Notes under the pieces: model-generated | Told to the model about the DNA's origin: nothing | Databases searched by the model: none | The model's input: the letters and a program-made list of their open reading frames with translations, nothing else | Assembly: GCA_001695645.1 (NCBI GenBank) | Contig: LVZN01000007.1 | Coordinates: 1 to 32,000, forward strand | DNA length: 32,000 bases | Direction: 5' to 3' | Origin: Erysipelotrichaceae bacterium MTC7 | Lineage (GTDB): Bacteria > Bacillota_I > Bacilli_A > Erysipelotrichales > Erysipelotrichaceae | Program-made: the position numbers and the translations under genes | Shown here: one piece after another, positions 1-32,000 of the stretch | How positions within the stretch are numbered: position 1 is the first letter of the stretch | How the letters are laid out: each line of letters starts with the position of its first letter

Positions 1-3000
1 TCCAATGTTAAGACTAGGTTGTTTGCACCGATTGTGTATTTATCTCCGTGCTCAATCACGTCTTTATCAATAACTTTGATTTGGATGGTTACTTTCGTTG
101 CTGGTTCTTCTTTTACTCTAAATACGGCAACGTAGTCACCTTTTACTTTTTCAAACGTTGTACTTTCTAATTGTACTGTTCCTGCACTCATATCTTTACG
201 TTTGAATGCTTCTGCTTGCGCTAGTCCAATTAGTTCATCGTTATCTTTGATTGCTTTGGCTTCATCAACAGTTAAAACGAGGTTGTTTGCACCGATGGTA
301 TATTTATCACCGTGTTCAATCACATCTTTGTCGATTACTTTGATTTTAACTGTTGCCTTCGTTGCTGGTTCTTCACCAACTTTGAATGTTGCAGTGTATT
401 CTTTTGCAGTTGCACTTGCTGCCACAAAATCTGTACTATCTAAAACAACCGTTCCTTCACTTAAATCACTTAAGTTCCATGCTTTTGCTTTTGCAAGTCC
501 AACAAGTTCATCGTTACTTGCGATAGCTTTTGCTTGATCAAGCGTTAGGATGATGTTATTTGCAACAAGTGTATACTTATCGCCTTCTTTAATTACATCA
601 TTATCCACAACTTTAGCAATCGCAGATACTTCATCTAATGGATCAGTGGCTGCTTTTGCTTTGACTACGACGTCGTATTCATTAACTTCAGCTTTGTATC
701 CACCATTGTCTTTTACCATTAAGTCAGCTGCAGCTACTTCATAACCCGTTGCAATGGCCCAGGCGCGAGCTCTTGTTTTTTCAAGAATTTCTGCATCTGT
801 ACCTTTTACATCATCTTTTAGGATGACATAGTTGTGAATGTCATAGGCATAGTCTTTACCGATGTATAAACCAACGGCAACAACTCTGCGTTTTATTGCG
901 GTATTGAAATCACTATCCGTTACCGTGTACTCAAGAATGTACATTCCTTTTTTACTTGTGTCTACAGTTCCAGAAACAATAACTTTGCTTGTTAAGTCAC
1001 CATCTTCTGCATCTTGGGCAAAGACTCCGTGTTTGTAATCGAAACTTGCACCAAGTGGAACTGACATAAAGGCAGGATCAACTGTTAGTATTGGAGCTTG
1101 TCCTTTTGTCACATTGACATTAACTGTTGCTTTTACACTTGGATCTGCATCCACTTTGAATGTTGTTTTGTATAAATCTACAGCATCTCTTACCGTATGT
1201 GAATCCAGGGAAACTGCTGTTTCTTGACGGGTCTGACGAATCCATCCTTTAGCACCTGTAAGTTCTTTTAATTTTGTTTTTGCATAGTTTGCATCATCTT
1301 GAATTTTCTTAGCTTCACCACGTGTAATCTCTGTGTGGTTTGCAGCGATGATGTAGTTATCAGTTGTAACAACTACGTCATAAGGAAGTACTTCAAAGGT
1401 TACTTTCTTGATAACGCCTTCATCTCCATCAATACAGAAGGTTACAGTGTAAACACCAGCTTCTGCTTTGAATCCACCTGTATCTTTTACTTTAATCGGT
1501 GCGTTGCTTCCATCTGTTGTTTTTGTCCCTTTTGCATTAGCTAGGCGAATGTAGTCTGCATCACTTACAACCAGTTTTGCATCATCATACCCCATGATGA
1601 CATCATTGGCTGTAATCTTGTATAACTCCGCCTTCACTGTAAGCTTCGTTGCTTGTGGGAACATAGCATCATGATACTTGGTTGCACTGACTGGGTTGAT
1701 ATTTCCTAATGCATCTTCTAAGAAGATTTGCACGGTATCATTTGCTTTTAGTGTTACGTTTGCAGGGAATGTGTAATTCCACGTTCCATTTGCATTCAGA
1801 ACACCTTCATTTGCCATTTTTGTTCCATTTACCGTAACCGTTAAACGTACTGGAGGATCATCATTATGTACACCATCAAGTGTCCATGTACCCTCTAAGT
1901 AGTTTCCATTTGCGTATAGCGTGTTACTTACGATAACCGGCAATGGAGGTGTTTTATCAATGGTTGTAACAACACCGGTTGTAATATCACTAGGCAATGC
2001 TTCATGTGTTCTTCCAGAATCAGGATCTTCCGTTCCACGCCAAGCGCGTAACACTTCGTATGTAGTTCCTGTTTGAATAAAGTGACCAACATCAAAGACA
2101 AAGATACCACCTTTTGCTGGTTCACCATAAATTGAAACACCCGCATGTCCATCACCCATTCCTACAGAACGAGCAACCACTTCACGTTTTGTTCCATCAG
2201 GTAATGTTTCCAGTAAGGTTACATATACTTCATCCGTCCATGCATCACGAATACCTGAAGTGATTCCTTCAGGAACGCCTACATGTCCATAAACATACTT
2301 ATCCGCATTGGTTGGTACGTAAAGTCCATTAACCACTGGACGTGCATTGTTTCCAGAGATTCGACTATACGCTTTCATTCCCATAGAACCAAATGTAGAC
2401 GTATTAAATTCACCTGGATGACTTGTACTTAGAATTTTACTAAAGTCTGCGTTGTTTAATTTAAAGTCAAGCACTGACCAACTCCGATATGGGTTGCCAT
2501 AGATACTTGTTCCTTTGTGCCAAACAGCTAAATCGGAATTCGTTGAAGTATAAGTTGATTGATCATTTACATCAAACACCAATCCACCAGTCTTATTACC
2601 TGCATCATAACGTGTATTTGCAAAATCGTAATACAGTGGATTATCATTGACGAAAACCACTTTTCGAACATTGAAAATCGCTTCATCGTCTGATTTGGTT
2701 TGTCCGCGAGCAACAAAGGTTGCTTGATCTGCTAAGGTAATATGTGCTTCTCCTGAACCATCAATATCTACGGCTGCTCCATAGTCAGCTTGAATGTTTA
2801 TCGATGAACCAAGTCCTGAAACATCAAATATTTGTCCTGATGACTTCCCAGATTTATATTGAATCCCTTGGTTTTTACCATTTGAACCAGGGTTTGCTGC
2901 AGTTCCATCACCAACGTTTAGAACCTTGATTTTCCCACCGCTTCTAACATAAAACTCATTGCTTTTTCCATAGAAACGCATCGCTGGAGCTTCTGATTTA

Positions 3001-4364
3001 GTTCCAACTTTCGAAATGTTTACTTCAGCGTTATCCGAGATATCGAAACGTTGATATCCAACCAGTCGTAAACGGAAAGTTGCTCCATAAGAGTCACTAC
3101 CTCCAAGACTTTGCACGTTCATTTTTGAACCGGCACCTGCAACAACAAACATTCCTCCGGTAATTTGTGAAATTACCCCAGGGAACGATTTTGTTCCATC
3201 CCCTTTACTGTTTACATCCAGTACAGCACCATCGGTGATTTTTACAAAAGAATCCCGAACGGGGTCGCCTTCATCATCCGTATCGCTTTCTGTTTCGTTA
3301 GCAGTCCCGGCAAAGGATACTACCGCATGGGAGTTCCCCGTACCATTTCCATTTGCTGAGGCTTTAATTTCTGTACCCGGATCTTTAATGTGTACTTGGA
3401 TCGAGTACTTCTTTCCTTCTTTCCCTAACCAAATGGCTGCATCCTCTTGCGAATGCAAGGTCATCTTTGAGGCTTTGTTTACATCCATTTTAATCATGGC
3501 ATTTTCACCAACAGGGTTCGCGTTAAAGATAACGTGTTGCGCTGTAACATTTACATTTGCACCATTGGTAATCGTAAATTCTTTTGCTACGAATACCCCT
3601 GCTGCTGAACTTTTCCCACCACTGTGCGCTCTGCTAGTTGTGGTCCATGTAATGTTACCAGTAAGTGTTATTTTACTTTCTGTTGCTTTAAATATATTGG
3701 CTGCCGTACTCCCTGTGTGTGAAAGGTTATGTAATGATACATGCCAATTGTTTGTATTTGCGTTACGATTCGTATCCGAATCCGAGTTGTCCGTATGCCG
3801 AATTAAGTAGGTACAACCTACATTCGCAACTTTGATTCCAACCAACCCTAAATTTGTTAGATTCGAAACACGAGCCAAAATAAATGCTTCATCTTTATCA
3901 TTTTGGAAATCCAACGTATAGTTATTTCCATTAATGACTAAGTTTCGATTCACCATCGGTAAGTCATTGTCATCATTCCCTGTTCTTGTGATGTTAGTTG
4001 TAAAATTAATTACACTAACACCGGAATTACTCATTGCTGAACGCAACTGATCCCAACTGCTAACATCAACTGAACTAGCTAACGTCCCTACCTGAGGTGC
4101 TACTTCTTGTTTCTGAGGTTTTTCTATTTCTCCCTCATCTACTTGTTCTGGTTCCTCTATTTCTTCTGGTTCTTGTTCTTCTTCAATCACTTCATTTTCG
4201 TCTACATCTTGATCGACTTCTTCAACGACTTCATCTGCATCTGCAGATAAAATGACATCACTGACTAACGAAGAAATTCCTAGTGAAACAAAGGTTAACA
4301 GAAAACATAAAACAACAATAAATAGTGTTTTCTGCTTTTCCCAGAAACTTTTTCTTTTTCTCAT
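1..4364 (-). CDS. Giant secreted surface adhesin, 5' part only (1454 codons; 3' end lies beyond the window start). Signal peptide, D/E-rich acidic linker, N/G/T-rich beta-helix-like region, DUF5011-type Ig-like domain, then ~88-aa tandem modules.
   Basis: Absent from the ORF track because the frame runs off the edge, so I translated it by hand. ATG at 4364 is preceded by AAAGGAGAGA (4371-4380). The product begins MRKRKSFWEKQKTLFIVVLCFLLTFVSLGISSLVSDVILSA/DADEVVEEVDQD... The frame was spot-checked open at ~3000, ~2150, ~1590 and 541-780. It contains APILTVDP..AQDAEDGDLT..GMYILEYTVTD and repeated GDKYTIGANNLVLTVDEAKAI modules. Confidence 0.85.
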   Translation of the reverse strand, partial: MRKRKSFWEKQKTLFIVVLCFLLTFVSLGISSLVSDVILSADADEVVEEVDQDVDENEVIEEEQEPEEIEEPEQVDEGEIEKPQKQEVAPQVGTLASSVDVSSWDQLRSAMSNSGVSVINFTTNITRTGNDDNDLPMVNRNLVINGNNYTLDFQNDKDEAFILARVSNLTNLGLVGIKVANVGCTYLIRHTDNSDSDTNRNANTNNWHVSLHNLSHTGSTAANIFKATESKITLTGNITWTTTSRAHSGGKSSAAGVFVAKEFTITNGANVNVTAQHVIFNANPVGENAMIKMDVNKASKMTLHSQEDAAIWLGKEGKKYSIQVHIKDPGTEIKASANGNGTGNSHAVVSFAGTANETESDTDDEGDPVRDSFVKITDGAVLDVNSKGDGTKSFPGVISQITGGMFVVAGAGSKMNVQSLGGSDSYGATFRLRLVGYQRFDISDNAEVNISKVGTKSEAPAMRFYGKSNEFYVRSGGKIKVLNVGDGTAANPGSNGKNQGIQYKSGKSSGQIFDVSGLGSSINIQADYGAAVDIDGSGEAHITLADQATFVARGQTKSDDEAIFNVRKVVFVNDNPLYYDFANTRYDAGNKTGGLVFDVNDQSTYTSTNSDLAVWHKGTSIYGNPYRSWSVLDFKLNNADFSKILSTSHPGEFNTSTFGSMGMKAYSRISGNNARPVVNGLYVPTNADKYVYGHVGVPEGITSGIRDAWTDEVYVTLLETLPDGTKREVVARSVGMGDGHAGVSIYGEPAKGGIFVFDVGHFIQTGTTYEVLRAWRGTEDPDSGRTHEALPSDITTGVVTTIDKTPPLPVIVSNTLYANGNYLEGTWTLDGVHNDDPPVRLTVTVNGTKMANEGVLNANGTWNYTFPANVTLKANDTVQIFLEDALGNINPVSATKYHDAMFPQATKLTVKAELYKITANDVIMGYDDAKLVVSDADYIRLANAKGTKTTDGSNAPIKVKDTGGFKAEAGVYTVTFCIDGDEGVIKKVTFEVLPYDVVVTTDNYIIAANHTEITRGEAKKIQDDANYAKTKLKELTGAKGWIRQTRQETAVSLDSHTVRDAVDLYKTTFKVDADPSVKATVNVNVTKGQAPILTVDPAFMSVPLGASFDYKHGVFAQDAEDGDLTSKVIVSGTVDTSKKGMYILEYTVTDSDFNTAIKRRVVAVGLYIGKDYAYDIHNYVILKDDVKGTDAEILEKTRARAWAIATGYEVAAADLMVKDNGGYKAEVNEYDVVVKAKAATDPLDEVSAIAKVVDNDVIKEGDKYTLVANNIILTLDQAKAIASNDELVGLAKAKAWNLSDLSEGTVVLDSTDFVAASATAKEYTATFKVGEEPATKATVKIKVIDKDVIEHGDKYTIGANNLVLTVDEAKAIKDNDELIGLAQAEAFKRKDMSAGTVQLESTTFEKVKGDYVAVFRVKEEPATKVTIQIKVIDKDVIEHGDKYTIGANNLVLTL
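7..640 (-). repeat. In-frame tandem coding repeats inside the adhesin gene, with periods of 264 and 273 nt (88 and 91 codons).
   Basis: GTTAAGACTAGGTTGTTTGCACCGAT at 7 recurs as GTTAAAACGAGGTTGTTTGCACCGAT at 271 and, more diverged, at 544. The first ~105 nt of copies 1 and 2 are roughly 85% identical by eye; the rest is more diverged. Confidence 0.8.
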
Positions 4365-4440
4365 ACAATTTCTCTCCTTTCATAAGTTTTCATTTTCAAA
4401 TCACACACTTGAAAACATAACTAATTTACGACAATAGTAA

Positions 4441-4467
4441 GATGTGCTTGAATCCTACCAGGTTCAT
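4441..4467 (-). promoter_or_regulatory. Possible internal ECF-type promoter in front of the adhesin gene (ATGAACCT-N-CATCTTAC).
   Basis: On the minus strand, ATGAACCT (4460-4467) sits directly after the stop of the upstream gene. The spacing from GAAC to CATC (4441-4444) is 17 nt. The heptamer and spacing are the same as in the candidate promoter at 12184-12210, but the -10 element is degenerate. Confidence 0.25.
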
Positions 4468-4469
4468 TT

Positions 4470-6917
4470 TTAGCGAAACTTTTTTGCTTTTTTTCGCCAT
4501 ACACCATATGTCCCTAAACATATGGAAAGTATCATGACAAAAACAACGTTCGCTTTATTCGATACATCACCAGCAGCAACACTTGCACTACTTGCTTGTG
4601 TGTTGCTAATTGAAGTACCATCGCTATTCTCTACTACGTGTAAATCGAAAGCTTTGTTGACTGTTACATGTACGGCAATTCGTTGTTGTTGTGTCTGCCC
4701 TATTTCATCCACAACACTTGCCGTAAATGCTAACCTATAGATTCCCCCTTCCTTTCCTACCTTTTGAATGGCAGCAAGTTGATTTGCATTTGCTTCAATG
4801 CTTGCTGCAACGACTTCATTTTGATCACCATCACAAACCGCAACTCCGGCAAATTGAATGGCTTGTGATTGTTGTAACTGCTTTGCCTCATCATATGTAA
4901 GTTCAAAGTCATGACCAGTTAAAACAAAATCCCCAATTTCATCAAAGATCGATGTGCTTTCTCCAAGCACAGTTACCTTGATTTTCTTGCTGACTTCCAC
5001 ATGGTCGACTTTGACAGTGTAAAGCAGTTCATATATGCCTCCTTGTTTGGAAACATTTTTGATGGTTTGCCACTGTGCTTCGTGAACGGTTGTTGCCTGA
5101 CTAGCACCAACAAACTCATGAATTTCACCTTGGCTGTTTCGATCCATCAAGAAGGCATGGACATTGGCATCCGCAATGATTTTTTGTTTGGTTAAACTTT
5201 GTACTTGTTCAAAGGTGTAGACAAGATCGTCTGCTCCAATAATGGCATTTGCTAGTTGATCCATGACACTATGCTTGTTGCTAATCAATACTTGTATTTC
5301 TTTTGTACAAGTTTTTCCATCTTGATTTTGAACGTCATAAGCAATTGTATAAATACCAATGTCACGAAATTCTGGATTTCCTTTAACTACGGTGTAGGTA
5401 ATTTGTTCATCACTTAGTTTGCGTGTTACCGGTGCAAGACCCGGCGTATCGCTAGCTTCTAACCAAGTCGCTTCTATTCGGTGTTTCAAACTATAATCGA
5501 TGTTGGGATTCCCCAATTCATAACGTTGCAGTGGTGCTTGTATTTCAGGTAAACCATGAACTTTTACCACTCGTGTAAACTCTGTGACATACCCTTTTTG
5601 ATCTTCGACTTTGTAAGCCACTTCATAGGTTCCTACGTTGTTGGTATTCACATTATTTTGGACAACTTCAACTTTGTCGATTAAGTTTTGTTGCTTTTCA
5701 TCATAGACTTGCATTCCCTGTAATGGATCAAAAGCATCACCAACATACATGTCCACTGTGTTTGCTTCAAACACTGGACCATCCCACCAAAGGATGGGTT
5801 GTTCAATGGTTCCAATAAACCAGAACGTATCGATGATGTGATAATCAATACAATAACTGTACGACGTTTGACTTGGATCTAACGTTAGTTCTATCTCTGT
5901 TACGTCCTGCTGCTCAATTTGCATCGGAATCGTCGTTCCACTTGGATCTTTTACAAGTGACTTGATGGTTACTTTCCCTGTCTTTTTATCACCAATGACA
6001 TGTTCCGGATTGGTATAACGTTGTCCTTCGTTGTTGTTTGGATCCAAATATGGCTCAGCATCCGAATAAAAACGTGCATAAATGGCCGCTTTCATATTTA
6101 CTAATGGAGAAAAGTCGACAATTTGATTATTGTTTAACCAGACTTGTGGTCGACTACCCGACACTTGGATACTTGCTAGTGGAGACACATCGCTAATCTT
6201 ATTGTTTCCCAGTCCCAAATAACTGATTTTTGTCAAACCAGAGAGTGGACGAATATCACTGATGTTATTGAAGTCTAAAGTTAAACGCTTCAAATCCGGA
6301 AAATTTGCTAAATGTGCAATGTTTTCTAATTTATTGTTTTGTAGATGCAAGGCATATCTCGTTAAACCTCCAGTTACTGGAAGTGTTTGTAAATCTGCAT
6401 CGGTAATGCCATTATTGTTAAGCATCAATTGCTCATCAAGTGCAGGAAAACGTTCCGCTGTAAACAACGACAAATCGTGAATCGCGTTAGTTCCTCGCTT
6501 CCAGTTATTGAACTCCATTGCACGTAAGTTTGGATACATGGCCTCACGCATCGGTTCTAAACTTTGAATGTTGTGGTCATTTAAATATAGCGTTTCAATG
6601 TTTGTCATATATGCAATTCCCGTTAAATCGCTAATGCGCTTACTTGGATCTGCGGTATTGTAACTAATTGTTCTAAGGTTTTTTAAATCGTCTGTACTAA
6701 AGTTTTCTGGTATTTCTGGGCGACTGACAAGATAGTTATAGAAATTCTCATCAGGAACAAGTTCACGTCCACGTTTATTGGTTTCTTGCGCTTGGACTTG
6801 GATATTTTCACTATTTGCTAGTTGATCCGCACTTGTTGATTGCATTAACCATGCAATGCACAAAAATGCACATAGAAAACAAATAAGTAACGTTTTGTTT
6901 TTATTTTGCTTGTTCAT
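4470..6917 (-). CDS. Internalin-like LRR surface protein with several Ig-like (DUF5011-type) domains and a C-terminal TM anchor.
   Basis: 815-aa ORF with RBS AAGGAGGT upstream and signal peptide ...WLMQSTSA/DQ. LRR units are visible (LxxLxLxxNxIxDxxPL, e.g. LTLDFNNISDIRPLSGLTKISYLGLGNNKISDVSPL). Ig-type motifs include VGDAFDPLQG..GTYEVAYKVEDQKG. The C-terminus is a hydrophobic helix followed by WRKKAKKFR. Confidence 0.85.
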   Translation of the reverse strand: MNKQNKNKTLLICFLCAFLCIAWLMQSTSADQLANSENIQVQAQETNKRGRELVPDENFYNYLVSRPEIPENFSTDDLKNLRTISYNTADPSKRISDLTGIAYMTNIETLYLNDHNIQSLEPMREAMYPNLRAMEFNNWKRGTNAIHDLSLFTAERFPALDEQLMLNNNGITDADLQTLPVTGGLTRYALHLQNNKLENIAHLANFPDLKRLTLDFNNISDIRPLSGLTKISYLGLGNNKISDVSPLASIQVSGSRPQVWLNNNQIVDFSPLVNMKAAIYARFYSDAEPYLDPNNNEGQRYTNPEHVIGDKKTGKVTIKSLVKDPSGTTIPMQIEQQDVTEIELTLDPSQTSYSYCIDYHIIDTFWFIGTIEQPILWWDGPVFEANTVDMYVGDAFDPLQGMQVYDEKQQNLIDKVEVVQNNVNTNNVGTYEVAYKVEDQKGYVTEFTRVVKVHGLPEIQAPLQRYELGNPNIDYSLKHRIEATWLEASDTPGLAPVTRKLSDEQITYTVVKGNPEFRDIGIYTIAYDVQNQDGKTCTKEIQVLISNKHSVMDQLANAIIGADDLVYTFEQVQSLTKQKIIADANVHAFLMDRNSQGEIHEFVGASQATTVHEAQWQTIKNVSKQGGIYELLYTVKVDHVEVSKKIKVTVLGESTSIFDEIGDFVLTGHDFELTYDEAKQLQQSQAIQFAGVAVCDGDQNEVVAASIEANANQLAAIQKVGKEGGIYRLAFTASVVDEIGQTQQQRIAVHVTVNKAFDLHVVENSDGTSISNTQASSASVAAGDVSNKANVVFVMILSICLGTYGVWRKKAKKFR

Positions 6918-8109
6918 GTTTACCTCCTTTCTTACGACGTCGATTCATGATAAACAAAACGACGAGTAACAAGGATACGATGAAAGGTATAGCACTTATC
7001 CCCAATCGAAATGGTAGTGAAACATCTGCTCTCATCTTCAATGAAGTAACAAAGTCATAAGAGAAAGTTCCCGCTGATGCAATGATTTCATCGTCATATA
7101 AAGTTAAGTGACTACCTTCTTTAATGTTATCTAAGCGATACGACACGCCTGGAGCTTTTGAAGGTCGCTCACGATCGGTAAAGAAGGCAAAGACAACCGT
7201 ATCTTCAACGATGCGACTAAGATCTAAAGACCATCCTGCAAATGCACGATTGTCCAGTTGTGGATCTTTGATGTCTTGGGCACTTTCCCCGTGATTGACA
7301 ATCCTCTGTTCATACAACGTGTCATCAATGTAGTACGACACCAAGTATTGTTTTAATCGATAGGTTGCATATACGTTTAAATCACTTGTAATTGGTTGTC
7401 CTTGATAGAACTTTGCAGTTCCATCGCTTTGTAAATTAAACCCAAGAAAGACGTGTCCTTCTTTTTGCAATCCATGTAAACTAAGACTTTTGTTGTGTTC
7501 CACATGATGCGTTTGTAATAACGTTGCACCATCATACACTTTTACTTGATGCATTTGGTTTGCACGAAATGCGAAATTTCCCTGGAATGCATGTTCGTAT
7601 GTTTCCGTTGCATCTCCGACCGTAATTCCTTGTGCTCGTACTTGCGTATCCACGCTTATTTTGTTTCGTGAAGAACCTGTTGTTGTAACATCTAGTTCAA
7701 TCACATGTTTTACATGATTTAGTTGCATCGATAATCCAGACTTGAGCAATGCTTGATATTCACTTTGCGTTGCGTTTTTTCCATCAATGCGAAGCACCCC
7801 TTGTGCATACGGCTTGAAGGCAACCCCTTCTTTTTCAAACACCCTTATTCGGGTATCTAAAGATCCTGAACGATTGGCAACTTGAATTTGCAATCGCACT
7901 GTGGAACCATAGGCAATTGATCCAGCACTGGAAAGTTCTTTTTCTTTTCCTGAGGTTTCAATAAGTTTTGCACTTGATGAAAGTTGTAAATCCAAATACG
8001 TTTCAGCAGCAACGACATGTTGTCTAAAGCCAAACAACATCATACTTATCATGGTGAGTATAAGTACGAGTTGTCCTAATGTTTTTTTACGTTTTTTATG
8101 ATTCGACAT
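6901..8109 (-). CDS. Secreted protein with a DUF11-like beta-sandwich, two Listeria-Bacteroides-type repeats and a C-terminal TM anchor.
   Basis: The likely start is ATG at 8109 (MSNHKKRKK...), with GGAG 11 nt upstream; the track start at 8136 looks like an extension. The signal peptide ends VVAA/ET. Motifs seen are GSTVRLQIQVANRSG, GHVFLGFNLQSDGT..VYATY and FAGWSLD. The C-terminus is hydrophobic followed by NRRRKKGGK. The gene overlaps the next gene by 17 nt. Confidence 0.75.
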   Translation of the reverse strand: MSNHKKRKKTLGQLVLILTMISMMLFGFRQHVVAAETYLDLQLSSSAKLIETSGKEKELSSAGSIAYGSTVRLQIQVANRSGSLDTRIRVFEKEGVAFKPYAQGVLRIDGKNATQSEYQALLKSGLSMQLNHVKHVIELDVTTTGSSRNKISVDTQVRAQGITVGDATETYEHAFQGNFAFRANQMHQVKVYDGATLLQTHHVEHNKSLSLHGLQKEGHVFLGFNLQSDGTAKFYQGQPITSDLNVYATYRLKQYLVSYYIDDTLYEQRIVNHGESAQDIKDPQLDNRAFAGWSLDLSRIVEDTVVFAFFTDRERPSKAPGVSYRLDNIKEGSHLTLYDDEIIASAGTFSYDFVTSLKMRADVSLPFRLGISAIPFIVSLLLVVLFIMNRRRKKGGKHEQAK

Positions 8110-8113
8110 TGGC

Positions 8114-9430
8114 TTATTGCTCCACTTGCACAACATACGAAATCATATTTCCCGAAACATCATAGATGGCTACATAAACTTCACCATGAAAGTCATGTTT
8201 GATTTTTCCATCTCTTGGGATTGGCATACGTGTTTCTTGATAGAGTACATACGATGTATCATAATCAATCCCTGATGCTCCATCTTTAAACTGTAAACTT
8301 AAATACCCGTCCGCATATCCAATCTCCAGCATCTCTGGTGCTTTGATATCAATGTTATCGATGGTTACATTACGTGTATCTTTATCGACTTGGATCTTAT
8401 ACGTTCCATTTTCACTAGCAACAAAAGATAAGACATCTTGATCAACTTCAAAATCAATGGCTTTCGCTTCTTTTGATACTTGAATATGGGAATGATCGAC
8501 TTTGTTTTTCAACTTCGCTTTTACTTCTACCTTTTTATTGGTTGGTTCTTGGTGATAACTAACGTCAATAATTTCTGCATCTTGTAGGTGCAAACTTTGA
8601 TACACGACATAGCTCGTGGTGGTTCCTAAACCTAGCACACCAACAATCGCTGCTTTTGAAAGATTGGAAAGTGTTTTCGATGCACCCACAGTCAATGGAA
8701 CAGCTGCTCCAATGGATGCTTTTCCCACATGGACCACCGAATCATAAATTTGCGTTGCTGCATTTGGTGACAATGGTTTTTGTTGCAACAATTCTTTAAA
8801 TATTTGAAAGGCAAAAGGACTAAATACAAAACTGAAGTAACTAAGTGGTGAATATCCACGTTCACTTAATCCTGGCTGAATGACTTTACGCACTCGTTTT
8901 AATCGCGTCTTCACCGTTCCTTCAGGTATTTTCATAATGTACGATATCTCTTTAACAGACAGTCCAACGTAATATTTCAACATACCCACTTCAAAGAATT
9001 TTTCTGGTAATTGATTTAGTTCGCTTTTGATTGCAGCATACACTTCTTTGCTTTCAACTTCGTGAACTTGATTGTTATCAACAACCACCATTTCTTCAAG
9101 ATTGGTGTCTTCTCCAAGTTGTACTTGGCGACTCCGCTTGCGATACAAGGTTTGTGAACTGTTGTAAGCAATTGTAAAAATCCAAGCGTGAAAACTCTTA
9201 GGATGTTTTAACATTTGTATATTTTTGTATACGCTTAAAAACGTTTCTTGTACCACTTCTTCTGCATCTGCTTGATTTTGCATCAATTTTAAACCAAAAT
9301 AATAAATTGGATTTTTGTAGAAATCGTAAATGGCATTAAACGCGTCTACATCACCGTCTTGAAAACGTTCGATGTAACTAACATCCAATTCTTTATGGTC
9401 CCTACTTTTTCCGTTTGTATCCACACTCAT
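8114..9430 (-). CDS. Sigma-70 family (ECF-like) sigma factor fused to a TM helix and a ~155-aa extracytoplasmic beta-sandwich region.
   Basis: Region 2 reads DAEEVVQETFLSVYKNIQMLKHPKSFHAWIFTIAYNSSQTLYRKR. Region 4 reads LPEKFFEVGMLKYYVGLSVKEISYIMKIPEGTVKTRLKRVRKVI. A hydrophobic segment AAIVGVLGLGTTTSYVVY follows, then beta-rich sequence containing NIDIKAPE and DGASGIDYD. A G-rich RBS (GGGGG) precedes the ATG at 9430. Confidence 0.85.
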   Translation of the reverse strand: MSVDTNGKSRDHKELDVSYIERFQDGDVDAFNAIYDFYKNPIYYFGLKLMQNQADAEEVVQETFLSVYKNIQMLKHPKSFHAWIFTIAYNSSQTLYRKRSRQVQLGEDTNLEEMVVVDNNQVHEVESKEVYAAIKSELNQLPEKFFEVGMLKYYVGLSVKEISYIMKIPEGTVKTRLKRVRKVIQPGLSERGYSPLSYFSFVFSPFAFQIFKELLQQKPLSPNAATQIYDSVVHVGKASIGAAVPLTVGASKTLSNLSKAAIVGVLGLGTTTSYVVYQSLHLQDAEIIDVSYHQEPTNKKVEVKAKLKNKVDHSHIQVSKEAKAIDFEVDQDVLSFVASENGTYKIQVDKDTRNVTIDNIDIKAPEMLEIGYADGYLSLQFKDGASGIDYDTSYVLYQETRMPIPRDGKIKHDFHGEVYVAIYDVSGNMISYVVQVEQ

Positions 9431-9475
9431 ACATCAACCCCCGTATTTTGAATTTATAAATACTCACACAATTTT

Positions 9476-10045
9476 TTATTTGCCAATGACAAATAAACCC
9501 TTACTTATAATGTCACTACGTTTTACTGCTCCAAACATTCTTGAATCTCGTGAAACTCTGCGGTTATCACCACAAAGGAAATACTCATCTTCACCTAAAA
9601 CCAGTGGTCCAAAGTCACTGGTAAATTTTTCGATTCCATGGTTGGTTTGTTTACTTTTATAACGTTCATCGAGAAAGTATTCATCGACGACTTCTCCGTT
9701 TATATACAACATGTCATCACGGTATTGAATGGTTTCACCAGGCAAACCGATGATGCGTTTGGTAAGACTCTTTTGTTCCTCATGATCGTACGTTGTAACG
9801 ATATCGAAACGTTCTATGTGCCCAAGATAGCGACTTAAAATACCCGTCAAGCCCATTTCTCCATTTTCTAAGGTTGGATACATACTCGATCCTTCCACAT
9901 AGACAATACGCACAATGCAGGTTAAACAAACATACAAGGCCAAGGTCAATGAAAACACCAGACGCAACAATTTCAACATCTCGAGTTTCCATTTGCTTCT
10001 TTTTATGTCTTTTCGCAATTCCATTTGTCTATTTGATGGACGCAT
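9476..10045 (-). CDS. Type I signal peptidase (S26 family) with an intact Ser/Lys dyad.
   Basis: Conserved boxes are GSSMYPTL (Ser), KRIIGLPGE (Lys) and GDNRRVSRDSR. There is an N-terminal TM segment. The likely start is ATG at 10045 (MRPSNRQ...), with GAAGGTGGTGA upstream; the track start at 10096 is an extension. Confidence 0.9.
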   Translation of the reverse strand: MRPSNRQMELRKDIKRSKWKLEMLKLLRLVFSLTLALYVCLTCIVRIVYVEGSSMYPTLENGEMGLTGILSRYLGHIERFDIVTTYDHEEQKSLTKRIIGLPGETIQYRDDMLYINGEVVDEYFLDERYKSKQTNHGIEKFTSDFGPLVLGEDEYFLCGDNRRVSRDSRMFGAVKRSDIISKGLFVIGK

Positions 10046-10058
10046 ATATTCACCACCT

Positions 10059-10979
10059 TCACACACTGTAATGTTTCCTTCGCTTTCTATACACATAGAT
10101 TCCTGTAACGCCTAAAACGATGGCAAAAATGTGCCACGTTTTTTTACTACCCGTTGGAATGTTTTGTTTGTTTATGTCTTGATCATCAATTACATCTAGT
10201 TGAAGTTGGAAACAGAGCACACCGTTAGACATTGCTTTGTAGGCTCCTGCATCTTCTTTATGATTGATTTCTAGTTGTAAGACTGGTCCACTAGCTATAT
10301 GCGTACGTTGACCAGTGGCATCTTGGTATTCCCAAGTGATTGATTGATCATATGGCAATGTTTCTGTTTGTTTTGTTGGTACTTGTTGCCAAGTTCCATT
10401 TTTGTATTGATAGGTTTCATTTCGACTATAGGAGAGTGCGATTTCGATATGATCACCTATCTTTTTTTGCTGGTATAACATACCTTGTTGTAAGTTGCTT
10501 TCGTCGATTCTTGTCTGATTCAAAAGAATTTGAAGACAATTCCCCTCTTCCATGACGATTTGTTTTACATCCTTACCCAAAACGCTTGCATCAAGTTGTT
10601 TAACATACCATGCGGAGCGTTTTGCTGGAACTTGCATTTTTGCGAATTGTTGGCTTCCAGTAAAGATATCATTTCCCACAAATGTTACATCCTCCTGTAT
10701 CCACAATTCTTGTAGTTCGTTGTTTTGTTTAAATGCTTGTTCAGCAATTGCGCTTACTTTTTTTCCCTTATATGTTGCAGGTATTTTTACAACGGCTTCT
10801 TTGCCTACATAACGTGTGATTTGCACACTTCCATCTGCCAAATCTTGATAATAAAAGGTTTGATCTTGGTGGATGTTTCCAGTTGGCATATGACTGTTAA
10901 TCACTGTGCTTAGGACACAGACACATAGACAACTTAAGCAAAAAAGTTCTTTTAAAAATATCCTTCTCAGTTTATGCAT
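10059..10979 (-). CDS. BspA-type LRR (LRR_5-like) surface protein with a C-terminal TM anchor.
   Basis: Hydrophobic N-terminus. The sequence VKIPATYKGKKVSAIAEQAFKQNNELQELWIQEDVTFVGNDIF is typical of BspA-like repeats. The C-terminus is WHIFAIVLGVTGIYVYRKRRK. The ATG lies 2 nt after the stop of the upstream gene. Confidence 0.7.
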   Translation of the reverse strand: MHKLRRIFLKELFCLSCLCVCVLSTVINSHMPTGNIHQDQTFYYQDLADGSVQITRYVGKEAVVKIPATYKGKKVSAIAEQAFKQNNELQELWIQEDVTFVGNDIFTGSQQFAKMQVPAKRSAWYVKQLDASVLGKDVKQIVMEEGNCLQILLNQTRIDESNLQQGMLYQQKKIGDHIEIALSYSRNETYQYKNGTWQQVPTKQTETLPYDQSITWEYQDATGQRTHIASGPVLQLEINHKEDAGAYKAMSNGVLCFQLQLDVIDDQDINKQNIPTGSKKTWHIFAIVLGVTGIYVYRKRRKHYSV

Positions 10980-10981
10980 TT

Positions 10982-12148
10982 TTATGAATTGTTTTCTTCA
11001 CTTTGTGCTTTTAGATTTTCACCGATGTTCATCTTACCAGCGATCTTCGCACCTTTTTCAATATCAATGAATTTCGCATGGATATCGCCAAGAATCATCG
11101 CCGTACGTGAGAATGAAATCTCACTATCCGCAGTTACATTCCCTTCAATAGAACCGTGAATATCCATTGAGTTTGCTTGCATGTTCCCTTTTACGAACGT
11201 TTCACTGCCGACGTATAAGTCTTGTTCCACGTTTACGTTTCCTGCAATTTTTCCATTTTCTAAACGTAGTGATGCAGCACTAACATCACCTGTAATTAAT
11301 GCATCCTCTGCGATTTCGACGCGTTCCTTACAAATTAAGTTTCCACGAATTTCCCCTTTTACCAATAATGGTGTTGTGACCGTAACATTTCCATCAATCA
11401 CAATCCCTTTGGCAAATACTGAACTTTCTGTTGGCATAGCTGGAATGATTGGTTCCACTGGTGTTTCGTGTACTTCATTTCCTTCTAAGTATTCATCCAC
11501 GCGTTCTTTAAATTTCTCTTTGTATTTCTCGTCGTTAAATTTCATCATGTCTTGTTTTTCCTCAACTTCCGTTTGTTCTTGTTTAACTGTAGCAATCGTT
11601 TGTTTTTCTACACGATCATGTTCCTGTATATCCATGACTTTTACTGCAGTTGGTTGTTTATGTCGCATGGCTACACTTGGCGTGTATGCATTTGCTTGCA
11701 ACAACACTTGTTCCATATCGTTTTGTAAACCATAAATCTTTTCGCCTTCATTTTCGATAAACTCATTGATATATGACAACATTGCATTTGCTTCGTTTAA
11801 GTCATAATCATCAATAGGACGATCGTAAAGCGAAGCCAACATGGTATTGCAACCATCCAACGTTCTTGATAACTCCCTGTAACGAGTATCCAGTTGTTTG
11901 CTTTGCGCTAAGGCTAAGCTATCTTTATCAGTTGCAACCACTTGTTCCAAGTGCTTCCAATGTTTTGAGTCCAGCACATTTGCCAACTCCTCATAGGCAC
12001 TTTTTGACAACGCAAGTTCTTTTATATATTTTGACTTGAGTAATCGTCGTACCAATAAGGTCACAATAAACGTGAGTCCCAATAAAACTAGAAACGTAAC
12101 GATAAAAGGAATGGAAAATATTCCCACTGCTAGAATCAGATATTCCAT
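10982..12148 (-). CDS. Membrane-anchored bactofilin-domain protein: N-terminal TM, helical linker, C-terminal DUF583/bactofilin domain.
   Basis: ATG at 12148 (MEYLILAVG...) is preceded by AAGAAAGGAGAAACT. A ~30-residue hydrophobic stretch is followed by RRLLKSKYIK. The C-terminal ~125 aa, GIVIDGNVTV..VKGEIRGNLIC..ITGDVSA..IAGNVNV..VKGNMQA..IEGNVTA..ILGDIHA..IAGKMNIG, is the bactofilin beta-helix repeat pattern. Confidence 0.8.
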   Translation of the reverse strand: MEYLILAVGIFSIPFIVTFLVLLGLTFIVTLLVRRLLKSKYIKELALSKSAYEELANVLDSKHWKHLEQVVATDKDSLALAQSKQLDTRYRELSRTLDGCNTMLASLYDRPIDDYDLNEANAMLSYINEFIENEGEKIYGLQNDMEQVLLQANAYTPSVAMRHKQPTAVKVMDIQEHDRVEKQTIATVKQEQTEVEEKQDMMKFNDEKYKEKFKERVDEYLEGNEVHETPVEPIIPAMPTESSVFAKGIVIDGNVTVTTPLLVKGEIRGNLICKERVEIAEDALITGDVSAASLRLENGKIAGNVNVEQDLYVGSETFVKGNMQANSMDIHGSIEGNVTADSEISFSRTAMILGDIHAKFIDIEKGAKIAGKMNIGENLKAQSEENNS

Positions 12149-12183
12149 AGTTTCTCCTTTCTTCTTCGCACAATAATAAGTTA

Positions 12184-12210
12184 GTCGCACAAAACGACTT
12201 TTAGGTTCAC
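12184..12210 (-). promoter_or_regulatory. Candidate ECF-type promoter for the seven-gene operon: GTGAAC C-N16-CGAC.
   Basis: The minus strand reads AAAAAGTGAACCTAAAAGTCGTTTTGTGCGACTAAC. GAAC is at 12205-12208 and CGAC at 12184-12187, with a 17-nt spacer. The element lies ~36 nt upstream of the ATG at 12148. It matches the AAC-N16/17-CGT/CGAC architecture of group 4 sigma promoters. Confidence 0.4.
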
Positions 12211-12337
12211 TTTTTTGATAAAAAAATAAACTTTTAAAGATTTCCTTTTTAACCGTATTTGATAAATCATGTAAGCTTCAGTAGAAAAAAGAAACATTTA
12301 AAAATTTTTGAACTTGCAAATCTTTGTTTTATAAAAT

Positions 12338-12398
12338 GAAAGGACTTCGTGGAAGGAGTAACTATAAGTCATTGCTTATGTATTTGTGAAGTCCTTTC
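12338..12398. other. Perfect 11-bp inverted repeat (GAAAGGACTTC / GAAGTCCTTTC) with a 39-nt loop, in the long region upstream of the operon.
   Basis: The arms are at 12338-12348 and 12388-12398. An inner 5-bp ATAAG/CTTAT pairing is also possible. On the minus strand the repeat is followed by ATTTTAT. Confidence 0.5.
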
Positions 12399-12623
12399 CT
12401 AGATTGTTTGTTTCCATTTATTTGCATCTTATGTAAACAAGGTACACAACACTCGGATTGTAGATTATGGATATTGGTTTTAATGACAATCCGGAATGTT
12501 ATGTAAATCAATCCAAACAAATGAATGACCATGCACAGCCTTGTGTGCGCCCCTTTATACCTCCTATCGCTTCACAATCACTGGTCCTGTGATTTGTAAA
12601 AAAACCTTATCAAACAAAAAAAA

Positions 12624-12695
12624 CTTTGTCTTCTATTGTAAAAACTTTTTTTATTTCAAGTACTTTTATGACATATATCCGTCTTTCTGTGACAT
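12624..12695. promoter_or_regulatory. Conserved ~72-nt intergenic element, copy A. It contains the palindrome AAGTACTT and two direct repeats CTTTyrTGACAT spaced 21 bp apart.
   Basis: It aligns with 15437-15507. TTTCAAGTACTTTTATGACATATATCCGTCTTTCTGTGACAT here matches TTTCAAGTACTTTCATGACATAAATTCGACTTTCTATGACAT there, and flanking CTTGTCT..AAAACTT is also shared. Confidence 0.6.
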
Positions 12696-12790
12696 GCTTA
12701 TTTTCTATACATAGATTAGACTTAATATAGAAATATTTATCATAAAGGAATTCCATTGCGATAAAGTCATAAATTGTCTATGATATAGGT

Positions 12791-13678
12791 ATGAAGAAAA
12801 TACTATTTGTGTACAACCCAGTTGCAGGTAAGGGAATGATCAAAAACAAACTAAGCAAGATCATCGAAGCTTTCTCAGCAAACGATCATGCGCTAGTTAC
12901 CTATGCCACAAAAGCAGAAAACGATGCTTATGATCACATCGTTCAATATGGATCGAACTTTGATCAAATCATATGTAGTGGTGGCGATGGAACCCTAAAT
13001 GAAGTGATCAATGCATGTATGAAAATTGACTATAAGCAAAACCTTGGTTACATTCCAACCGGAACGGTGAATGATTTCTCTAAGTCGATTCAAATGGAAA
13101 CAGATTTAGACAAACTTTTAGACAATTTCAATAGTGAAACAAAAATCCAAACCATTGATGTTGGTAAGTTGGATCAACGCTACTTTGTCTACGTCGCTGC
13201 GTTTGGTAGCATCAGCGAAGTGAGTTACTCCACCCCACAAAACACCAAGAATACAATTGGTAAAGTTGCCTATGTCCTTGAGGGAATCAAGAAAGTCACA
13301 CGCCAAGATAAAATCCATATGCGTATAGCATACGACGATGGTGTGATCGAAGATGATTTTTGCCTTGGTTTAATTACGAATTCCCTATTTGTTGGTGGTA
13401 TCAACTTTTTTAGTGAAGATGAAGTGTCTTTGGATGATGGTTATTTTGAATGCATCTTCATCAAATATCCAAAAGGACCTATCACTTTAAACCAAACCCT
13501 TTTTGATATTACGACGCGCAACTTTGAGCATACTGATAAGATGTACGCATTCAAAACAAAAAAGCTGCACATCACAAGCCGAAAGAAAGTCAAATGGACT
13601 GTTGATGGTGAATATGGTGGCACCTATAAAGATGTTGAAGTCACCAACTATCAAAAGGCTATGACGATTCTAAAATAA
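12791..13678 (+). CDS. Diacylglycerol-kinase-family lipid kinase (DagK/YegS/BmrU-like).
   Basis: 295-aa ORF with the motifs NPVAGKG, the GGDGTLNEV catalytic loop and IPTGTVNDF. It is the only plus-strand gene in the window. Confidence 0.85.
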   Translation: MKKILFVYNPVAGKGMIKNKLSKIIEAFSANDHALVTYATKAENDAYDHIVQYGSNFDQIICSGGDGTLNEVINACMKIDYKQNLGYIPTGTVNDFSKSIQMETDLDKLLDNFNSETKIQTIDVGKLDQRYFVYVAAFGSISEVSYSTPQNTKNTIGKVAYVLEGIKKVTRQDKIHMRIAYDDGVIEDDFCLGLITNSLFVGGINFFSEDEVSLDDGYFECIFIKYPKGPITLNQTLFDITTRNFEHTDKMYAFKTKKLHITSRKKVKWTVDGEYGGTYKDVEVTNYQKAMTILK

Positions 13679-13693
13679 CCTATAACATAAACG

Positions 13694-13720
13694 GAGCACC
13701 CGCATTACTAGCGAGTGCTC
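13694..13720. terminator. Bidirectional rho-independent terminator between convergent genes.
   Basis: GAGCACCCGC-ATTACTA-GCGAGTGCTC forms a 10-bp stem with one mismatch. It is followed by TTTCTTATTTC on the plus strand. Confidence 0.7.
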
Positions 13721-13738
13721 TTTCTTATTTCTACTAAA

Positions 13739-15229
13739 CTATTGATGTTTTTTCTTTTTTGCTAGAACTGTCGTTGCTCCTGCAAGTAAAATAAACATGC
13801 CAAATACACTTGTTGTATCACCCGTTGCTGGTCCATTGTTGTTTTCTGGAGCTACAGCTGGTTCTTCTTTTGGCACTGGATTTGGATCCACAATTGGATC
13901 TGGTTCCGGTTTTGTTTCTGGTTCCGGTTTTGGTTCTGGTTCTGGTTGTGGGTCTGGTTTTGTGATATCCTCTTTTACAGTCAACTCACTCATAACGTAC
14001 ATATGTGTATTTCTGAGTTGTTCTTCACCAGGATACGCTGCATCAAATTCACTTGGTGCATGTGAGTTATCAAAACACAGACTATCCGTTTCCGCAAAAG
14101 GTTCCACGAGTTTGTAGTAATAGTTTAAAGGCGGAAGTTCTTGTGCTTTCGAAACAAAGTTTGAACCTTCTATCGTCCACTTGCTATCTTCTGGCAATAA
14201 CACGTTATCCATGTTGATTCCTTCCGTGCTGACCACGTAACCTTCACTTGTTTTTTGCGCAACGTATGCAACTTTATTCGCTTTCACATTGATGGGTTCA
14301 ACCCCTTCAAACTCGCTATCAACAAACAGATAATCCATCAGTGGATAGGCATACACTGCTCCACTATAGTCGTGATAATCAACACGTCCACTTACCAAAT
14401 CAGGTAGATTCAAATACTTGAACTGATTGCCACCAATAAGCAACCATTCCAAATGCACGGCATGTGCCAATAAATTTACATCACTTATGTTTGTGTTGAT
14501 CAAATCCAAAGTATATAAACGCTCCGGACGGAAATTCAATGTTGCAAGTGGCATATCCGCTAAGATGATTTCCTCTGCATTTACACGTCCGTGAATGGTT
14601 GTCAGATTTGGTACACCCATCATAAGAAAGCGAACCAATGGTTGATCATGCTTGATATACAGTGATGTGATGGATGAATTCACATTGATGAAATCTTTCA
14701 TCATAGGTACACCAGAAACGTCAAGTGTATCCGTCTTTACACCATTCATCAACAATGTGATTTTATTTCCTGTATTTTCACCTGTTACAACCTTACTTAC
14801 ATTGGGCGAGTTAATCACCGTTACTTCTAAATCTAAGGATATGTAATATGGCTGATTGTTTGCATCCAAACCAAAAGTTGTTGCTGAACTATGTAAGCCA
14901 GTTAGATCTAATGTTTCATGTTTATATCCATTGATTTTAAGAAACTCCACATCTGTGAAATATTCAATCCCCGAAAAGTCTTGAATGTCGTATTCGTTAC
15001 AATCGAAATAAATCTCTGGATTTTTTACCATTTCGTTTAACTCATCCCCTGTACTGTAATGGTTCAGCACCAGTCTTCGAAACTCTTCATCAGGAAACGT
15101 GGTTGCATTTACTTTCACGGTTCCATAATAGGGTTGCACTTCTGTTTTTAAATTTGTTAGGTTAGGCTGTGGTAGCACAACACCACCCATGATGGATAGC
15201 ATAATACATGCTGTTGTTAGTAATTTCAT
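13739..15229 (-). CDS. LRR surface protein with a PEPEPK-type proline-rich stalk and an xPxTG-like (GPATG) C-terminal sorting signal.
   Basis: RBS GAGGAG and an N-terminal signal peptide. LRR-like units are visible (LDLINTNISDVNLLAHAVHLEWLLIGGNQFKYLNL). The stalk reads PDPQPEPEPKPEPETKPEPDP. The C-terminus is NNGPATGD followed by a hydrophobic stretch and KKKKHQ. Confidence 0.8.
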   Translation of the reverse strand: MKLLTTACIMLSIMGGVVLPQPNLTNLKTEVQPYYGTVKVNATTFPDEEFRRLVLNHYSTGDELNEMVKNPEIYFDCNEYDIQDFSGIEYFTDVEFLKINGYKHETLDLTGLHSSATTFGLDANNQPYYISLDLEVTVINSPNVSKVVTGENTGNKITLLMNGVKTDTLDVSGVPMMKDFINVNSSITSLYIKHDQPLVRFLMMGVPNLTTIHGRVNAEEIILADMPLATLNFRPERLYTLDLINTNISDVNLLAHAVHLEWLLIGGNQFKYLNLPDLVSGRVDYHDYSGAVYAYPLMDYLFVDSEFEGVEPINVKANKVAYVAQKTSEGYVVSTEGINMDNVLLPEDSKWTIEGSNFVSKAQELPPLNYYYKLVEPFAETDSLCFDNSHAPSEFDAAYPGEEQLRNTHMYVMSELTVKEDITKPDPQPEPEPKPEPETKPEPDPIVDPNPVPKEEPAVAPENNNGPATGDTTSVFGMFILLAGATTVLAKKKKHQ

Positions 15230-15436
15230 AATTTCTTATCTCCTCTTCATTTACAAATATCTACTAATTTCCCTTACAATAATGGTCTTTCGATTTTGTT
15301 AGTCACACACGTATAAACATACACCTCCCTGTCAGCTTACGATAACTGATGATCGTACTTCAAAGTATGATGTATATTTTCTAGTTTATTTGACACCACA
15401 CACTTTGATAATATGACATTAGCAAATATGTTTTTT

Positions 15437-15507
15437 CTTGTCTCGAGTAATGAAAACTTATTATTTTTCAAGTACTTTCATGACATAAATTCGACTTTCT
15501 ATGACAT
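15437..15507. promoter_or_regulatory. Conserved ~72-nt intergenic element, copy B, in the same orientation as copy A.
   Basis: See 12624-12695. ATGACAT at 15480 and at 15501 are exactly 21 bp apart. The palindrome AAGTACTT is at 15470-15477. The element lies 208-278 nt upstream of the ATG at 15229. Confidence 0.6.
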
Positions 15508-15560
15508 TTTGATAGAATATATATAATTTATGGATAAAACAATTCGAAATTTAAACAAAA

Positions 15561-15586
15561 AAGATCACAAATTTTACTGTGATCTT
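15561..15586 (-). terminator. Rho-independent terminator of the DUF2971 gene.
   Basis: The minus strand reads AAGATCACA-GTAAAATT-TGTGATCTT followed by TTTTGTTT. The 9-bp perfect stem overlaps the TAA stop. Confidence 0.75.
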
Positions 15587-16325
15587 AGTTACTTTTTTGA
15601 TAGGTATACACACAAGAATTGCAGAGACTTCGATATCGCAACAAACCTTTGAACTTGCTTGGCTCTAGGATTACATCAAGTCCATTATCCATTAACAATT
15701 GCGACAGTTCTTTTTCTTGGGTAAAGTTTGGCCCCGTCATGATACGTATCGATGACAGTAGTTCATGATTTACTGGTAAAGCAATATGTGTTGCATCTTG
15801 TATCGTTTTGAATGTTGCATGTAAACGCACTTCGCTTTCATATTCCCAAGCCACATGTTTAATGTAGCCAGTCAACATGTGATGATCATTTCTAAAATCT
15901 TTGATCTGCGTATGCAAAATTCGTTCTTGACGAGTACGAATGTTATGGTCACTTACATAGCCAATATCATGCACTTGCAGCTTTGGCAACTCTGTTGTTT
16001 TTTGATAAGAAATTTTCCCCTCTACAAATTGGACACTTTCGACTTCCTTTATATTTGCTAACCAAGCAAATAACGCTTTTCTTGGAATTTGCAGACGAAT
16101 GGCTTGGTTGTTTGGAATTCCATACAAGCCCCACATTGCCATGTTTTCTTTGATTGTTGCACTAAAACACAAGAGAAAGGTTTTCTTCCATTCTTCTGGA
16201 TTTCCTTGATACATACACTCTTCTTGGTCATTCATGCTTTCATTATCACCACGCGATAAAAACCAACGTTGACTAGAGATGATATTTTGTAATCCCTCCA
16301 GTGTTGTATAGTGTGTAAATGTCAT
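15585..16325 (-). CDS. DUF2971-like protein of unknown function.
   Basis: 246-aa ORF with RBS GGGAGAA. The N-terminus FTHYTTLEGLQNIISSQRWFLSRGDNESMNDQEE resembles the DUF2971 signature (HYTs..al..Il.s..l..s....lND..E). The assignment is from memory of the family pattern only. Confidence 0.55.
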   Translation of the reverse strand: MTFTHYTTLEGLQNIISSQRWFLSRGDNESMNDQEECMYQGNPEEWKKTFLLCFSATIKENMAMWGLYGIPNNQAIRLQIPRKALFAWLANIKEVESVQFVEGKISYQKTTELPKLQVHDIGYVSDHNIRTRQERILHTQIKDFRNDHHMLTGYIKHVAWEYESEVRLHATFKTIQDATHIALPVNHELLSSIRIMTGPNFTQEKELSQLLMDNGLDVILEPSKFKGLLRYRSLCNSCVYTYQKSN

Positions 16326-16337
16326 CCGGCGTTCTCC

Positions 16338-16406
16338 CTATTGTTCAAGAAAGGCAACCAAGGATTCCACTGATGTTACATCTTCGACTTTCATTTGCTT
16401 TTCCAT
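16338..16406 (-). CDS. Possible 22-codon acidic small ORF (MEKQMKVEDVTSVESLVAFLEQ) immediately upstream of the DUF2971 gene.
   Basis: ATG at 16406 is preceded by GGGGGA. Its TAG stop overlaps the GGGAGAA RBS of the DUF2971 gene. It lies downstream of an extended -10 promoter. Confidence 0.3.
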   Translation of the reverse strand: MEKQMKVEDVTSVESLVAFLEQ

Positions 16407-16429
16407 ATGTCCCCCATTACACTACACAT

Positions 16430-16458
16430 AGTATAACAAATATTCTACACTTTGTTAG
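16430..16458 (-). promoter_or_regulatory. Sigma-A-type promoter with an extended -10 for the small ORF and DUF2971 gene.
   Basis: On the minus strand, CTAACA (16453-16458) is followed by a 17-nt spacer and TGTTATACT (16430-16438, TGn-TATACT). Confidence 0.45.
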
Positions 16459-16991
16459 ATGGTAATGTTTGGAAGCCGTTTAAATAAGATACTAGCTACT
16501 AAACAAGAAAGCACATCCCCAGGCAGATAGACAAGAAACAAGAAGTAGAAAAGCCAACCAGCTTCAAAGACTTTGCCATAGTACACATATTGAATAAATA
16601 CAAAGTAAGATACCCCAAACAAATAAATAATTAGCATCCCTAAAGTACAAACAACGAAGTTCTTCTTCATACTTGTTTTAAGGCTTGCAAAGCGACCAAC
16701 AAAGTAAGCAGCAAAAACAAAACCAATCAAGTAGCCAAAGGATGGATAGAAAATGTAACTTGGACCGCCTCCAGTCGAAAACACAGGAAGTCCTACCAGT
16801 CCTACCAATATATATACAAGGACTGCCATTGGTGCATAGACTTTACCTAATACTAGTCCAGCAAGCACCACAAACAGTGTTTGTAAAGTGATAGGAACAA
16901 TGGATACAGGAATCTTAATAAATGCACCTACGGCAATAAGCACGCTAAATAGTGCCATATAGGTTAATTGTTTTGTTGATAATCGTTTCAT
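16455..16991 (-). CDS. bioY: Biotin transporter S-component BioY.
   Basis: The likely start is ATG at 16991 (MKRLSTKQL...) after GTGAGGA. The sequence ALFSVLIAVGAFIKIPVSIVPITLQTLFVVLAGLVLG..GLPVFSTGGGPSYIFYPSFGYLIGF is characteristic of BioY. Confidence 0.85.
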   Translation of the reverse strand: MKRLSTKQLTYMALFSVLIAVGAFIKIPVSIVPITLQTLFVVLAGLVLGKVYAPMAVLVYILVGLVGLPVFSTGGGPSYIFYPSFGYLIGFVFAAYFVGRFASLKTSMKKNFVVCTLGMLIIYLFGVSYFVFIQYVYYGKVFEAGWLFYFLFLVYLPGDVLSCLVASILFKRLPNITI

Positions 16992-17076
16992 ATAATACAT
17001 CCTCACTAGCAACTAGATTACCATTATCTTAGTTATTTGTAAATATATTTTGATAATCAAAGTAAATAAATATGTA

Positions 17077-17098
17077 AAAAGCTGACTTTCATCAGCTT
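17077..17098 (-). terminator. Rho-independent terminator after the cadherin-like protein gene.
   Basis: The minus strand reads AAAGCTGA-TGAAAG-TCAGCTTT followed by TT. Confidence 0.6.
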
Positions 17099-17107
17099 TC
17101 TGTATCT

Positions 17108-18445
17108 CTATTTCTTAAGTTTCTTTTTCATTGCAAATAATGCAACAATCGATCCGATTACCGCGATCGATAATACACCACTAACACCCATTAATACAGG
17201 TTTCAATGCATCACTTTTAGCAAGTTTTTCATATTCACTCATAGTGATTGGTGCAGCATTTGAATATGGTTGAATTGTATTTGATGATTTTTCGTATTGG
17301 AATAGTTTCATCTCTCCATTTTCATCCATTAAGTAAACAAGCACGTAGTTTTTGAATTTACTATCTTTAAAGGTCCATCCTTCAACTTCCGTATCTTCCA
17401 CTTTTACTTTTGTAAATGTGAAACCTTCCATTTCTTTCATGTCTTCAGGAATAGTAACAATTGCTAGATTTTTCCCAGCAACAGCAATTGGAATATATAC
17501 AGAAGTCAATTTGCCTGATTTTTCATCATAAATATAATATCCACGTTCATTTTTACTATTTGTCATATACAGTAACGTGACTTTTAGCTTGTTGTTGCGA
17601 ATTGCCTGAACTTCTTGGTTATTAACTTTGATTTTAATTTCTTCAAAACCATCAAGTTTCTTTGCATTATCCAATGTTAAGATTCCATATTTATCCTTAG
17701 AATCACCAAGTGGTAAGTATACTGATGGCTTTTTTTCAACTTGAAAACGAATTGTATATGCTTTTGAACCACCATCATCCGCTTTTGTTGTAACAGTGAT
17801 GTTGTTTTCACCTTCTTTAAGCGTGTGTTTTCCAGTTCCTTCAACAGTTACTGTTGCATCTGTAGCTTCTGCTTTAACTTCTACACTTGTTTTATCACTT
17901 GTCAATTTTACAATGTAAGTATCTACACTTGGATCAAATCCTGGTTCCATTGTTCCTTCTGATACAGATAATGACTTCAAAGTCACATCTTTCTTTTCAT
18001 CCTTTGGTTCCTCAGTTGTCTGATTGTTATTTGTTTGATTGTTACTGCTTCCACCTGTATTCGTTCCTGGATTGCTTGTCGGTCTATTAACCGCATTAAC
18101 AGTTACACTTTTTGATAGATTTGTATCTCCCGAACCATCTTCATTAGAAACAGGACCTGAAGCTGTAACCGTTACAGGTCCAACATTTATTGGCGTAATC
18201 GTTACACTTTTTGATGATGATGCATCAGCCCAAGGTTCATATCCTCCCACTGTTGCATTCGTCGCAGAAACAGAAAAGGTTGCTGCAGTATCTGTTGAGA
18301 TAGTTACTGTAAAACTTTCTCCAACATATACTTGCCCAGTACTGGCACTTATGTTCAACCATTGAAAGTTTGCAATTGGTGGCTTTCCAAAAAATGAAGA
18401 AATTGCAAATGCAATGGGTATTACTTTTAAAAATATTCTATTCAT
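17108..18445 (-). CDS. Surface protein with an N-terminal Ig-like region, an N/T-rich linker, a cadherin-like beta-sandwich domain, an unassigned C-terminal domain and a TM anchor.
   Basis: It has a signal peptide. LKSLSVSEGTMEPGFDPSVDTYIVKL..TVEGTG..LKEGENNITVTTKADDGGSKAYTIRF matches the clostridial cadherin-like beta-sandwich pattern. The C-terminus is hydrophobic followed by MKKKLKK. AAGGAGAGAAT precedes the ATG, 11 nt after the upstream stop. Confidence 0.75.
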   Translation of the reverse strand: MNRIFLKVIPIAFAISSFFGKPPIANFQWLNISASTGQVYVGESFTVTISTDTAATFSVSATNATVGGYEPWADASSSKSVTITPINVGPVTVTASGPVSNEDGSGDTNLSKSVTVNAVNRPTSNPGTNTGGSSNNQTNNNQTTEEPKDEKKDVTLKSLSVSEGTMEPGFDPSVDTYIVKLTSDKTSVEVKAEATDATVTVEGTGKHTLKEGENNITVTTKADDGGSKAYTIRFQVEKKPSVYLPLGDSKDKYGILTLDNAKKLDGFEEIKIKVNNQEVQAIRNNKLKVTLLYMTNSKNERGYYIYDEKSGKLTSVYIPIAVAGKNLAIVTIPEDMKEMEGFTFTKVKVEDTEVEGWTFKDSKFKNYVLVYLMDENGEMKLFQYEKSSNTIQPYSNAAPITMSEYEKLAKSDALKPVLMGVSGVLSIAVIGSIVALFAMKKKLKK

Positions 18446-18456
18446 ATTCTCTCCTT

Positions 18457-20079
18457 TTATTTCCCTAAAATAATATTTTTTACACTCATGAAATCTGCAG
18501 GAGAGACTTTACCATCTCCATTTACATCTGCTTGTTTCAGTTTATCTCCAGTTAAAACATATTTATTAATTATATGATTTTTCACACTCATATAATCAGA
18601 TGGAGAAACTTTACCATCTAGATTCACATCACCCTTTTTGTATGTTGGAACAACAATTCCGCCTCCGGTACTTACTTTGCTTATATAATCGGCGTGAATA
18701 AAAGCATAATCACGAGATGATGTATATTCAGGAGAATTTGCTAATGAAGTACGAGCAGAATTTAGCGGATAATCAGCAGCTATTTTATACCACGAACCGG
18801 ATGTTCCTATAATAATTACAGGGAAATTCACTGTATTTTTTGTATTATATAAAACTGTTGAAGAAGTAGTTGCTTGATTTCTAACATTGACCACATCAGT
18901 GCTATTCTTTACACCTAAGGCATATCTAGAATCTTCTTTAACGTGTGGATATGTATTAGCAATTGACCATGCATGGTTTGCTGCTTTCTCACCCCAATAC
19001 GGATCAGAAGCATACTTCACATTCATACCACTTTGTTTGTCACCCAAGTGCGCTCCAAAATTACGCCAATCTCTAGGATTCGCATAACCACTAACATAAC
19101 TTTTCGCATGTTGATTCACACAGTCTAGGATTGATGCATAGGATGCAGCTTGATTTGGATCGCTGTCATAAGCAGCATGTCCAAACAAGTTATTTCTTGT
19201 TTTTGCATAATTACTTGTTCCCCAAGCACTTTCGTTGATTGCAACACCAAACATCAACAAGGCATTTGTTCCATAAGTGTTTTGGGCTTTAATAAATGCT
19301 GCCCCTTGATTTTTTAATGCAGAAGCAGTGTTACCCAATTGTGCATTCGTGAATGCATTAAAAGCAGCATCGTTAATTCCTGTCGTACTTCTATGACTTA
19401 AGAACTGAAAATAATTGTAATAAGGTTTTCCATTGTTAATTGAATTATTGTAGTTTCCTGCACGATAGTCCGTTAACATCTTTTGGTAATCTGTCCAAAA
19501 GTAGTGACCATCATAGCTATAGTATTTCACGCCTTCTTGCATATTTGAAACACCACCACCAACTTTATTGGCATAGGTTACATTTTCTGCCATAAGATTG
19601 AGTGATGTATAGTGATATAAAATTCCTTTTTCCTTACGGTAAAAACTTGTCGATTTTACAGACGTAAGCGGCATTACTTGCACATATTTTTTATTGACAC
19701 GAATTTTCGCCCCAGACATTACAGCAATAACGTCATCACCTTCGTATTTTACAAAGGCAGCATCCTCAATATAGTAAGCACTTAGGTAGCCAGCTACTCC
19801 TGTATAATAATCTGTAAACGGTGTCGTGTCCGCGGTATATGTAAAGCGCACTAAGTCTAGTGATCCCGCCGTAGCTCCTGCGTTTTCTAATAACGGTGAA
19901 ACTTTTGTTGTTGGCTTAGCACAAACGACATTACCATCACGGTCAATAAATGTTAAACACTCTTCTTCTGCAATGTTTTCTTTCAACTTTGCTTCGTCTT
20001 TTATCACGTACATGAACGACAAACAAAGCAAACTGAATACAAATCCAAGCGTTGTAATTTTCTTTAAAACATCTTTCAT
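18457..20079 (-). CDS. Cell-wall hydrolase: GH73 N-acetylglucosaminidase, an SH3-like domain and a C-terminal two-repeat dockerin.
   Basis: The likely start is ATG at 20079 (MKDVLKK...) after GAGGGAG. The GH73 core reads FIKAQNTYGTNALLMFGVAINESAWGTSNYAKTRNNLFG. The SH3-like segment reads VNVRNQATTSSTVLYN..GSWYKI. The dockerin EF-hand pair reads GDVNLDGKVSPSDYMSVKNHII and ADVNGDGKVSPADFMSVKNIILGK. Confidence 0.85.
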   Translation of the reverse strand: MKDVLKKITTLGFVFSLLCLSFMYVIKDEAKLKENIAEEECLTFIDRDGNVVCAKPTTKVSPLLENAGATAGSLDLVRFTYTADTTPFTDYYTGVAGYLSAYYIEDAAFVKYEGDDVIAVMSGAKIRVNKKYVQVMPLTSVKSTSFYRKEKGILYHYTSLNLMAENVTYANKVGGGVSNMQEGVKYYSYDGHYFWTDYQKMLTDYRAGNYNNSINNGKPYYNYFQFLSHRSTTGINDAAFNAFTNAQLGNTASALKNQGAAFIKAQNTYGTNALLMFGVAINESAWGTSNYAKTRNNLFGHAAYDSDPNQAASYASILDCVNQHAKSYVSGYANPRDWRNFGAHLGDKQSGMNVKYASDPYWGEKAANHAWSIANTYPHVKEDSRYALGVKNSTDVVNVRNQATTSSTVLYNTKNTVNFPVIIIGTSGSWYKIAADYPLNSARTSLANSPEYTSSRDYAFIHADYISKVSTGGGIVVPTYKKGDVNLDGKVSPSDYMSVKNHIINKYVLTGDKLKQADVNGDGKVSPADFMSVKNIILGK

Positions 20080-20102
20080 TACTACTCCCTCGCTTCCCTG
20101 CA

Positions 20103-20111
20103 ATTATACCA
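20103..20111 (-). promoter_or_regulatory. Extended -10 promoter (TGGTATAAT) for the autolysin and cadherin-like gene pair.
   Basis: The minus strand reads GAGTTTTTTTTGGTATAATTGCAGG. The -35 is poor (TATTAA). The position excludes the track's TTG start at 20103. Confidence 0.5.
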
Positions 20112-20256
20112 AAAAAAACTCTTTATTAATATTAATTCAATATAATTAATTATCACTAATGAGAACAACTATTGTCCATGTAGCACTATATAAGAAATGT
20201 TGCTCTTACCACATGCTAATTCATCTAACCATCCGACAAACTCCAACAGCCTCGTT

Positions 20257-20631
20257 TTACGCTATCAGTACAACAAGCGAAAAAATCAAAATAATATACA
20301 TGAAAACTTTCTTGTGTCGTTTAACAAAATCAACTCTTCTTTCATGCTGAATTCTCTTCTTCATTCTTTCACAATCAGCTTGTATTTTCAAACAAACTCC
20401 GATGGTATCAATTAGTCTTCGATCAAAATCGTAGTCAATATCTTCCAAGAAGTCATCTTCATCAACAGCAAAATAATCAGCGATTTCATATATTTTAGAA
20501 TCCTGATTTAACTCTAACCCATACTCTTCCATGCAAATAAGTTCGCCCACACTAATTTGTACCACATCTGCAAGTTCAGAAATTGTTAGATTTCTGTCTT
20601 CCCTATATTTCTTGAAATTTTTTCCATCCAT
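20257..20631 (-). CDS. XRE-family HTH protein with a C-terminal TM helix.
   Basis: RBS GAGGAG. The HTH reads FKKYREDRNLTISELADVVQISVGELICMEEYG. The C-terminus is KRHKKVFMYIILIFSLVVLIA. Confidence 0.75.
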   Translation of the reverse strand: MDGKNFKKYREDRNLTISELADVVQISVGELICMEEYGLELNQDSKIYEIADYFAVDEDDFLEDIDYDFDRRLIDTIGVCLKIQADCERMKKRIQHERRVDFVKRHKKVFMYIILIFSLVVLIA

Positions 20632-20661
20632 AAACTCCTCACAACATAAACAACCATATTA

Positions 20662-20670
20662 ATTATAACA
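20662..20670 (-). promoter_or_regulatory. Extended -10 (TGTTATAAT) promoter for the XRE-TM gene.
   Basis: The minus strand reads TTTTTTTGTTATAATTAAT, ~30 nt upstream of the ATG at 20631. Confidence 0.45.
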
Positions 20671-20674
20671 AAAA

Positions 20675-20703
20675 AACGCGTAATTTCCCCACTTTTGCGC
20701 GTT
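20675..20703 (-). terminator. Weak terminator-like hairpin ending the polysaccharide operon.
   Basis: On the minus strand, AACGCG-(17 nt)-CGCGTT is followed by a T-run (6 further T, 8 counting the two stem Ts). The stem is short and the loop large. Confidence 0.35.
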
Positions 20704-20767
20704 AATGTTTTATATATTTATTTTTTTTGTACAATCAGCTTTTAGGCAAAATGTCTTATGTCTTTAA

Positions 20768-21883
20768 TCACTCATTACGATAGAGTTCTTCTAGCTGTTT
20801 CAGTGTTTCTATACCATAATTTTGAGGCATTGAAATCATGTAACAGTCCTTCCCAAGTTTGTCTCCATTAATAAAATCTTTATTTGTAACCTCTTGATAC
20901 CAATTTAATACCATATCAATATTAGGGGTGCTTACTTTTGTTAATAATGCAAATGCCTTAACAATCACAAGTCCATATGGAAAATCCGCTGTAAAATAAC
21001 GCGAGTCAAAATCTGGATACAGCAAACCATCTTTCTCAATCGATGGAGTCTTTAATCCCCTAAAACTTTCAATACTATTGATTTTTTCTGTTAATGTCTT
21101 ATAATCTGAGGATTCGTAATGATTCAATAACGAATTCACATAGCTAGTATCTAACCCACGGATTTCTTTGCATATATTTTGCAATTCCAAATCACATGCA
21201 ATCAAAAGTTTTGAACTTTCGTCATCCCAGTTTTCATAAAATAAAGGTAATTCTTTGTAACCTTGTCCCACAAAATCTTTGAATAACACAAACAATCTTG
21301 TTGTATGTAAAATAGGATTAGATGGTGTCAATGTGACGTTGATGTAATTAGGCAACGGAGTTGTATCGATATCAAATAGGTTTGAAAACAAGCTTGCCAT
21401 CTCCACGGTTTTCGAACTTGGTATAGCAGCAATATACATATGCTTCCTTTTTCCCACAGTTATTACGCTATGACCATATTCTTTTAATCGAGCTACCGAA
21501 CATACACGCTGTGTTCCAAAAACTGTAAATCCTTTTTGTACCAATTCTTGCGTATAGAACTCAATACCTCCTAAACCCGGATAAAAACATAGCATACACG
21601 GCTTGATATTTAAACAAGATAACTCCTTAACAAATTTTTGATTTGCGTATGCAGGCAATGTTGTAAAGATTAACTATGCATTACACACTGCTTCATATAA
21701 GTCTGATGTAATATTTTTAAGCGTTGTTGTAATACTTTTGTTTGTATCATGATCAATAACTTTAATTGTTTTTGACCAACGAGATGTGTCACGAGTAAAC
21801 ATTGTAACTTCGTGATTATTTGCACTACATTGACCTGCAACTAACGTTCCAATATTTCCTCCCCCAACTACTGTTATCCGCAT
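20768..21883 (-). pseudogene. NAD(P)-dependent opine (octopine/nopaline) dehydrogenase-family gene interrupted by a single in-frame TAG.
   Basis: ORFs 21674..21883 (Rossmann N-terminus MRITVVGGGNIGTLVAG) and 20768..21658 are in the same frame (21883-21658=225). The reading across the junction is ..EAVCNA-TAG(21674-21676)-LIFTTLPAYANQKF... The track 'start' of the second ORF is a TTG with no SD. Confidence 0.7.
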
Positions 21884-21925
21884 ATAAGCTTGGCCTCCTT
21901 TTCACCCTTTTTAATTATTTTTAGT

Positions 21926-22801
21926 TTAGTCTATTATAACTATATCACCGTCTCCAAAATCTATTAGATTAGGCGCATGATTAATTCTATCTTTTTCTTC
22001 TGGTAGTTTCATATAATCACCATACATTCTCTTAAGTTGAACATCATATGCATTTGGCATACTGACTACAGTATCTTCAAACGCCAACTGCTTTACAGGA
22101 AAAAACTCATCCTCCAACAAGTAACTTTTATCTGGTATCGCACTTTGATAACAAACCAATCGTTTCGAATGTGCTATATCATTGTATTTTCGGCTTATTT
22201 TATCTGCTTTATCATATATCTTTGTCCCCGACACTCTAAAAAGTTTTAAAATATAGTGCGTAATGAAACAAACACTTTGTGCGATATATTTCTTCCACCC
22301 TTTCATGGGAATGATAGGCTTGCTGTGACCGACCAAAAAAAGCAAACGATATAAAAATCTAGTTTGTCTAACTTGTCTTTTATATTGCTTTTCGTCATTT
22401 GGTGCATAGTCAAATGGAAATATATCAATATCTATGGTCATTTCCGTCTTTAAATCCTTAGATACTTCAGAAATAAAACGAGTTCCATTTTTTTGAAAGT
22501 GGGTGACACTTGCAGTATAATTCGAATCTACATAAGGAGTAAGTATACGATACTTGCTACCTACTTCATTTTCATACACTTCCATAAATTTATCATAGTC
22601 ACTTCTTGACATGGCAACGTCCACATCGTCATCCCAGGGAATGAATCCATTATGCCTTACCACCCCTATTGCAGATCCAGCATACATAAAATATGTTAAA
22701 TCATATTTGTCACAAATTCTTATAAAATCTTTCAATATTTCTAATTGTGCTAGTTGTAGTTTTCTTAGCACCTTTTCATCATATTGTTTATAGTTTCTCA
22801 T
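21926..22801 (-). CDS. licD: LicD-family phosphotransferase (phospho-alcohol transferase).
   Basis: YFMYAGSAIGVVRHNGFIPWDDDVDVAMSRSDYDKF is the LicD signature. The likely start is ATG at 22801 after GGAGAG, 1 nt past the flippase stop. Confidence 0.8.
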   Translation of the reverse strand: MRNYKQYDEKVLRKLQLAQLEILKDFIRICDKYDLTYFMYAGSAIGVVRHNGFIPWDDDVDVAMSRSDYDKFMEVYENEVGSKYRILTPYVDSNYTASVTHFQKNGTRFISEVSKDLKTEMTIDIDIFPFDYAPNDEKQYKRQVRQTRFLYRLLFLVGHSKPIIPMKGWKKYIAQSVCFITHYILKLFRVSGTKIYDKADKISRKYNDIAHSKRLVCYQSAIPDKSYLLEDEFFPVKQLAFEDTVVSMPNAYDVQLKRMYGDYMKLPEEKDRINHAPNLIDFGDGDIVIID

Positions 22802-22802
22802 A

Positions 22803-24059
22803 TTACTCTCCAACCTCTAGTTTCTGACTATGCTTTTGTTGCTTAATAAAAAACACAATAATTGCATATGACAATACATTGACAACCAACAGCATAATAA
22901 TTAAGACATAGCTTACCCCATACATACCAAATTCAGAAATGATTGGTCTTGATGCAAGTAAAGCTACAATTACTCCAATCACATTAACAACTAATAATGA
23001 TTTTAACTTTCTACAAATGATAATAATGTTATTTGTAAATGCAACAAATGCATTCAAACACGTCGCAATCAAAACAGGAATTAACAAGTCAGTGTACGAA
23101 GCAATTTTTTGTCCATAAAGAAGCGTTAACCCCCACGATCCAACAAACATTGCAACTATTATCGCAAAAATTGACAATACTGCGATAATTAAGCTTGTTT
23201 TCATCACTGTATTTGAAAAATTCTTCAATCTTCTTTCATATAATTGATTTGTAAATAACGTAAGAAGTGGATTAAAAACATATGATGCTGCTACTTGAAC
23301 GATTACAGTTGGTGTAGCAACCGTTGCGTAAATACCAAGTGCCTCTGTGCCTTTAATTACTTCTAAAACTTGCCTAGGATATATTAAAGCAAACGCTAAT
23401 AGAAATTGAGAAACAGCAAGTGGGTACAATTTCTTTAGCATAACGAAGACAACTTTAAAATCAAATGACGGCTTAAGTCTTTCTAACATTCTCACTTGAG
23501 GATAATCATATATAAACATGAAAACTAAACTTACAGCCACCATAGAAACAATCGCAATGGAAACCGAGTCACTTAACTTTAAAAAGAAAGCAAATGAACC
23601 CAAACATAGAAAACCCCTAATTAACATCGATTTTCCAGCAATATCCATTCTTGATTGTCTTTGTCCAAATGCGCTTAACAAATCAAATGTAGCCTCAACA
23701 ACTTTAAACATCATGTAAACAAAAATACAAATGTATTGTTCCAGAGTATAATCAAAAAATAAAGAATAACTCATACATAAAAGTAATGCAACTGTACATG
23801 TCAAAATACGTAAAAATACATAGTCTCCTGATTTATATTCACCATTTTTATCTGATACTAAATATGGGCGAATATTAAAAACTGCAACCGAATAAAATAT
23901 GTTTGTGACAGACATTGCTAGTGCTAAATTTCCTGAATTATTGAAATCATTTGATAAACGAAGCACAATAACAGATAGTAACCACTGACAAAATAAGTAG
24001 ATAAATGAGCCAACTGAATTCCACATAAAATTTGAAAAGAAACTTCTTTGTTTATCCAT
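22803..24059 (-). CDS. Wzx-like polysaccharide flippase (MOP superfamily).
   Basis: 418-aa protein that is hydrophobic throughout, with roughly 12 TM segments by eye. It lies within a glycan locus and has RBS AAGGAG. Confidence 0.7.
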   Translation of the reverse strand: MDKQRSFFSNFMWNSVGSFIYLFCQWLLSVIVLRLSNDFNNSGNLALAMSVTNIFYSVAVFNIRPYLVSDKNGEYKSGDYVFLRILTCTVALLLCMSYSLFFDYTLEQYICIFVYMMFKVVEATFDLLSAFGQRQSRMDIAGKSMLIRGFLCLGSFAFFLKLSDSVSIAIVSMVAVSLVFMFIYDYPQVRMLERLKPSFDFKVVFVMLKKLYPLAVSQFLLAFALIYPRQVLEVIKGTEALGIYATVATPTVIVQVAASYVFNPLLTLFTNQLYERRLKNFSNTVMKTSLIIAVLSIFAIIVAMFVGSWGLTLLYGQKIASYTDLLIPVLIATCLNAFVAFTNNIIIICRKLKSLLVVNVIGVIVALLASRPIISEFGMYGVSYVLIIMLLVVNVLSYAIIVFFIKQQKHSQKLEVGE

Positions 24060-24067
24060 ATTACTCC

Positions 24068-25180
24068 TTACTTTGATATATCACTAATAACTTTATTTGC
24101 TGTACTTCGCCATGAAAATTTGTCTTCAACAGTACGATGTAATGAATTGCCTAATTCAGACCGCAAATTTTCATGCATCAGTAATTCCTTCATCGCTTGA
24201 TACAATGAGTTACTATCTTCTTTCACAAGAAGGCCATTGCTTTGATCCTGTATAATCTCCGTTATTCCTCCTTGTGCAGTTGTAATAACGGGAGTTCTCA
24301 GTAAACCTGCTTCTAGAATTGAGCTCGGCAGGCCTTCTGGCCAAATGGGCGGATAAAGAAACACATCGCTTTTTGCCAATAAATTAAGTACCTCTTTTTT
24401 TTCGATTCTGCCCAGAAAACGAATCGATTTATTGTCTTTATATTTTTTTTCAAGTTCTTCTTTTTGATTGCCCTCTCCTGCTATTATTAACTGCATGTTT
24501 GGATATTCAGATTGAAGTTTACTGTATGCATCAAGTACATTCTCAATTCCCTTCTGCTTTATAATTCTACCTGCATATGAAAATGTAAATAACTTTTGTT
24601 TCTCTCGTGTAGGAGTCTGTTGATTAACATCTATTGAGTTATACCATTCTCCTGACGATTTTACTTTAAAATGTTCAATCCATTTAGAGGCTGCCCGCGA
24701 AACTCCATAGTAATCGAAAACATATTTTTTGATTCTCCATGTTAAGGCATGTTCCACCTTCTCACCAAGAAGGTCAAACAGTTTGTGATCAACGGTTAAG
24801 TGGTTAGAACCATGTTCTATTAGACTCACCTTTATATGGTGAGTATAACCATACTTCGCTCCTACCATTGACGTTAAATGAAAGCGAGTATTCACTATAA
24901 TGTGGTCAATAGACTCACTATCTAATAAACTCATTAAGTGTTTAAATTCCTTATTCTTCTTAGGCAATGGAAATCTTTGGCTAAATATTTTAAAAATAGG
25001 TAATCGGATAATTCTAACATTTCCTTCATCTTCTACTGACTGAATCTTTTCTTCATTACTTGTAACAATAATTACACGATAACCAGCTCTTTCAAGTTCT
25101 TTTGATAAATAGTATACGTAACTTTCTACTCCACCTACATGAGGAGGATAGAAGGCAGAAAAAATCGCTATTGTTTTCAT
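24068..25180 (-). CDS. GT4-family (GT-B) glycosyltransferase.
   Basis: The N-terminus reads IAIFSAFYPPHVGGVESYV. The C-terminal EX7E-type motif reads PIWPEGLPSSILEAGLLRTPVITT. The ATG at 25180 is preferred over the GTG at 25186. Confidence 0.8.
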   Translation of the reverse strand: MKTIAIFSAFYPPHVGGVESYVYYLSKELERAGYRVIIVTSNEEKIQSVEDEGNVRIIRLPIFKIFSQRFPLPKKNKEFKHLMSLLDSESIDHIIVNTRFHLTSMVGAKYGYTHHIKVSLIEHGSNHLTVDHKLFDLLGEKVEHALTWRIKKYVFDYYGVSRAASKWIEHFKVKSSGEWYNSIDVNQQTPTREKQKLFTFSYAGRIIKQKGIENVLDAYSKLQSEYPNMQLIIAGEGNQKEELEKKYKDNKSIRFLGRIEKKEVLNLLAKSDVFLYPPIWPEGLPSSILEAGLLRTPVITTAQGGITEIIQDQSNGLLVKEDSNSLYQAMKELLMHENLRSELGNSLHRTVEDKFSWRSTANKVISDISK

Positions 25181-25185
25181 ATACA

Positions 25186-26025
25186 CTATTCAATTTCTTT
25201 CAAATATCTTGAAAGTGCATCTTGCCAATCAGGTAATCGTTTGAATCCAGCTTTGTCTAATTCTGTTTCATCCATGCGACTGTTTTTTGGACGAACCGCT
25301 TTTACTGGAAACGCTGAAGAATCAACAGGATTTACTTTGACATCCATATTTGCTTGCTTAAAAATTTCTAAAGCAAAATCATACCAAGAACAAAACCCTT
25401 GATTTGTTGCATGATATGTCCCATATTTAGCAGATTCTATCATATCTACTGCAAGTTTTGCTAAATCGAATGTGTACGTTGGTGATCCAACTTGGTCATT
25501 AACTACACTAACTTCACCACGCTCTTTTCCTAGACGAAGCATTGTTTTAATGAAATTGTTTCCGTTAGCACCAAACACCCATGCAATGCGTACAATAAAG
25601 TGTTTAGCAAGTTTTTCAACAGCGAGTTCACCTTCATACTTTGTTTGTCCATAAACATTCAACGGATCGCGTCTATCGTACTCTTGCCAAGGAGTTGTCC
25701 CTTGTCCATCGAATACATAGTCTGTACTGAAATACATCATTGGAATATCTAAAGCTTCACATACATTGGCAATATTAACTGTTCCATCAACATTAACTTT
25801 TTTACATGCTTCTACTTGTTCCTCTGCAGCATCAACTGCCGTCCAAGCTGCACAATGAATTACAGCATCATAATTTCCATTTCGTATGACTTCATTGACT
25901 TTCTCTTCATTGGTAATGTCCATTTCTTCAATATCAACGCCAATAGCTTCGATATTTCTTGTTGTACACTCCTCTATAATATCATGCCCAAGCTGTCCTT
26001 TAACACCCGTAACTAATACTTTCAT
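25186..26025 (-). CDS. rfbD: dTDP-4-dehydrorhamnose reductase.
   Basis: MKVLVTGVKGQLGHD.., YGQTKYEGE (the YxxxK motif), length 279 aa, and its position after rmlB. Confidence 0.9.
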   Translation of the reverse strand: MKVLVTGVKGQLGHDIIEECTTRNIEAIGVDIEEMDITNEEKVNEVIRNGNYDAVIHCAAWTAVDAAEEQVEACKKVNVDGTVNIANVCEALDIPMMYFSTDYVFDGQGTTPWQEYDRRDPLNVYGQTKYEGELAVEKLAKHFIVRIAWVFGANGNNFIKTMLRLGKERGEVSVVNDQVGSPTYTFDLAKLAVDMIESAKYGTYHATNQGFCSWYDFALEIFKQANMDVKVNPVDSSAFPVKAVRPKNSRMDETELDKAGFKRLPDWQDALSRYLKEIE

Positions 26026-26070
26026 CTTGCATTCTCCTTACATAACAAAAGAATCTTTTACAAGATTCTT

Positions 26071-27099
26071 TTACGCTCTTCCTTTGTCTTTATACATTTT
26101 ATCAAAATATTGTTGATATTCACCTGAAATGATGTTTTTCCACCATTCTTTGTTATCTAGATACCATTGAATTGTTTCTTCCATACCAGTATCAAAGTTA
26201 TACTTTGGTTCCCATCCTAGTTCGTTTTCCAGTTTTTCTGGGTCGATAGCATAACGCATATCGTGTCCTGGGCGGTCTGTTACATATGTAATTAAATCTT
26301 CTGATTTACCTAGTTGATTAAGAATTGTTTTTACTACTTCTAGGTTTGTACGTTCGTTGTGTCCACCAATGTTATAAACTGACCCATCAGCTCCTTTACG
26401 GATGATTAAATCAATAGCAACACAGTGGTCGTATACATGTAACCAGTCACGTACGTTGTCCCCTTTACCATAAACTGGTAAAGTCTCTTCAGCCAATGCT
26501 CTTGAAATAATAACTGGAATTAACTTTTCTGGAAATTGGTAAGGTCCGTAGTTGTTTGAACAACGTGAGATACTTACAGGCATTCCAAAAGTTCTTCCGT
26601 ATGCACCAACAAACAAGTCTGCAGCTGCCTTACTTGAACTGTATGGACTTGATGTATGCAATGGTGTTTCTTCCGTAAAGAATAAGTCTGGACGATCTAA
26701 TGGTAAATCACCATATACTTCATCTGTTGATACTTGGTGAAATCTTTTGATTCCATATTCCTTAGCAGCATCTAATAATGTAGTAGTTCCTAATACGTTT
26801 GTTCTCACAAAGCTTTCTGGATCTTCAATACTACGGTCAACGTGTGACTCAGCAGCAAAGTTAACAACTACATCAAATTTTTCTTTTTCAAATAAGTCAA
26901 AAATGAATTCACGATCTGCAATATCACCTTTTACAAATTTATAGTTTTTCTTATCTTCTACTGGTTTTAATGTTTCTAAATTTCCAGCGTATGTTAATAA
27001 ATCTAAACAAACAATTTCATCTTCAGGATATTTATCAACCATGTACATGACAAAGTTTGCACCAATAAATCCTGCTCCACCTGTTACTAAAAATTTCAT
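26071..27099 (-). CDS. rfbB: dTDP-glucose 4,6-dehydratase.
   Basis: MKFLVTGGAGFIGANF, STDEVYG, SPYSSSKAAADL, length 342 aa. Confidence 0.92.
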   Translation of the reverse strand: MKFLVTGGAGFIGANFVMYMVDKYPEDEIVCLDLLTYAGNLETLKPVEDKKNYKFVKGDIADREFIFDLFEKEKFDVVVNFAAESHVDRSIEDPESFVRTNVLGTTTLLDAAKEYGIKRFHQVSTDEVYGDLPLDRPDLFFTEETPLHTSSPYSSSKAAADLFVGAYGRTFGMPVSISRCSNNYGPYQFPEKLIPVIISRALAEETLPVYGKGDNVRDWLHVYDHCVAIDLIIRKGADGSVYNIGGHNERTNLEVVKTILNQLGKSEDLITYVTDRPGHDMRYAIDPEKLENELGWEPKYNFDTGMEETIQWYLDNKEWWKNIISGEYQQYFDKMYKDKGRA

Positions 27100-27101
27100 A
27101 A

Positions 27102-27677
27102 TTATTTTACCTCTCCGTATATAAAGTTGGCATCACTTTCTTCAAGTGTAGGCCCATTCATATCTTTTTCGCTTAAAATCGGTTCAATACCATTTAGTAA
27201 TGTTCCCCAATCTACATTGATTGATGGATCATCATAACGAATTCCACGATCACATTCTTTTGAATATAGGTTATCCACCTTGTATTGGAATTCAACATCA
27301 TCAGTTAAACACAAGAAACCATGTGCAAATCCTCTAGGGATAAAAAACATTTTTTTGTTTTCTGCACTTAATTCCACGCTAACCCATTGCTTATACGTTG
27401 GACTTCCTTTTCGGATGTCTACAGCAACATCAATGACTGTTCCTTTTGTACAACGAACAAGTTTTGCTTGTGCGCACGGTTCATTTTGCCAGTGAAGTCC
27501 ACGTAGTGTTCCGGCTTTTGCTGACATACTGTGGTTATCTTGTACAAAGATATTGTCAATTCCTGCTTCAGCAAATTTGTTTGTTGAGTAGTTTTCCATA
27601 AACCATCCTCTATGATCACCAAACACATCTGGTTCAATGATTTTTACTTCTTTAATTTCTGTATCAATTACTTTCAT
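27102..27677 (-). CDS. rfbC: dTDP-4-dehydrorhamnose 3,5-epimerase.
   Basis: FGDHRGWFMENY, TLRGLHWQ, KLVRCTKGTVIDVAVDIRKGSPTY, length 191 aa. Confidence 0.92.
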   Translation of the reverse strand: MKVIDTEIKEVKIIEPDVFGDHRGWFMENYSTNKFAEAGIDNIFVQDNHSMSAKAGTLRGLHWQNEPCAQAKLVRCTKGTVIDVAVDIRKGSPTYKQWVSVELSAENKKMFFIPRGFAHGFLCLTDDVEFQYKVDNLYSKECDRGIRYDDPSINVDWGTLLNGIEPILSEKDMNGPTLEESDANFIYGEVK

Positions 27678-27687
27678 CTTTTCTTCC

Positions 27688-28566
27688 TTAATCTACATAT
27701 TTACGGTCAATGATTCGTTTAAGATATGTACCGTATTGGTTTTTCTTATATATTTCATATGTTTCTTTTAATTCTTCAATTGTTATCCAACCTTGATCGA
27801 ATGCAATTTCTTCCAAACAAGCAATTTTCCGATTTTGGTGGGTTTCAATTGTGTACACGAAATTTGTTGCATCTGCTAATGACTCGTGGGTTCCTGTATC
27901 CAACCATGTGAAACCGTCATTTAATAAGGTAACATTTAATTCGCCTGACTCTAGATAAATACGGTTTAAATCCGTAATTTCAAGTTCACCACGTGCACTA
28001 GGTGCTAGGTTTTTTGCATATTCGACAACTTTGTTATCATAGAAGTACAGTCCTGTAACTGCATAATTTGACTTTGGTTGTTCTGGTTTTTCTTCTAATG
28101 AAATTGCTTGTCCAGCTTCATCAAATTCAACAACACCGAAGCGCTCTGGATCTTCTACGTAATAGCCAAAGACAGTTGCACCTTTGTCACGGTTTGCAGC
28201 TGCTACTAGACGTTTTGTTAAGCCATGTCCATGGAAAATATTATCTCCAAGTATCATTGCCACACTATCATCACCGATAAAATCTTCACCGATAATAAAA
28301 GCTTGTGCTAGACCATCTGGTGATGGTTGTACTTTGTACTCTAATGAAATACCAAATTGTTTTCCATCACCTAACAACTCTTCAAAACGAGGTGTATCTT
28401 GAGGTGTTGAAATAATTAATATTTCTTTGATTCCCGCACTCATCAAAATTGATAGTGGGTAATAAATCATTGGTTTGTCATATACAGGTAATAATTGTTT
28501 ACTAGTTACTTTTGTAAGTGGGTATAAACGAGTTCCACTTCCTCCAGCCAAAATGATTCCTTTCAT
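27688..28566 (-). CDS. rfbA: Glucose-1-phosphate thymidylyltransferase.
   Basis: [35 protein letters not shown], length 292 aa, RBS AAGGAGGA. Confidence 0.93.
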
Positions 28567-28592
28567 TGAGAAATCCTCCTTGTATCGTATCT

Positions 28593-28620
28593 ACTATACT
28601 AAACCATTACGTAACGTCAA
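28593..28620 (-). promoter_or_regulatory. Sigma-A-type promoter for the rml operon.
   Basis: On the minus strand, TTGACG (28615-28620) is followed by a 16-nt spacer and TATAGT (28593-28598), ~27 nt upstream of the rfbA ATG. Confidence 0.5.
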
Positions 28621-28640
28621 GGTCAACACTAAAAATGATT

Positions 28641-29798
28641 TCACATATTCTTACATATAAATAAACAAGCTTCTTTATTCACTAACAAGCCATTATTCTT
28701 CAGTTTATCTTCTAAGAACGCTATAAACTCGTCACTTCGATTTCCGATAACACTTATTTGGTTGCCATGACAACTCATTATATAGTCATAAAGATCACTA
28801 GCGCTAGTTACAAGTAGTTGATCTTGATATATGTGCATTTCAACATCAGTAAAGTATTTCTTTAGTTGTCGTTTACCATTCTCCATACCAAACACCTCAT
28901 ATAAAGGTTCATCAGAAAGTGTAATTCGATTATCAAATTCTTTTGCAATATTTGTAATTTCTTTTAAATGATTCTTACTATAGGTCGTTGTATAAAAAAT
29001 ACCTTTATCATCTAAGACACGTACAATCTCTTTTAATCCACTTTTCATGTCGTGAAGATAAAACAGTGTATGATTTGCAATAACTACATCAAAGTAATGG
29101 TCTTTAAAAGGAATATTTTCTAATGGGAAACATAAAAAGTTAAAATCATTTCCTAAGTTCTTTCGTGCGCTTTCAACCATTCCTTCACTTTTGTCACTCA
29201 AGAAAATCTCTCTGTGTCGAAAACTTATTTTTCTATTCATCCAAAGACTACCTTCACCACAACCAATTTCGAGTATTCGGTTTGTATGAGTAAGTTTAAT
29301 TTGCGAATAAATCCAATCGTACCAATCAACTTCTCCTACTGTATATTTTTGATGAAGTGAAATACGTGTTGTCAGTTGATGTGAATCCTTATAATGTTCA
29401 ATAATTCCATCTCCAGTCAATAAATGCATTAGATGCATCATTTTATCCCAATCTATACGCCTTCCTTCAATCGACTTCTCTGTCACTTCAATTGCTTGTT
29501 TTAAGTTTCGAAAGTAATCCAGTTTCTGATTTACTAATTCCTTTTGTGTATTCAACATATCAACTAAGCTTTTTCGGTCCTTACGAGAAATTAGAATCTG
29601 AATATCTTCTAAGCTAAAACCAATCTGTTTTAAAATAAGGATATTTTGGAGCTTAATAAAATCATTATCTGTATACATCCGATACTTATTATCTGGATTT
29701 ATACTTGGTTTAAGTAAACCCTTTTTATCATAGAAACGTAATGTTCGTTCAGTTACTCCAGCTTTTTTTGCAAATTCACCCGTCAAATATTTTTTCAT
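28641..29798 (-). CDS. MerR-family HTH fused to a class I SAM-dependent methyltransferase.
   Basis: The MerR HTH reads YLTGEFAKKAGVTERTLRFYDKKGLLKPS. MTase motif I is ILEIGCGEGSLW, and VVIANHTLFYLHD is also present. The likely start is ATG at 29798, because the track start at 29828 lies inside a terminator hairpin. Confidence 0.8.
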   Translation of the reverse strand: MKKYLTGEFAKKAGVTERTLRFYDKKGLLKPSINPDNKYRMYTDNDFIKLQNILILKQIGFSLEDIQILISRKDRKSLVDMLNTQKELVNQKLDYFRNLKQAIEVTEKSIEGRRIDWDKMMHLMHLLTGDGIIEHYKDSHQLTTRISLHQKYTVGEVDWYDWIYSQIKLTHTNRILEIGCGEGSLWMNRKISFRHREIFLSDKSEGMVESARKNLGNDFNFLCFPLENIPFKDHYFDVVIANHTLFYLHDMKSGLKEIVRVLDDKGIFYTTTYSKNHLKEITNIAKEFDNRITLSDEPLYEVFGMENGKRQLKKYFTDVEMHIYQDQLLVTSASDLYDYIMSCHGNQISVIGNRSDEFIAFLEDKLKNNGLLVNKEACLFICKNM

Positions 29799-29814
29799 AC
29801 CATCATTATAAAGT

Positions 29815-29842
29815 AAAAAACATGACATACATCATGTTTTTT
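29815..29842 (-). terminator. Terminator-like hairpin with a perfect 11-bp AT-rich stem, between the membrane-protein gene and the MerR-MTase gene.
   Basis: The minus strand reads AAAAAACATGA-TGTATG-TCATGTTTTTT. The T-run forms part of the stem. TATAAT (29805-29810) follows directly. Confidence 0.5.
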
Positions 29843-29850
29843 GTTTTTTA

Positions 29851-31800
29851 TTACCAATCACGTGCATATACATAATAATTCACGCCTGCTTTTGGATCCT
29901 CAATACCGTCATAGTATGTGAATCCCATAGTTTGCAATGAATTATCATAAGTCTTGCTTTGAACAACAATTGTATCAATTTCATATGTTTCTAAAAATGA
30001 ATAAAACTTCGAAATAGTTTCATCATTTGGTTCAATTAGATATGCATAATAAGCACTTTGAACCTCTGTGGTAAGTCCCTTGTATTTTCCATTCTTGTCT
30101 TCTCCAAATCTACCTACTGCAGATATTGAATAGCTATGTGGCGATACAGTACGAAGTATTATCGATAATGAGTGAGTATTATTATTTGCCATCACACCTT
30201 CTGGTGTAATTACAACATTTTGAACTTTACGCTCTTCATATCGTGATTCTAGAATTTTTCCTAATTCAATAGTAGATTGCGGAGCAATCATTTTATTATT
30301 ATATATAATCTTATAATTTGAAATTAAATCTCCATTATCTACTACACTTGTAAACAAGCAGCCAATCATTAGACCAATGCTAACACACGCCAATGCAGTC
30401 TTTTGCAATCTAAATCGAAGAAGATATTTCGAAACGAAATAGAATAAATATACAAAATTTAACGCAATAAAACTATACATGAAATCAGCAAAATTTCTAC
30501 TTGCGACGAATCCAAACATCGACAGTGTTTCAAACACATTATTAAGTGGATCTATAAACATTAATGCAAACATCAAAATAAACACTAAATTTAGACGATA
30601 GATGTACTTATTTTTCAATGTAAAGGATGCTGCAAATATAATTAGCGAACCTATAAAAAGCAAACTTGAAGTATTTAGTAAGAAATGCTCATATACCGTT
30701 TCTTGAATTACAATTGTCGGCTTATAAAGTGCATCAACAATGGTAATTCCAAAGCCAACGCCAAGTATTCCCATCAAAACTAAACCACCTAAAATTCGTA
30801 GCTTCTTATCACCGAAAACAAACCAGTGTGATATTAAAAATGATACTGCTACAATAAAACATAGTGGAATAGCAATGGTTGATTTCGATACTAATACAAT
30901 GCATATACCTATAACATATAGCACTGTTTTCCATGTGATTTTTGCATCATTCATAAATAAAATTAACAATAGAAAAATCCCACATGTTCGAACAACATTT
31001 GAACCATAGTACATGGCACTATTAAATTGCCATAAATCTTGAATTTGCAAGATACCATTACTTGCTAGGGACTGAAAACTAAATCCAAAAAACAAGATAA
31101 TGCATGTCATCCATTGGAATACTGACTCATCTTTATTTTCGGTAAGCTTAATCCATATGTTTTTTGCAAACACATACAAACAGCATGCCAATAAGAAATA
31201 ATTAAAGAATGCCATGAATAATCTAGTAAACAAGGTAGTCGATACTCCCAAGAAATAACAATATACTGAATATTCCAACTCCAAAGTGTTCAATAAATAT
31301 GTAAAGTAGTCAGATAAAGTTTCTCCAAAACCAGTAGATGGACTTGTTAAAAATCCAAATGTACTATTATATGGAGCACTTGCTATCTTACCTAAATAAA
31401 ACCCATCATCCATACTGTTATTCATCCATAACCAGTTTATAAAAGATAATGCCAATATAGAAAGAAAGAATGCGAATAAAACAAGCACCCACTGATTTCT
31501 CACAAACGTAATAATTCCATCTTTCGAAAATGATAGACTACCTCTTTTTCGTAAACGCACAATTGCAAAAACTACTAACGTAATTATCAAAACCATCAAA
31601 TAACCTGCAAATACTATCCAAGGTAAATTCAGTAATTGAATTGGAATACCCACAATAGCAACTGCAAAACTAAAGACCAAGTACCCAACAATGAACTTGT
31701 AAGGATACGATTTCTCATTTTCGCATAAAGAAGATCCAACAAGATACATAAAGAGTATATATAGCACAACAAACACGGTGCATATCAAATACTGTAACAT
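29851..31800 (-). CDS. 649-aa polytopic membrane protein with a C-terminal ~140-aa soluble domain; candidate GT-C-type glycosyltransferase or polysaccharide polymerase.
   Basis: More than 12 hydrophobic segments by eye. The gene is embedded in the glycan locus. Its ATG overlaps the upstream stop (TAATG). No family was recognised from motifs. Confidence 0.55.
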   Translation of the reverse strand: MLQYLICTVFVVLYILFMYLVGSSLCENEKSYPYKFIVGYLVFSFAVAIVGIPIQLLNLPWIVFAGYLMVLIITLVVFAIVRLRKRGSLSFSKDGIITFVRNQWVLVLFAFFLSILALSFINWLWMNNSMDDGFYLGKIASAPYNSTFGFLTSPSTGFGETLSDYFTYLLNTLELEYSVYCYFLGVSTTLFTRLFMAFFNYFLLACCLYVFAKNIWIKLTENKDESVFQWMTCIILFFGFSFQSLASNGILQIQDLWQFNSAMYYGSNVVRTCGIFLLLILFMNDAKITWKTVLYVIGICIVLVSKSTIAIPLCFIVAVSFLISHWFVFGDKKLRILGGLVLMGILGVGFGITIVDALYKPTIVIQETVYEHFLLNTSSLLFIGSLIIFAASFTLKNKYIYRLNLVFILMFALMFIDPLNNVFETLSMFGFVASRNFADFMYSFIALNFVYLFYFVSKYLLRFRLQKTALACVSIGLMIGCLFTSVVDNGDLISNYKIIYNNKMIAPQSTIELGKILESRYEERKVQNVVITPEGVMANNNTHSLSIILRTVSPHSYSISAVGRFGEDKNGKYKGLTTEVQSAYYAYLIEPNDETISKFYSFLETYEIDTIVVQSKTYDNSLQTMGFTYYDGIEDPKAGVNYYVYARDW

Positions 31801-32000
31801 TACTTACCTACTCCTTCTTGTGACTTCTTAATATAAGCACGTTCATCTAACATAAAACAATAACTTCTACTAAAATTAGGATTATAGTATGGATCGTCCG
31901 CAATATATGATTCCCATTTCTTATACATATATTCTTGTTCCCATACAAATCGTTTGTACTTAGTACTTGATGTGTCCAATCCCCTACTTTTTGATTCGTA
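31800..32000 (-). CDS. 3' end (66 codons) of a glycosyltransferase gene, probably GT2-type; its start lies beyond the window end.
   Basis: Hand translation gives ..STKYKRFVWEQEYMYKKWESYIADDPYYNPNFSRSYCFMLDERAYIKKSQEGVGK*. The DPYYNPN(F/L)S tail is common at the C-termini of rhamnosyl/GT2 transferases. The stop overlaps the next ATG. Confidence 0.55.
   Translation of the reverse strand, partial: YESKSRGLDTSSTKYKRFVWEQEYMYKKWESYIADDPYYNPNFSRSYCFMLDERAYIKKSQEGVGK

What the first reader, a model, noticed from the sequence alone, without database searches (positions are those of the whole stretch)
1..12210. Seven-gene surface module combining a sigma-TM fusion, a dedicated signal peptidase, a TM-bactofilin and four exported adhesin-like proteins
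All seven genes are co-directional, with junctions from -17 to +105 nt.

The order is: TM-bactofilin, BspA-type LRR protein, S26 signal peptidase, sigma-TM-beta-sandwich fusion, DUF11-like/Listeria-Bacteroides-repeat protein, internalin-like LRR + Ig protein, and a >1450-aa adhesin.

Three of the four exported proteins have classical signal peptides with AxA-like cleavage sites (ILSA/D, STSA/D, VAA/E), and all three complete ones end in a TM helix plus a basic tail rather than LPXTG.

Putting an own regulator, an own leader peptidase and a cytoskeletal scaffold in one operon with their likely cargo does not match any named system I recognise.

The nearest analogies are tapA-sipW-tasA and the streptococcal pilus islets that carry SipA/LepA-type peptidase homologues. 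This looks like a self-contained, self-regulated surface-structure or adhesin deployment module.
Basis: partly seen in the sequence, partly recalled or inferred. Interest (0 to 1): 0.78.

Follow-up and report, generated by a model that had tools for sequence, protein, structure and literature searches.

The report
Membrane-tethered sigma factor adhesin operon
A gut/manure Erysipelotrichaceae bacterium carries an operon in which a rare sigma factor built into the membrane appears to switch on giant surface adhesins, together with a conserved three-gene set (membrane-anchored bactofilin, LRR membrane protein, signal peptidase I); the combination has not been described, but each part is of a known kind.

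Summary
The seven co-directional genes and their domains are real. Corrected junctions are +2, +13, +45, +4, -17 and +105 nt, with no terminator in any gap.

They resolve into two conserved units.
- **Core (g4-g7).** An ECF-type sigma factor is fused through one TM helix to two Ig-like domains. It is always followed by a Flg_new membrane protein and large adhesins. About 100 50%-identity clusters among 1.84 billion proteins share this sigma architecture.
- **Triad (g1-g3).** It comprises a TM-bactofilin, a BspA-LRR membrane protein and a catalytically intact signal peptidase I. It lies before the sigma gene here and in one Breznakia genome, after the 4841-aa adhesin in another, and alone in a more distant organism.

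An ECF-type promoter motif (TGAAC-N17-CGWC) precedes sigma and adhesin genes in relatives. A matrix built only from those sites scores highest in the whole window just upstream of g1. No such site precedes the sigma gene. A weaker copy precedes g7.

The module idea is therefore partly supported: co-regulation is plausible, but a "dedicated" peptidase and a bactofilin scaffold role remain untested. The sipW/tasA and SipA-pilus analogies fail membership tests.

I rate it a new variant of known kinds, of moderate interest.

The parts
12180..12213 (-). P1: ECF-type promoter-like site AAAGTGAAC-N17-CGAC-TAAC, about 30 nt upstream of the g1 start codon
   Evidence: The matrix was trained only on 8 sites from relatives. 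This site is the best hit in the whole window on both strands, at 23.8 bits; 200 shuffles gave a maximum of 22.1 and a mean of 13.3. The same layout is seen upstream of the bactofilin gene in L013, L182 and Breznakia L096.
10982..12148 (-). g1: TM-anchored bactofilin (388 aa). N-terminal TM, conserved cytoplasmic helical region, variable acidic linker, C-terminal bactofilin domain.
   Evidence: PF04519 9e-26. Hydrophobic segment at residues 15-33. In the AlphaFold model the beta-helix at 243-375 has pLDDT about 90 and matches BacA 2n3d and the Thermus bactofilin 6rib. Family alignment.
10059..10979 (-). g2: 306-aa membrane protein. N-terminal hydrophobic segment, BspA-type LRR region, beta-rich region, I-P-T-G motif, C-terminal TM plus basic tail.
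   Evidence: LRR_5 scores 18.9 bits here, but 45.7 and 29.1 bits in the orthologues. Alignment with invariant PTG and TG motifs. Hydropathy.
9476..10045 (-). g3: type I signal peptidase (P-type, S26A), 189 aa
   Evidence: PF10502 4e-39; TIGR02227 117.7 bits against a cut-off of 47. Best solved relatives are 4nv4, 4me8 and SpsB 4wvg. The catalytic Ser (GSSMYP) and Lys (TKRIIGLPGE) are invariant in four orthologues.
8114..9430 (-). g4: ECF-type sigma factor (residues 1-190), conserved GYxPxxYFSFxxxPF motif, linker, TM helix (about 257-280), two Ig-like beta-sandwich domains (284-438)
   Evidence: Pfam and NCBIfam hits. Alignment A1. AlphaFold model. Foldseek matches SigW, AlgU and sigma-E for the N-terminal part and tandem Ig/FN3 domains for the C-terminal part. 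The C-terminal half finds 105 representatives, nearly all about 430 aa with the same layout.
6901..8109 (-). g5: 402-aa surface protein. Signal peptide, N-terminal beta domain, two Flg_new repeats, C-terminal TM plus basic tail. It is the invariable downstream partner of the sigma gene.
   Evidence: PF09479 2e-08. Alignment of 8 lineages, A2. Synteny.
4470..6917 (-). g6: 815-aa internalin-like LRR plus Ig-like plus repeat-domain adhesin, with an AGD motif, C-terminal TM and basic tail
   Evidence: LRR_4 1e-14 and Bact_surface_Ig-like 2e-13. Orthologues in L001 and L005. C-terminus.
4437..4470 (-). P2: weaker ECF-type site AAAATGAAC-N17-CATC-TTAC in the g6-g7 gap
   Evidence: 10.9 bits, ranked 4th in the window, so not significant on its own. 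It sits in the same position as strong sites upstream of the adhesin genes in Breznakia L001/L014 and in L005.
1..4364 (-). g7: N-terminal 1454 aa of a giant adhesin (signal peptide, Pectate_lyase_5 adhesive domain, Ig-like and repeat domains), cut by the window edge
   Evidence: The Breznakia orthologue is 4841 aa.

Best explanation
The region is one transcription unit with an internal second promoter. It joins two conserved units.

**Unit A (g4-g7): a one-component surface regulon.** An ECF-type sigma factor is tethered in the membrane by a single TM helix and carries two Ig-like domains outside the cell. On an unknown surface cue it is activated. The most likely route is proteolytic release of the sigma domain, as for fused sigma/anti-sigma proteins such as IutY. 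It then directs RNA polymerase to TGAAC-N17-CGWC promoters. This raises its own expression and that of the g5 Flg_new protein, the g6 LRR/Ig adhesin and the giant g7 adhesin.

**Unit B (g1-g3): a conserved triad of three membrane proteins.** These are a TM-anchored bactofilin, a BspA-LRR protein and an active signal peptidase I. In the Breznakia/MTC7 lineage the triad has been brought under the same promoter type. In this organism it sits between that promoter and the sigma gene. Its likely role is to supply leader-peptidase capacity, and possibly a positioned processing site, when the very large secreted cargo is induced.

**Status of each step**
- Shown: gene order, domain identities, intact catalytic residues, synteny patterns, promoter-motif positions.
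- Inferred: membrane topology, that g4 recognises the motif, activation by proteolysis, and any physical cooperation among g1, g2 and g3.
For: **Domains and junctions.**

**The g4 family has a fixed architecture and is rare.**
- A word-indexed search found 9 full-length clusters.
- An exhaustive HMMER search with the C-terminal half alone found 105 representatives.
- Only Breznakia sp. PF5-3 and one Coprobacillaceae MAG matched among 185,579 species genomes.

**g5 partner.** A g5-like gene directly follows the sigma gene in all 8 lineages examined, and large adhesins follow wherever the contig continues.

**Promoter motif.**
- It lies upstream of the sigma genes in L001, L005, L006, L003, L007 and L015, and upstream of the adhesin genes in L001/L014 and L005.
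- A matrix from those sites alone puts the window's top hit (23.8 bits, above all 200 shuffles) about 30 nt before g1. No site appears in the 45-nt g3-g4 gap.
- In Breznakia GCA_029504775.1 the relocated triad keeps a near-identical site at the same distance from its start codon (-58 against -59), and the neighbouring 446-aa gene has a 25.9-bit site.

**Triad.**
- It is conserved as a unit in L013, L182, L096, L098 and L180, with orthology shown by alignments.
- In L180 the triad directly follows a large protein homologous to g6, E 4e-21.

**Other.**
- No terminator-like site falls in the gaps.
- Precedent for proteolytically activated sigma fusions is in PMC8999054.
Against: **Promoter evidence has limits.**
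- There are no transcript data.
- The motif is of the generic ECF type (AAC...CGT), so another ECF sigma of the genome could use it.
- An unbiased exact-dyad enumeration on six sigma-upstream regions did not beat shuffles.
- P2 is weak (10.9 bits, CATC instead of CGTC).

**Fusion and topology.**
- No recognisable anti-sigma domain was found in the g4 extension.
- The linker is modelled at low confidence, pLDDT below 50 for residues 194-283.
- The TM segment is only moderately hydrophobic.

**Triad.**
- The triad exists without the sigma/adhesin genes and without the motif in L098. It may be general housekeeping equipment merely parked here.
- Whether g3 is the only SPase I of the genome is unknown.
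Confidence: 0.6

Rival explanations
1. Chance adjacency. g1-g3 is a housekeeping secretion/envelope operon (the cell's general signal peptidase with two partners). It merely lies next to an unrelated sigma-adhesin operon, and there is no functional link beyond shared orientation.
For: - The triad stands alone among housekeeping genes (ABC transporter, AhpC, RNase HII, MutS2, UvrC) in L098, with a sigma-A-like TTGACA element and no ECF-type site.
- g3 is an ordinary active SPase I.
- The sigma core occurs without the triad upstream in several lineages.
- A sigma-70-like site (10 of 12 matches) lies further upstream at 12390..12361.
Against: - The best ECF-type site of the whole window lies directly in front of g1, and none lies in front of g4.
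- Two Breznakia genomes keep the triad within the same cluster at different positions, each with the same promoter layout.
- In a third lineage the triad directly follows a g6-like adhesin.
- The g3-g4 gap is 45 nt with no terminator.
Confidence: 0.15
2. The signal peptidase g3 is the site-1 protease of the tethered sigma factor. It cuts g4 just outside the membrane, a site-2 protease then frees the sigma domain, and because g3 is in the regulon this forms a positive-feedback switch.
For: - Signal peptidases perform site-1 cleavage of the anti-sigma factors RsiV and RsiP; for RsiP it is a specific paralogue, SipP (PMC4183432, PMC8844934).
- g4 has the N-in type II topology that a signal peptidase needs.
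- The outer end of its TM segment is rich in Gly, Ala and Ser in all family members, for example GLGAAGS/Y.
- g3 lies immediately upstream of g4 here and in L013 and L182.
Against: - No conserved AxA-type site follows the TM segment.
- Most g4 family members examined have no peptidase gene next to them.
- The same triad peptidase exists where no g4 is nearby.
- Nothing here tests cleavage.
Confidence: 0.1
3. The cluster is a protein-sorting system. The conserved [AT]-G-D motif plus TM plus basic tail at the C-termini of the adhesins and of g2 is a variant LPXTG-like sorting signal. It would be processed by a sortase encoded elsewhere or by a component of the triad, and the bactofilin would mark the anchoring site.
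For: - The motif recurs in window g6, Breznakia g6 and g7, L005 g6, the large L180 protein and all g2 orthologues.
- The Breznakia g7 C-terminus passes the TIGR01167 LPXTG_anchor cut-off, 20.9 against 15.9 bits.
Against: - The window proteins do not reach any C-terminal sorting-domain model.
- The motif lacks the Leu-Pro part.
- No sortase lies in the window or in any fetched locus.
- g5 lacks the motif.
- S26 peptidases are not known to process C-terminal anchors (own knowledge).
Confidence: 0.07

Closest known systems
Fused sigma/anti-sigma ECF factors (IutY of Pseudomonas putida, ECF243; actinobacterial ECF48/52/53 such as SCO4117)
   Same: An ECF core is followed by a C-terminal extension with a TM helix and an extracytoplasmic domain. 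This gives a one-protein signalling design that is expected to be activated by regulated proteolysis (PMC8999054).
   Different: - Found in Bacillota (Erysipelotrichales).
- No zinc-finger, FecR-like or other recognisable anti-sigma domain.
- The ectodomain is two Ig-like sandwiches.
- The target genes are giant adhesins rather than iron uptake or development genes.
SigI-RsgI systems of Clostridium thermocellum and the SigV-RsiV / SigP-RsiP systems
   Same: An ECF-like sigma factor is controlled from outside the cell and drives surface or extracellular proteins. For RsiV and RsiP, a signal peptidase is part of the activation pathway (PMC4183432, PMC8844934).
   Different: In those systems sigma and sensor are separate proteins. 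Here they are one polypeptide, and a role for g3 in activation is only a hypothesis.
tapA-sipW-tasA operon of Bacillus subtilis
   Same: A signal peptidase gene is embedded in an operon with the secreted surface-structure proteins it could process.
   Different: - g3 is a bacterial P-type enzyme. TIGR02227 scores 117.7 bits; the archaeal/ER-type model TIGR02228 scores only 17.5 bits against a cut-off of 51.85.
- No TasA/camelysin-type cargo or SipW-cognate signal peptides were detected.
Streptococcal pilus islets with SipA/LepA-type peptidase homologues
   Same: A peptidase-family gene lies next to adhesin genes.
   Different: - SipA-type proteins lack the catalytic residues and act with sortases on LPXTG pilins (own knowledge).
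- g3 keeps the catalytic Ser and Lys.
- No sortase or pilin genes are present.
Bactofilin scaffolds that recruit membrane enzymes (BacA-PbpC in Caulobacter, CcmA in Helicobacter; own knowledge)
   Same: A bactofilin polymer at the membrane is encoded together with bitopic membrane proteins whose active domains face outward.
   Different: - g1 has a true N-terminal TM helix and a 130-aa conserved helical region.
- The partner is a signal peptidase, not a cell-wall enzyme.
- No paper linking bactofilins to signal peptidases was found.

Membership tests
ECF (group 4) sigma-70 factors | Sigma-2 and sigma-4 domains only, with no sigma-3 domain | tested here: met
   PF04542 8.6e-13 and PF08281 6.8e-09; TIGR02937 88.2 bits against a cut-off of 42.9. 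Foldseek top hits are AlgU, SigW and sigma-E. No named equivalog cut-off is reached (SigW 118 against 209 bits).
ECF sigma factors with a membrane-spanning regulatory extension (IutY / ECF52-like) | C-terminal extension containing a TM helix and an extracytoplasmic domain | tested here: met
   AlphaFold helix at 257-280 followed by two beta-sandwich domains at pLDDT 75-91. The layout is conserved across the family. Hydropathy is moderate, so membrane insertion is inferred.
ECF sigma factors with a membrane-spanning regulatory extension (IutY / ECF52-like) | Recognisable anti-sigma domain (zinc-finger/ZAS or FecR-like) between sigma-4 and the TM helix | tested here: not met
   No Pfam hit in residues 190-438 even at E up to 1. 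There are no Cys/His clusters. Only a family-specific GYxPxxYFSFxxxPF motif is present.
ECF sigma factors with a membrane-spanning regulatory extension (IutY / ECF52-like) | Activation by site-1/site-2 proteolysis | not testable with these tools
   This needs immunoblots of g4 in protease mutants.
Bactofilins | DUF583/bactofilin beta-helical domain | tested here: met
   PF04519 90.4 bits against a cut-off of 27.9. The model matches BacA 2n3d (TMt 0.66) and 6rib (TMt 0.73). Polymerisation was not tested.
Type I signal peptidase, P-type (S26A) | Ser/Lys catalytic dyad within conserved boxes B-E | tested here: met
   SMYPT, KRIIGLPGE and GDNRRVSRDSR align to 4nv4 and 4me8 and are invariant in four orthologues. 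TIGR02227 is above its cut-off.
tapA-sipW-tasA type module | ER/archaeal-type (SipW-like) peptidase plus TasA/camelysin-family cargo | tested here: not met
   TIGR02228 scores 17.5 bits against a cut-off of 51.85. No Peptidase_M73/TasA hit in any product.
Pilus islet with SipA/LepA-type chaperone | Catalytically inactive S26 homologue, a class C sortase and LPXTG pilins | tested here: not met
   The catalytic residues are present. No sortase is found in the window or fetched loci. The window proteins have no LPXTG motif.
LPXTG / sortase-anchored surface proteins | LPXTG-type motif plus TM plus basic tail matching TIGR01167 | tested here: inconclusive
   The Breznakia g7 C-terminus scores 20.9 bits against a cut-off of 15.9. 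The large L180 protein scores 14.2. Window g2, g5 and g6 give no hit above the cut-off. A conserved [AT]GD motif is present, but without Leu-Pro.
Internalins (class 1) | Full-length match to the InlA/InlH models | tested here: not met
   NF033189 scores 66 bits against a cut-off of 1600. Only the LRR region resembles internalins.

The most novel reading that the evidence does not exclude
The triad is a cytoskeleton-organised secretion station. The membrane-anchored bactofilin polymer would hold signal peptidase I and the LRR protein g2 at a defined membrane site. Multi-thousand-residue adhesins would then be translocated, processed and deployed there. The whole station would be switched on by a sigma factor that itself senses the cell surface through its Ig-like ectodomains, with the peptidase possibly also cutting the sigma tether. 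This would be the first link between a bacterial cytoskeletal polymer and the general secretion/processing machinery.
Probability: 0.18. Interest if true: 0.78.

Novelty: new variant of a known kind. Interest (0 to 1): 0.55.

Why it matters
If the model holds, three things follow.
- It adds a Bacillota example of a one-protein transmembrane sigma factor with a new type of sensor domain, and a clear, compact regulon of giant adhesins. This could serve as a tractable system for asking how such tethered sigma factors are activated.
- It defines a previously unreported conserved gene triad that couples a bactofilin to signal peptidase I. That triad gives a concrete way to test whether secretion and processing are spatially organised in these bacteria.
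- It gives a regulatory handle on adhesin expression in Erysipelotrichaceae from insect guts and swine manure.

None of this overturns existing concepts.

Tried and rejected
**Searches that led nowhere**
- A genome-contig scan with g1 alone found no confirmed relative.
- A metagenome-contig scan with the sigma alignment returned only generic ECF sigma factors and no full-length relative.
- The word-indexed homologue search for g2 found only 2 proteins. The true orthologues were found only through synteny.
- Literature searches for bactofilin with sigma/anti-sigma, with transmembrane/Firmicutes, and with signal peptidase found nothing relevant.

**Ideas tested and set aside**
- Longer sigma fusions P0010-P0014 (494-691 aa) as a wider family: the P0014 context has no adhesins or triad.
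- A riboswitch or other known RNA in the 600-nt leader or elsewhere: there are no Rfam hits at gathering score and only noise at E below 1.
- An anti-sigma domain in g1's cytoplasmic helical region or in the g4 linker: there is no Pfam or Foldseek support.
- Similarity between the g4 ectodomain and g5: none.
- Unbiased exact-dyad enumeration of six sigma-upstream regions did not exceed shuffles. Support for the motif therefore rests on the matrix scan and on positional conservation.
- A sortase or other sorting enzyme in the rest of the window: none. That region encodes rhamnose and cell-wall polysaccharide genes.
Full report
**1. What is in the sequence**

Seven ORFs lie head to tail on the minus strand of window 1-12213. 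Three mechanical start codons need correcting.
- g1 starts at ATG 12148, behind AAAGGAG, giving 388 aa as called in relatives. The GTG at 12190 lies inside the promoter element.
- g3 starts at ATG 10045, behind GGAGGAG, giving 189 aa like its orthologues.
- g5 starts at ATG 8109, giving 402 aa.

The junctions are then +2, +13, +45, +4, -17 and +105 nt. No terminator-like hairpin falls in any gap.

Upstream lies a 600-nt spacer and a divergent diacylglycerol-kinase gene. The rest of the window encodes BioY, a cadherin-like protein, a glucosaminidase-SH3-dockerin protein, LicD, glycosyltransferases and the rhamnose pathway. There is no sortase and no Rfam family.

The identical proteins are annotated in Erysipelotrichaceae bacterium MTC7. 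This is a swine-manure isolate (PMC5034128) close to Breznakia.

**2. Domain identities**

| Gene | Finding |
|---|---|
| g1 | One N-terminal TM segment, a conserved about 130-aa helical region, a variable acidic linker and a bactofilin domain (PF04519, 90 bits; model matches BacA and the Thermus bactofilin). |
| g2 | Below the LRR_5 threshold itself, but its orthologues pass (45.7 and 29.1 bits). The family has an N-terminal hydrophobic segment followed by invariant P-T-G, and a C-terminal I-[PN]-T-G motif, TM and basic tail. |
| g3 | A canonical Gram-positive signal peptidase I with Ser and Lys intact. |
| g4 | An ECF-type sigma factor. It is followed by an invariant-rich GYxPxxYFSFxxxPF segment, a poorly modelled linker, a Gly-rich TM helix and two confidently modelled Ig-like sandwiches. 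No anti-sigma domain is detectable. |
| g5 | Signal peptide, beta domain, two Flg_new repeats, C-terminal TM anchor. |
| g6 | Internalin-like LRR plus Ig plus repeats. |
| g7 | The start of a giant adhesin with a Pectate_lyase_5 adhesive domain. The Breznakia orthologue has 4841 residues. |

**3. Two conserved units, not one**

*The core (g4-g7).* Full-length relatives of g4 are few.
- The indexed search found 9 clusters.
- An exhaustive search with residues 190-438 alone found 105 representatives. Nearly all are 415-465 aa and match at the same position.

In every lineage with DNA available, a g5-like gene follows at once, and large adhesin genes follow where the contig continues. These lineages are the window, L013, Breznakia L001/L014, L005, L006, L007, L003 and L015.

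What lies upstream of the sigma gene differs between lineages.

| Locus | Upstream of the sigma gene |
|---|---|
| Breznakia GCA_029504775.1 | DegV x3 plus a glycyl-radical protein |
| L003 | ArgS, acetyltransferase |
| L006 | HTH protein |
| L015 | infC, rplT, DUF1307 |

*The triad (g1-g3).* It is itself a conserved unit.

| Locus | Position of the triad |
|---|---|
| L013, and Breznakia GCA_029892945.1 (L182) | Directly before the sigma gene, as in the window |
| Breznakia GCA_029504775.1 (L096) | On the same contig as the sigma gene, but after the 4841-aa adhesin and two small genes |
| L180 | Directly after a large protein whose repeats and anchor are homologous to g6 (E 4e-21); the sample also contains sigma P0007 |
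| L098 | Alone, between an ABC transporter and AhpC/RNase HII/MutS2/UvrC |

**4. The promoter evidence**

Upstream of the sigma genes of relatives I found AAA-TGAAC-N17-CG(T/A)C-(T)TAC. The same element precedes the adhesin genes of Breznakia and L005.

A weight matrix was built from eight such sites, none taken from the window.
- Its best score in the whole window on both strands is 23.8 bits at 12213..12180, about 30 nt before g1. The maximum of 200 shuffles was 22.1 and the mean 13.3.
- There is no hit in the g3-g4 gap.
- The g6-g7 gap holds a weaker copy (10.9 bits; CATC in place of CGTC). It occupies the same position as the strong Breznakia and L005 sites.

In Breznakia L096 the relocated triad has a near-identical element at -58 from its start codon, against -59 in the window. 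The 446-aa gene before it has a 25.9-bit site. The stand-alone triads of L098 and L180 have none.

An unbiased exact-dyad count on six regions was not significant. The case therefore rests on the matrix scan and on positional conservation. The motif is of the general ECF type (own knowledge of the SigW/SigV/SigM/SigX promoters), so assigning it to g4 is an inference from the usual autoregulation of ECF sigma factors.

**5. Most likely mechanism**

- g4 sits in the membrane with the sigma domain inside and the Ig-like domains outside.
- A surface cue leads to release or activation of the sigma domain. Fused sigma/anti-sigma factors such as IutY are freed by sequential proteolysis (PMC8999054).
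- RNA polymerase carrying g4 then fires P1 and P2.
- This produces more g4, the g5/g6/g7 surface proteins and, in this lineage, the triad.
- The triad plausibly provides leader-peptidase capacity for very large cargo. It may also provide spatial organisation through the bactofilin, by analogy with bactofilins that recruit bitopic enzymes (own knowledge).

Topology, cue, proteolysis and any g1-g2-g3 complex are all inferred.

**6. Rivals**

- Chance adjacency of a housekeeping triad. This is supported by L098. It is opposed by the promoter position and by the repeated linkage to the adhesin genes.
- g3 as the site-1 protease of g4. RsiV and RsiP provide precedent (PMC4183432, PMC8844934). However, there is no conserved cleavage site and no general co-occurrence.
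- A variant LPXTG-like sorting system built on the [AT]GD tails. The motif is conserved, and one orthologue passes TIGR01167, but no sortase was seen.

**7. Comparison with what is known, and verdict**

The sigma fusion is a new variant of the known class of ECF factors with membrane-spanning extensions. The peptidase and the bactofilin are ordinary members of their families. The sipW/tasA and SipA-pilus analogies fail their defining features.

Two things are new: the combination of a tethered sigma with an adhesin regulon, and the bactofilin / LRR protein / SPase I triad. I found no literature on either.

Noticed in passing
window 4470-4600 (g6 C-terminus); also L001 g6, L096 g7, L005 g6 and the large L180 protein: The C-terminal anchors share a conserved [AT]-G-D motif 5-8 residues before the TM plus basic tail (VAAGDVSN, VSAGDRHG, VTTGDDTN, IGAGDINN, TDTGDVTN). 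The Breznakia giant adhesin passes the LPXTG_anchor model although it lacks Leu-Pro. This may be a variant sorting signal.
   Followed up: partly
window 10059-10979 (g2) and its orthologues in L013, L096 and L098: The g2 family has an invariant P-T-G right after the N-terminal hydrophobic segment and an invariant T-G (I-[PN]-T-G) right before the C-terminal TM. It therefore has similar short motifs at both membrane boundaries. Their meaning is unknown.
   Followed up: no
window 12183-12199: A 5-6 bp inverted repeat (AGTCG-N7-CGACT) spans the spacer and the -10 element of promoter P1. L013 keeps the pairing with a slightly different stem (AGTCGT-N5-ACGACT). It could be an operator, or it could be incidental.
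   Followed up: no
L013 3604-4918: In this close relative the sigma-fusion gene is split into 67-aa and 366-aa ORFs. This is either a frameshift/pseudogene or an assembly error.
   Followed up: no
L005 113-146 and about 330-363: Two tandem ECF-type sites lie upstream of one sigma-fusion gene, about 215 nt apart, with no ORF called between them.
   Followed up: no
window 17108-20103: A cadherin-like beta-sandwich protein lies next to a glucosaminidase-SH3-dockerin type I protein. A dockerin module in an Erysipelotrichaceae genome hints at cohesin-dockerin surface assembly.
   Followed up: no
window 13739-15229: A 496-aa ORF has an acidic Pro/Glu-rich repeat near its C-terminus (a weak PARP-repeat hit only). 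It is conserved next to the cluster in the same-species contigs L011/L012. Its function is unknown.
   Followed up: no
L096 7664-9691: In Breznakia a 151-aa lipoprotein and a 446-aa secreted protein (weak Cthe_2159 carbohydrate-binding hit) lie between the giant adhesin and the triad. The 446-aa gene has a strong ECF-type site (25.9 bits), so the regulon is larger there than in the window.
   Followed up: partly
window 12361-12390: A sigma-70-like promoter match (TTCACA-18-TATAGT, 10 of 12) lies about 170 nt upstream of P1. It could give basal, sigma-fusion-independent expression of g1-g3.
   Followed up: no

Follow-up and report, generated by a model that had tools for sequence, protein, structure and literature searches.

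The gut Firmicute Erysipelotrichaceae bacterium MTC7 carries a gene in which an ECF sigma factor, a cytoplasmic linker, a predicted single transmembrane (TM) segment and two tandem Ig-like domains are joined in one polypeptide. Fused membrane-spanning ECF sigma factors are already known; the MTC7 protein differs from them in having an Ig-like ectodomain and no recognisable anti-sigma domain. The fusion belongs to a family that is conserved but unstudied, and its members probably switch on the neighbouring genes for giant surface proteins. The stretch of DNA analysed, referred to below as the window, was 32,000 nucleotides long (contig LVZN01000007.1, positions 1 to 32,000) and was compared with related loci. 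In silico analysis showed how the domains of the protein are arranged and conserved, a signal for its membrane topology, the order of the surrounding genes and a pair of candidate ECF-type promoters. Coordinates of all features are given in Table 1.

Table 1. Features of the sigma fusion gene and its surroundings in the window.
Feature	Position	Strand	Details
Sigma-TM-2xIg fusion gene	8114..9430	-	438 aa + stop; OCN05545.1, "hypothetical protein", Erysipelotrichaceae bacterium MTC7
Sigma region 2 (residues 37-101)	9128..9322	-	Pfam Sigma70_r2, PF04542, E 8.6e-13; conserved DAEEVVQETF and FHAW motifs; invariant columns
Sigma region 4 helix-turn-helix (residues 133-182)	8885..9034	-	Pfam Sigma70_r4_2, PF08281, E 6.8e-9; best Foldseek match SigW 5wur
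Cytoplasmic linker (residues 186-258)	8657..8875	-	Conserved motif G-[YF]-x-P-x-x-Y-F-S-F-x-x-x-P-F; two predicted helices
Predicted single TM segment (residues 259-278)	8597..8656	-	KAAIVGVLGLGTTTSYVVYQ; N-in/C-out
Extracytoplasmic Ig-like domain 1 (residues ~283-362)	8345..8584	-	AF2 pLDDT 94-97, seven strands; Foldseek tandem Ig
Extracytoplasmic Ig-like domain 2 (residues ~363-438)	8117..8344	-	Motifs NIDxxAP, SGIDY, YDxxGN
+1 partner gene	6901..8136	-	Real start probably ATG at 8109; signal peptide, Flg_new-like repeats, C-terminal TM
LRR + Bact_surface_Ig-like surface protein gene	4470..6917	-	815 aa; C-terminal TM anchor; probable regulon member
Giant surface-protein gene, 5' part	3..4364	-	At least 1454 aa; runs off window start; probable regulon member
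Type I signal peptidase gene	9476..10096	-	Pfam Peptidase_S26 E 4e-39, TIGR02227; 45 nt upstream of sigma gene
306-aa surface protein gene	10059..10979	-	Signal peptide, C-terminal TM anchor; weak BspA-type LRR match; same operon
Bactofilin-domain protein gene	10982..12148	-	N-terminal membrane anchor; Pfam Bactofilin E 9e-26; first gene after P1; real start probably ATG at 12148, with AGGAG ribosome-binding site
Candidate ECF-type promoter P1	12180..12208	-	GAACCTAAAAGTCGTTTTGTGCGACTAAC; ~30 nt upstream of the operon's first gene
Candidate ECF-type promoter P2	4437..4465	-	GAACCTGGTAGGATTCAAGCACATCTTAC; gap between LRR gene and giant gene

Domain architecture and distribution of the fusion

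The fusion gene is encoded on the minus strand, which had been left unstated in the preliminary description. Its reading frame is intact, with an ATG start and a GGGGG ribosome-binding site 8 nt upstream. The protein consists of an ECF sigma domain (residues ~17–190), a cytoplasmic linker of ~65 aa, a hydrophobic segment (259–278) and two tandem Ig-like domains (283–438). An exhaustive HMMER search yielded ~90 clusters at 50% identity with the same layout, the representatives being 400–485 aa long. All named members of the family are Erysipelotrichales (MTC7, Breznakia, Coprobacillaceae), and the nearest ECFs outside it share only ~29% identity. A scan of a genome collection with the pattern DAEE[VI]VQ[ED] retrieved 78 ECFs of the ordinary kind, and the family was represented by just two hits, from Breznakia sp. 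PF5-3 and a Coprobacillaceae MAG. The idea that a sigma factor, a membrane tether and an extracytoplasmic part are combined in one chain was supported by the presence of the ECF sigma domain, the single hydrophobic span and the Ig-like region in one conserved polypeptide.

The preliminary description had named a split gene, revealed by resequencing, as the outcome that would overturn this idea. The corresponding explanation is that a frameshift or a lost stop has joined normal sigma and anti-sigma genes artificially. Full-length homologues keep a single reading frame down to 33% identity, and the single-ORF layout is shared by the ~90 divergent cluster representatives. A 99% identical copy of the protein is known from independent assemblies, and the linker contains neither a start-codon or ribosome-binding-site-like break nor an anti-sigma domain. 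Nothing was found in favour of an artefact, its sole weak foothold being the low hydrophobicity of the TM segment in the MTC7 sequence. It was ruled out by the conservation data (homologues and ~90 representatives), and we regard its probability as negligible.

The sigma part of the fusion is a canonical and conserved ECF (group 4) sigma-70 factor. The region 2 and region 4 motifs reported earlier for the N-terminal ~190 residues were recovered as Pfam matches, and the NCBIfam model TIGR02937 (sigma70-ECF) was matched with 88 bits against a cut-off of 43. No Sigma70_r3 or r1 match was found by Pfam in the fusion protein at E ≤ 0.1; regions 2 and 4 are separated by ~30 residues, and the AF2 model of the sigma part comprises two helical bundles only. 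In the family alignment, invariant residues are located in regions 2.2, 2.4, and 4.2. The top structural match in Foldseek was SigW (5wur, 32% identity). SigW was also the top match in NCBIfam, below the equivalog cut-offs (NF007223/TIGR02948, 118 bits vs. 209 and 104 bits vs. 243).

The hydrophobic core, AAIVGVLGLGTTTSYVVY (residues 260–277), is weakly hydrophobic in MTC7, with a Kyte–Doolittle (KD) mean of 1.18 over 19 residues. For the family as a whole, 90 representatives were scored at the 19-residue window that was most hydrophobic in the part following the sigma domain and preceding the Ig region (median start ~243). The median KD value was 1.94, and 75 of the 90 representatives reached at least 1.6. 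The uncharged run at this segment had a median length of 18 residues, and the net charge of the flanks was +1.4 on the N-terminal and −1.0 on the C-terminal side (the same 90 representatives), i.e., a positive-inside bias. From these values the segment is predicted to behave family-wide as an N-in/C-out transmembrane helix, in agreement with the membrane span proposed earlier, the MTC7 copy itself being weak. Small residues that destabilise helices (Gly, Ala, Ser, and Thr) are abundant in the TM segment and in the stretch leading up to it. Such residues are typical of the TM segments of known substrates of S2P and other intramembrane proteases.

The C-terminal part of ~155 aa had been described as one beta-rich Ig-like region. 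Its Ig-like nature was supported by AF2 and Foldseek, and the single domain had to be replaced by two: residues 283–438 were modelled as two tandem Ig-like beta-sandwiches (pLDDT 94–97). Foldseek searches with the Ig pair returned generic tandem Ig or Fn3 pairs only, with no ligand-binding family among them. The profile of the Ig region gave 590 matches in the exhaustive HMMER search, whereas in PDB sequences it only marginally matched the repeats of the MpAFP RII Ig-like tandem (E 0.001, with significance for no individual stretch), which tells no more than that the region is Ig-like. PF24893 (DUF7743) was not matched by the fusion protein at E ≤ 0.1; the kinship of Ig domain 2 to DUF7743 is indirect, the family profile matching giant LRR surface proteins that contain DUF7743 repeats. 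Both Ig domains are well kept across the ~90 clusters, down to ~30% identity. Stand-alone proteins composed of a TM segment and two Ig domains without sigma also exist (P0164 and P0165). The idea that the fusion and the neighbouring giant proteins have a repeat in common was rejected for the window and five loci, as hmmsearch of their ORFs in all six frames detected the sigma fusions only.

Linker and search for an anti-sigma factor

Two helices are predicted in the linker (residues 203–217 and 222–238), and an Ala-, Gly-, Ser- and Thr-rich stretch comes after them. The AF2 confidence for the linker was only 63–75 (pLDDT), and residues 237–281 fell below 50 and are predicted to be disordered. 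No anti-sigma chain in PDB was matched by the linker profile. Pfam searches with 41 linker sequences and with the whole fusion protein revealed no match to FecR or any other anti-sigma domain. The 438-aa protein is free of cysteine, and the HxxxCxxC zinc-binding motif is absent after region 4; without cysteine, the protein has no ZAS motif. The neighbouring genes in the window contained no anti-sigma gene or domain recognisable by Pfam. Genes of the operon are tightly packed, being separated by 4–45 nt or overlapping. With the packed genes, the linker lacking anti-sigma similarity and the fusion lacking cysteine, the claim that the operon has no separate anti-sigma gene was upheld. The membrane-anchored Bactofilin protein and the 306-aa protein were considered as a hidden anti-sigma factor characteristic of the family. 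They were rejected because both are missing from all related loci; neither has an anti-sigma domain.

Gene neighbourhood and candidate promoters

The gene order sigma fusion, surface-protein gene, giant or LRR surface proteins is kept in nine independent loci, the giant and LRR genes being seen where the contig reaches far enough. The context upstream of the fusion varies among these loci. In eight of the nine, the +1 partner gene follows the sigma gene directly, with a gap of 2–20 nt or an overlap of a few bases; the +1 gene of the distant locus L090 encodes an LRR protein instead. In the partner protein, the signal peptide is followed by an N-terminal domain that varies between loci and by two Flg_new-like repeats, and the C-terminus consists of a TM segment with a K/R tail. 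Its signal peptide looks cleavable, and the protein is almost wholly extracellular, with only ~14 residues in the cytoplasmic tail. It may act as a co-sensor. This strictly conserved partner gene had been overlooked in the preliminary description.

The Breznakia equivalent of the giant surface-protein gene encodes 4841 aa. The signal peptidase gene is found beside the sigma fusion only in the MTC7 operon and is absent from the other loci examined. Its product is a candidate site-1 protease or a candidate dedicated secretion helper. No protease site was observed, neither an S2P gene nor a RasP homologue was found in the window, and no protease is conserved in the neighbourhood of the sigma fusion among the related loci.

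Exactly two matches to the ECF-type motif GAAC-N17-CRWCTWAC are present in the window, where 0.03 would be expected; this comparison is optimistic because the pattern was partly defined from the sites then counted. Both copies (P1 and P2) are intergenic and lie on the operon strand. The motif is also present upstream of the sigma gene in loci L001/L009, L005, L006, and L089, and L001, L009, and L006 have it before the giant gene as well. The −10 element is degenerate in the three loci that are most distant, reading AGTC, AATC, and AAAC. In L090, there is no ECF motif upstream of the sigma gene, and a sigma-70-like promoter is found instead. The promoter predicted upstream of the MTC7 operon, like its counterparts in L001, L005, L006, L009, and L089, is of the AAC (−35)/CGT (−10) type (GAAC-N17-CGAC/CGTC), indicating, at the level of sequence, that the sigma fusion is autoregulated.

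Relation to known systems and probable mode of action

The preliminary description called TM-tethered single-chain sigma factors poorly characterised; such proteins are not without precedent. For IutY, a sigma/anti-sigma hybrid of Pseudomonas putida (ECF243), release by Prc and then RseP was shown experimentally (PMC8999054; PMC5411451). ECF48, ECF52, ECF53, and ECF263 are membrane-spanning single-chain ECFs described bioinformatically, with activation by proteolysis predicted. Like IutY, the MTC7 fusion combines an N-terminal ECF sigma, a single TM segment and a C-terminal extracytoplasmic domain in one polypeptide and has no separate anti-sigma factor. However, IutY possesses a FecR-type anti-sigma domain and a periplasmic domain, whereas the MTC7 protein has neither FecR nor another anti-sigma domain and carries two Ig-like domains. 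In its Gram-negative host, IutY responds to a TonB-dependent outer-membrane receptor and acts on iron uptake genes; the MTC7 fusion belongs to Firmicutes (Erysipelotrichales), and its inferred targets are adhesin-like surface proteins. With the actinobacterial ECF52 (SCO4117), ECF48, ECF53, and ECF263 it shares a long C-terminal extension with TM and extracytoplasmic domains and the lack of a separate anti-sigma factor. In these groups, region 4 is followed by an anti-sigma domain of the zinc-finger (ZAS) type, and the extension also includes between one and seven TM segments and Pro-rich or carbohydrate-binding modules, whereas the MTC7 fusion, from a different phylum, has no cysteine, one TM segment and tandem Ig domains. 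The sigma domain is closest to SigW in structure and sequence, and the promoter type is similar (GAAC ... CGTC); unlike the MTC7 fusion, SigW/RsiW and SigV/RsiV of Bacillus subtilis are separate sigma and anti-sigma proteins with a class I anti-sigma domain. [quoted passage not shown]

We put the chances at about even that the fusion is an autoregulated membrane-held sigma factor released by regulated proteolysis as in IutY. The sigma domain (residues 1–190) and the conserved ~65-residue linker would be located on the cytoplasmic side, one helix rich in Gly, Ala, Ser, and Thr would pass through the membrane, and the two Ig-like domains would stand directly on its outer face. At rest, the sigma factor would be held at the membrane and probably inactive, silenced either by the tether alone or by the conserved juxtamembrane helices, which might serve in cis as a minimal anti-sigma element. 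The Ig domains, perhaps jointly with the +1 partner protein, would sense a cue at the cell surface; extracytoplasmic cleavage would follow, possibly by a type I signal peptidase as for RsiV, and then intramembrane cleavage by an S2P/RasP-type protease. The released sigma factor would bring RNA polymerase to promoters of the GAAC-N17-CGTCTTAC type; with such promoters before its own operon and the giant adhesin gene, more LRR/Ig cell-surface proteins would be made. In this scheme, we infer the inactivity of the tethered form, the proteolytic release of the sigma domain (by analogy with IutY and RsiV), which proteases take part and what kind of signal is sensed.

A rather unlikely alternative is that the sigma factor is never released and binds core RNA polymerase while still anchored, via the flexible ~65-residue linker. 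The adjacent surface-protein genes would then be transcribed at the membrane, which would link their transcription to the co-translational secretion of giant adhesins. Dimerisation of the Ig domains or their binding to a partner, and not proteolysis, would tune the activity. The analogy is with the membrane-bound activators ToxR, CadC, and TcpP, which likewise have a cytoplasmic DNA-targeting domain, one TM segment and an external sensor domain in one chain. These are winged-helix activators recruiting the sigma-70 holoenzyme and are not sigma subunits themselves. Anchored action is consistent with the lack of a detectable anti-sigma domain in the linker, with the neighbourhood devoid of a conserved protease, and with inferred targets that are all membrane or secreted proteins encoded beside the sigma gene. 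Given the length of the linker and the predicted disorder of its distal half, formation of the holoenzyme by a tethered sigma factor is sterically conceivable. However, no sigma factor is known to be active when membrane-anchored, and IutY, the only characterised fused example, requires proteolytic release. The strongly conserved aromatic motif directly after region 4 suggests more than a passive tether, and the abundance of small residues in the TM segment, a typical feature of intramembrane-protease substrates, also speaks for cleavage. Slightly less likely still is the fuller version, in which the anchored holoenzyme transcribes the giant adhesin genes and couples transcription, translation and secretion, while the Ig domains and the partner gate its activity.

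The C-terminal part might also be no sensor at all. It could only localise or stabilise the protein, e.g., at sites of surface-protein export, or be constitutively removed, and regulation would be purely transcriptional, by positive autoregulation or by some other regulator. The only matches of the Ig domains are to generic Ig folds and to repeats of the adhesin stalk type (DUF7743), their sigma-less counterparts P0164 and P0165 exist, and the distant locus L090 has the sigma-70-like promoter without the ECF motif, all of which would fit this explanation. We nevertheless consider it quite improbable: both Ig domains are well conserved across the ~90 clusters, and the co-occurring, translationally coupled gene for an extracellular partner argues for a specific extracellular interaction. 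Very improbable, in our estimate, is that the +1 protein is the real regulator. As an extracellular or membrane-level inhibitor or co-receptor, it would attach to the Ig domains and thereby protect the fusion against cleavage at site 1. Such a protein would be functionally an anti-sigma factor acting from outside, and this would be a refinement of the proteolytic release model and no true alternative to it. The position of the partner gene in eight loci is the usual site of an anti-sigma gene, and the partner shares its membrane with the fusion, nearly all of the anchored protein being extracellular. Nevertheless, with its cleavable-looking signal peptide and short tail, it cannot carry a cytoplasmic anti-sigma domain; it could equally be merely the first product of the regulon, and in L090 its place is taken by the LRR protein.

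As a Gram-positive fused ECF without a recognisable anti-sigma domain, the protein offers a clean test of silencing by tethering alone. It also allows one to ask whether the two helices, an element of ~40 residues, constitute a minimal anti-sigma module of a new type and whether a membrane-bound sigma factor can function. Tethered action, if true, would make it the first sigma subunit shown to work as a membrane-bound one-component system. A transmembrane sigma switch encoded by one gene, together with a defined orthogonal promoter, could possibly be used in synthetic biology. Erysipelotrichales are common gut and insect-gut bacteria, the surface biology of which is almost unstudied. The fusion family represents a compact linked switch of sensor, sigma factor and promoter pair that apparently controls giant LRR/Ig adhesin-like proteins, and it is thus a pointer to when Erysipelotrichales display their adhesins.

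Architecture of the sigma fusion

The fusion gene, preceded by a G-rich ribosome-binding site 8 nt 5' of its ATG, lies in a window with a G+C content of 36%. Its product is identical to GenBank OCN05545.1, labelled 'hypothetical protein', from Erysipelotrichaceae bacterium MTC7. The sigma regions 2 and 4 recognized in the preliminary description were recovered by Pfam as Sigma70_r2 (residues 37–101) and Sigma70_r4_2 (residues 133–182), and the NCBIfam ECF superfamily model was passed (88 bits vs. 43). None of the NCBIfam equivalog models was passed, the best being SigW (118 bits vs. a cut-off of 209). AlphaFold2 with a 78-sequence alignment modelled the sigma part with pLDDT of ~90–98, and the top PDB match in Foldseek was B. 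subtilis SigW (32% identity), with AlgU and sigma-E next. Core-binding and DNA-binding residues were invariant across homologues. The Pfam and NCBIfam matches, the predicted structure and the SigW match together show that the first 190 residues are a canonical ECF sigma factor.

Directly past region 4, the strongly conserved motif G-[YF]-x-P-x-x-Y-F-S-F-x-x-x-P-F occupies residues 192–206. The linker contained two predicted helices (203–217 and 222–238, pLDDT 63–75 in AlphaFold2), and between these and the hydrophobic segment KAAIVGVLGLGTTTSYVVYQ lay an Ala/Gly/Ser/Thr-rich stretch of low confidence. Together with the two helices, the conserved aromatic motif may form a minimal anti-sigma element acting in cis or, alternatively, an element at the membrane interface.

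In the MTC7 protein, KAAIVGVLGLGTTTSYVVYQ is weakly hydrophobic (Kyte–Doolittle 19-residue mean of 1.18). In 90 family representatives of 400–485 aa, the most hydrophobic window past the sigma domain and ahead of the Ig region (median start ~243) had a median of 1.94 and reached at least 1.6 in 75 of the 90. The uncharged run had a median of 18 residues, and the net charge of the flanks was +1.4 on the N-terminal and −1.0 on the C-terminal side. These values fit a single N-in/C-out span, for which the sequence evidence is much stronger at the family level than in the MTC7 protein alone.

About nine residues past the span begins the folded C-terminal region, which, predicted alone, formed two seven-strand beta-sandwiches (pLDDT 94). 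Foldseek returned only generic tandem Ig/Fn3 pairs (E ≥ 1e-4), including sDscam Ig1-2, NCAM2, myomesin and CbhA Fn3. Fold prediction and Foldseek thus upheld the Ig-like character of the ectodomain, and its domain count was revised to two.

Distribution of the family

An exhaustive HMMER search of 1.84 billion representatives with a profile of residues 186–438 gave 590 matches at E ≤ 1e-3, of which 205 had E ≤ 1e-10. A word-indexed profile search with a slightly shorter alignment of the Ig region had given 0 matches and missed the query family itself; with short divergent domains, a null result of that method is unreliable. Among the best 150 HMMER matches, ~90 were proteins of 400–485 aa. Matches to the whole profile began at residue ~176–183, directly past region 4, and the shorter matches inspected were mostly gene calls truncated at the N terminus. 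Full-length homologues kept a single reading frame from 99% down to 33% identity, which, with the ~90 proteins of the same size, establishes the single-chain fusion as real and rules out that a frameshift artefact merged a sigma gene with an anti-sigma gene. All named members belonged to Erysipelotrichales (MTC7, Breznakia spp. and Coprobacillaceae MAGs) and were labelled only 'RNA polymerase sigma factor' or 'hypothetical'.

The profile also matched giant proteins of 1,000–3,400 aa, up to 32 times each. Pfam assigned their repeats to DUF7743, and at least one giant carried LRRs too. These matches indicate that the Ig module of the fusion belongs to a family of repeats characteristic of the large surface proteins of these bacteria. 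Within the fusion it is the second Ig domain that belongs to this repeat (compared with P0104, P0105 and P0168), and BiPBP_C-like matches overlap the repeat. A few other matches (P0164 and P0165, ~205–215 aa) look like genuine stand-alone proteins with no sigma part, in which one TM joins a cytoplasmic head of ~20 residues to the two Ig domains known from the fusion.

Several of the nearest ECFs outside the family (P0010–P0014, 490–690 aa, mostly metagenomic, one labelled Eubacterium sp.) also had a hydrophobic 'PFF'-type motif directly past region 4, as well as a TM, with large extracellular domains of unrelated type beyond it. Fused membrane-spanning ECFs may be far more widespread within this clade of sigma factors.

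Gene neighbourhood and promoter-type motifs

In nine of nine independent related loci (L001, L003, L005, L006, L007, L009, L010, L089 and L090), the fusion was followed by a surface-protein gene, which began 2–20 nt past its 3' end or overlapped it by a few bases. At eight of them, the gene directly downstream encoded a protein of 245–423 aa, a conserved partner that the preliminary description had overlooked; at the distant L090, an LRR protein took this place. The partner in the window was homologous to those of five of the eight loci, the five that were aligned. In the partners, a signal peptide precedes a variable N-terminal domain and two Flg_new-like repeats, and a C-terminal TM with a short basic tail ends the chain; at ~14 residues, the predicted cytoplasmic tail is too short for a classical anti-sigma domain. 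Past the partner, where the contig continued, LRR/Ig and giant surface proteins were encoded. In Breznakia, the product of the equivalent giant gene is 4841 aa long and includes a Pectate_lyase_5 domain; in the window this gene is open-ended and absent from the ORF list.

Features of the window

Feature	Coordinates	Strand	Remarks
Giant surface-protein gene	3–4364	−	start 4364 (MRKRKSFWEK...); at least 1454 codons; runs off window start
Promoter-type motif	4437–4465	−	between LRR gene and giant gene
LRR/Bact_surface_Ig-like protein	4470–6917	−	815 aa; downstream of partner
Partner	6901–8136	−	411 aa; downstream of sigma gene
Sigma fusion	8114–9430	−	ATG start; 438 aa
Type I signal peptidase (lepB)	9476–10096	−	in operon, 45 nt upstream of sigma gene
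Anchored surface protein	10059–10979	−	306 aa; upstream gene in operon
Bactofilin-domain protein	10982–12148	−	N-terminal membrane anchor; long coiled or acidic middle; first gene past ECF-type promoter
Promoter-type motif	12180–12208	−	~30 nt before probable ATG of bactofilin gene
Glucosaminidase (cell-wall hydrolase)	17108–20103	−	C-terminal type I dockerin domain
Cell-envelope polysaccharide cluster	21926–28566	−	LicD, GT4 glycosyltransferase, complete dTDP-rhamnose pathway (rmlA, rmlC, rmlB, rmlD)
395-aa protein	28641–29828	−	MerR-type HTH domain fused to class I SAM methyltransferase domain

Genes upstream of the fusion differed in every locus. Three extra genes were found only in MTC7, for a membrane-anchored bactofilin, the 306-aa surface protein and the signal peptidase, the last being absent at the related loci. 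The signal peptidase, whose gene overlaps the preceding one by 38 nt at its 5' end, may be a helper dedicated to secretion, or a candidate for the site-1 protease role that signal peptidase has with RsiV. The 306-aa protein, the partner and the LRR protein each end in a hydrophobic helix and a K/R-rich tail, with no LPXTG; they are probably held in the membrane rather than attached by sortase. Elsewhere in the window, the dockerin of the glucosaminidase is unusual in an Erysipelotrichaceae genome; a protein with a cadherin-like beta-sandwich adjoins the glucosaminidase.

The earlier statement that the operon has no separate anti-sigma gene was borne out. Downstream of the sigma gene, the operon has only overlaps or 4-nt gaps, and every small minus-strand ORF in the ORF list sits within a larger gene. 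Pfam anti-sigma families did not match the whole fusion or 41 linker sequences, nor did anti-sigma chains in the PDB match the linker profile. A ZAS motif is excluded because the fusion has no cysteine.

Examination by eye and then by pattern of the regions 5' of the sigma genes revealed a common motif: GAAC/AAAC, exactly 17 nt, CGTC/CGAC, then T-A/T-A-C. Upstream of the sigma operon it read GTGAAC-N17-CGTCATAC in L001/L009, TGAAAC-N17-CGTCTTAC in L006 and ATGAAC-N17-CGACTAAT in L005 and L089; in the more distant L007, L003 and L010, a conserved spacing and −35 element were accompanied by weaker −10 elements. The motif has the form classical for ECF sigmas (cf. SigW, SigM, SigX and SigV). GAAC-N17-CRWCTWAC occurred exactly twice in the 32-kb window vs. 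0.03 expected, and two copies were reached in 0 of 100 shuffles, statistics that are optimistic, as the pattern was partly refined on the same two sites. Both copies are intergenic and on the operon strand. The listed GTG start of the bactofilin gene (12190) overlaps the −10 element, so its real start is probably the ATG at 12148, preceded by an AGGAG ribosome-binding site. The position before the giant gene also carried the motif (ATGAAC-N17-CGTCTTAC) in L001, L009 and L006, so that the pair recurs at the same two positions in the Breznakia loci (L001/L009) and the metagenomic locus L006. This recurrence at equivalent positions in several genomes is a stronger argument than the window statistics. 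We infer that the sigma probably drives its own operon (positive autoregulation), with a small regulon of surface-protein genes.

Activation and comparison with known fused ECFs

The in silico evidence shows a functional-looking ECF sigma joined through one TM to external tandem Ig domains, a conserved external partner, and ECF-type promoters before the fusion's own operon and the adhesin gene. The small-residue-rich TM resembles S2P substrates. For the route to active sigma, which we infer by analogy, the best-supported model is proteolytic release, which would free the sigma; it is favoured because IutY, the only characterized fused ECF, is activated in sequence, first by Prc, next by RseP (PMC8999054; PMC5411451). 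Actinobacterial ECF48/52/53 are predicted to behave like IutY. ECF anti-sigmas of Firmicutes are removed by a site-1 protease and then RasP, the site-1 enzyme for RsiV being signal peptidase (PMC6066255). The adjacent signal peptidase gene of MTC7 is only a lead for site-1 cleavage, since its adjacency to the sigma gene is not conserved. The main rival to proteolytic release, less probable yet consistent with all the observations, is that the sigma works while tethered.

Membrane-spanning single-chain ECFs are already known: IutY, ECF52 SCO4117, ECF48, ECF53 and ECF263 (5–7 TM helices) are precedents. In contrast to known fused ECFs, the Erysipelotrichales fusion has a single TM, another ectodomain and another phylum, lacks the FecR domain and ZAS motif that define the known groups, and reaches a SigW-type equivalog threshold with none of its scores. 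Literature searches around MTC7, DUF7743 and Breznakia found no paper on the sigma–TM–2xIg family, nor on MTC7 or DUF7743, and Breznakia only in microbiome surveys. The architecture by itself would not surprise a specialist; since it has no anti-sigma domain, is closely linked to giant adhesin genes and carries a compact pair of promoters, the family is a good system for asking if a sigma factor can be controlled by its tether alone.

Follow-up and report, generated by a model that had tools for sequence, protein, structure and literature searches.

An accessory, predictedly active type I signal peptidase of Erysipelotrichaceae bacterium MTC7 is encoded in a conserved three-gene module, next to a membrane-anchored bactofilin and a small LRR surface protein whose signal peptide it may be dedicated to removing. 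Its gene lies in the 32,000-nucleotide stretch that we analyzed (the window). In the explanation that we favor, the enzyme, which belongs to a small Breznakia-lineage clade (clade A) of S26 peptidases, would act in a module with a transmembrane (TM) bactofilin and an LRR protein of about 306 residues. This module would be transcribed from an ECF-type promoter common to it and to the gene of a membrane-tethered sigma factor, which would make it part of the regulon of that sigma; in the window, where it directly precedes the sigma gene, the two would form one autoregulated operon. The LRR protein encoded upstream has an unusual signal peptide, which the peptidase would take off by cutting at or beside an invariant Pro-Thr-Gly, and Thr or Ala instead of Val or Ile at the bridge between S1 and S3 would adapt the enzyme to this site. 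We give about an even chance to a sigma-controlled peptidase dedicated to the LRR protein of the trio, by the logic of SipW and TasA. The features concerned, from upstream to downstream, are as follows.

12184..12210, minus strand: GTGAACC-N15-GCGAC, a promoter motif of ECF type; the bactofilin gene starts about 35 nt downstream
10982..12148, minus strand: protein with a bactofilin domain and a TM anchor, 388 aa when read from the ATG at 12148; first gene of the trio
10059..10979, minus strand: BspA-type LRR surface protein, 306 aa; proposed dedicated substrate
10046..10058, minus strand: 13-nt spacer from the LRR gene to the S26 gene; contains the Shine-Dalgarno sequence, with AGGTGGTGA overlapping the upstream stop codon
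9476..10045, minus strand: clade-A S26 enzyme of 189 aa, an accessory type I signal peptidase
8114..9430, minus strand: ECF sigma-TM-extracytoplasmic fusion, 438 aa; likely regulator of the operon, possible second substrate
6901..8136, minus strand: exported Flg_new (Listeria-Bacteroides repeat) protein, 411 aa; signal peptide end VAA before E, ordinary by eye
4470..6917, minus strand: internalin-like LRR and Ig surface protein, 815 aa; signal peptide end TSA before D, ordinary by eye
3..4364, minus strand: giant adhesin-like ORF, more than 1454 aa, running off the contig end; last visible gene of the island

The S26 open reading frame ends at 9476, stop codon included, and starts at the ATG at 10045, which follows GAAGGTGGTGA and is located 13 nt past the stop codon of the upstream gene. 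The LRR and S26 genes are tightly coupled, given this short spacer and the overlap of the Shine-Dalgarno sequence with the stop codon of the LRR gene. Orthologues align with the N-terminus as read from this ATG. The product matches Pfam Peptidase_S26 (PF10502; E=4e-39, 134.7 bits, cutoff 22.9) and the NCBIfam equivalog TIGR02227, "signal peptidase I, bacterial" (117.7 bits, cutoff 47). Its scores fall below the cutoffs of the SipW/ER-archaeal model (S26B, TIGR02228; 17.5 bits versus 51.85), the TraF conjugative peptidase model (TIGR02771; 34.6 bits versus 100.25), and the Ni-SOD maturation protease model (TIGR02754; 25.6 bits versus 63.25). The best solved relatives are 4nv4, 4me8, and SpsB (4wvg-4wvj). 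A hydrophobic, membrane-spanning segment (residues 29 to 45) follows a Lys/Arg-rich N-terminus, and by the positive-inside rule the catalytic domain would be located outside the membrane.

The catalytic machinery is intact in sequence. Ser54, the nucleophile, is found in GSSMYPTL (box B; codon 9884-9886), and Lys96, the general base, in TKRIIGLPGE (box D; codon 9758-9760); box E, GDNRRVSRDSR, comprises residues 159 to 169. Ser54 and Lys96 both line up with the dyad in 47 S26 proteins from the family as well as in the solved structures. Compared with a metagenome relative of 88% identity, the gene has a dN/dS of 0.08 at a dS of 0.82, which indicates strong purifying selection on the protein. 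Judged by its sequence, which has all the features that define the group, the protein is a bacterial type I signal peptidase (MEROPS S26A); peptidase activity on preproteins is predicted, with the low dN/dS as an indirect sign of it. Several statements of the original prediction thus hold up: the three S26 boxes (GSSMYPTL, KRIIGLPGE, and GDNRRVSRDSR) are complete, the start at 10045 is correct, as judged by the spacing, the Shine-Dalgarno context, and the orthologue alignment, and the gene does lie directly upstream of the sigma-TM fusion, which begins 45 nt downstream.

The genome (2.48 Mb, 99% complete) belongs to the Breznakia group within the Erysipelotrichaceae, as judged by its closest database relatives. 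It has three S26 genes, the window copy and two located on other contigs.

Contig C13, 31005-31610: housekeeping lepB, 201 aa, directly upstream of rbgA/ylqF and rnhB
Contig C78, 75440-75979: SipA-like S26, 179 aa, in which Thr and Arg replace the Ser/Lys dyad

The pair rbgA-rnhB is the usual context of the main lepB in the family (19 of the sampled copies), and in the sister species the order is trmD-rplS-lepB-rbgA-rnhB. We regard the copy on C78 as SipA-like because it has lost the dyad and is found in a pilin and sortase setting, flanked by pilin-like genes and with a sortase gene adjacent. The original prediction had tied accessory status to the number of S26 paralogues in the genome; with three genes, and the housekeeping lepB elsewhere, the window gene is, by sequence and context, an accessory and presumably active paralogue.

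The protein might instead act without proteolysis, as a chaperone of the SipA/LepA type that aids the sortase-dependent assembly of the LRR protein. The LRR protein indeed carries a sortase-type sorting signal at its C-terminus (NIPTGS, followed by a TM segment and a basic tail), and S26-like pilus chaperones are known (PMC4049620). Like SipA/LepA of the Streptococcus pyogenes pilus loci, the window protein has the S26 fold and is encoded among the genes of Gram-positive surface proteins. However, SipA lacks the dyad and acts as a chaperone (PMC4049620), and the window protein keeps both Ser and Lys along with all of the boxes under strong purifying selection. An inactive SipA/LepA-type protein is therefore ruled out here, in line with the original distinction of this gene from dead SipA-type proteins; the dyad-less gene on C78, with its pilin and sortase neighbors, is the one that fits such a role. 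A chaperone function that would leave the intact active site idle is extremely improbable.

We then considered which partner the peptidase may serve. Its clade-A relatives share 88, 61, 54, 51, 50, 49, and 49% identity with it, and the next matches are housekeeping LepBs. At all seven readable clade-A loci, the genes follow the same order: TM-bactofilin, LRR_5 protein (about 306 aa, BspA type), S26. These loci (the window, G057:C28, L089, L090, in which the upstream genes are fragmented, L091, L094, and L095) are a narrow sample, drawn from one genus-level lineage plus five metagenomic contigs. The junctions between the LRR and S26 genes range from -11 to +13 nt overall and from -11 to +4 nt among the relatives. 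A sigma fusion lies downstream of the S26 gene in only two of the seven, the window and the relative of 88% identity (L094). In the sister species G057, the sigma orthologue (59% identity) is located 23 kb upstream of the trio on the same strand; it heads an adhesin island that ends with the trio, followed by fur and rubrerythrin genes. The same two genes trail the trio in L089. Since the trio is found at every locus and the sigma adjacency at two, the conserved unit is the trio, and the contact between the sigma and S26 genes in the window is a local rearrangement.

The LRR protein is as restricted as the peptidase. In a profile search of 149 family genomes, a full-length trio-type LRR protein was present in two, exactly the two with a clade-A S26, and was not found in G126, which belongs to the same genus. 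A word-indexed homologue search with the LRR protein as the query returned the protein itself and one relative only. Its profile, run against 1.84 billion representatives, gave a result dominated by giant BspA-repeat proteins, from which only five known full-length members were recovered. Conserved gene order is evidence of linkage and does not by itself make the LRR protein a substrate; the peptidase could in reality work with the bactofilin protein or the sigma fusion. From linkage and the features of its signal peptide given below, we infer that the LRR protein is the substrate. The original prediction had proposed dedicated maturation of four co-encoded exported proteins as one role, and site-1 cleavage of the sigma fusion as another. 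The idea of a dedicated peptidase is the better supported of the two roles. The enzyme is accessory and catalytically intact, and its gene appears to share a transcription unit or regulon with the sigma fusion. The set of clients has to be narrowed, since the conserved partner is the LRR protein encoded upstream, together with the TM-bactofilin, and the other exported proteins have ordinary A-x-A-type sites by eye. Our literature searches found no description of a TM-bactofilin/LRR/S26 module. New here are the conserved trio with its membrane-anchored bactofilin, the Pro-Thr-Gly end of the signal peptide, the pocket substitution, and the putative expression driven by a promoter that is private to a membrane-tethered sigma.

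A shared promoter motif links the trio to the sigma gene. Standard ECF promoters have AAC at -35 and CG(A/T)C at -10. The pattern GTGAACY-N14-17-GCGWC has one match in the genome of MTC7, before the trio, and exactly two in that of G057, before the trio and before the sigma orthologue; it also precedes the trio in L089. A reversed-pattern control gave 0 to 2 matches per strand per genome, so the number of matches is unremarkable by itself and it is their positions that are remarkable: all four are at promoter distance from orthologous starts. No terminator-like sites were seen between the genes on the minus strand from 12148 to 4470. These data suggest that the trio belongs to the regulon of the sigma fusion, which would itself use this promoter, and that the window holds one autoregulated operon running from the bactofilin gene through the sigma gene to the adhesin genes. 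The common motif lends something to the original picture of a compact switch encoded next to its substrate. That picture is nonetheless overstated, because the adjacency to the sigma gene is limited to the window and one close relative, the orthologues in G057 are 23 kb apart, about 29 of 33 fusions have no S26 neighbor, and the fusions have no conserved A-x-A.

The peptidase and the LRR protein each have an unusual feature where they would meet. The residue before the catalytic Lys is Thr95 in the window S26, and seven of the eight clade-A proteins have Thr or Ala there. The same position is Val or Ile in 108 of 108 readable sequences among the 112 other top database matches (box D of the remaining 4 did not fit the pattern, and they were left out of the count) and likewise in each of the 44 remaining dyad-bearing S26 proteins sampled from the family, the other sigma-linked ones among them. 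It corresponds to Ile144 of E. coli and Val76 of S. aureus SpsB, which touches the P1 side chain in SpsB-peptide structures and, with Ile32, bridges S1 and S3 (PMC4704075, PMC2259416). According to PMC4704075 (citing Karla 2005 and Ekici 2006) and PMC2259416, changes of the bridging residues of LepB lead to slippage of the cleavage site and altered P3 specificity. Ala is found at the bridge in at least one solved S26 (4me8) as well and is thus not unique to clade A.

The six full-length trio LRR proteins evolve fast (23 to 30% identity; dN/dS, 0.25 to 0.44). Invariant among them are Glu11 in the n-region and Pro32-Thr33-Gly34 directly past the hydrophobic core (10878-10886 in the window); a seventh, fragmented copy reads PTN instead of PTG. 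In one generic BspA relative, from a genome without a clade-A peptidase, the signal peptide ends in ISA before E and has no PTG. All cleavage sites were read by eye according to the -3/-1 rule. Pro at P3 and Gly at P1 are unusual for S26 enzymes. We infer that the LRR protein is cleaved after PTG, with Pro at P3 and Gly at P1, or just upstream of it. A cut directly before Pro32 is unlikely because peptides with Pro at P1' inhibit SpsB. We looked for strict covariation of the pocket residue with the partner motif as well, and it fails: the clade-A protein P0007 has Val at the bridge, yet its partner LRR protein has TPTG. About 28 surface proteins of the genome have C-terminal sorting signals that follow the pattern x-(P/I/V)-x-T-G-(D). 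We found no support for the N-terminal PTG as a sortase site, given the invariant Pro before Thr and a setting unlike that of a C-terminal sorting signal.

The pocket residue, the PTG motif, and the linkage fit an enzyme-substrate pair of the SipW/TasA kind, short of proof. In the B. subtilis tapA-sipW-tasA operon, as proposed here, an accessory peptidase is encoded in one operon with its exported clients, TapA and TasA, and the general peptidases are encoded elsewhere. The window protein belongs to the bacterial P-type, with a Ser/Lys dyad, and SipW to the ER/archaeal type (S26B). The client of SipW is a fiber subunit, in contrast to the sortase-anchored LRR protein of the window, which comes with a TM-bactofilin and an ECF sigma in the module. 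Few accessory signal peptidases with clients of their own are known, SipW and SipP among them, and it is poorly understood how S26 enzymes gain new specificity. Clade A may be a natural case of it, with three testable features: the change at the S1/S3 bridge, the invariant noncanonical motif of the partner, and the predicted sigma-dependent expression. The three-gene module may have to do with the location or manner of surface-protein display in Erysipelotrichaceae of the insect gut. The reach of these findings is bounded by a narrow taxonomic range and by the comparative way in which they were obtained.

A plainer reading is that the gene supplies general extra secretion capacity, as a redundant LepB paralogue induced together with exported proteins and having no particular client. 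The window S26 shares its fold family, catalytic boxes, and N-terminal anchor with housekeeping LepB/SpsB; all of its boxes are standard, and the tree places it in an unresolved group with the housekeeping LepBs of the family. Tandem lepB duplicates are common in the family, and the island does encode several exported proteins. However, the stem branch of clade A is long (0.89 substitutions per site), and the clade carries a specific change, Thr in the window protein for Val or Ile, at a specificity-determining residue. The window protein also differs from the housekeeping enzymes in the absence of the C-terminal tail typical of the family and in lying outside the trmD-rplS-lepB-rbgA-rnhB context. 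Its strict linkage to one small LRR protein with an invariant noncanonical motif is another point against redundancy. Since the remaining exported proteins of the island, like the adhesins of clade-B islands described below, have ordinary A-x-A-like sites by eye, they need no special enzyme. Furthermore, the two other sigma-fusion/adhesin loci of the genome, both on contig C23, have no S26 gene, nor do other such islands in the genus; an extra peptidase is thus no general need of these islands. We consider simple extra capacity to be quite improbable.

The dedicated peptidase might have the sigma fusion as a substrate, too. The S26 enzyme would cut on the extracytoplasmic side of the TM segment as a site-1 protease, and a RasP-type protease would then free the sigma domain. 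Such a role is compatible with processing of the LRR protein, and the two may coexist; since the S26 gene itself appears to be sigma dependent, site-1 cleavage would give positive feedback. The fusion has its sigma domains in residues 1 to 190 and one hydrophobic segment at residues 260 to 277, and its C-terminal 160 residues have a homologue in the ectodomain of a stand-alone TM protein whose gene lies beside that of an ECF sigma. The fusion is probably oriented N-in/C-out, as a signal peptide is, with the sigma part in the cytoplasm, and its TM segment is short and rich in small residues. One site-2 protease gene of the RasP/S2P type is present (a PF02163 match at C13:12196-13185, 198 bits), and the promoter motif is common to the trio and the sigma gene.

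Site-1 cleavage by signal peptidases is proven for two anti-sigma factors, RsiV and RsiP. RsiV is cleaved by SipS/SipT and then by RasP; it has a conserved A-x-A 7 residues past the TM segment, and binding of lysozyme exposes this site (PMC4183432). In Bacillus thuringiensis, cleavage of RsiP needs one particular paralogue, SipP, and takes place at a noncanonical site, VQS (PMC8844934). [quoted passage not shown] They differ from it in using housekeeping peptidases and a conserved A-x-A: across 24 sigma fusions, we found neither a conserved A-x-A nor any other conserved motif within 12 residues past the TM segment, and the window fusion had no match to DUF4179. The fusions may have a noncanonical site of the RsiP type. 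SipP is the closer parallel, being a specialized, non-housekeeping S26 paralogue that is tied to an ECF sigma pathway and cuts at a site other than A-x-A (PMC8844934). In that system, however, the cleaved protein is a separate anti-sigma and its cleavage was shown experimentally, whereas in the window linkage and coregulation are seen and cleavage is putative. Conversely, no linkage of sipP to sigP-rsiP is described in PMC8844934, and the window S26 gene is linked to its sigma gene. By analogy, then, the window S26 most resembles the operon-encoded dedicated peptidases such as SipW in function, and with SipP it shares the status of a specialized paralogue and a tie to an ECF pathway.

The distribution of the fusions is less favorable to site-1 cleavage. 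This genome has 3 fusion copies, and two sister species have at least 11 and at least 12, respectively; the latter two counts are minima, since the scoring covered a part of the sigma candidates in those genomes. An S26 neighbor is absent at about 29 of the 33 sigma-fusion loci found, and no S26 gene of G126, which carries 12 or more fusions, is both accessory and active. Moreover, the conserved neighbor of the clade-A peptidase is the LRR protein and not the sigma gene, as the 23-kb separation in G057 and the fur/rubrerythrin neighbors in L089 illustrate, and membership in one regulon explains the adjacency in the window equally well. We hold site-1 cleavage of the window fusion to be rather unlikely. 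An EPTN sequence in the sigma ectodomain had seemed to mirror the PTG/PTN of the LRR proteins, and we rejected this likeness: TN is family-wide and found in the split anti-sigma too, and Pro-Thr-Asn also occurs in a fusion of G128, a genome without a clade-A peptidase.

Site-1 cleavage is kept alive by active S26 genes that adjoin related sigma systems in two further lineages. Among the active S26 genes of the Breznakia-group genomes searched, those of non-housekeeping type are all located in sigma-fusion islands, four of the five immediately upstream of the sigma gene. Clade B (G057:C7, G057:C34, and G047:C20) comprises active S26 genes, each of which opens an operon directly before its sigma fusion. 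Within clade B, the S26 tree branches in the same order as the sigma tree, indicating that the pair is inherited as a unit; the adhesins of these islands have ordinary signal peptides by eye. In another genus, represented by G023 and G101, an active S26 gene and a gene for a weakly DivIVA-like coiled-coil protein are divergent from a split pair, an ECF sigma and a TM anti-sigma that is homologous to the C-terminal half of the fusion (E=8e-8). The conserved four-gene block of these two genomes includes no adhesin gene, and no ECF motif was seen in its divergent intergenic region.

These associations allow a bolder conjecture, which we put forward as unlikely in its full form. S26 paralogues would have been recruited, probably more than once, as site-1 proteases of tethered ECF sigmas and their split relatives with a TM segment and an Ig-like ectodomain. 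The sigma, protease, and promoter of the window would make up a self-amplifying switch, and the PTG-LRR protein and the bactofilin (in the other genus, the DivIVA-like protein) would be a cosubstrate or a positional scaffold for localized processing. Whatever their function, the repeated associations add comparative support for a link between signal peptidases and ECF sigma signaling in Firmicutes; in the main text of PMC7826278, a paper on ECF classification, signal peptidases do not come up. Clades A and B are separate in the best tree, and an AU test did not reject a single clade of A and B (p=0.34). One clade for all three sigma-linked S26 groups was marginally rejected (p=0.036). Based on these results, we claim two or more independent associations of S26 peptidases with sigma factors, rather than three.

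A four-gene block is conserved in two genomes of another genus in the same family (L092:7387-9947 in G023 and L093:8260-10742 in G101). Here, the genes for a coiled-coil protein and an active S26 (type I) signal peptidase are divergent from those for an ECF sigma factor and a TM protein. The window sigma fusion joins an ECF sigma factor to one TM segment and an extracytoplasmic domain, and this TM protein, of 237 to 250 aa, is a homologue of the fusion's C-terminal half. The block is a split version of the sigma fusion, with its own peptidase included. The ectodomain also occurs by itself in the sister species: on contig C34 of G057, a gene for a 215-aa protein (L065:7252-7899) made up of the TM segment and Ig-like ectodomain of the sigma-fusion family, without the sigma domain, lies directly upstream of a clade-B S26 peptidase, from the second sigma-linked group, and its sigma fusion.

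The bactofilin protein of the window (10982-12148) and its orthologues in L067, L089, L091 and L094 share one layout: about 30 hydrophobic residues at the N-terminus, a conserved segment rich in R and K, 200 aa of coiled coil, and the bactofilin domain at the C-terminus. The coiled-coil protein of G023 and G101 matches DivIVA weakly, at 19 bits, which is under the cut-off. Since the window module carries a bactofilin and the other genus this weakly DivIVA-like protein, accessory signal peptidases are paired with two different candidate cytoskeletal scaffolds.

The third S26 homologue of the MTC7 genome is encoded on contig C78 (75440-75979, equivalent to L003:1420-1959), and in it Thr and Arg replace the Ser/Lys dyad. 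Its gene is flanked by those for an IPETG protein of 824 aa and a pilin-like protein of 410 aa, and a sortase gene adjoins; with these neighbors, the homologue looks like a SipA-type pilus chaperone. At the G057 counterpart of this locus (C36), another sigma-TM fusion follows directly. The MTC7 genome has four sortase genes in all. In place of the classical LPXTG, the C-terminal sorting signal of about 28 of its surface proteins reads x-(P/I/V)-x-T-G-D; (T/S)TN often comes next, and then a TM segment and basic tail. Sorting-signal regions of this type in the window are as follows:

10059-10160, sorting-signal region
13739-13840, sorting-signal region

The G+C content of the adhesin island (1-12200) is 0.37 to 0.41, slightly above the 0.31 to 0.39 of the remaining window (12200-32000). 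In the 88%-identical relative from a Logan metagenome contig (L094:3604-4918), a frameshift at an A-run splits the sigma-fusion gene into ORFs of 67 aa and 372 aa; either the assembly is wrong at this point or the gene is a pseudogene.

Follow-up and report, generated by a model that had tools for sequence, protein, structure and literature searches.

Operator pairs of the LytTR type, such as those of AgrA P2/P3 and the ComE, BlpR and PlnC boxes, are built from two imperfect direct repeats of ~9–10 bp that are separated by a 12–13 bp spacer, giving a centre-to-centre distance of 21–22 bp, and in A/T-rich promoter regions they overlap a weak -35 hexamer or immediately precede it. The cognate LytTR-domain regulator tends to be encoded close by. 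The consensus of the LytTR box is ACAGTTAAG for AgrA and ACAnTTCAG for ComE, while OmpR/PhoB-type sites have a periodicity of 10–11 bp. Activator and repressor sites, along with UP-like A/T tracts, are usually positioned upstream of the core promoter hexamers, and in Firmicutes sigma-A promoters that depend on an activator or an UP element such a tract precedes a TTGACA-like box. Phylogenetic footprints and lineage regulon motifs (e.g., those in RegPrecise) are short conserved blocks upstream of orthologous genes, and BOX, RUP, REP and Correia-type MITEs are ~100-nt non-coding sequences that occur in more than one copy, in intergenic positions beside variable genes.

The window, by which we mean the whole stretch of 32,000 nt that was analyzed, contains two copies of a module of ~116 nt, copy A (12604–12719) and copy B (15416–15531), which are homologs in the same orientation on the plus strand. 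A repeat search paired 12626–12718 with 15438–15530 on the same strand (93 nt, 73%), and a BLAST comparison of the two copies produced one significant HSP that joined 12641–12695 to 15453–15507 (55 nt, 85.5%, E = 1e-14). We refer to this 55-nt segment, which reads AAAACTTTTTTTATTTCAAGTACTTTTATGACATATATCCGTCTTTCTGTGACAT in copy A, as the core. A 41-nt degenerate core pattern with up to three mismatches allowed matched the window at copies A and B only and had no matches in 100 shuffles. The flanks of the two cores (37 nt on the left and 24 nt on the right) have 31 in-register matches in 61 positions, a value reached by only 0.017% of other window offsets, and over 92 positions of the module 65 are common to the two copies. 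These results agree with a preliminary description of this DNA, in which 12624–12695 had been aligned with 15437–15507 in the same orientation with a core of about 85% identity, and they extend the homology past both of those segments. The difference in identity between the core (85%) and the flanks (~51%) would mean either that constraint is heterogeneous along the module or that there has been local gene conversion.

Pfam searches gave the following order of genes in the window, from left to right: a minus-strand surface-protein operon that extends to ~12190, copy A, dagK on the plus strand, a gene for a 496-aa protein on the minus strand, copy B, and the DUF2971 and BioY genes, both on the minus strand. 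The operon encodes surface proteins of the pectate-lyase-like/Ig-like, LRR and Listeria-Bacteroides repeat types, along with a 438-aa ECF sigma factor, a signal peptidase and a bactofilin-domain protein. Copy A is upstream of dagK (12791–13678), the product of which is a lipid kinase of the DagK/YegS/BmrU family (295 aa; Pfam DAGK_cat and YegS_C) with 84% identity to its counterpart in Breznakia sp. PH1-1. This identity assigns the window to a species of Breznakia (Erysipelotrichaceae).

PH1-1 (GCA_029893515.1) also has a module at the corresponding position, in front of its orthologous dagK-family gene (locus L001, positions 9910–10001). The comparison of modules is thus one of three sequences, two of which are from one genome. 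Copy A and the PH1-1 module are identical at 66 of 92 positions without gaps (72%; p = 1e-12 against a neutral identity of 35%). The neutral value is that of the four-fold degenerate sites of dagK, where 28 of 79 (35%) are identical in the window and PH1-1, and since ~30% is expected at random, this background is saturated. Most of the remaining ~600-nt upstream region cannot be aligned between the two. The identity of the module, set against the saturated neutral sites of dagK and the unalignable DNA around it, therefore demonstrates purifying selection at the DNA level. The genes divergent from dagK are not homologous in the window and PH1-1. As dagK and the module are homologous while the divergent neighbour is unrelated, the module travels with dagK and not with the adhesin operon, and the link between copy A and surface-protein or adhesin genes that had been drawn earlier is not supported.

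The dagK unit and ~450 nt of DNA upstream of it form an island of homology between the window and PH1-1, with unrelated flanking genes on both sides. In the window this unit borders the adhesin operon on the 5' side of the latter; in PH1-1 its neighbours are a fatty-acid synthesis cluster and a giant pectate-lyase-like/Ig-like adhesin gene, of which it borders the 3' end.

The blocks that are invariant in copy A, copy B and PH1-1 are AC-TTA-CAA, TTGTCT (12626–12631 in copy A), part of a T-tract, TTTCAAGT (12654–12661), TGACAT box 1 (12669–12674), CTTTCT (12683–12688), and the GACA of TGACAT box 2 (12690–12695). The distal block ACCTTATCAA (12604–12613) is the same in PH1-1 and reads ACATTAGCAA in copy B; its minus strand gives the -35-like hexamer TTGATA. 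TTGTCT is an inverted GACA box and its centre is 43 bp upstream of that of the first TGACAT. With this inverted box and the two direct ones, the GACA-type boxes number three, and their centre-to-centre distances of 43 and 21 bp place them on one helical face. In the core, 35 of the 55 positions are invariant in the three sequences, and the lineage-specific changes number one in copy A, seven in copy B and 12 in PH1-1, with none otherwise shared. All 20 of these substitutions fall outside TTTCAAGT, TGACAT, CTTTCT and GACA.

The short words that were stressed in the preliminary description are indeed in both window copies. The palindrome AAGTACTT is present at 12658–12665 and 15470–15477, and the TGACAT cores are 21 bp apart in both copies, although each begins one base from the coordinate first given (12669/12690 in copy A and 15481/15502 in copy B, where the boxes span 15481–15486 and 15502–15507). 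Each copy had also been credited with two units of the form CTTT(y)(r)TGACAT, which is correct for the first unit of each, but the second has one extra base (CTTTCTrTGACAT). The palindrome and the equal pair of TGACAT words are, however, not what selection keeps. The PH1-1 module retains TTGTCT, TTTCAAGT, TGACAT, CTTTCT and GACA and has neither the palindrome, in place of which is AAGTCCGT, nor the second full TGACAT, in place of which is CGACAA. Its first repeat unit is CGTTTGTGACAT and its second is TCTTTCTACGACAA, with the 21-bp spacing retained. None of these words stands out by itself: TGACAT is not enriched in the window (23 occurrences against 31 expected), and both the TGACAT-N15-TGACAT pair and the palindrome are within chance (9 and 6 of 100 shuffles, respectively). 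The significance of the module is in its long homology and not in such short words. An additional TGACAT is located at 15414–15419, in the left flank of copy B and 67 bp upstream of its box 1; copy A has CCTTAT at this position, and there is no counterpart in PH1-1.

We put the probability at about one half that this is a lineage-specific, double-stranded DNA regulatory module upstream of the dagK/YegS-family gene in one Breznakia sub-lineage, with copy B as its paralog. Protein binding, the promoter assignments and the direction of action are what we infer from the sequences. The conserved blocks, which cover ~90 bp (ACCTTATCAA, TTGTCT, the T-tract, TTTCAAGT, TGACAT, CTTTCT and GACA), would be bound by one DNA-binding protein or by several, in the form of an oligomeric regulator or of a regulator that acts along with the alpha subunit of RNA polymerase on the T-tract. 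Binding would in turn govern rightward transcription from a start site a short distance downstream. Copy A would then be a regulated upstream promoter whose activity adds to, or modulates, that of a proximal dagK promoter, which is conserved and probably gives a leaderless mRNA. As for copy B, which keeps every invariant block and evolves faster, it would place either the orphan gene or a short rightward transcript under the same regulator, or it may be decaying.

The proximal promoter-like site of dagK, P1 (12756–12784, plus strand), has the form TTGCGA-17-TATGAT. Similarly, PH1-1 has TTGCTA-17-TATGAT, equally far from its ATG, and the last 20 nt before the start codon are nearly identical in the two. 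Based on the fact that P1 ends 6 nt before the ATG, and that there is no clear Shine-Dalgarno sequence, dagK mRNA from this promoter would probably be leaderless. The window and PH1-1 are not alike in how far this promoter is from the module, the difference being 33 nt.

Each window copy is also followed directly by promoter-like hexamers, which are in register (+56 and +58 relative to the anchor) and for which the second GACA box is the -35-like element (GTGACA in copy A and ATGACA in copy B). In copy A the candidate sigma-A-type promoter P2 (12689–12717, plus strand) has the form GTGACA-17-TAGATT. In copy B, two rightward sites are contained in 15491–15527, TCGACT-16-TG-n-TAGAAT (-10 at 15513–15518) and ATGACA-15-TATAAT (-10 at 15522–15527). 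All of these are consensus matches only, and P2 is in register with copy B and not with PH1-1, where a 6-nt deletion or indel puts TAGATT 11 nt from CGACA. Promoter scans of both strands detected no -35/-10 pair that is conserved in register in copies A and B and PH1-1; on the minus strand there are conserved TTGAAA and TTGATA hexamers, with no -10 in register. The module is like the activator- or UP-element-dependent sigma-A promoters in having the A/T-tract AAAAACTTTTTTTATTT upstream of a TTGACA-like box (aTGACA/gTGACA) and, in both window copies, -10-like hexamers 15–17 bp downstream. It differs from them in that its -35 and -10 are out of register in PH1-1 and its best conserved bases (TTTCAAGT and CTTTCT) are not promoter hexamers. 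As judged from these candidate sites, the best conserved blocks are upstream of the core promoter hexamers and not within them. A promoter for the ECF sigma factor of the neighbouring operon was also considered and rejected, based on the lack of a conserved GAAC-N16/17-CGTC in the module; GTAC-N16-CGTC/CGAC is present in copies A and B only.

The preliminary description had likened the repeats to tandem-dimer sites of the LytTR or OmpR type. There is a resemblance to the LytTR operator pairs in that the window copies have imperfect direct repeats (ACTTTyATGACAT and TCTTTCTrTGACAT) with a centre-to-centre distance of 21 bp, which is kept in PH1-1, and these lie in an A/T-rich region at a putative weak -35. 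If positions are counted from the candidate -10 hexamers, box 2 would overlap the -35, with its centre near -30, and box 1 would lie near -51. However, box 2 would then be on the -35 instead of upstream of it, and the second repeat is not conserved at the orthologous promoter, where it is CGACAA and keeps only GACA. In addition, TGACAT differs from the LytTR consensus sequences, neither copy A nor copy B matched the AgrA or ComE box with up to one third mismatches, and the conserved blocks of the module reach 60 bp further upstream. The 10–11 bp periodicity of OmpR/PhoB-type sites is absent, as the repeats are 21 bp apart with no box at the intermediate position. An equal tandem-dimer pair is thus not supported, whereas the more general proposal of a protein-binding site with helically phased boxes fits the conservation at the DNA level and the negative RNA and coding tests described below.

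As had been noted previously, no regulator of these types is encoded in the window. Pfam scans detected no response regulator or LytTR protein in its 32 kb, and the same is true of the 21-kb PH1-1 locus, so that there is no LytTR gene beside the PH1-1 ortholog. A 151-aa neighbour in PH1-1 was checked as a possible hidden LytTR protein and is not one. Another Breznakia genome (GCA_029504775.1; locus L014, positions 1–1003) has a stand-alone LytTR-domain protein of 151 aa that adjoins a LiaF-TM membrane protein, a pair resembling a LytTR regulatory system; the genus thus has regulators of this type, although not in the vicinity of the module. Scans with the WalR, PhoP and CiaR consensus sequences gave no aligned match, and none of 17 regulator or sigma factor motifs (CodY, cre, WalR, PhoP, CiaR, TnrA, Rex, Crp/Fnr, CtsR, PlcR, Fur, PerR, generic ECF, ECF41, AgrA and ComE) occurred at aligned positions in all three copies. 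In the literature we found nothing relevant on TGACAT direct repeats or on gene regulation in Breznakia.

Copy B has different surroundings. It is situated between the gene for the 496-aa protein (13739–15229, minus strand), whose start is ~210 nt to its left, and the DUF2971 gene (15585–16325, minus strand), which is convergent and has the BioY gene beyond it. The 496-aa protein is an orphan of secreted or surface type, for which a search of 5.8 billion proteins yielded no homolog at E ≤ 1e-5, and has a signal-like N-terminus, a Pro/Glu-rich spacer and an anchor-like hydrophobic sequence at its C-terminus. There is no rightward gene for copy B to control: the hairpin terminator of the DUF2971 gene (15561–15586) is 30 nt to the right of copy B, and the 3' end of this convergent gene is 55 nt away. 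Possible roles of copy B are an effect on the orphan gene, which starts 210 nt to the left, and the production of a short rightward transcript that ends at the 15561–15586 hairpin; alternatively, it could be in decay. Midpoint rooting places the split of copies A and B after the species split, and copy B is probably a lineage-specific addition. The excess of changes in its core relative to that of copy A (seven against one; one-sided p = 0.035) fits relaxed constraint. None of these seven changes is in an invariant block and the flanks are more diverged than the core, and hence the core of copy B (15453–15507) would either be constrained still, to a lesser degree than that of copy A, or have been homogenized recently by gene conversion.

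Two alternative readings assign the conservation to a product of the module. According to one, the module acts as RNA, as the 5' leader of dagK, possibly with ACAUAUAUC pairing with the start region GAUAUAGGU, and copy B is an sRNA that ends at the 15561–15586 hairpin. The preliminary description had proposed a hairpin with one compensatory change, and the change (G-C versus A-T between copies A and B) is real; moreover, the flank of box 1 is complementary to the dagK start region in both species, and copy B is followed by promoter-like hexamers and then by a hairpin and a T-run. The hairpin itself did not survive scrutiny, as it consists of a 20-nt loop on a 5-bp A/U stem whose pairing is achieved equally well in 58 of 500 shuffles and is out of register in PH1-1. 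The folding of the module was no better than that of shuffles for either strand of the three copies (z from -0.7 to +1.2, with values of +1.0, -0.7 and +1.2), and was similar when the dagK start was included (z = -1.0 and +0.7). Furthermore, the consensus fold of the three copies is almost without energy (-1.3 kcal/mol), there was no match in an Rfam search (gathering threshold and E ≤ 10), the complementarity is between AT-repeat sequences with no compensatory change and a mismatch gained in PH1-1, and no conserved promoter-like site lies upstream of the module. We regard this RNA reading as very unlikely. Even less credible, to the point of being dismissed for practical purposes, is that the module encodes a small protein (frame ..FFKYFxDIxxxFxD..). 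The same frame is open in copies A and B and PH1-1, with stops at aligned positions, and the difference in length between copy A and PH1-1 past the core is 6 nt, which preserves the frame. Nevertheless, an open frame of 36 codons, one of six, is not unusual in T-rich DNA, no copy has a Shine-Dalgarno sequence, and PH1-1 has no canonical start codon near the conserved part. The substitutions per codon position (11/8/8 for copies A and B and 5/11/10 for copy A and PH1-1) and the ratios of synonymous to non-synonymous changes (2:17, 2:12 and 3:20) indicate no selection at the protein level. As the RNA and coding tests were all negative, the constraint acts on the DNA sequence itself.

The other alternatives concern the origin of the copies. 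The module might be a member of a family of dispersed short repeats (MITE/REP-like, or the arm region of a recombination site) whose proximity to genes is incidental. Two copies in 32 kb and one in the 21 kb of a relative would be compatible with ~100 copies per genome, both window copies are at borders between conserved and lineage-specific genes, and several short helically phased boxes over ~90 bp may resemble arrays of arm-type sites. Like the BOX, RUP, REP and Correia-type elements, it is a non-coding, intergenic sequence of ~100 nt with more than one copy beside variable genes, but unlike them it has no inverted termini and no stable stem-loop, and its dagK copy is orthologously conserved. 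Maintenance by selection across saturated divergence is unexpected for a selfish repeat, and no recombinase gene is nearby. Nor were further copies found: a profile HMM of the three copies detected no other in the window, the PH1-1 locus and six other Erysipelotrichaceae loci (~130 kb of Breznakia/Erysipelotrichaceae DNA), the exact pattern had only chance-level matches in JGI metagenomes (23 in 241 million records, with 38–45/96 identity) and in IMG/VR (4), where the resemblance to copy A at positions other than the fixed ones did not exceed background, and BLAST gave no match in plasmid and phage collections. A dispersed repeat is thus an improbable explanation. Of greater weight, and possible although we doubt it, is the proposal that only copy A is functional and that copy B is the decaying by-product of a local partial duplication or gene-conversion tract, with no role of its own, possibly tied to the rearrangement that brought in the orphan gene. 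Consistent with this are the seven lineage-specific core changes, the orientation of copy B toward the 3' end of a convergent gene, the orphan status of the adjoining 496-aa gene, and the fact that 12 of the 13 core positions at which copy A differs from PH1-1 are common to copies A and B, as would follow from a split after speciation. In the sole relative of the DUF2971 gene, on a 1.9-kb contig with BioY-DUF2971 synteny, there is also no module within 290 nt after DUF2971. A recent neutral duplicate, however, would be expected to be uniformly similar to its source, and none of the seven changes is in an invariant block, although gene conversion limited to the core could mimic such a pattern.

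More distant dagK homologs (44–49% identity) adjoin a peptidase U32 gene and have upstream regions of 50–100 nt with ordinary Shine-Dalgarno sequences (GAGG/AAGGAG ribosome-binding sites) and no module. The exact pattern had 11 matches in the GTDB representative genomes, all in unrelated taxa, and as the known PH1-1 copy was not among them this search is uninformative on Breznakia. That scan returned no Breznakia contig at all, though the pattern matches PH1-1 exactly, and the collection evidently lacks or masks the lineage.

Returning to the reading of the module as a double-stranded regulatory element, it is most likely an uncharacterized regulatory footprint of a familiar kind, that is, an ordinary lineage-restricted cis element. 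Like phylogenetic footprints and the regulon motifs of RegPrecise, it consists of short blocks conserved upstream of orthologs over a saturated background, with a second genomic instance; unlike them, it is known from only three instances and lacks a defined cognate regulator or wider regulon. A more elaborate and rather improbable version is that the module is a portable operator-promoter cassette of a lineage-specific regulator, with three GACA boxes, that was copied beside a new orphan surface-protein gene, a case, caught in the act, of regulatory rewiring through the copying of ~100 bp of control DNA. If this were true, a membrane-lipid kinase and a new surface protein would be co-regulated. 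Should the module bind a regulator, it would mark a small regulon in a barely studied genus of insect and animal guts, and its 55-bp core would be a bait for the protein that regulates a lipid kinase gene of the YegS/DagK family; little is known of how Firmicutes regulate genes of this class. Copy B, given its orphan surface-protein neighbour, could be an example of the way in which control regions are gained by new genes. The module does not bear on any long-standing open question.

Some features to the left of copy A are of separate interest. The ECF sigma factor gene (8114–9430, minus strand) encodes a C-terminal extension of ~250 aa and belongs to an operon (4470–12190) with signal peptidase I, a bactofilin-domain membrane protein and LRR/Ig-like surface proteins, which is an unusual combination of genes. 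Just upstream of the bactofilin-domain gene, at 12184–12208 on the minus strand, there is an ECF-type promoter-like sequence, GAAC-N17-CGAC, which overlaps an inverted repeat, AGTCG-N7-CGACT (12183–12199). This motif is a candidate for an autoregulated promoter of the operon's 438-aa ECF sigma factor. The bactofilin-domain gene is listed with a GTG start at 12190, but its true start is probably the ATG near 12148, which has GGAG ahead of it.

Approximately 260 nt to the left of copy A there is a long-range hairpin (12338–12398; GAAAGGACTTC ... GAAGTCCTTTC) with 11 perfect pairs. Its position is conserved in PH1-1 (L001, positions 9652–9735), with a compensatory change from A-T to C-G, and a mismatch on the plus strand is a G-U pair on the minus strand. 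The folding z for the minus strand is -4.4 in the window and -2.8 in PH1-1. The loop has an unpaired, anti-Shine-Dalgarno-like ACUCCUU and a U-rich stretch follows. These features might mark a small RNA or leader transcribed from the minus strand, of which the hairpin would form the 3' part.
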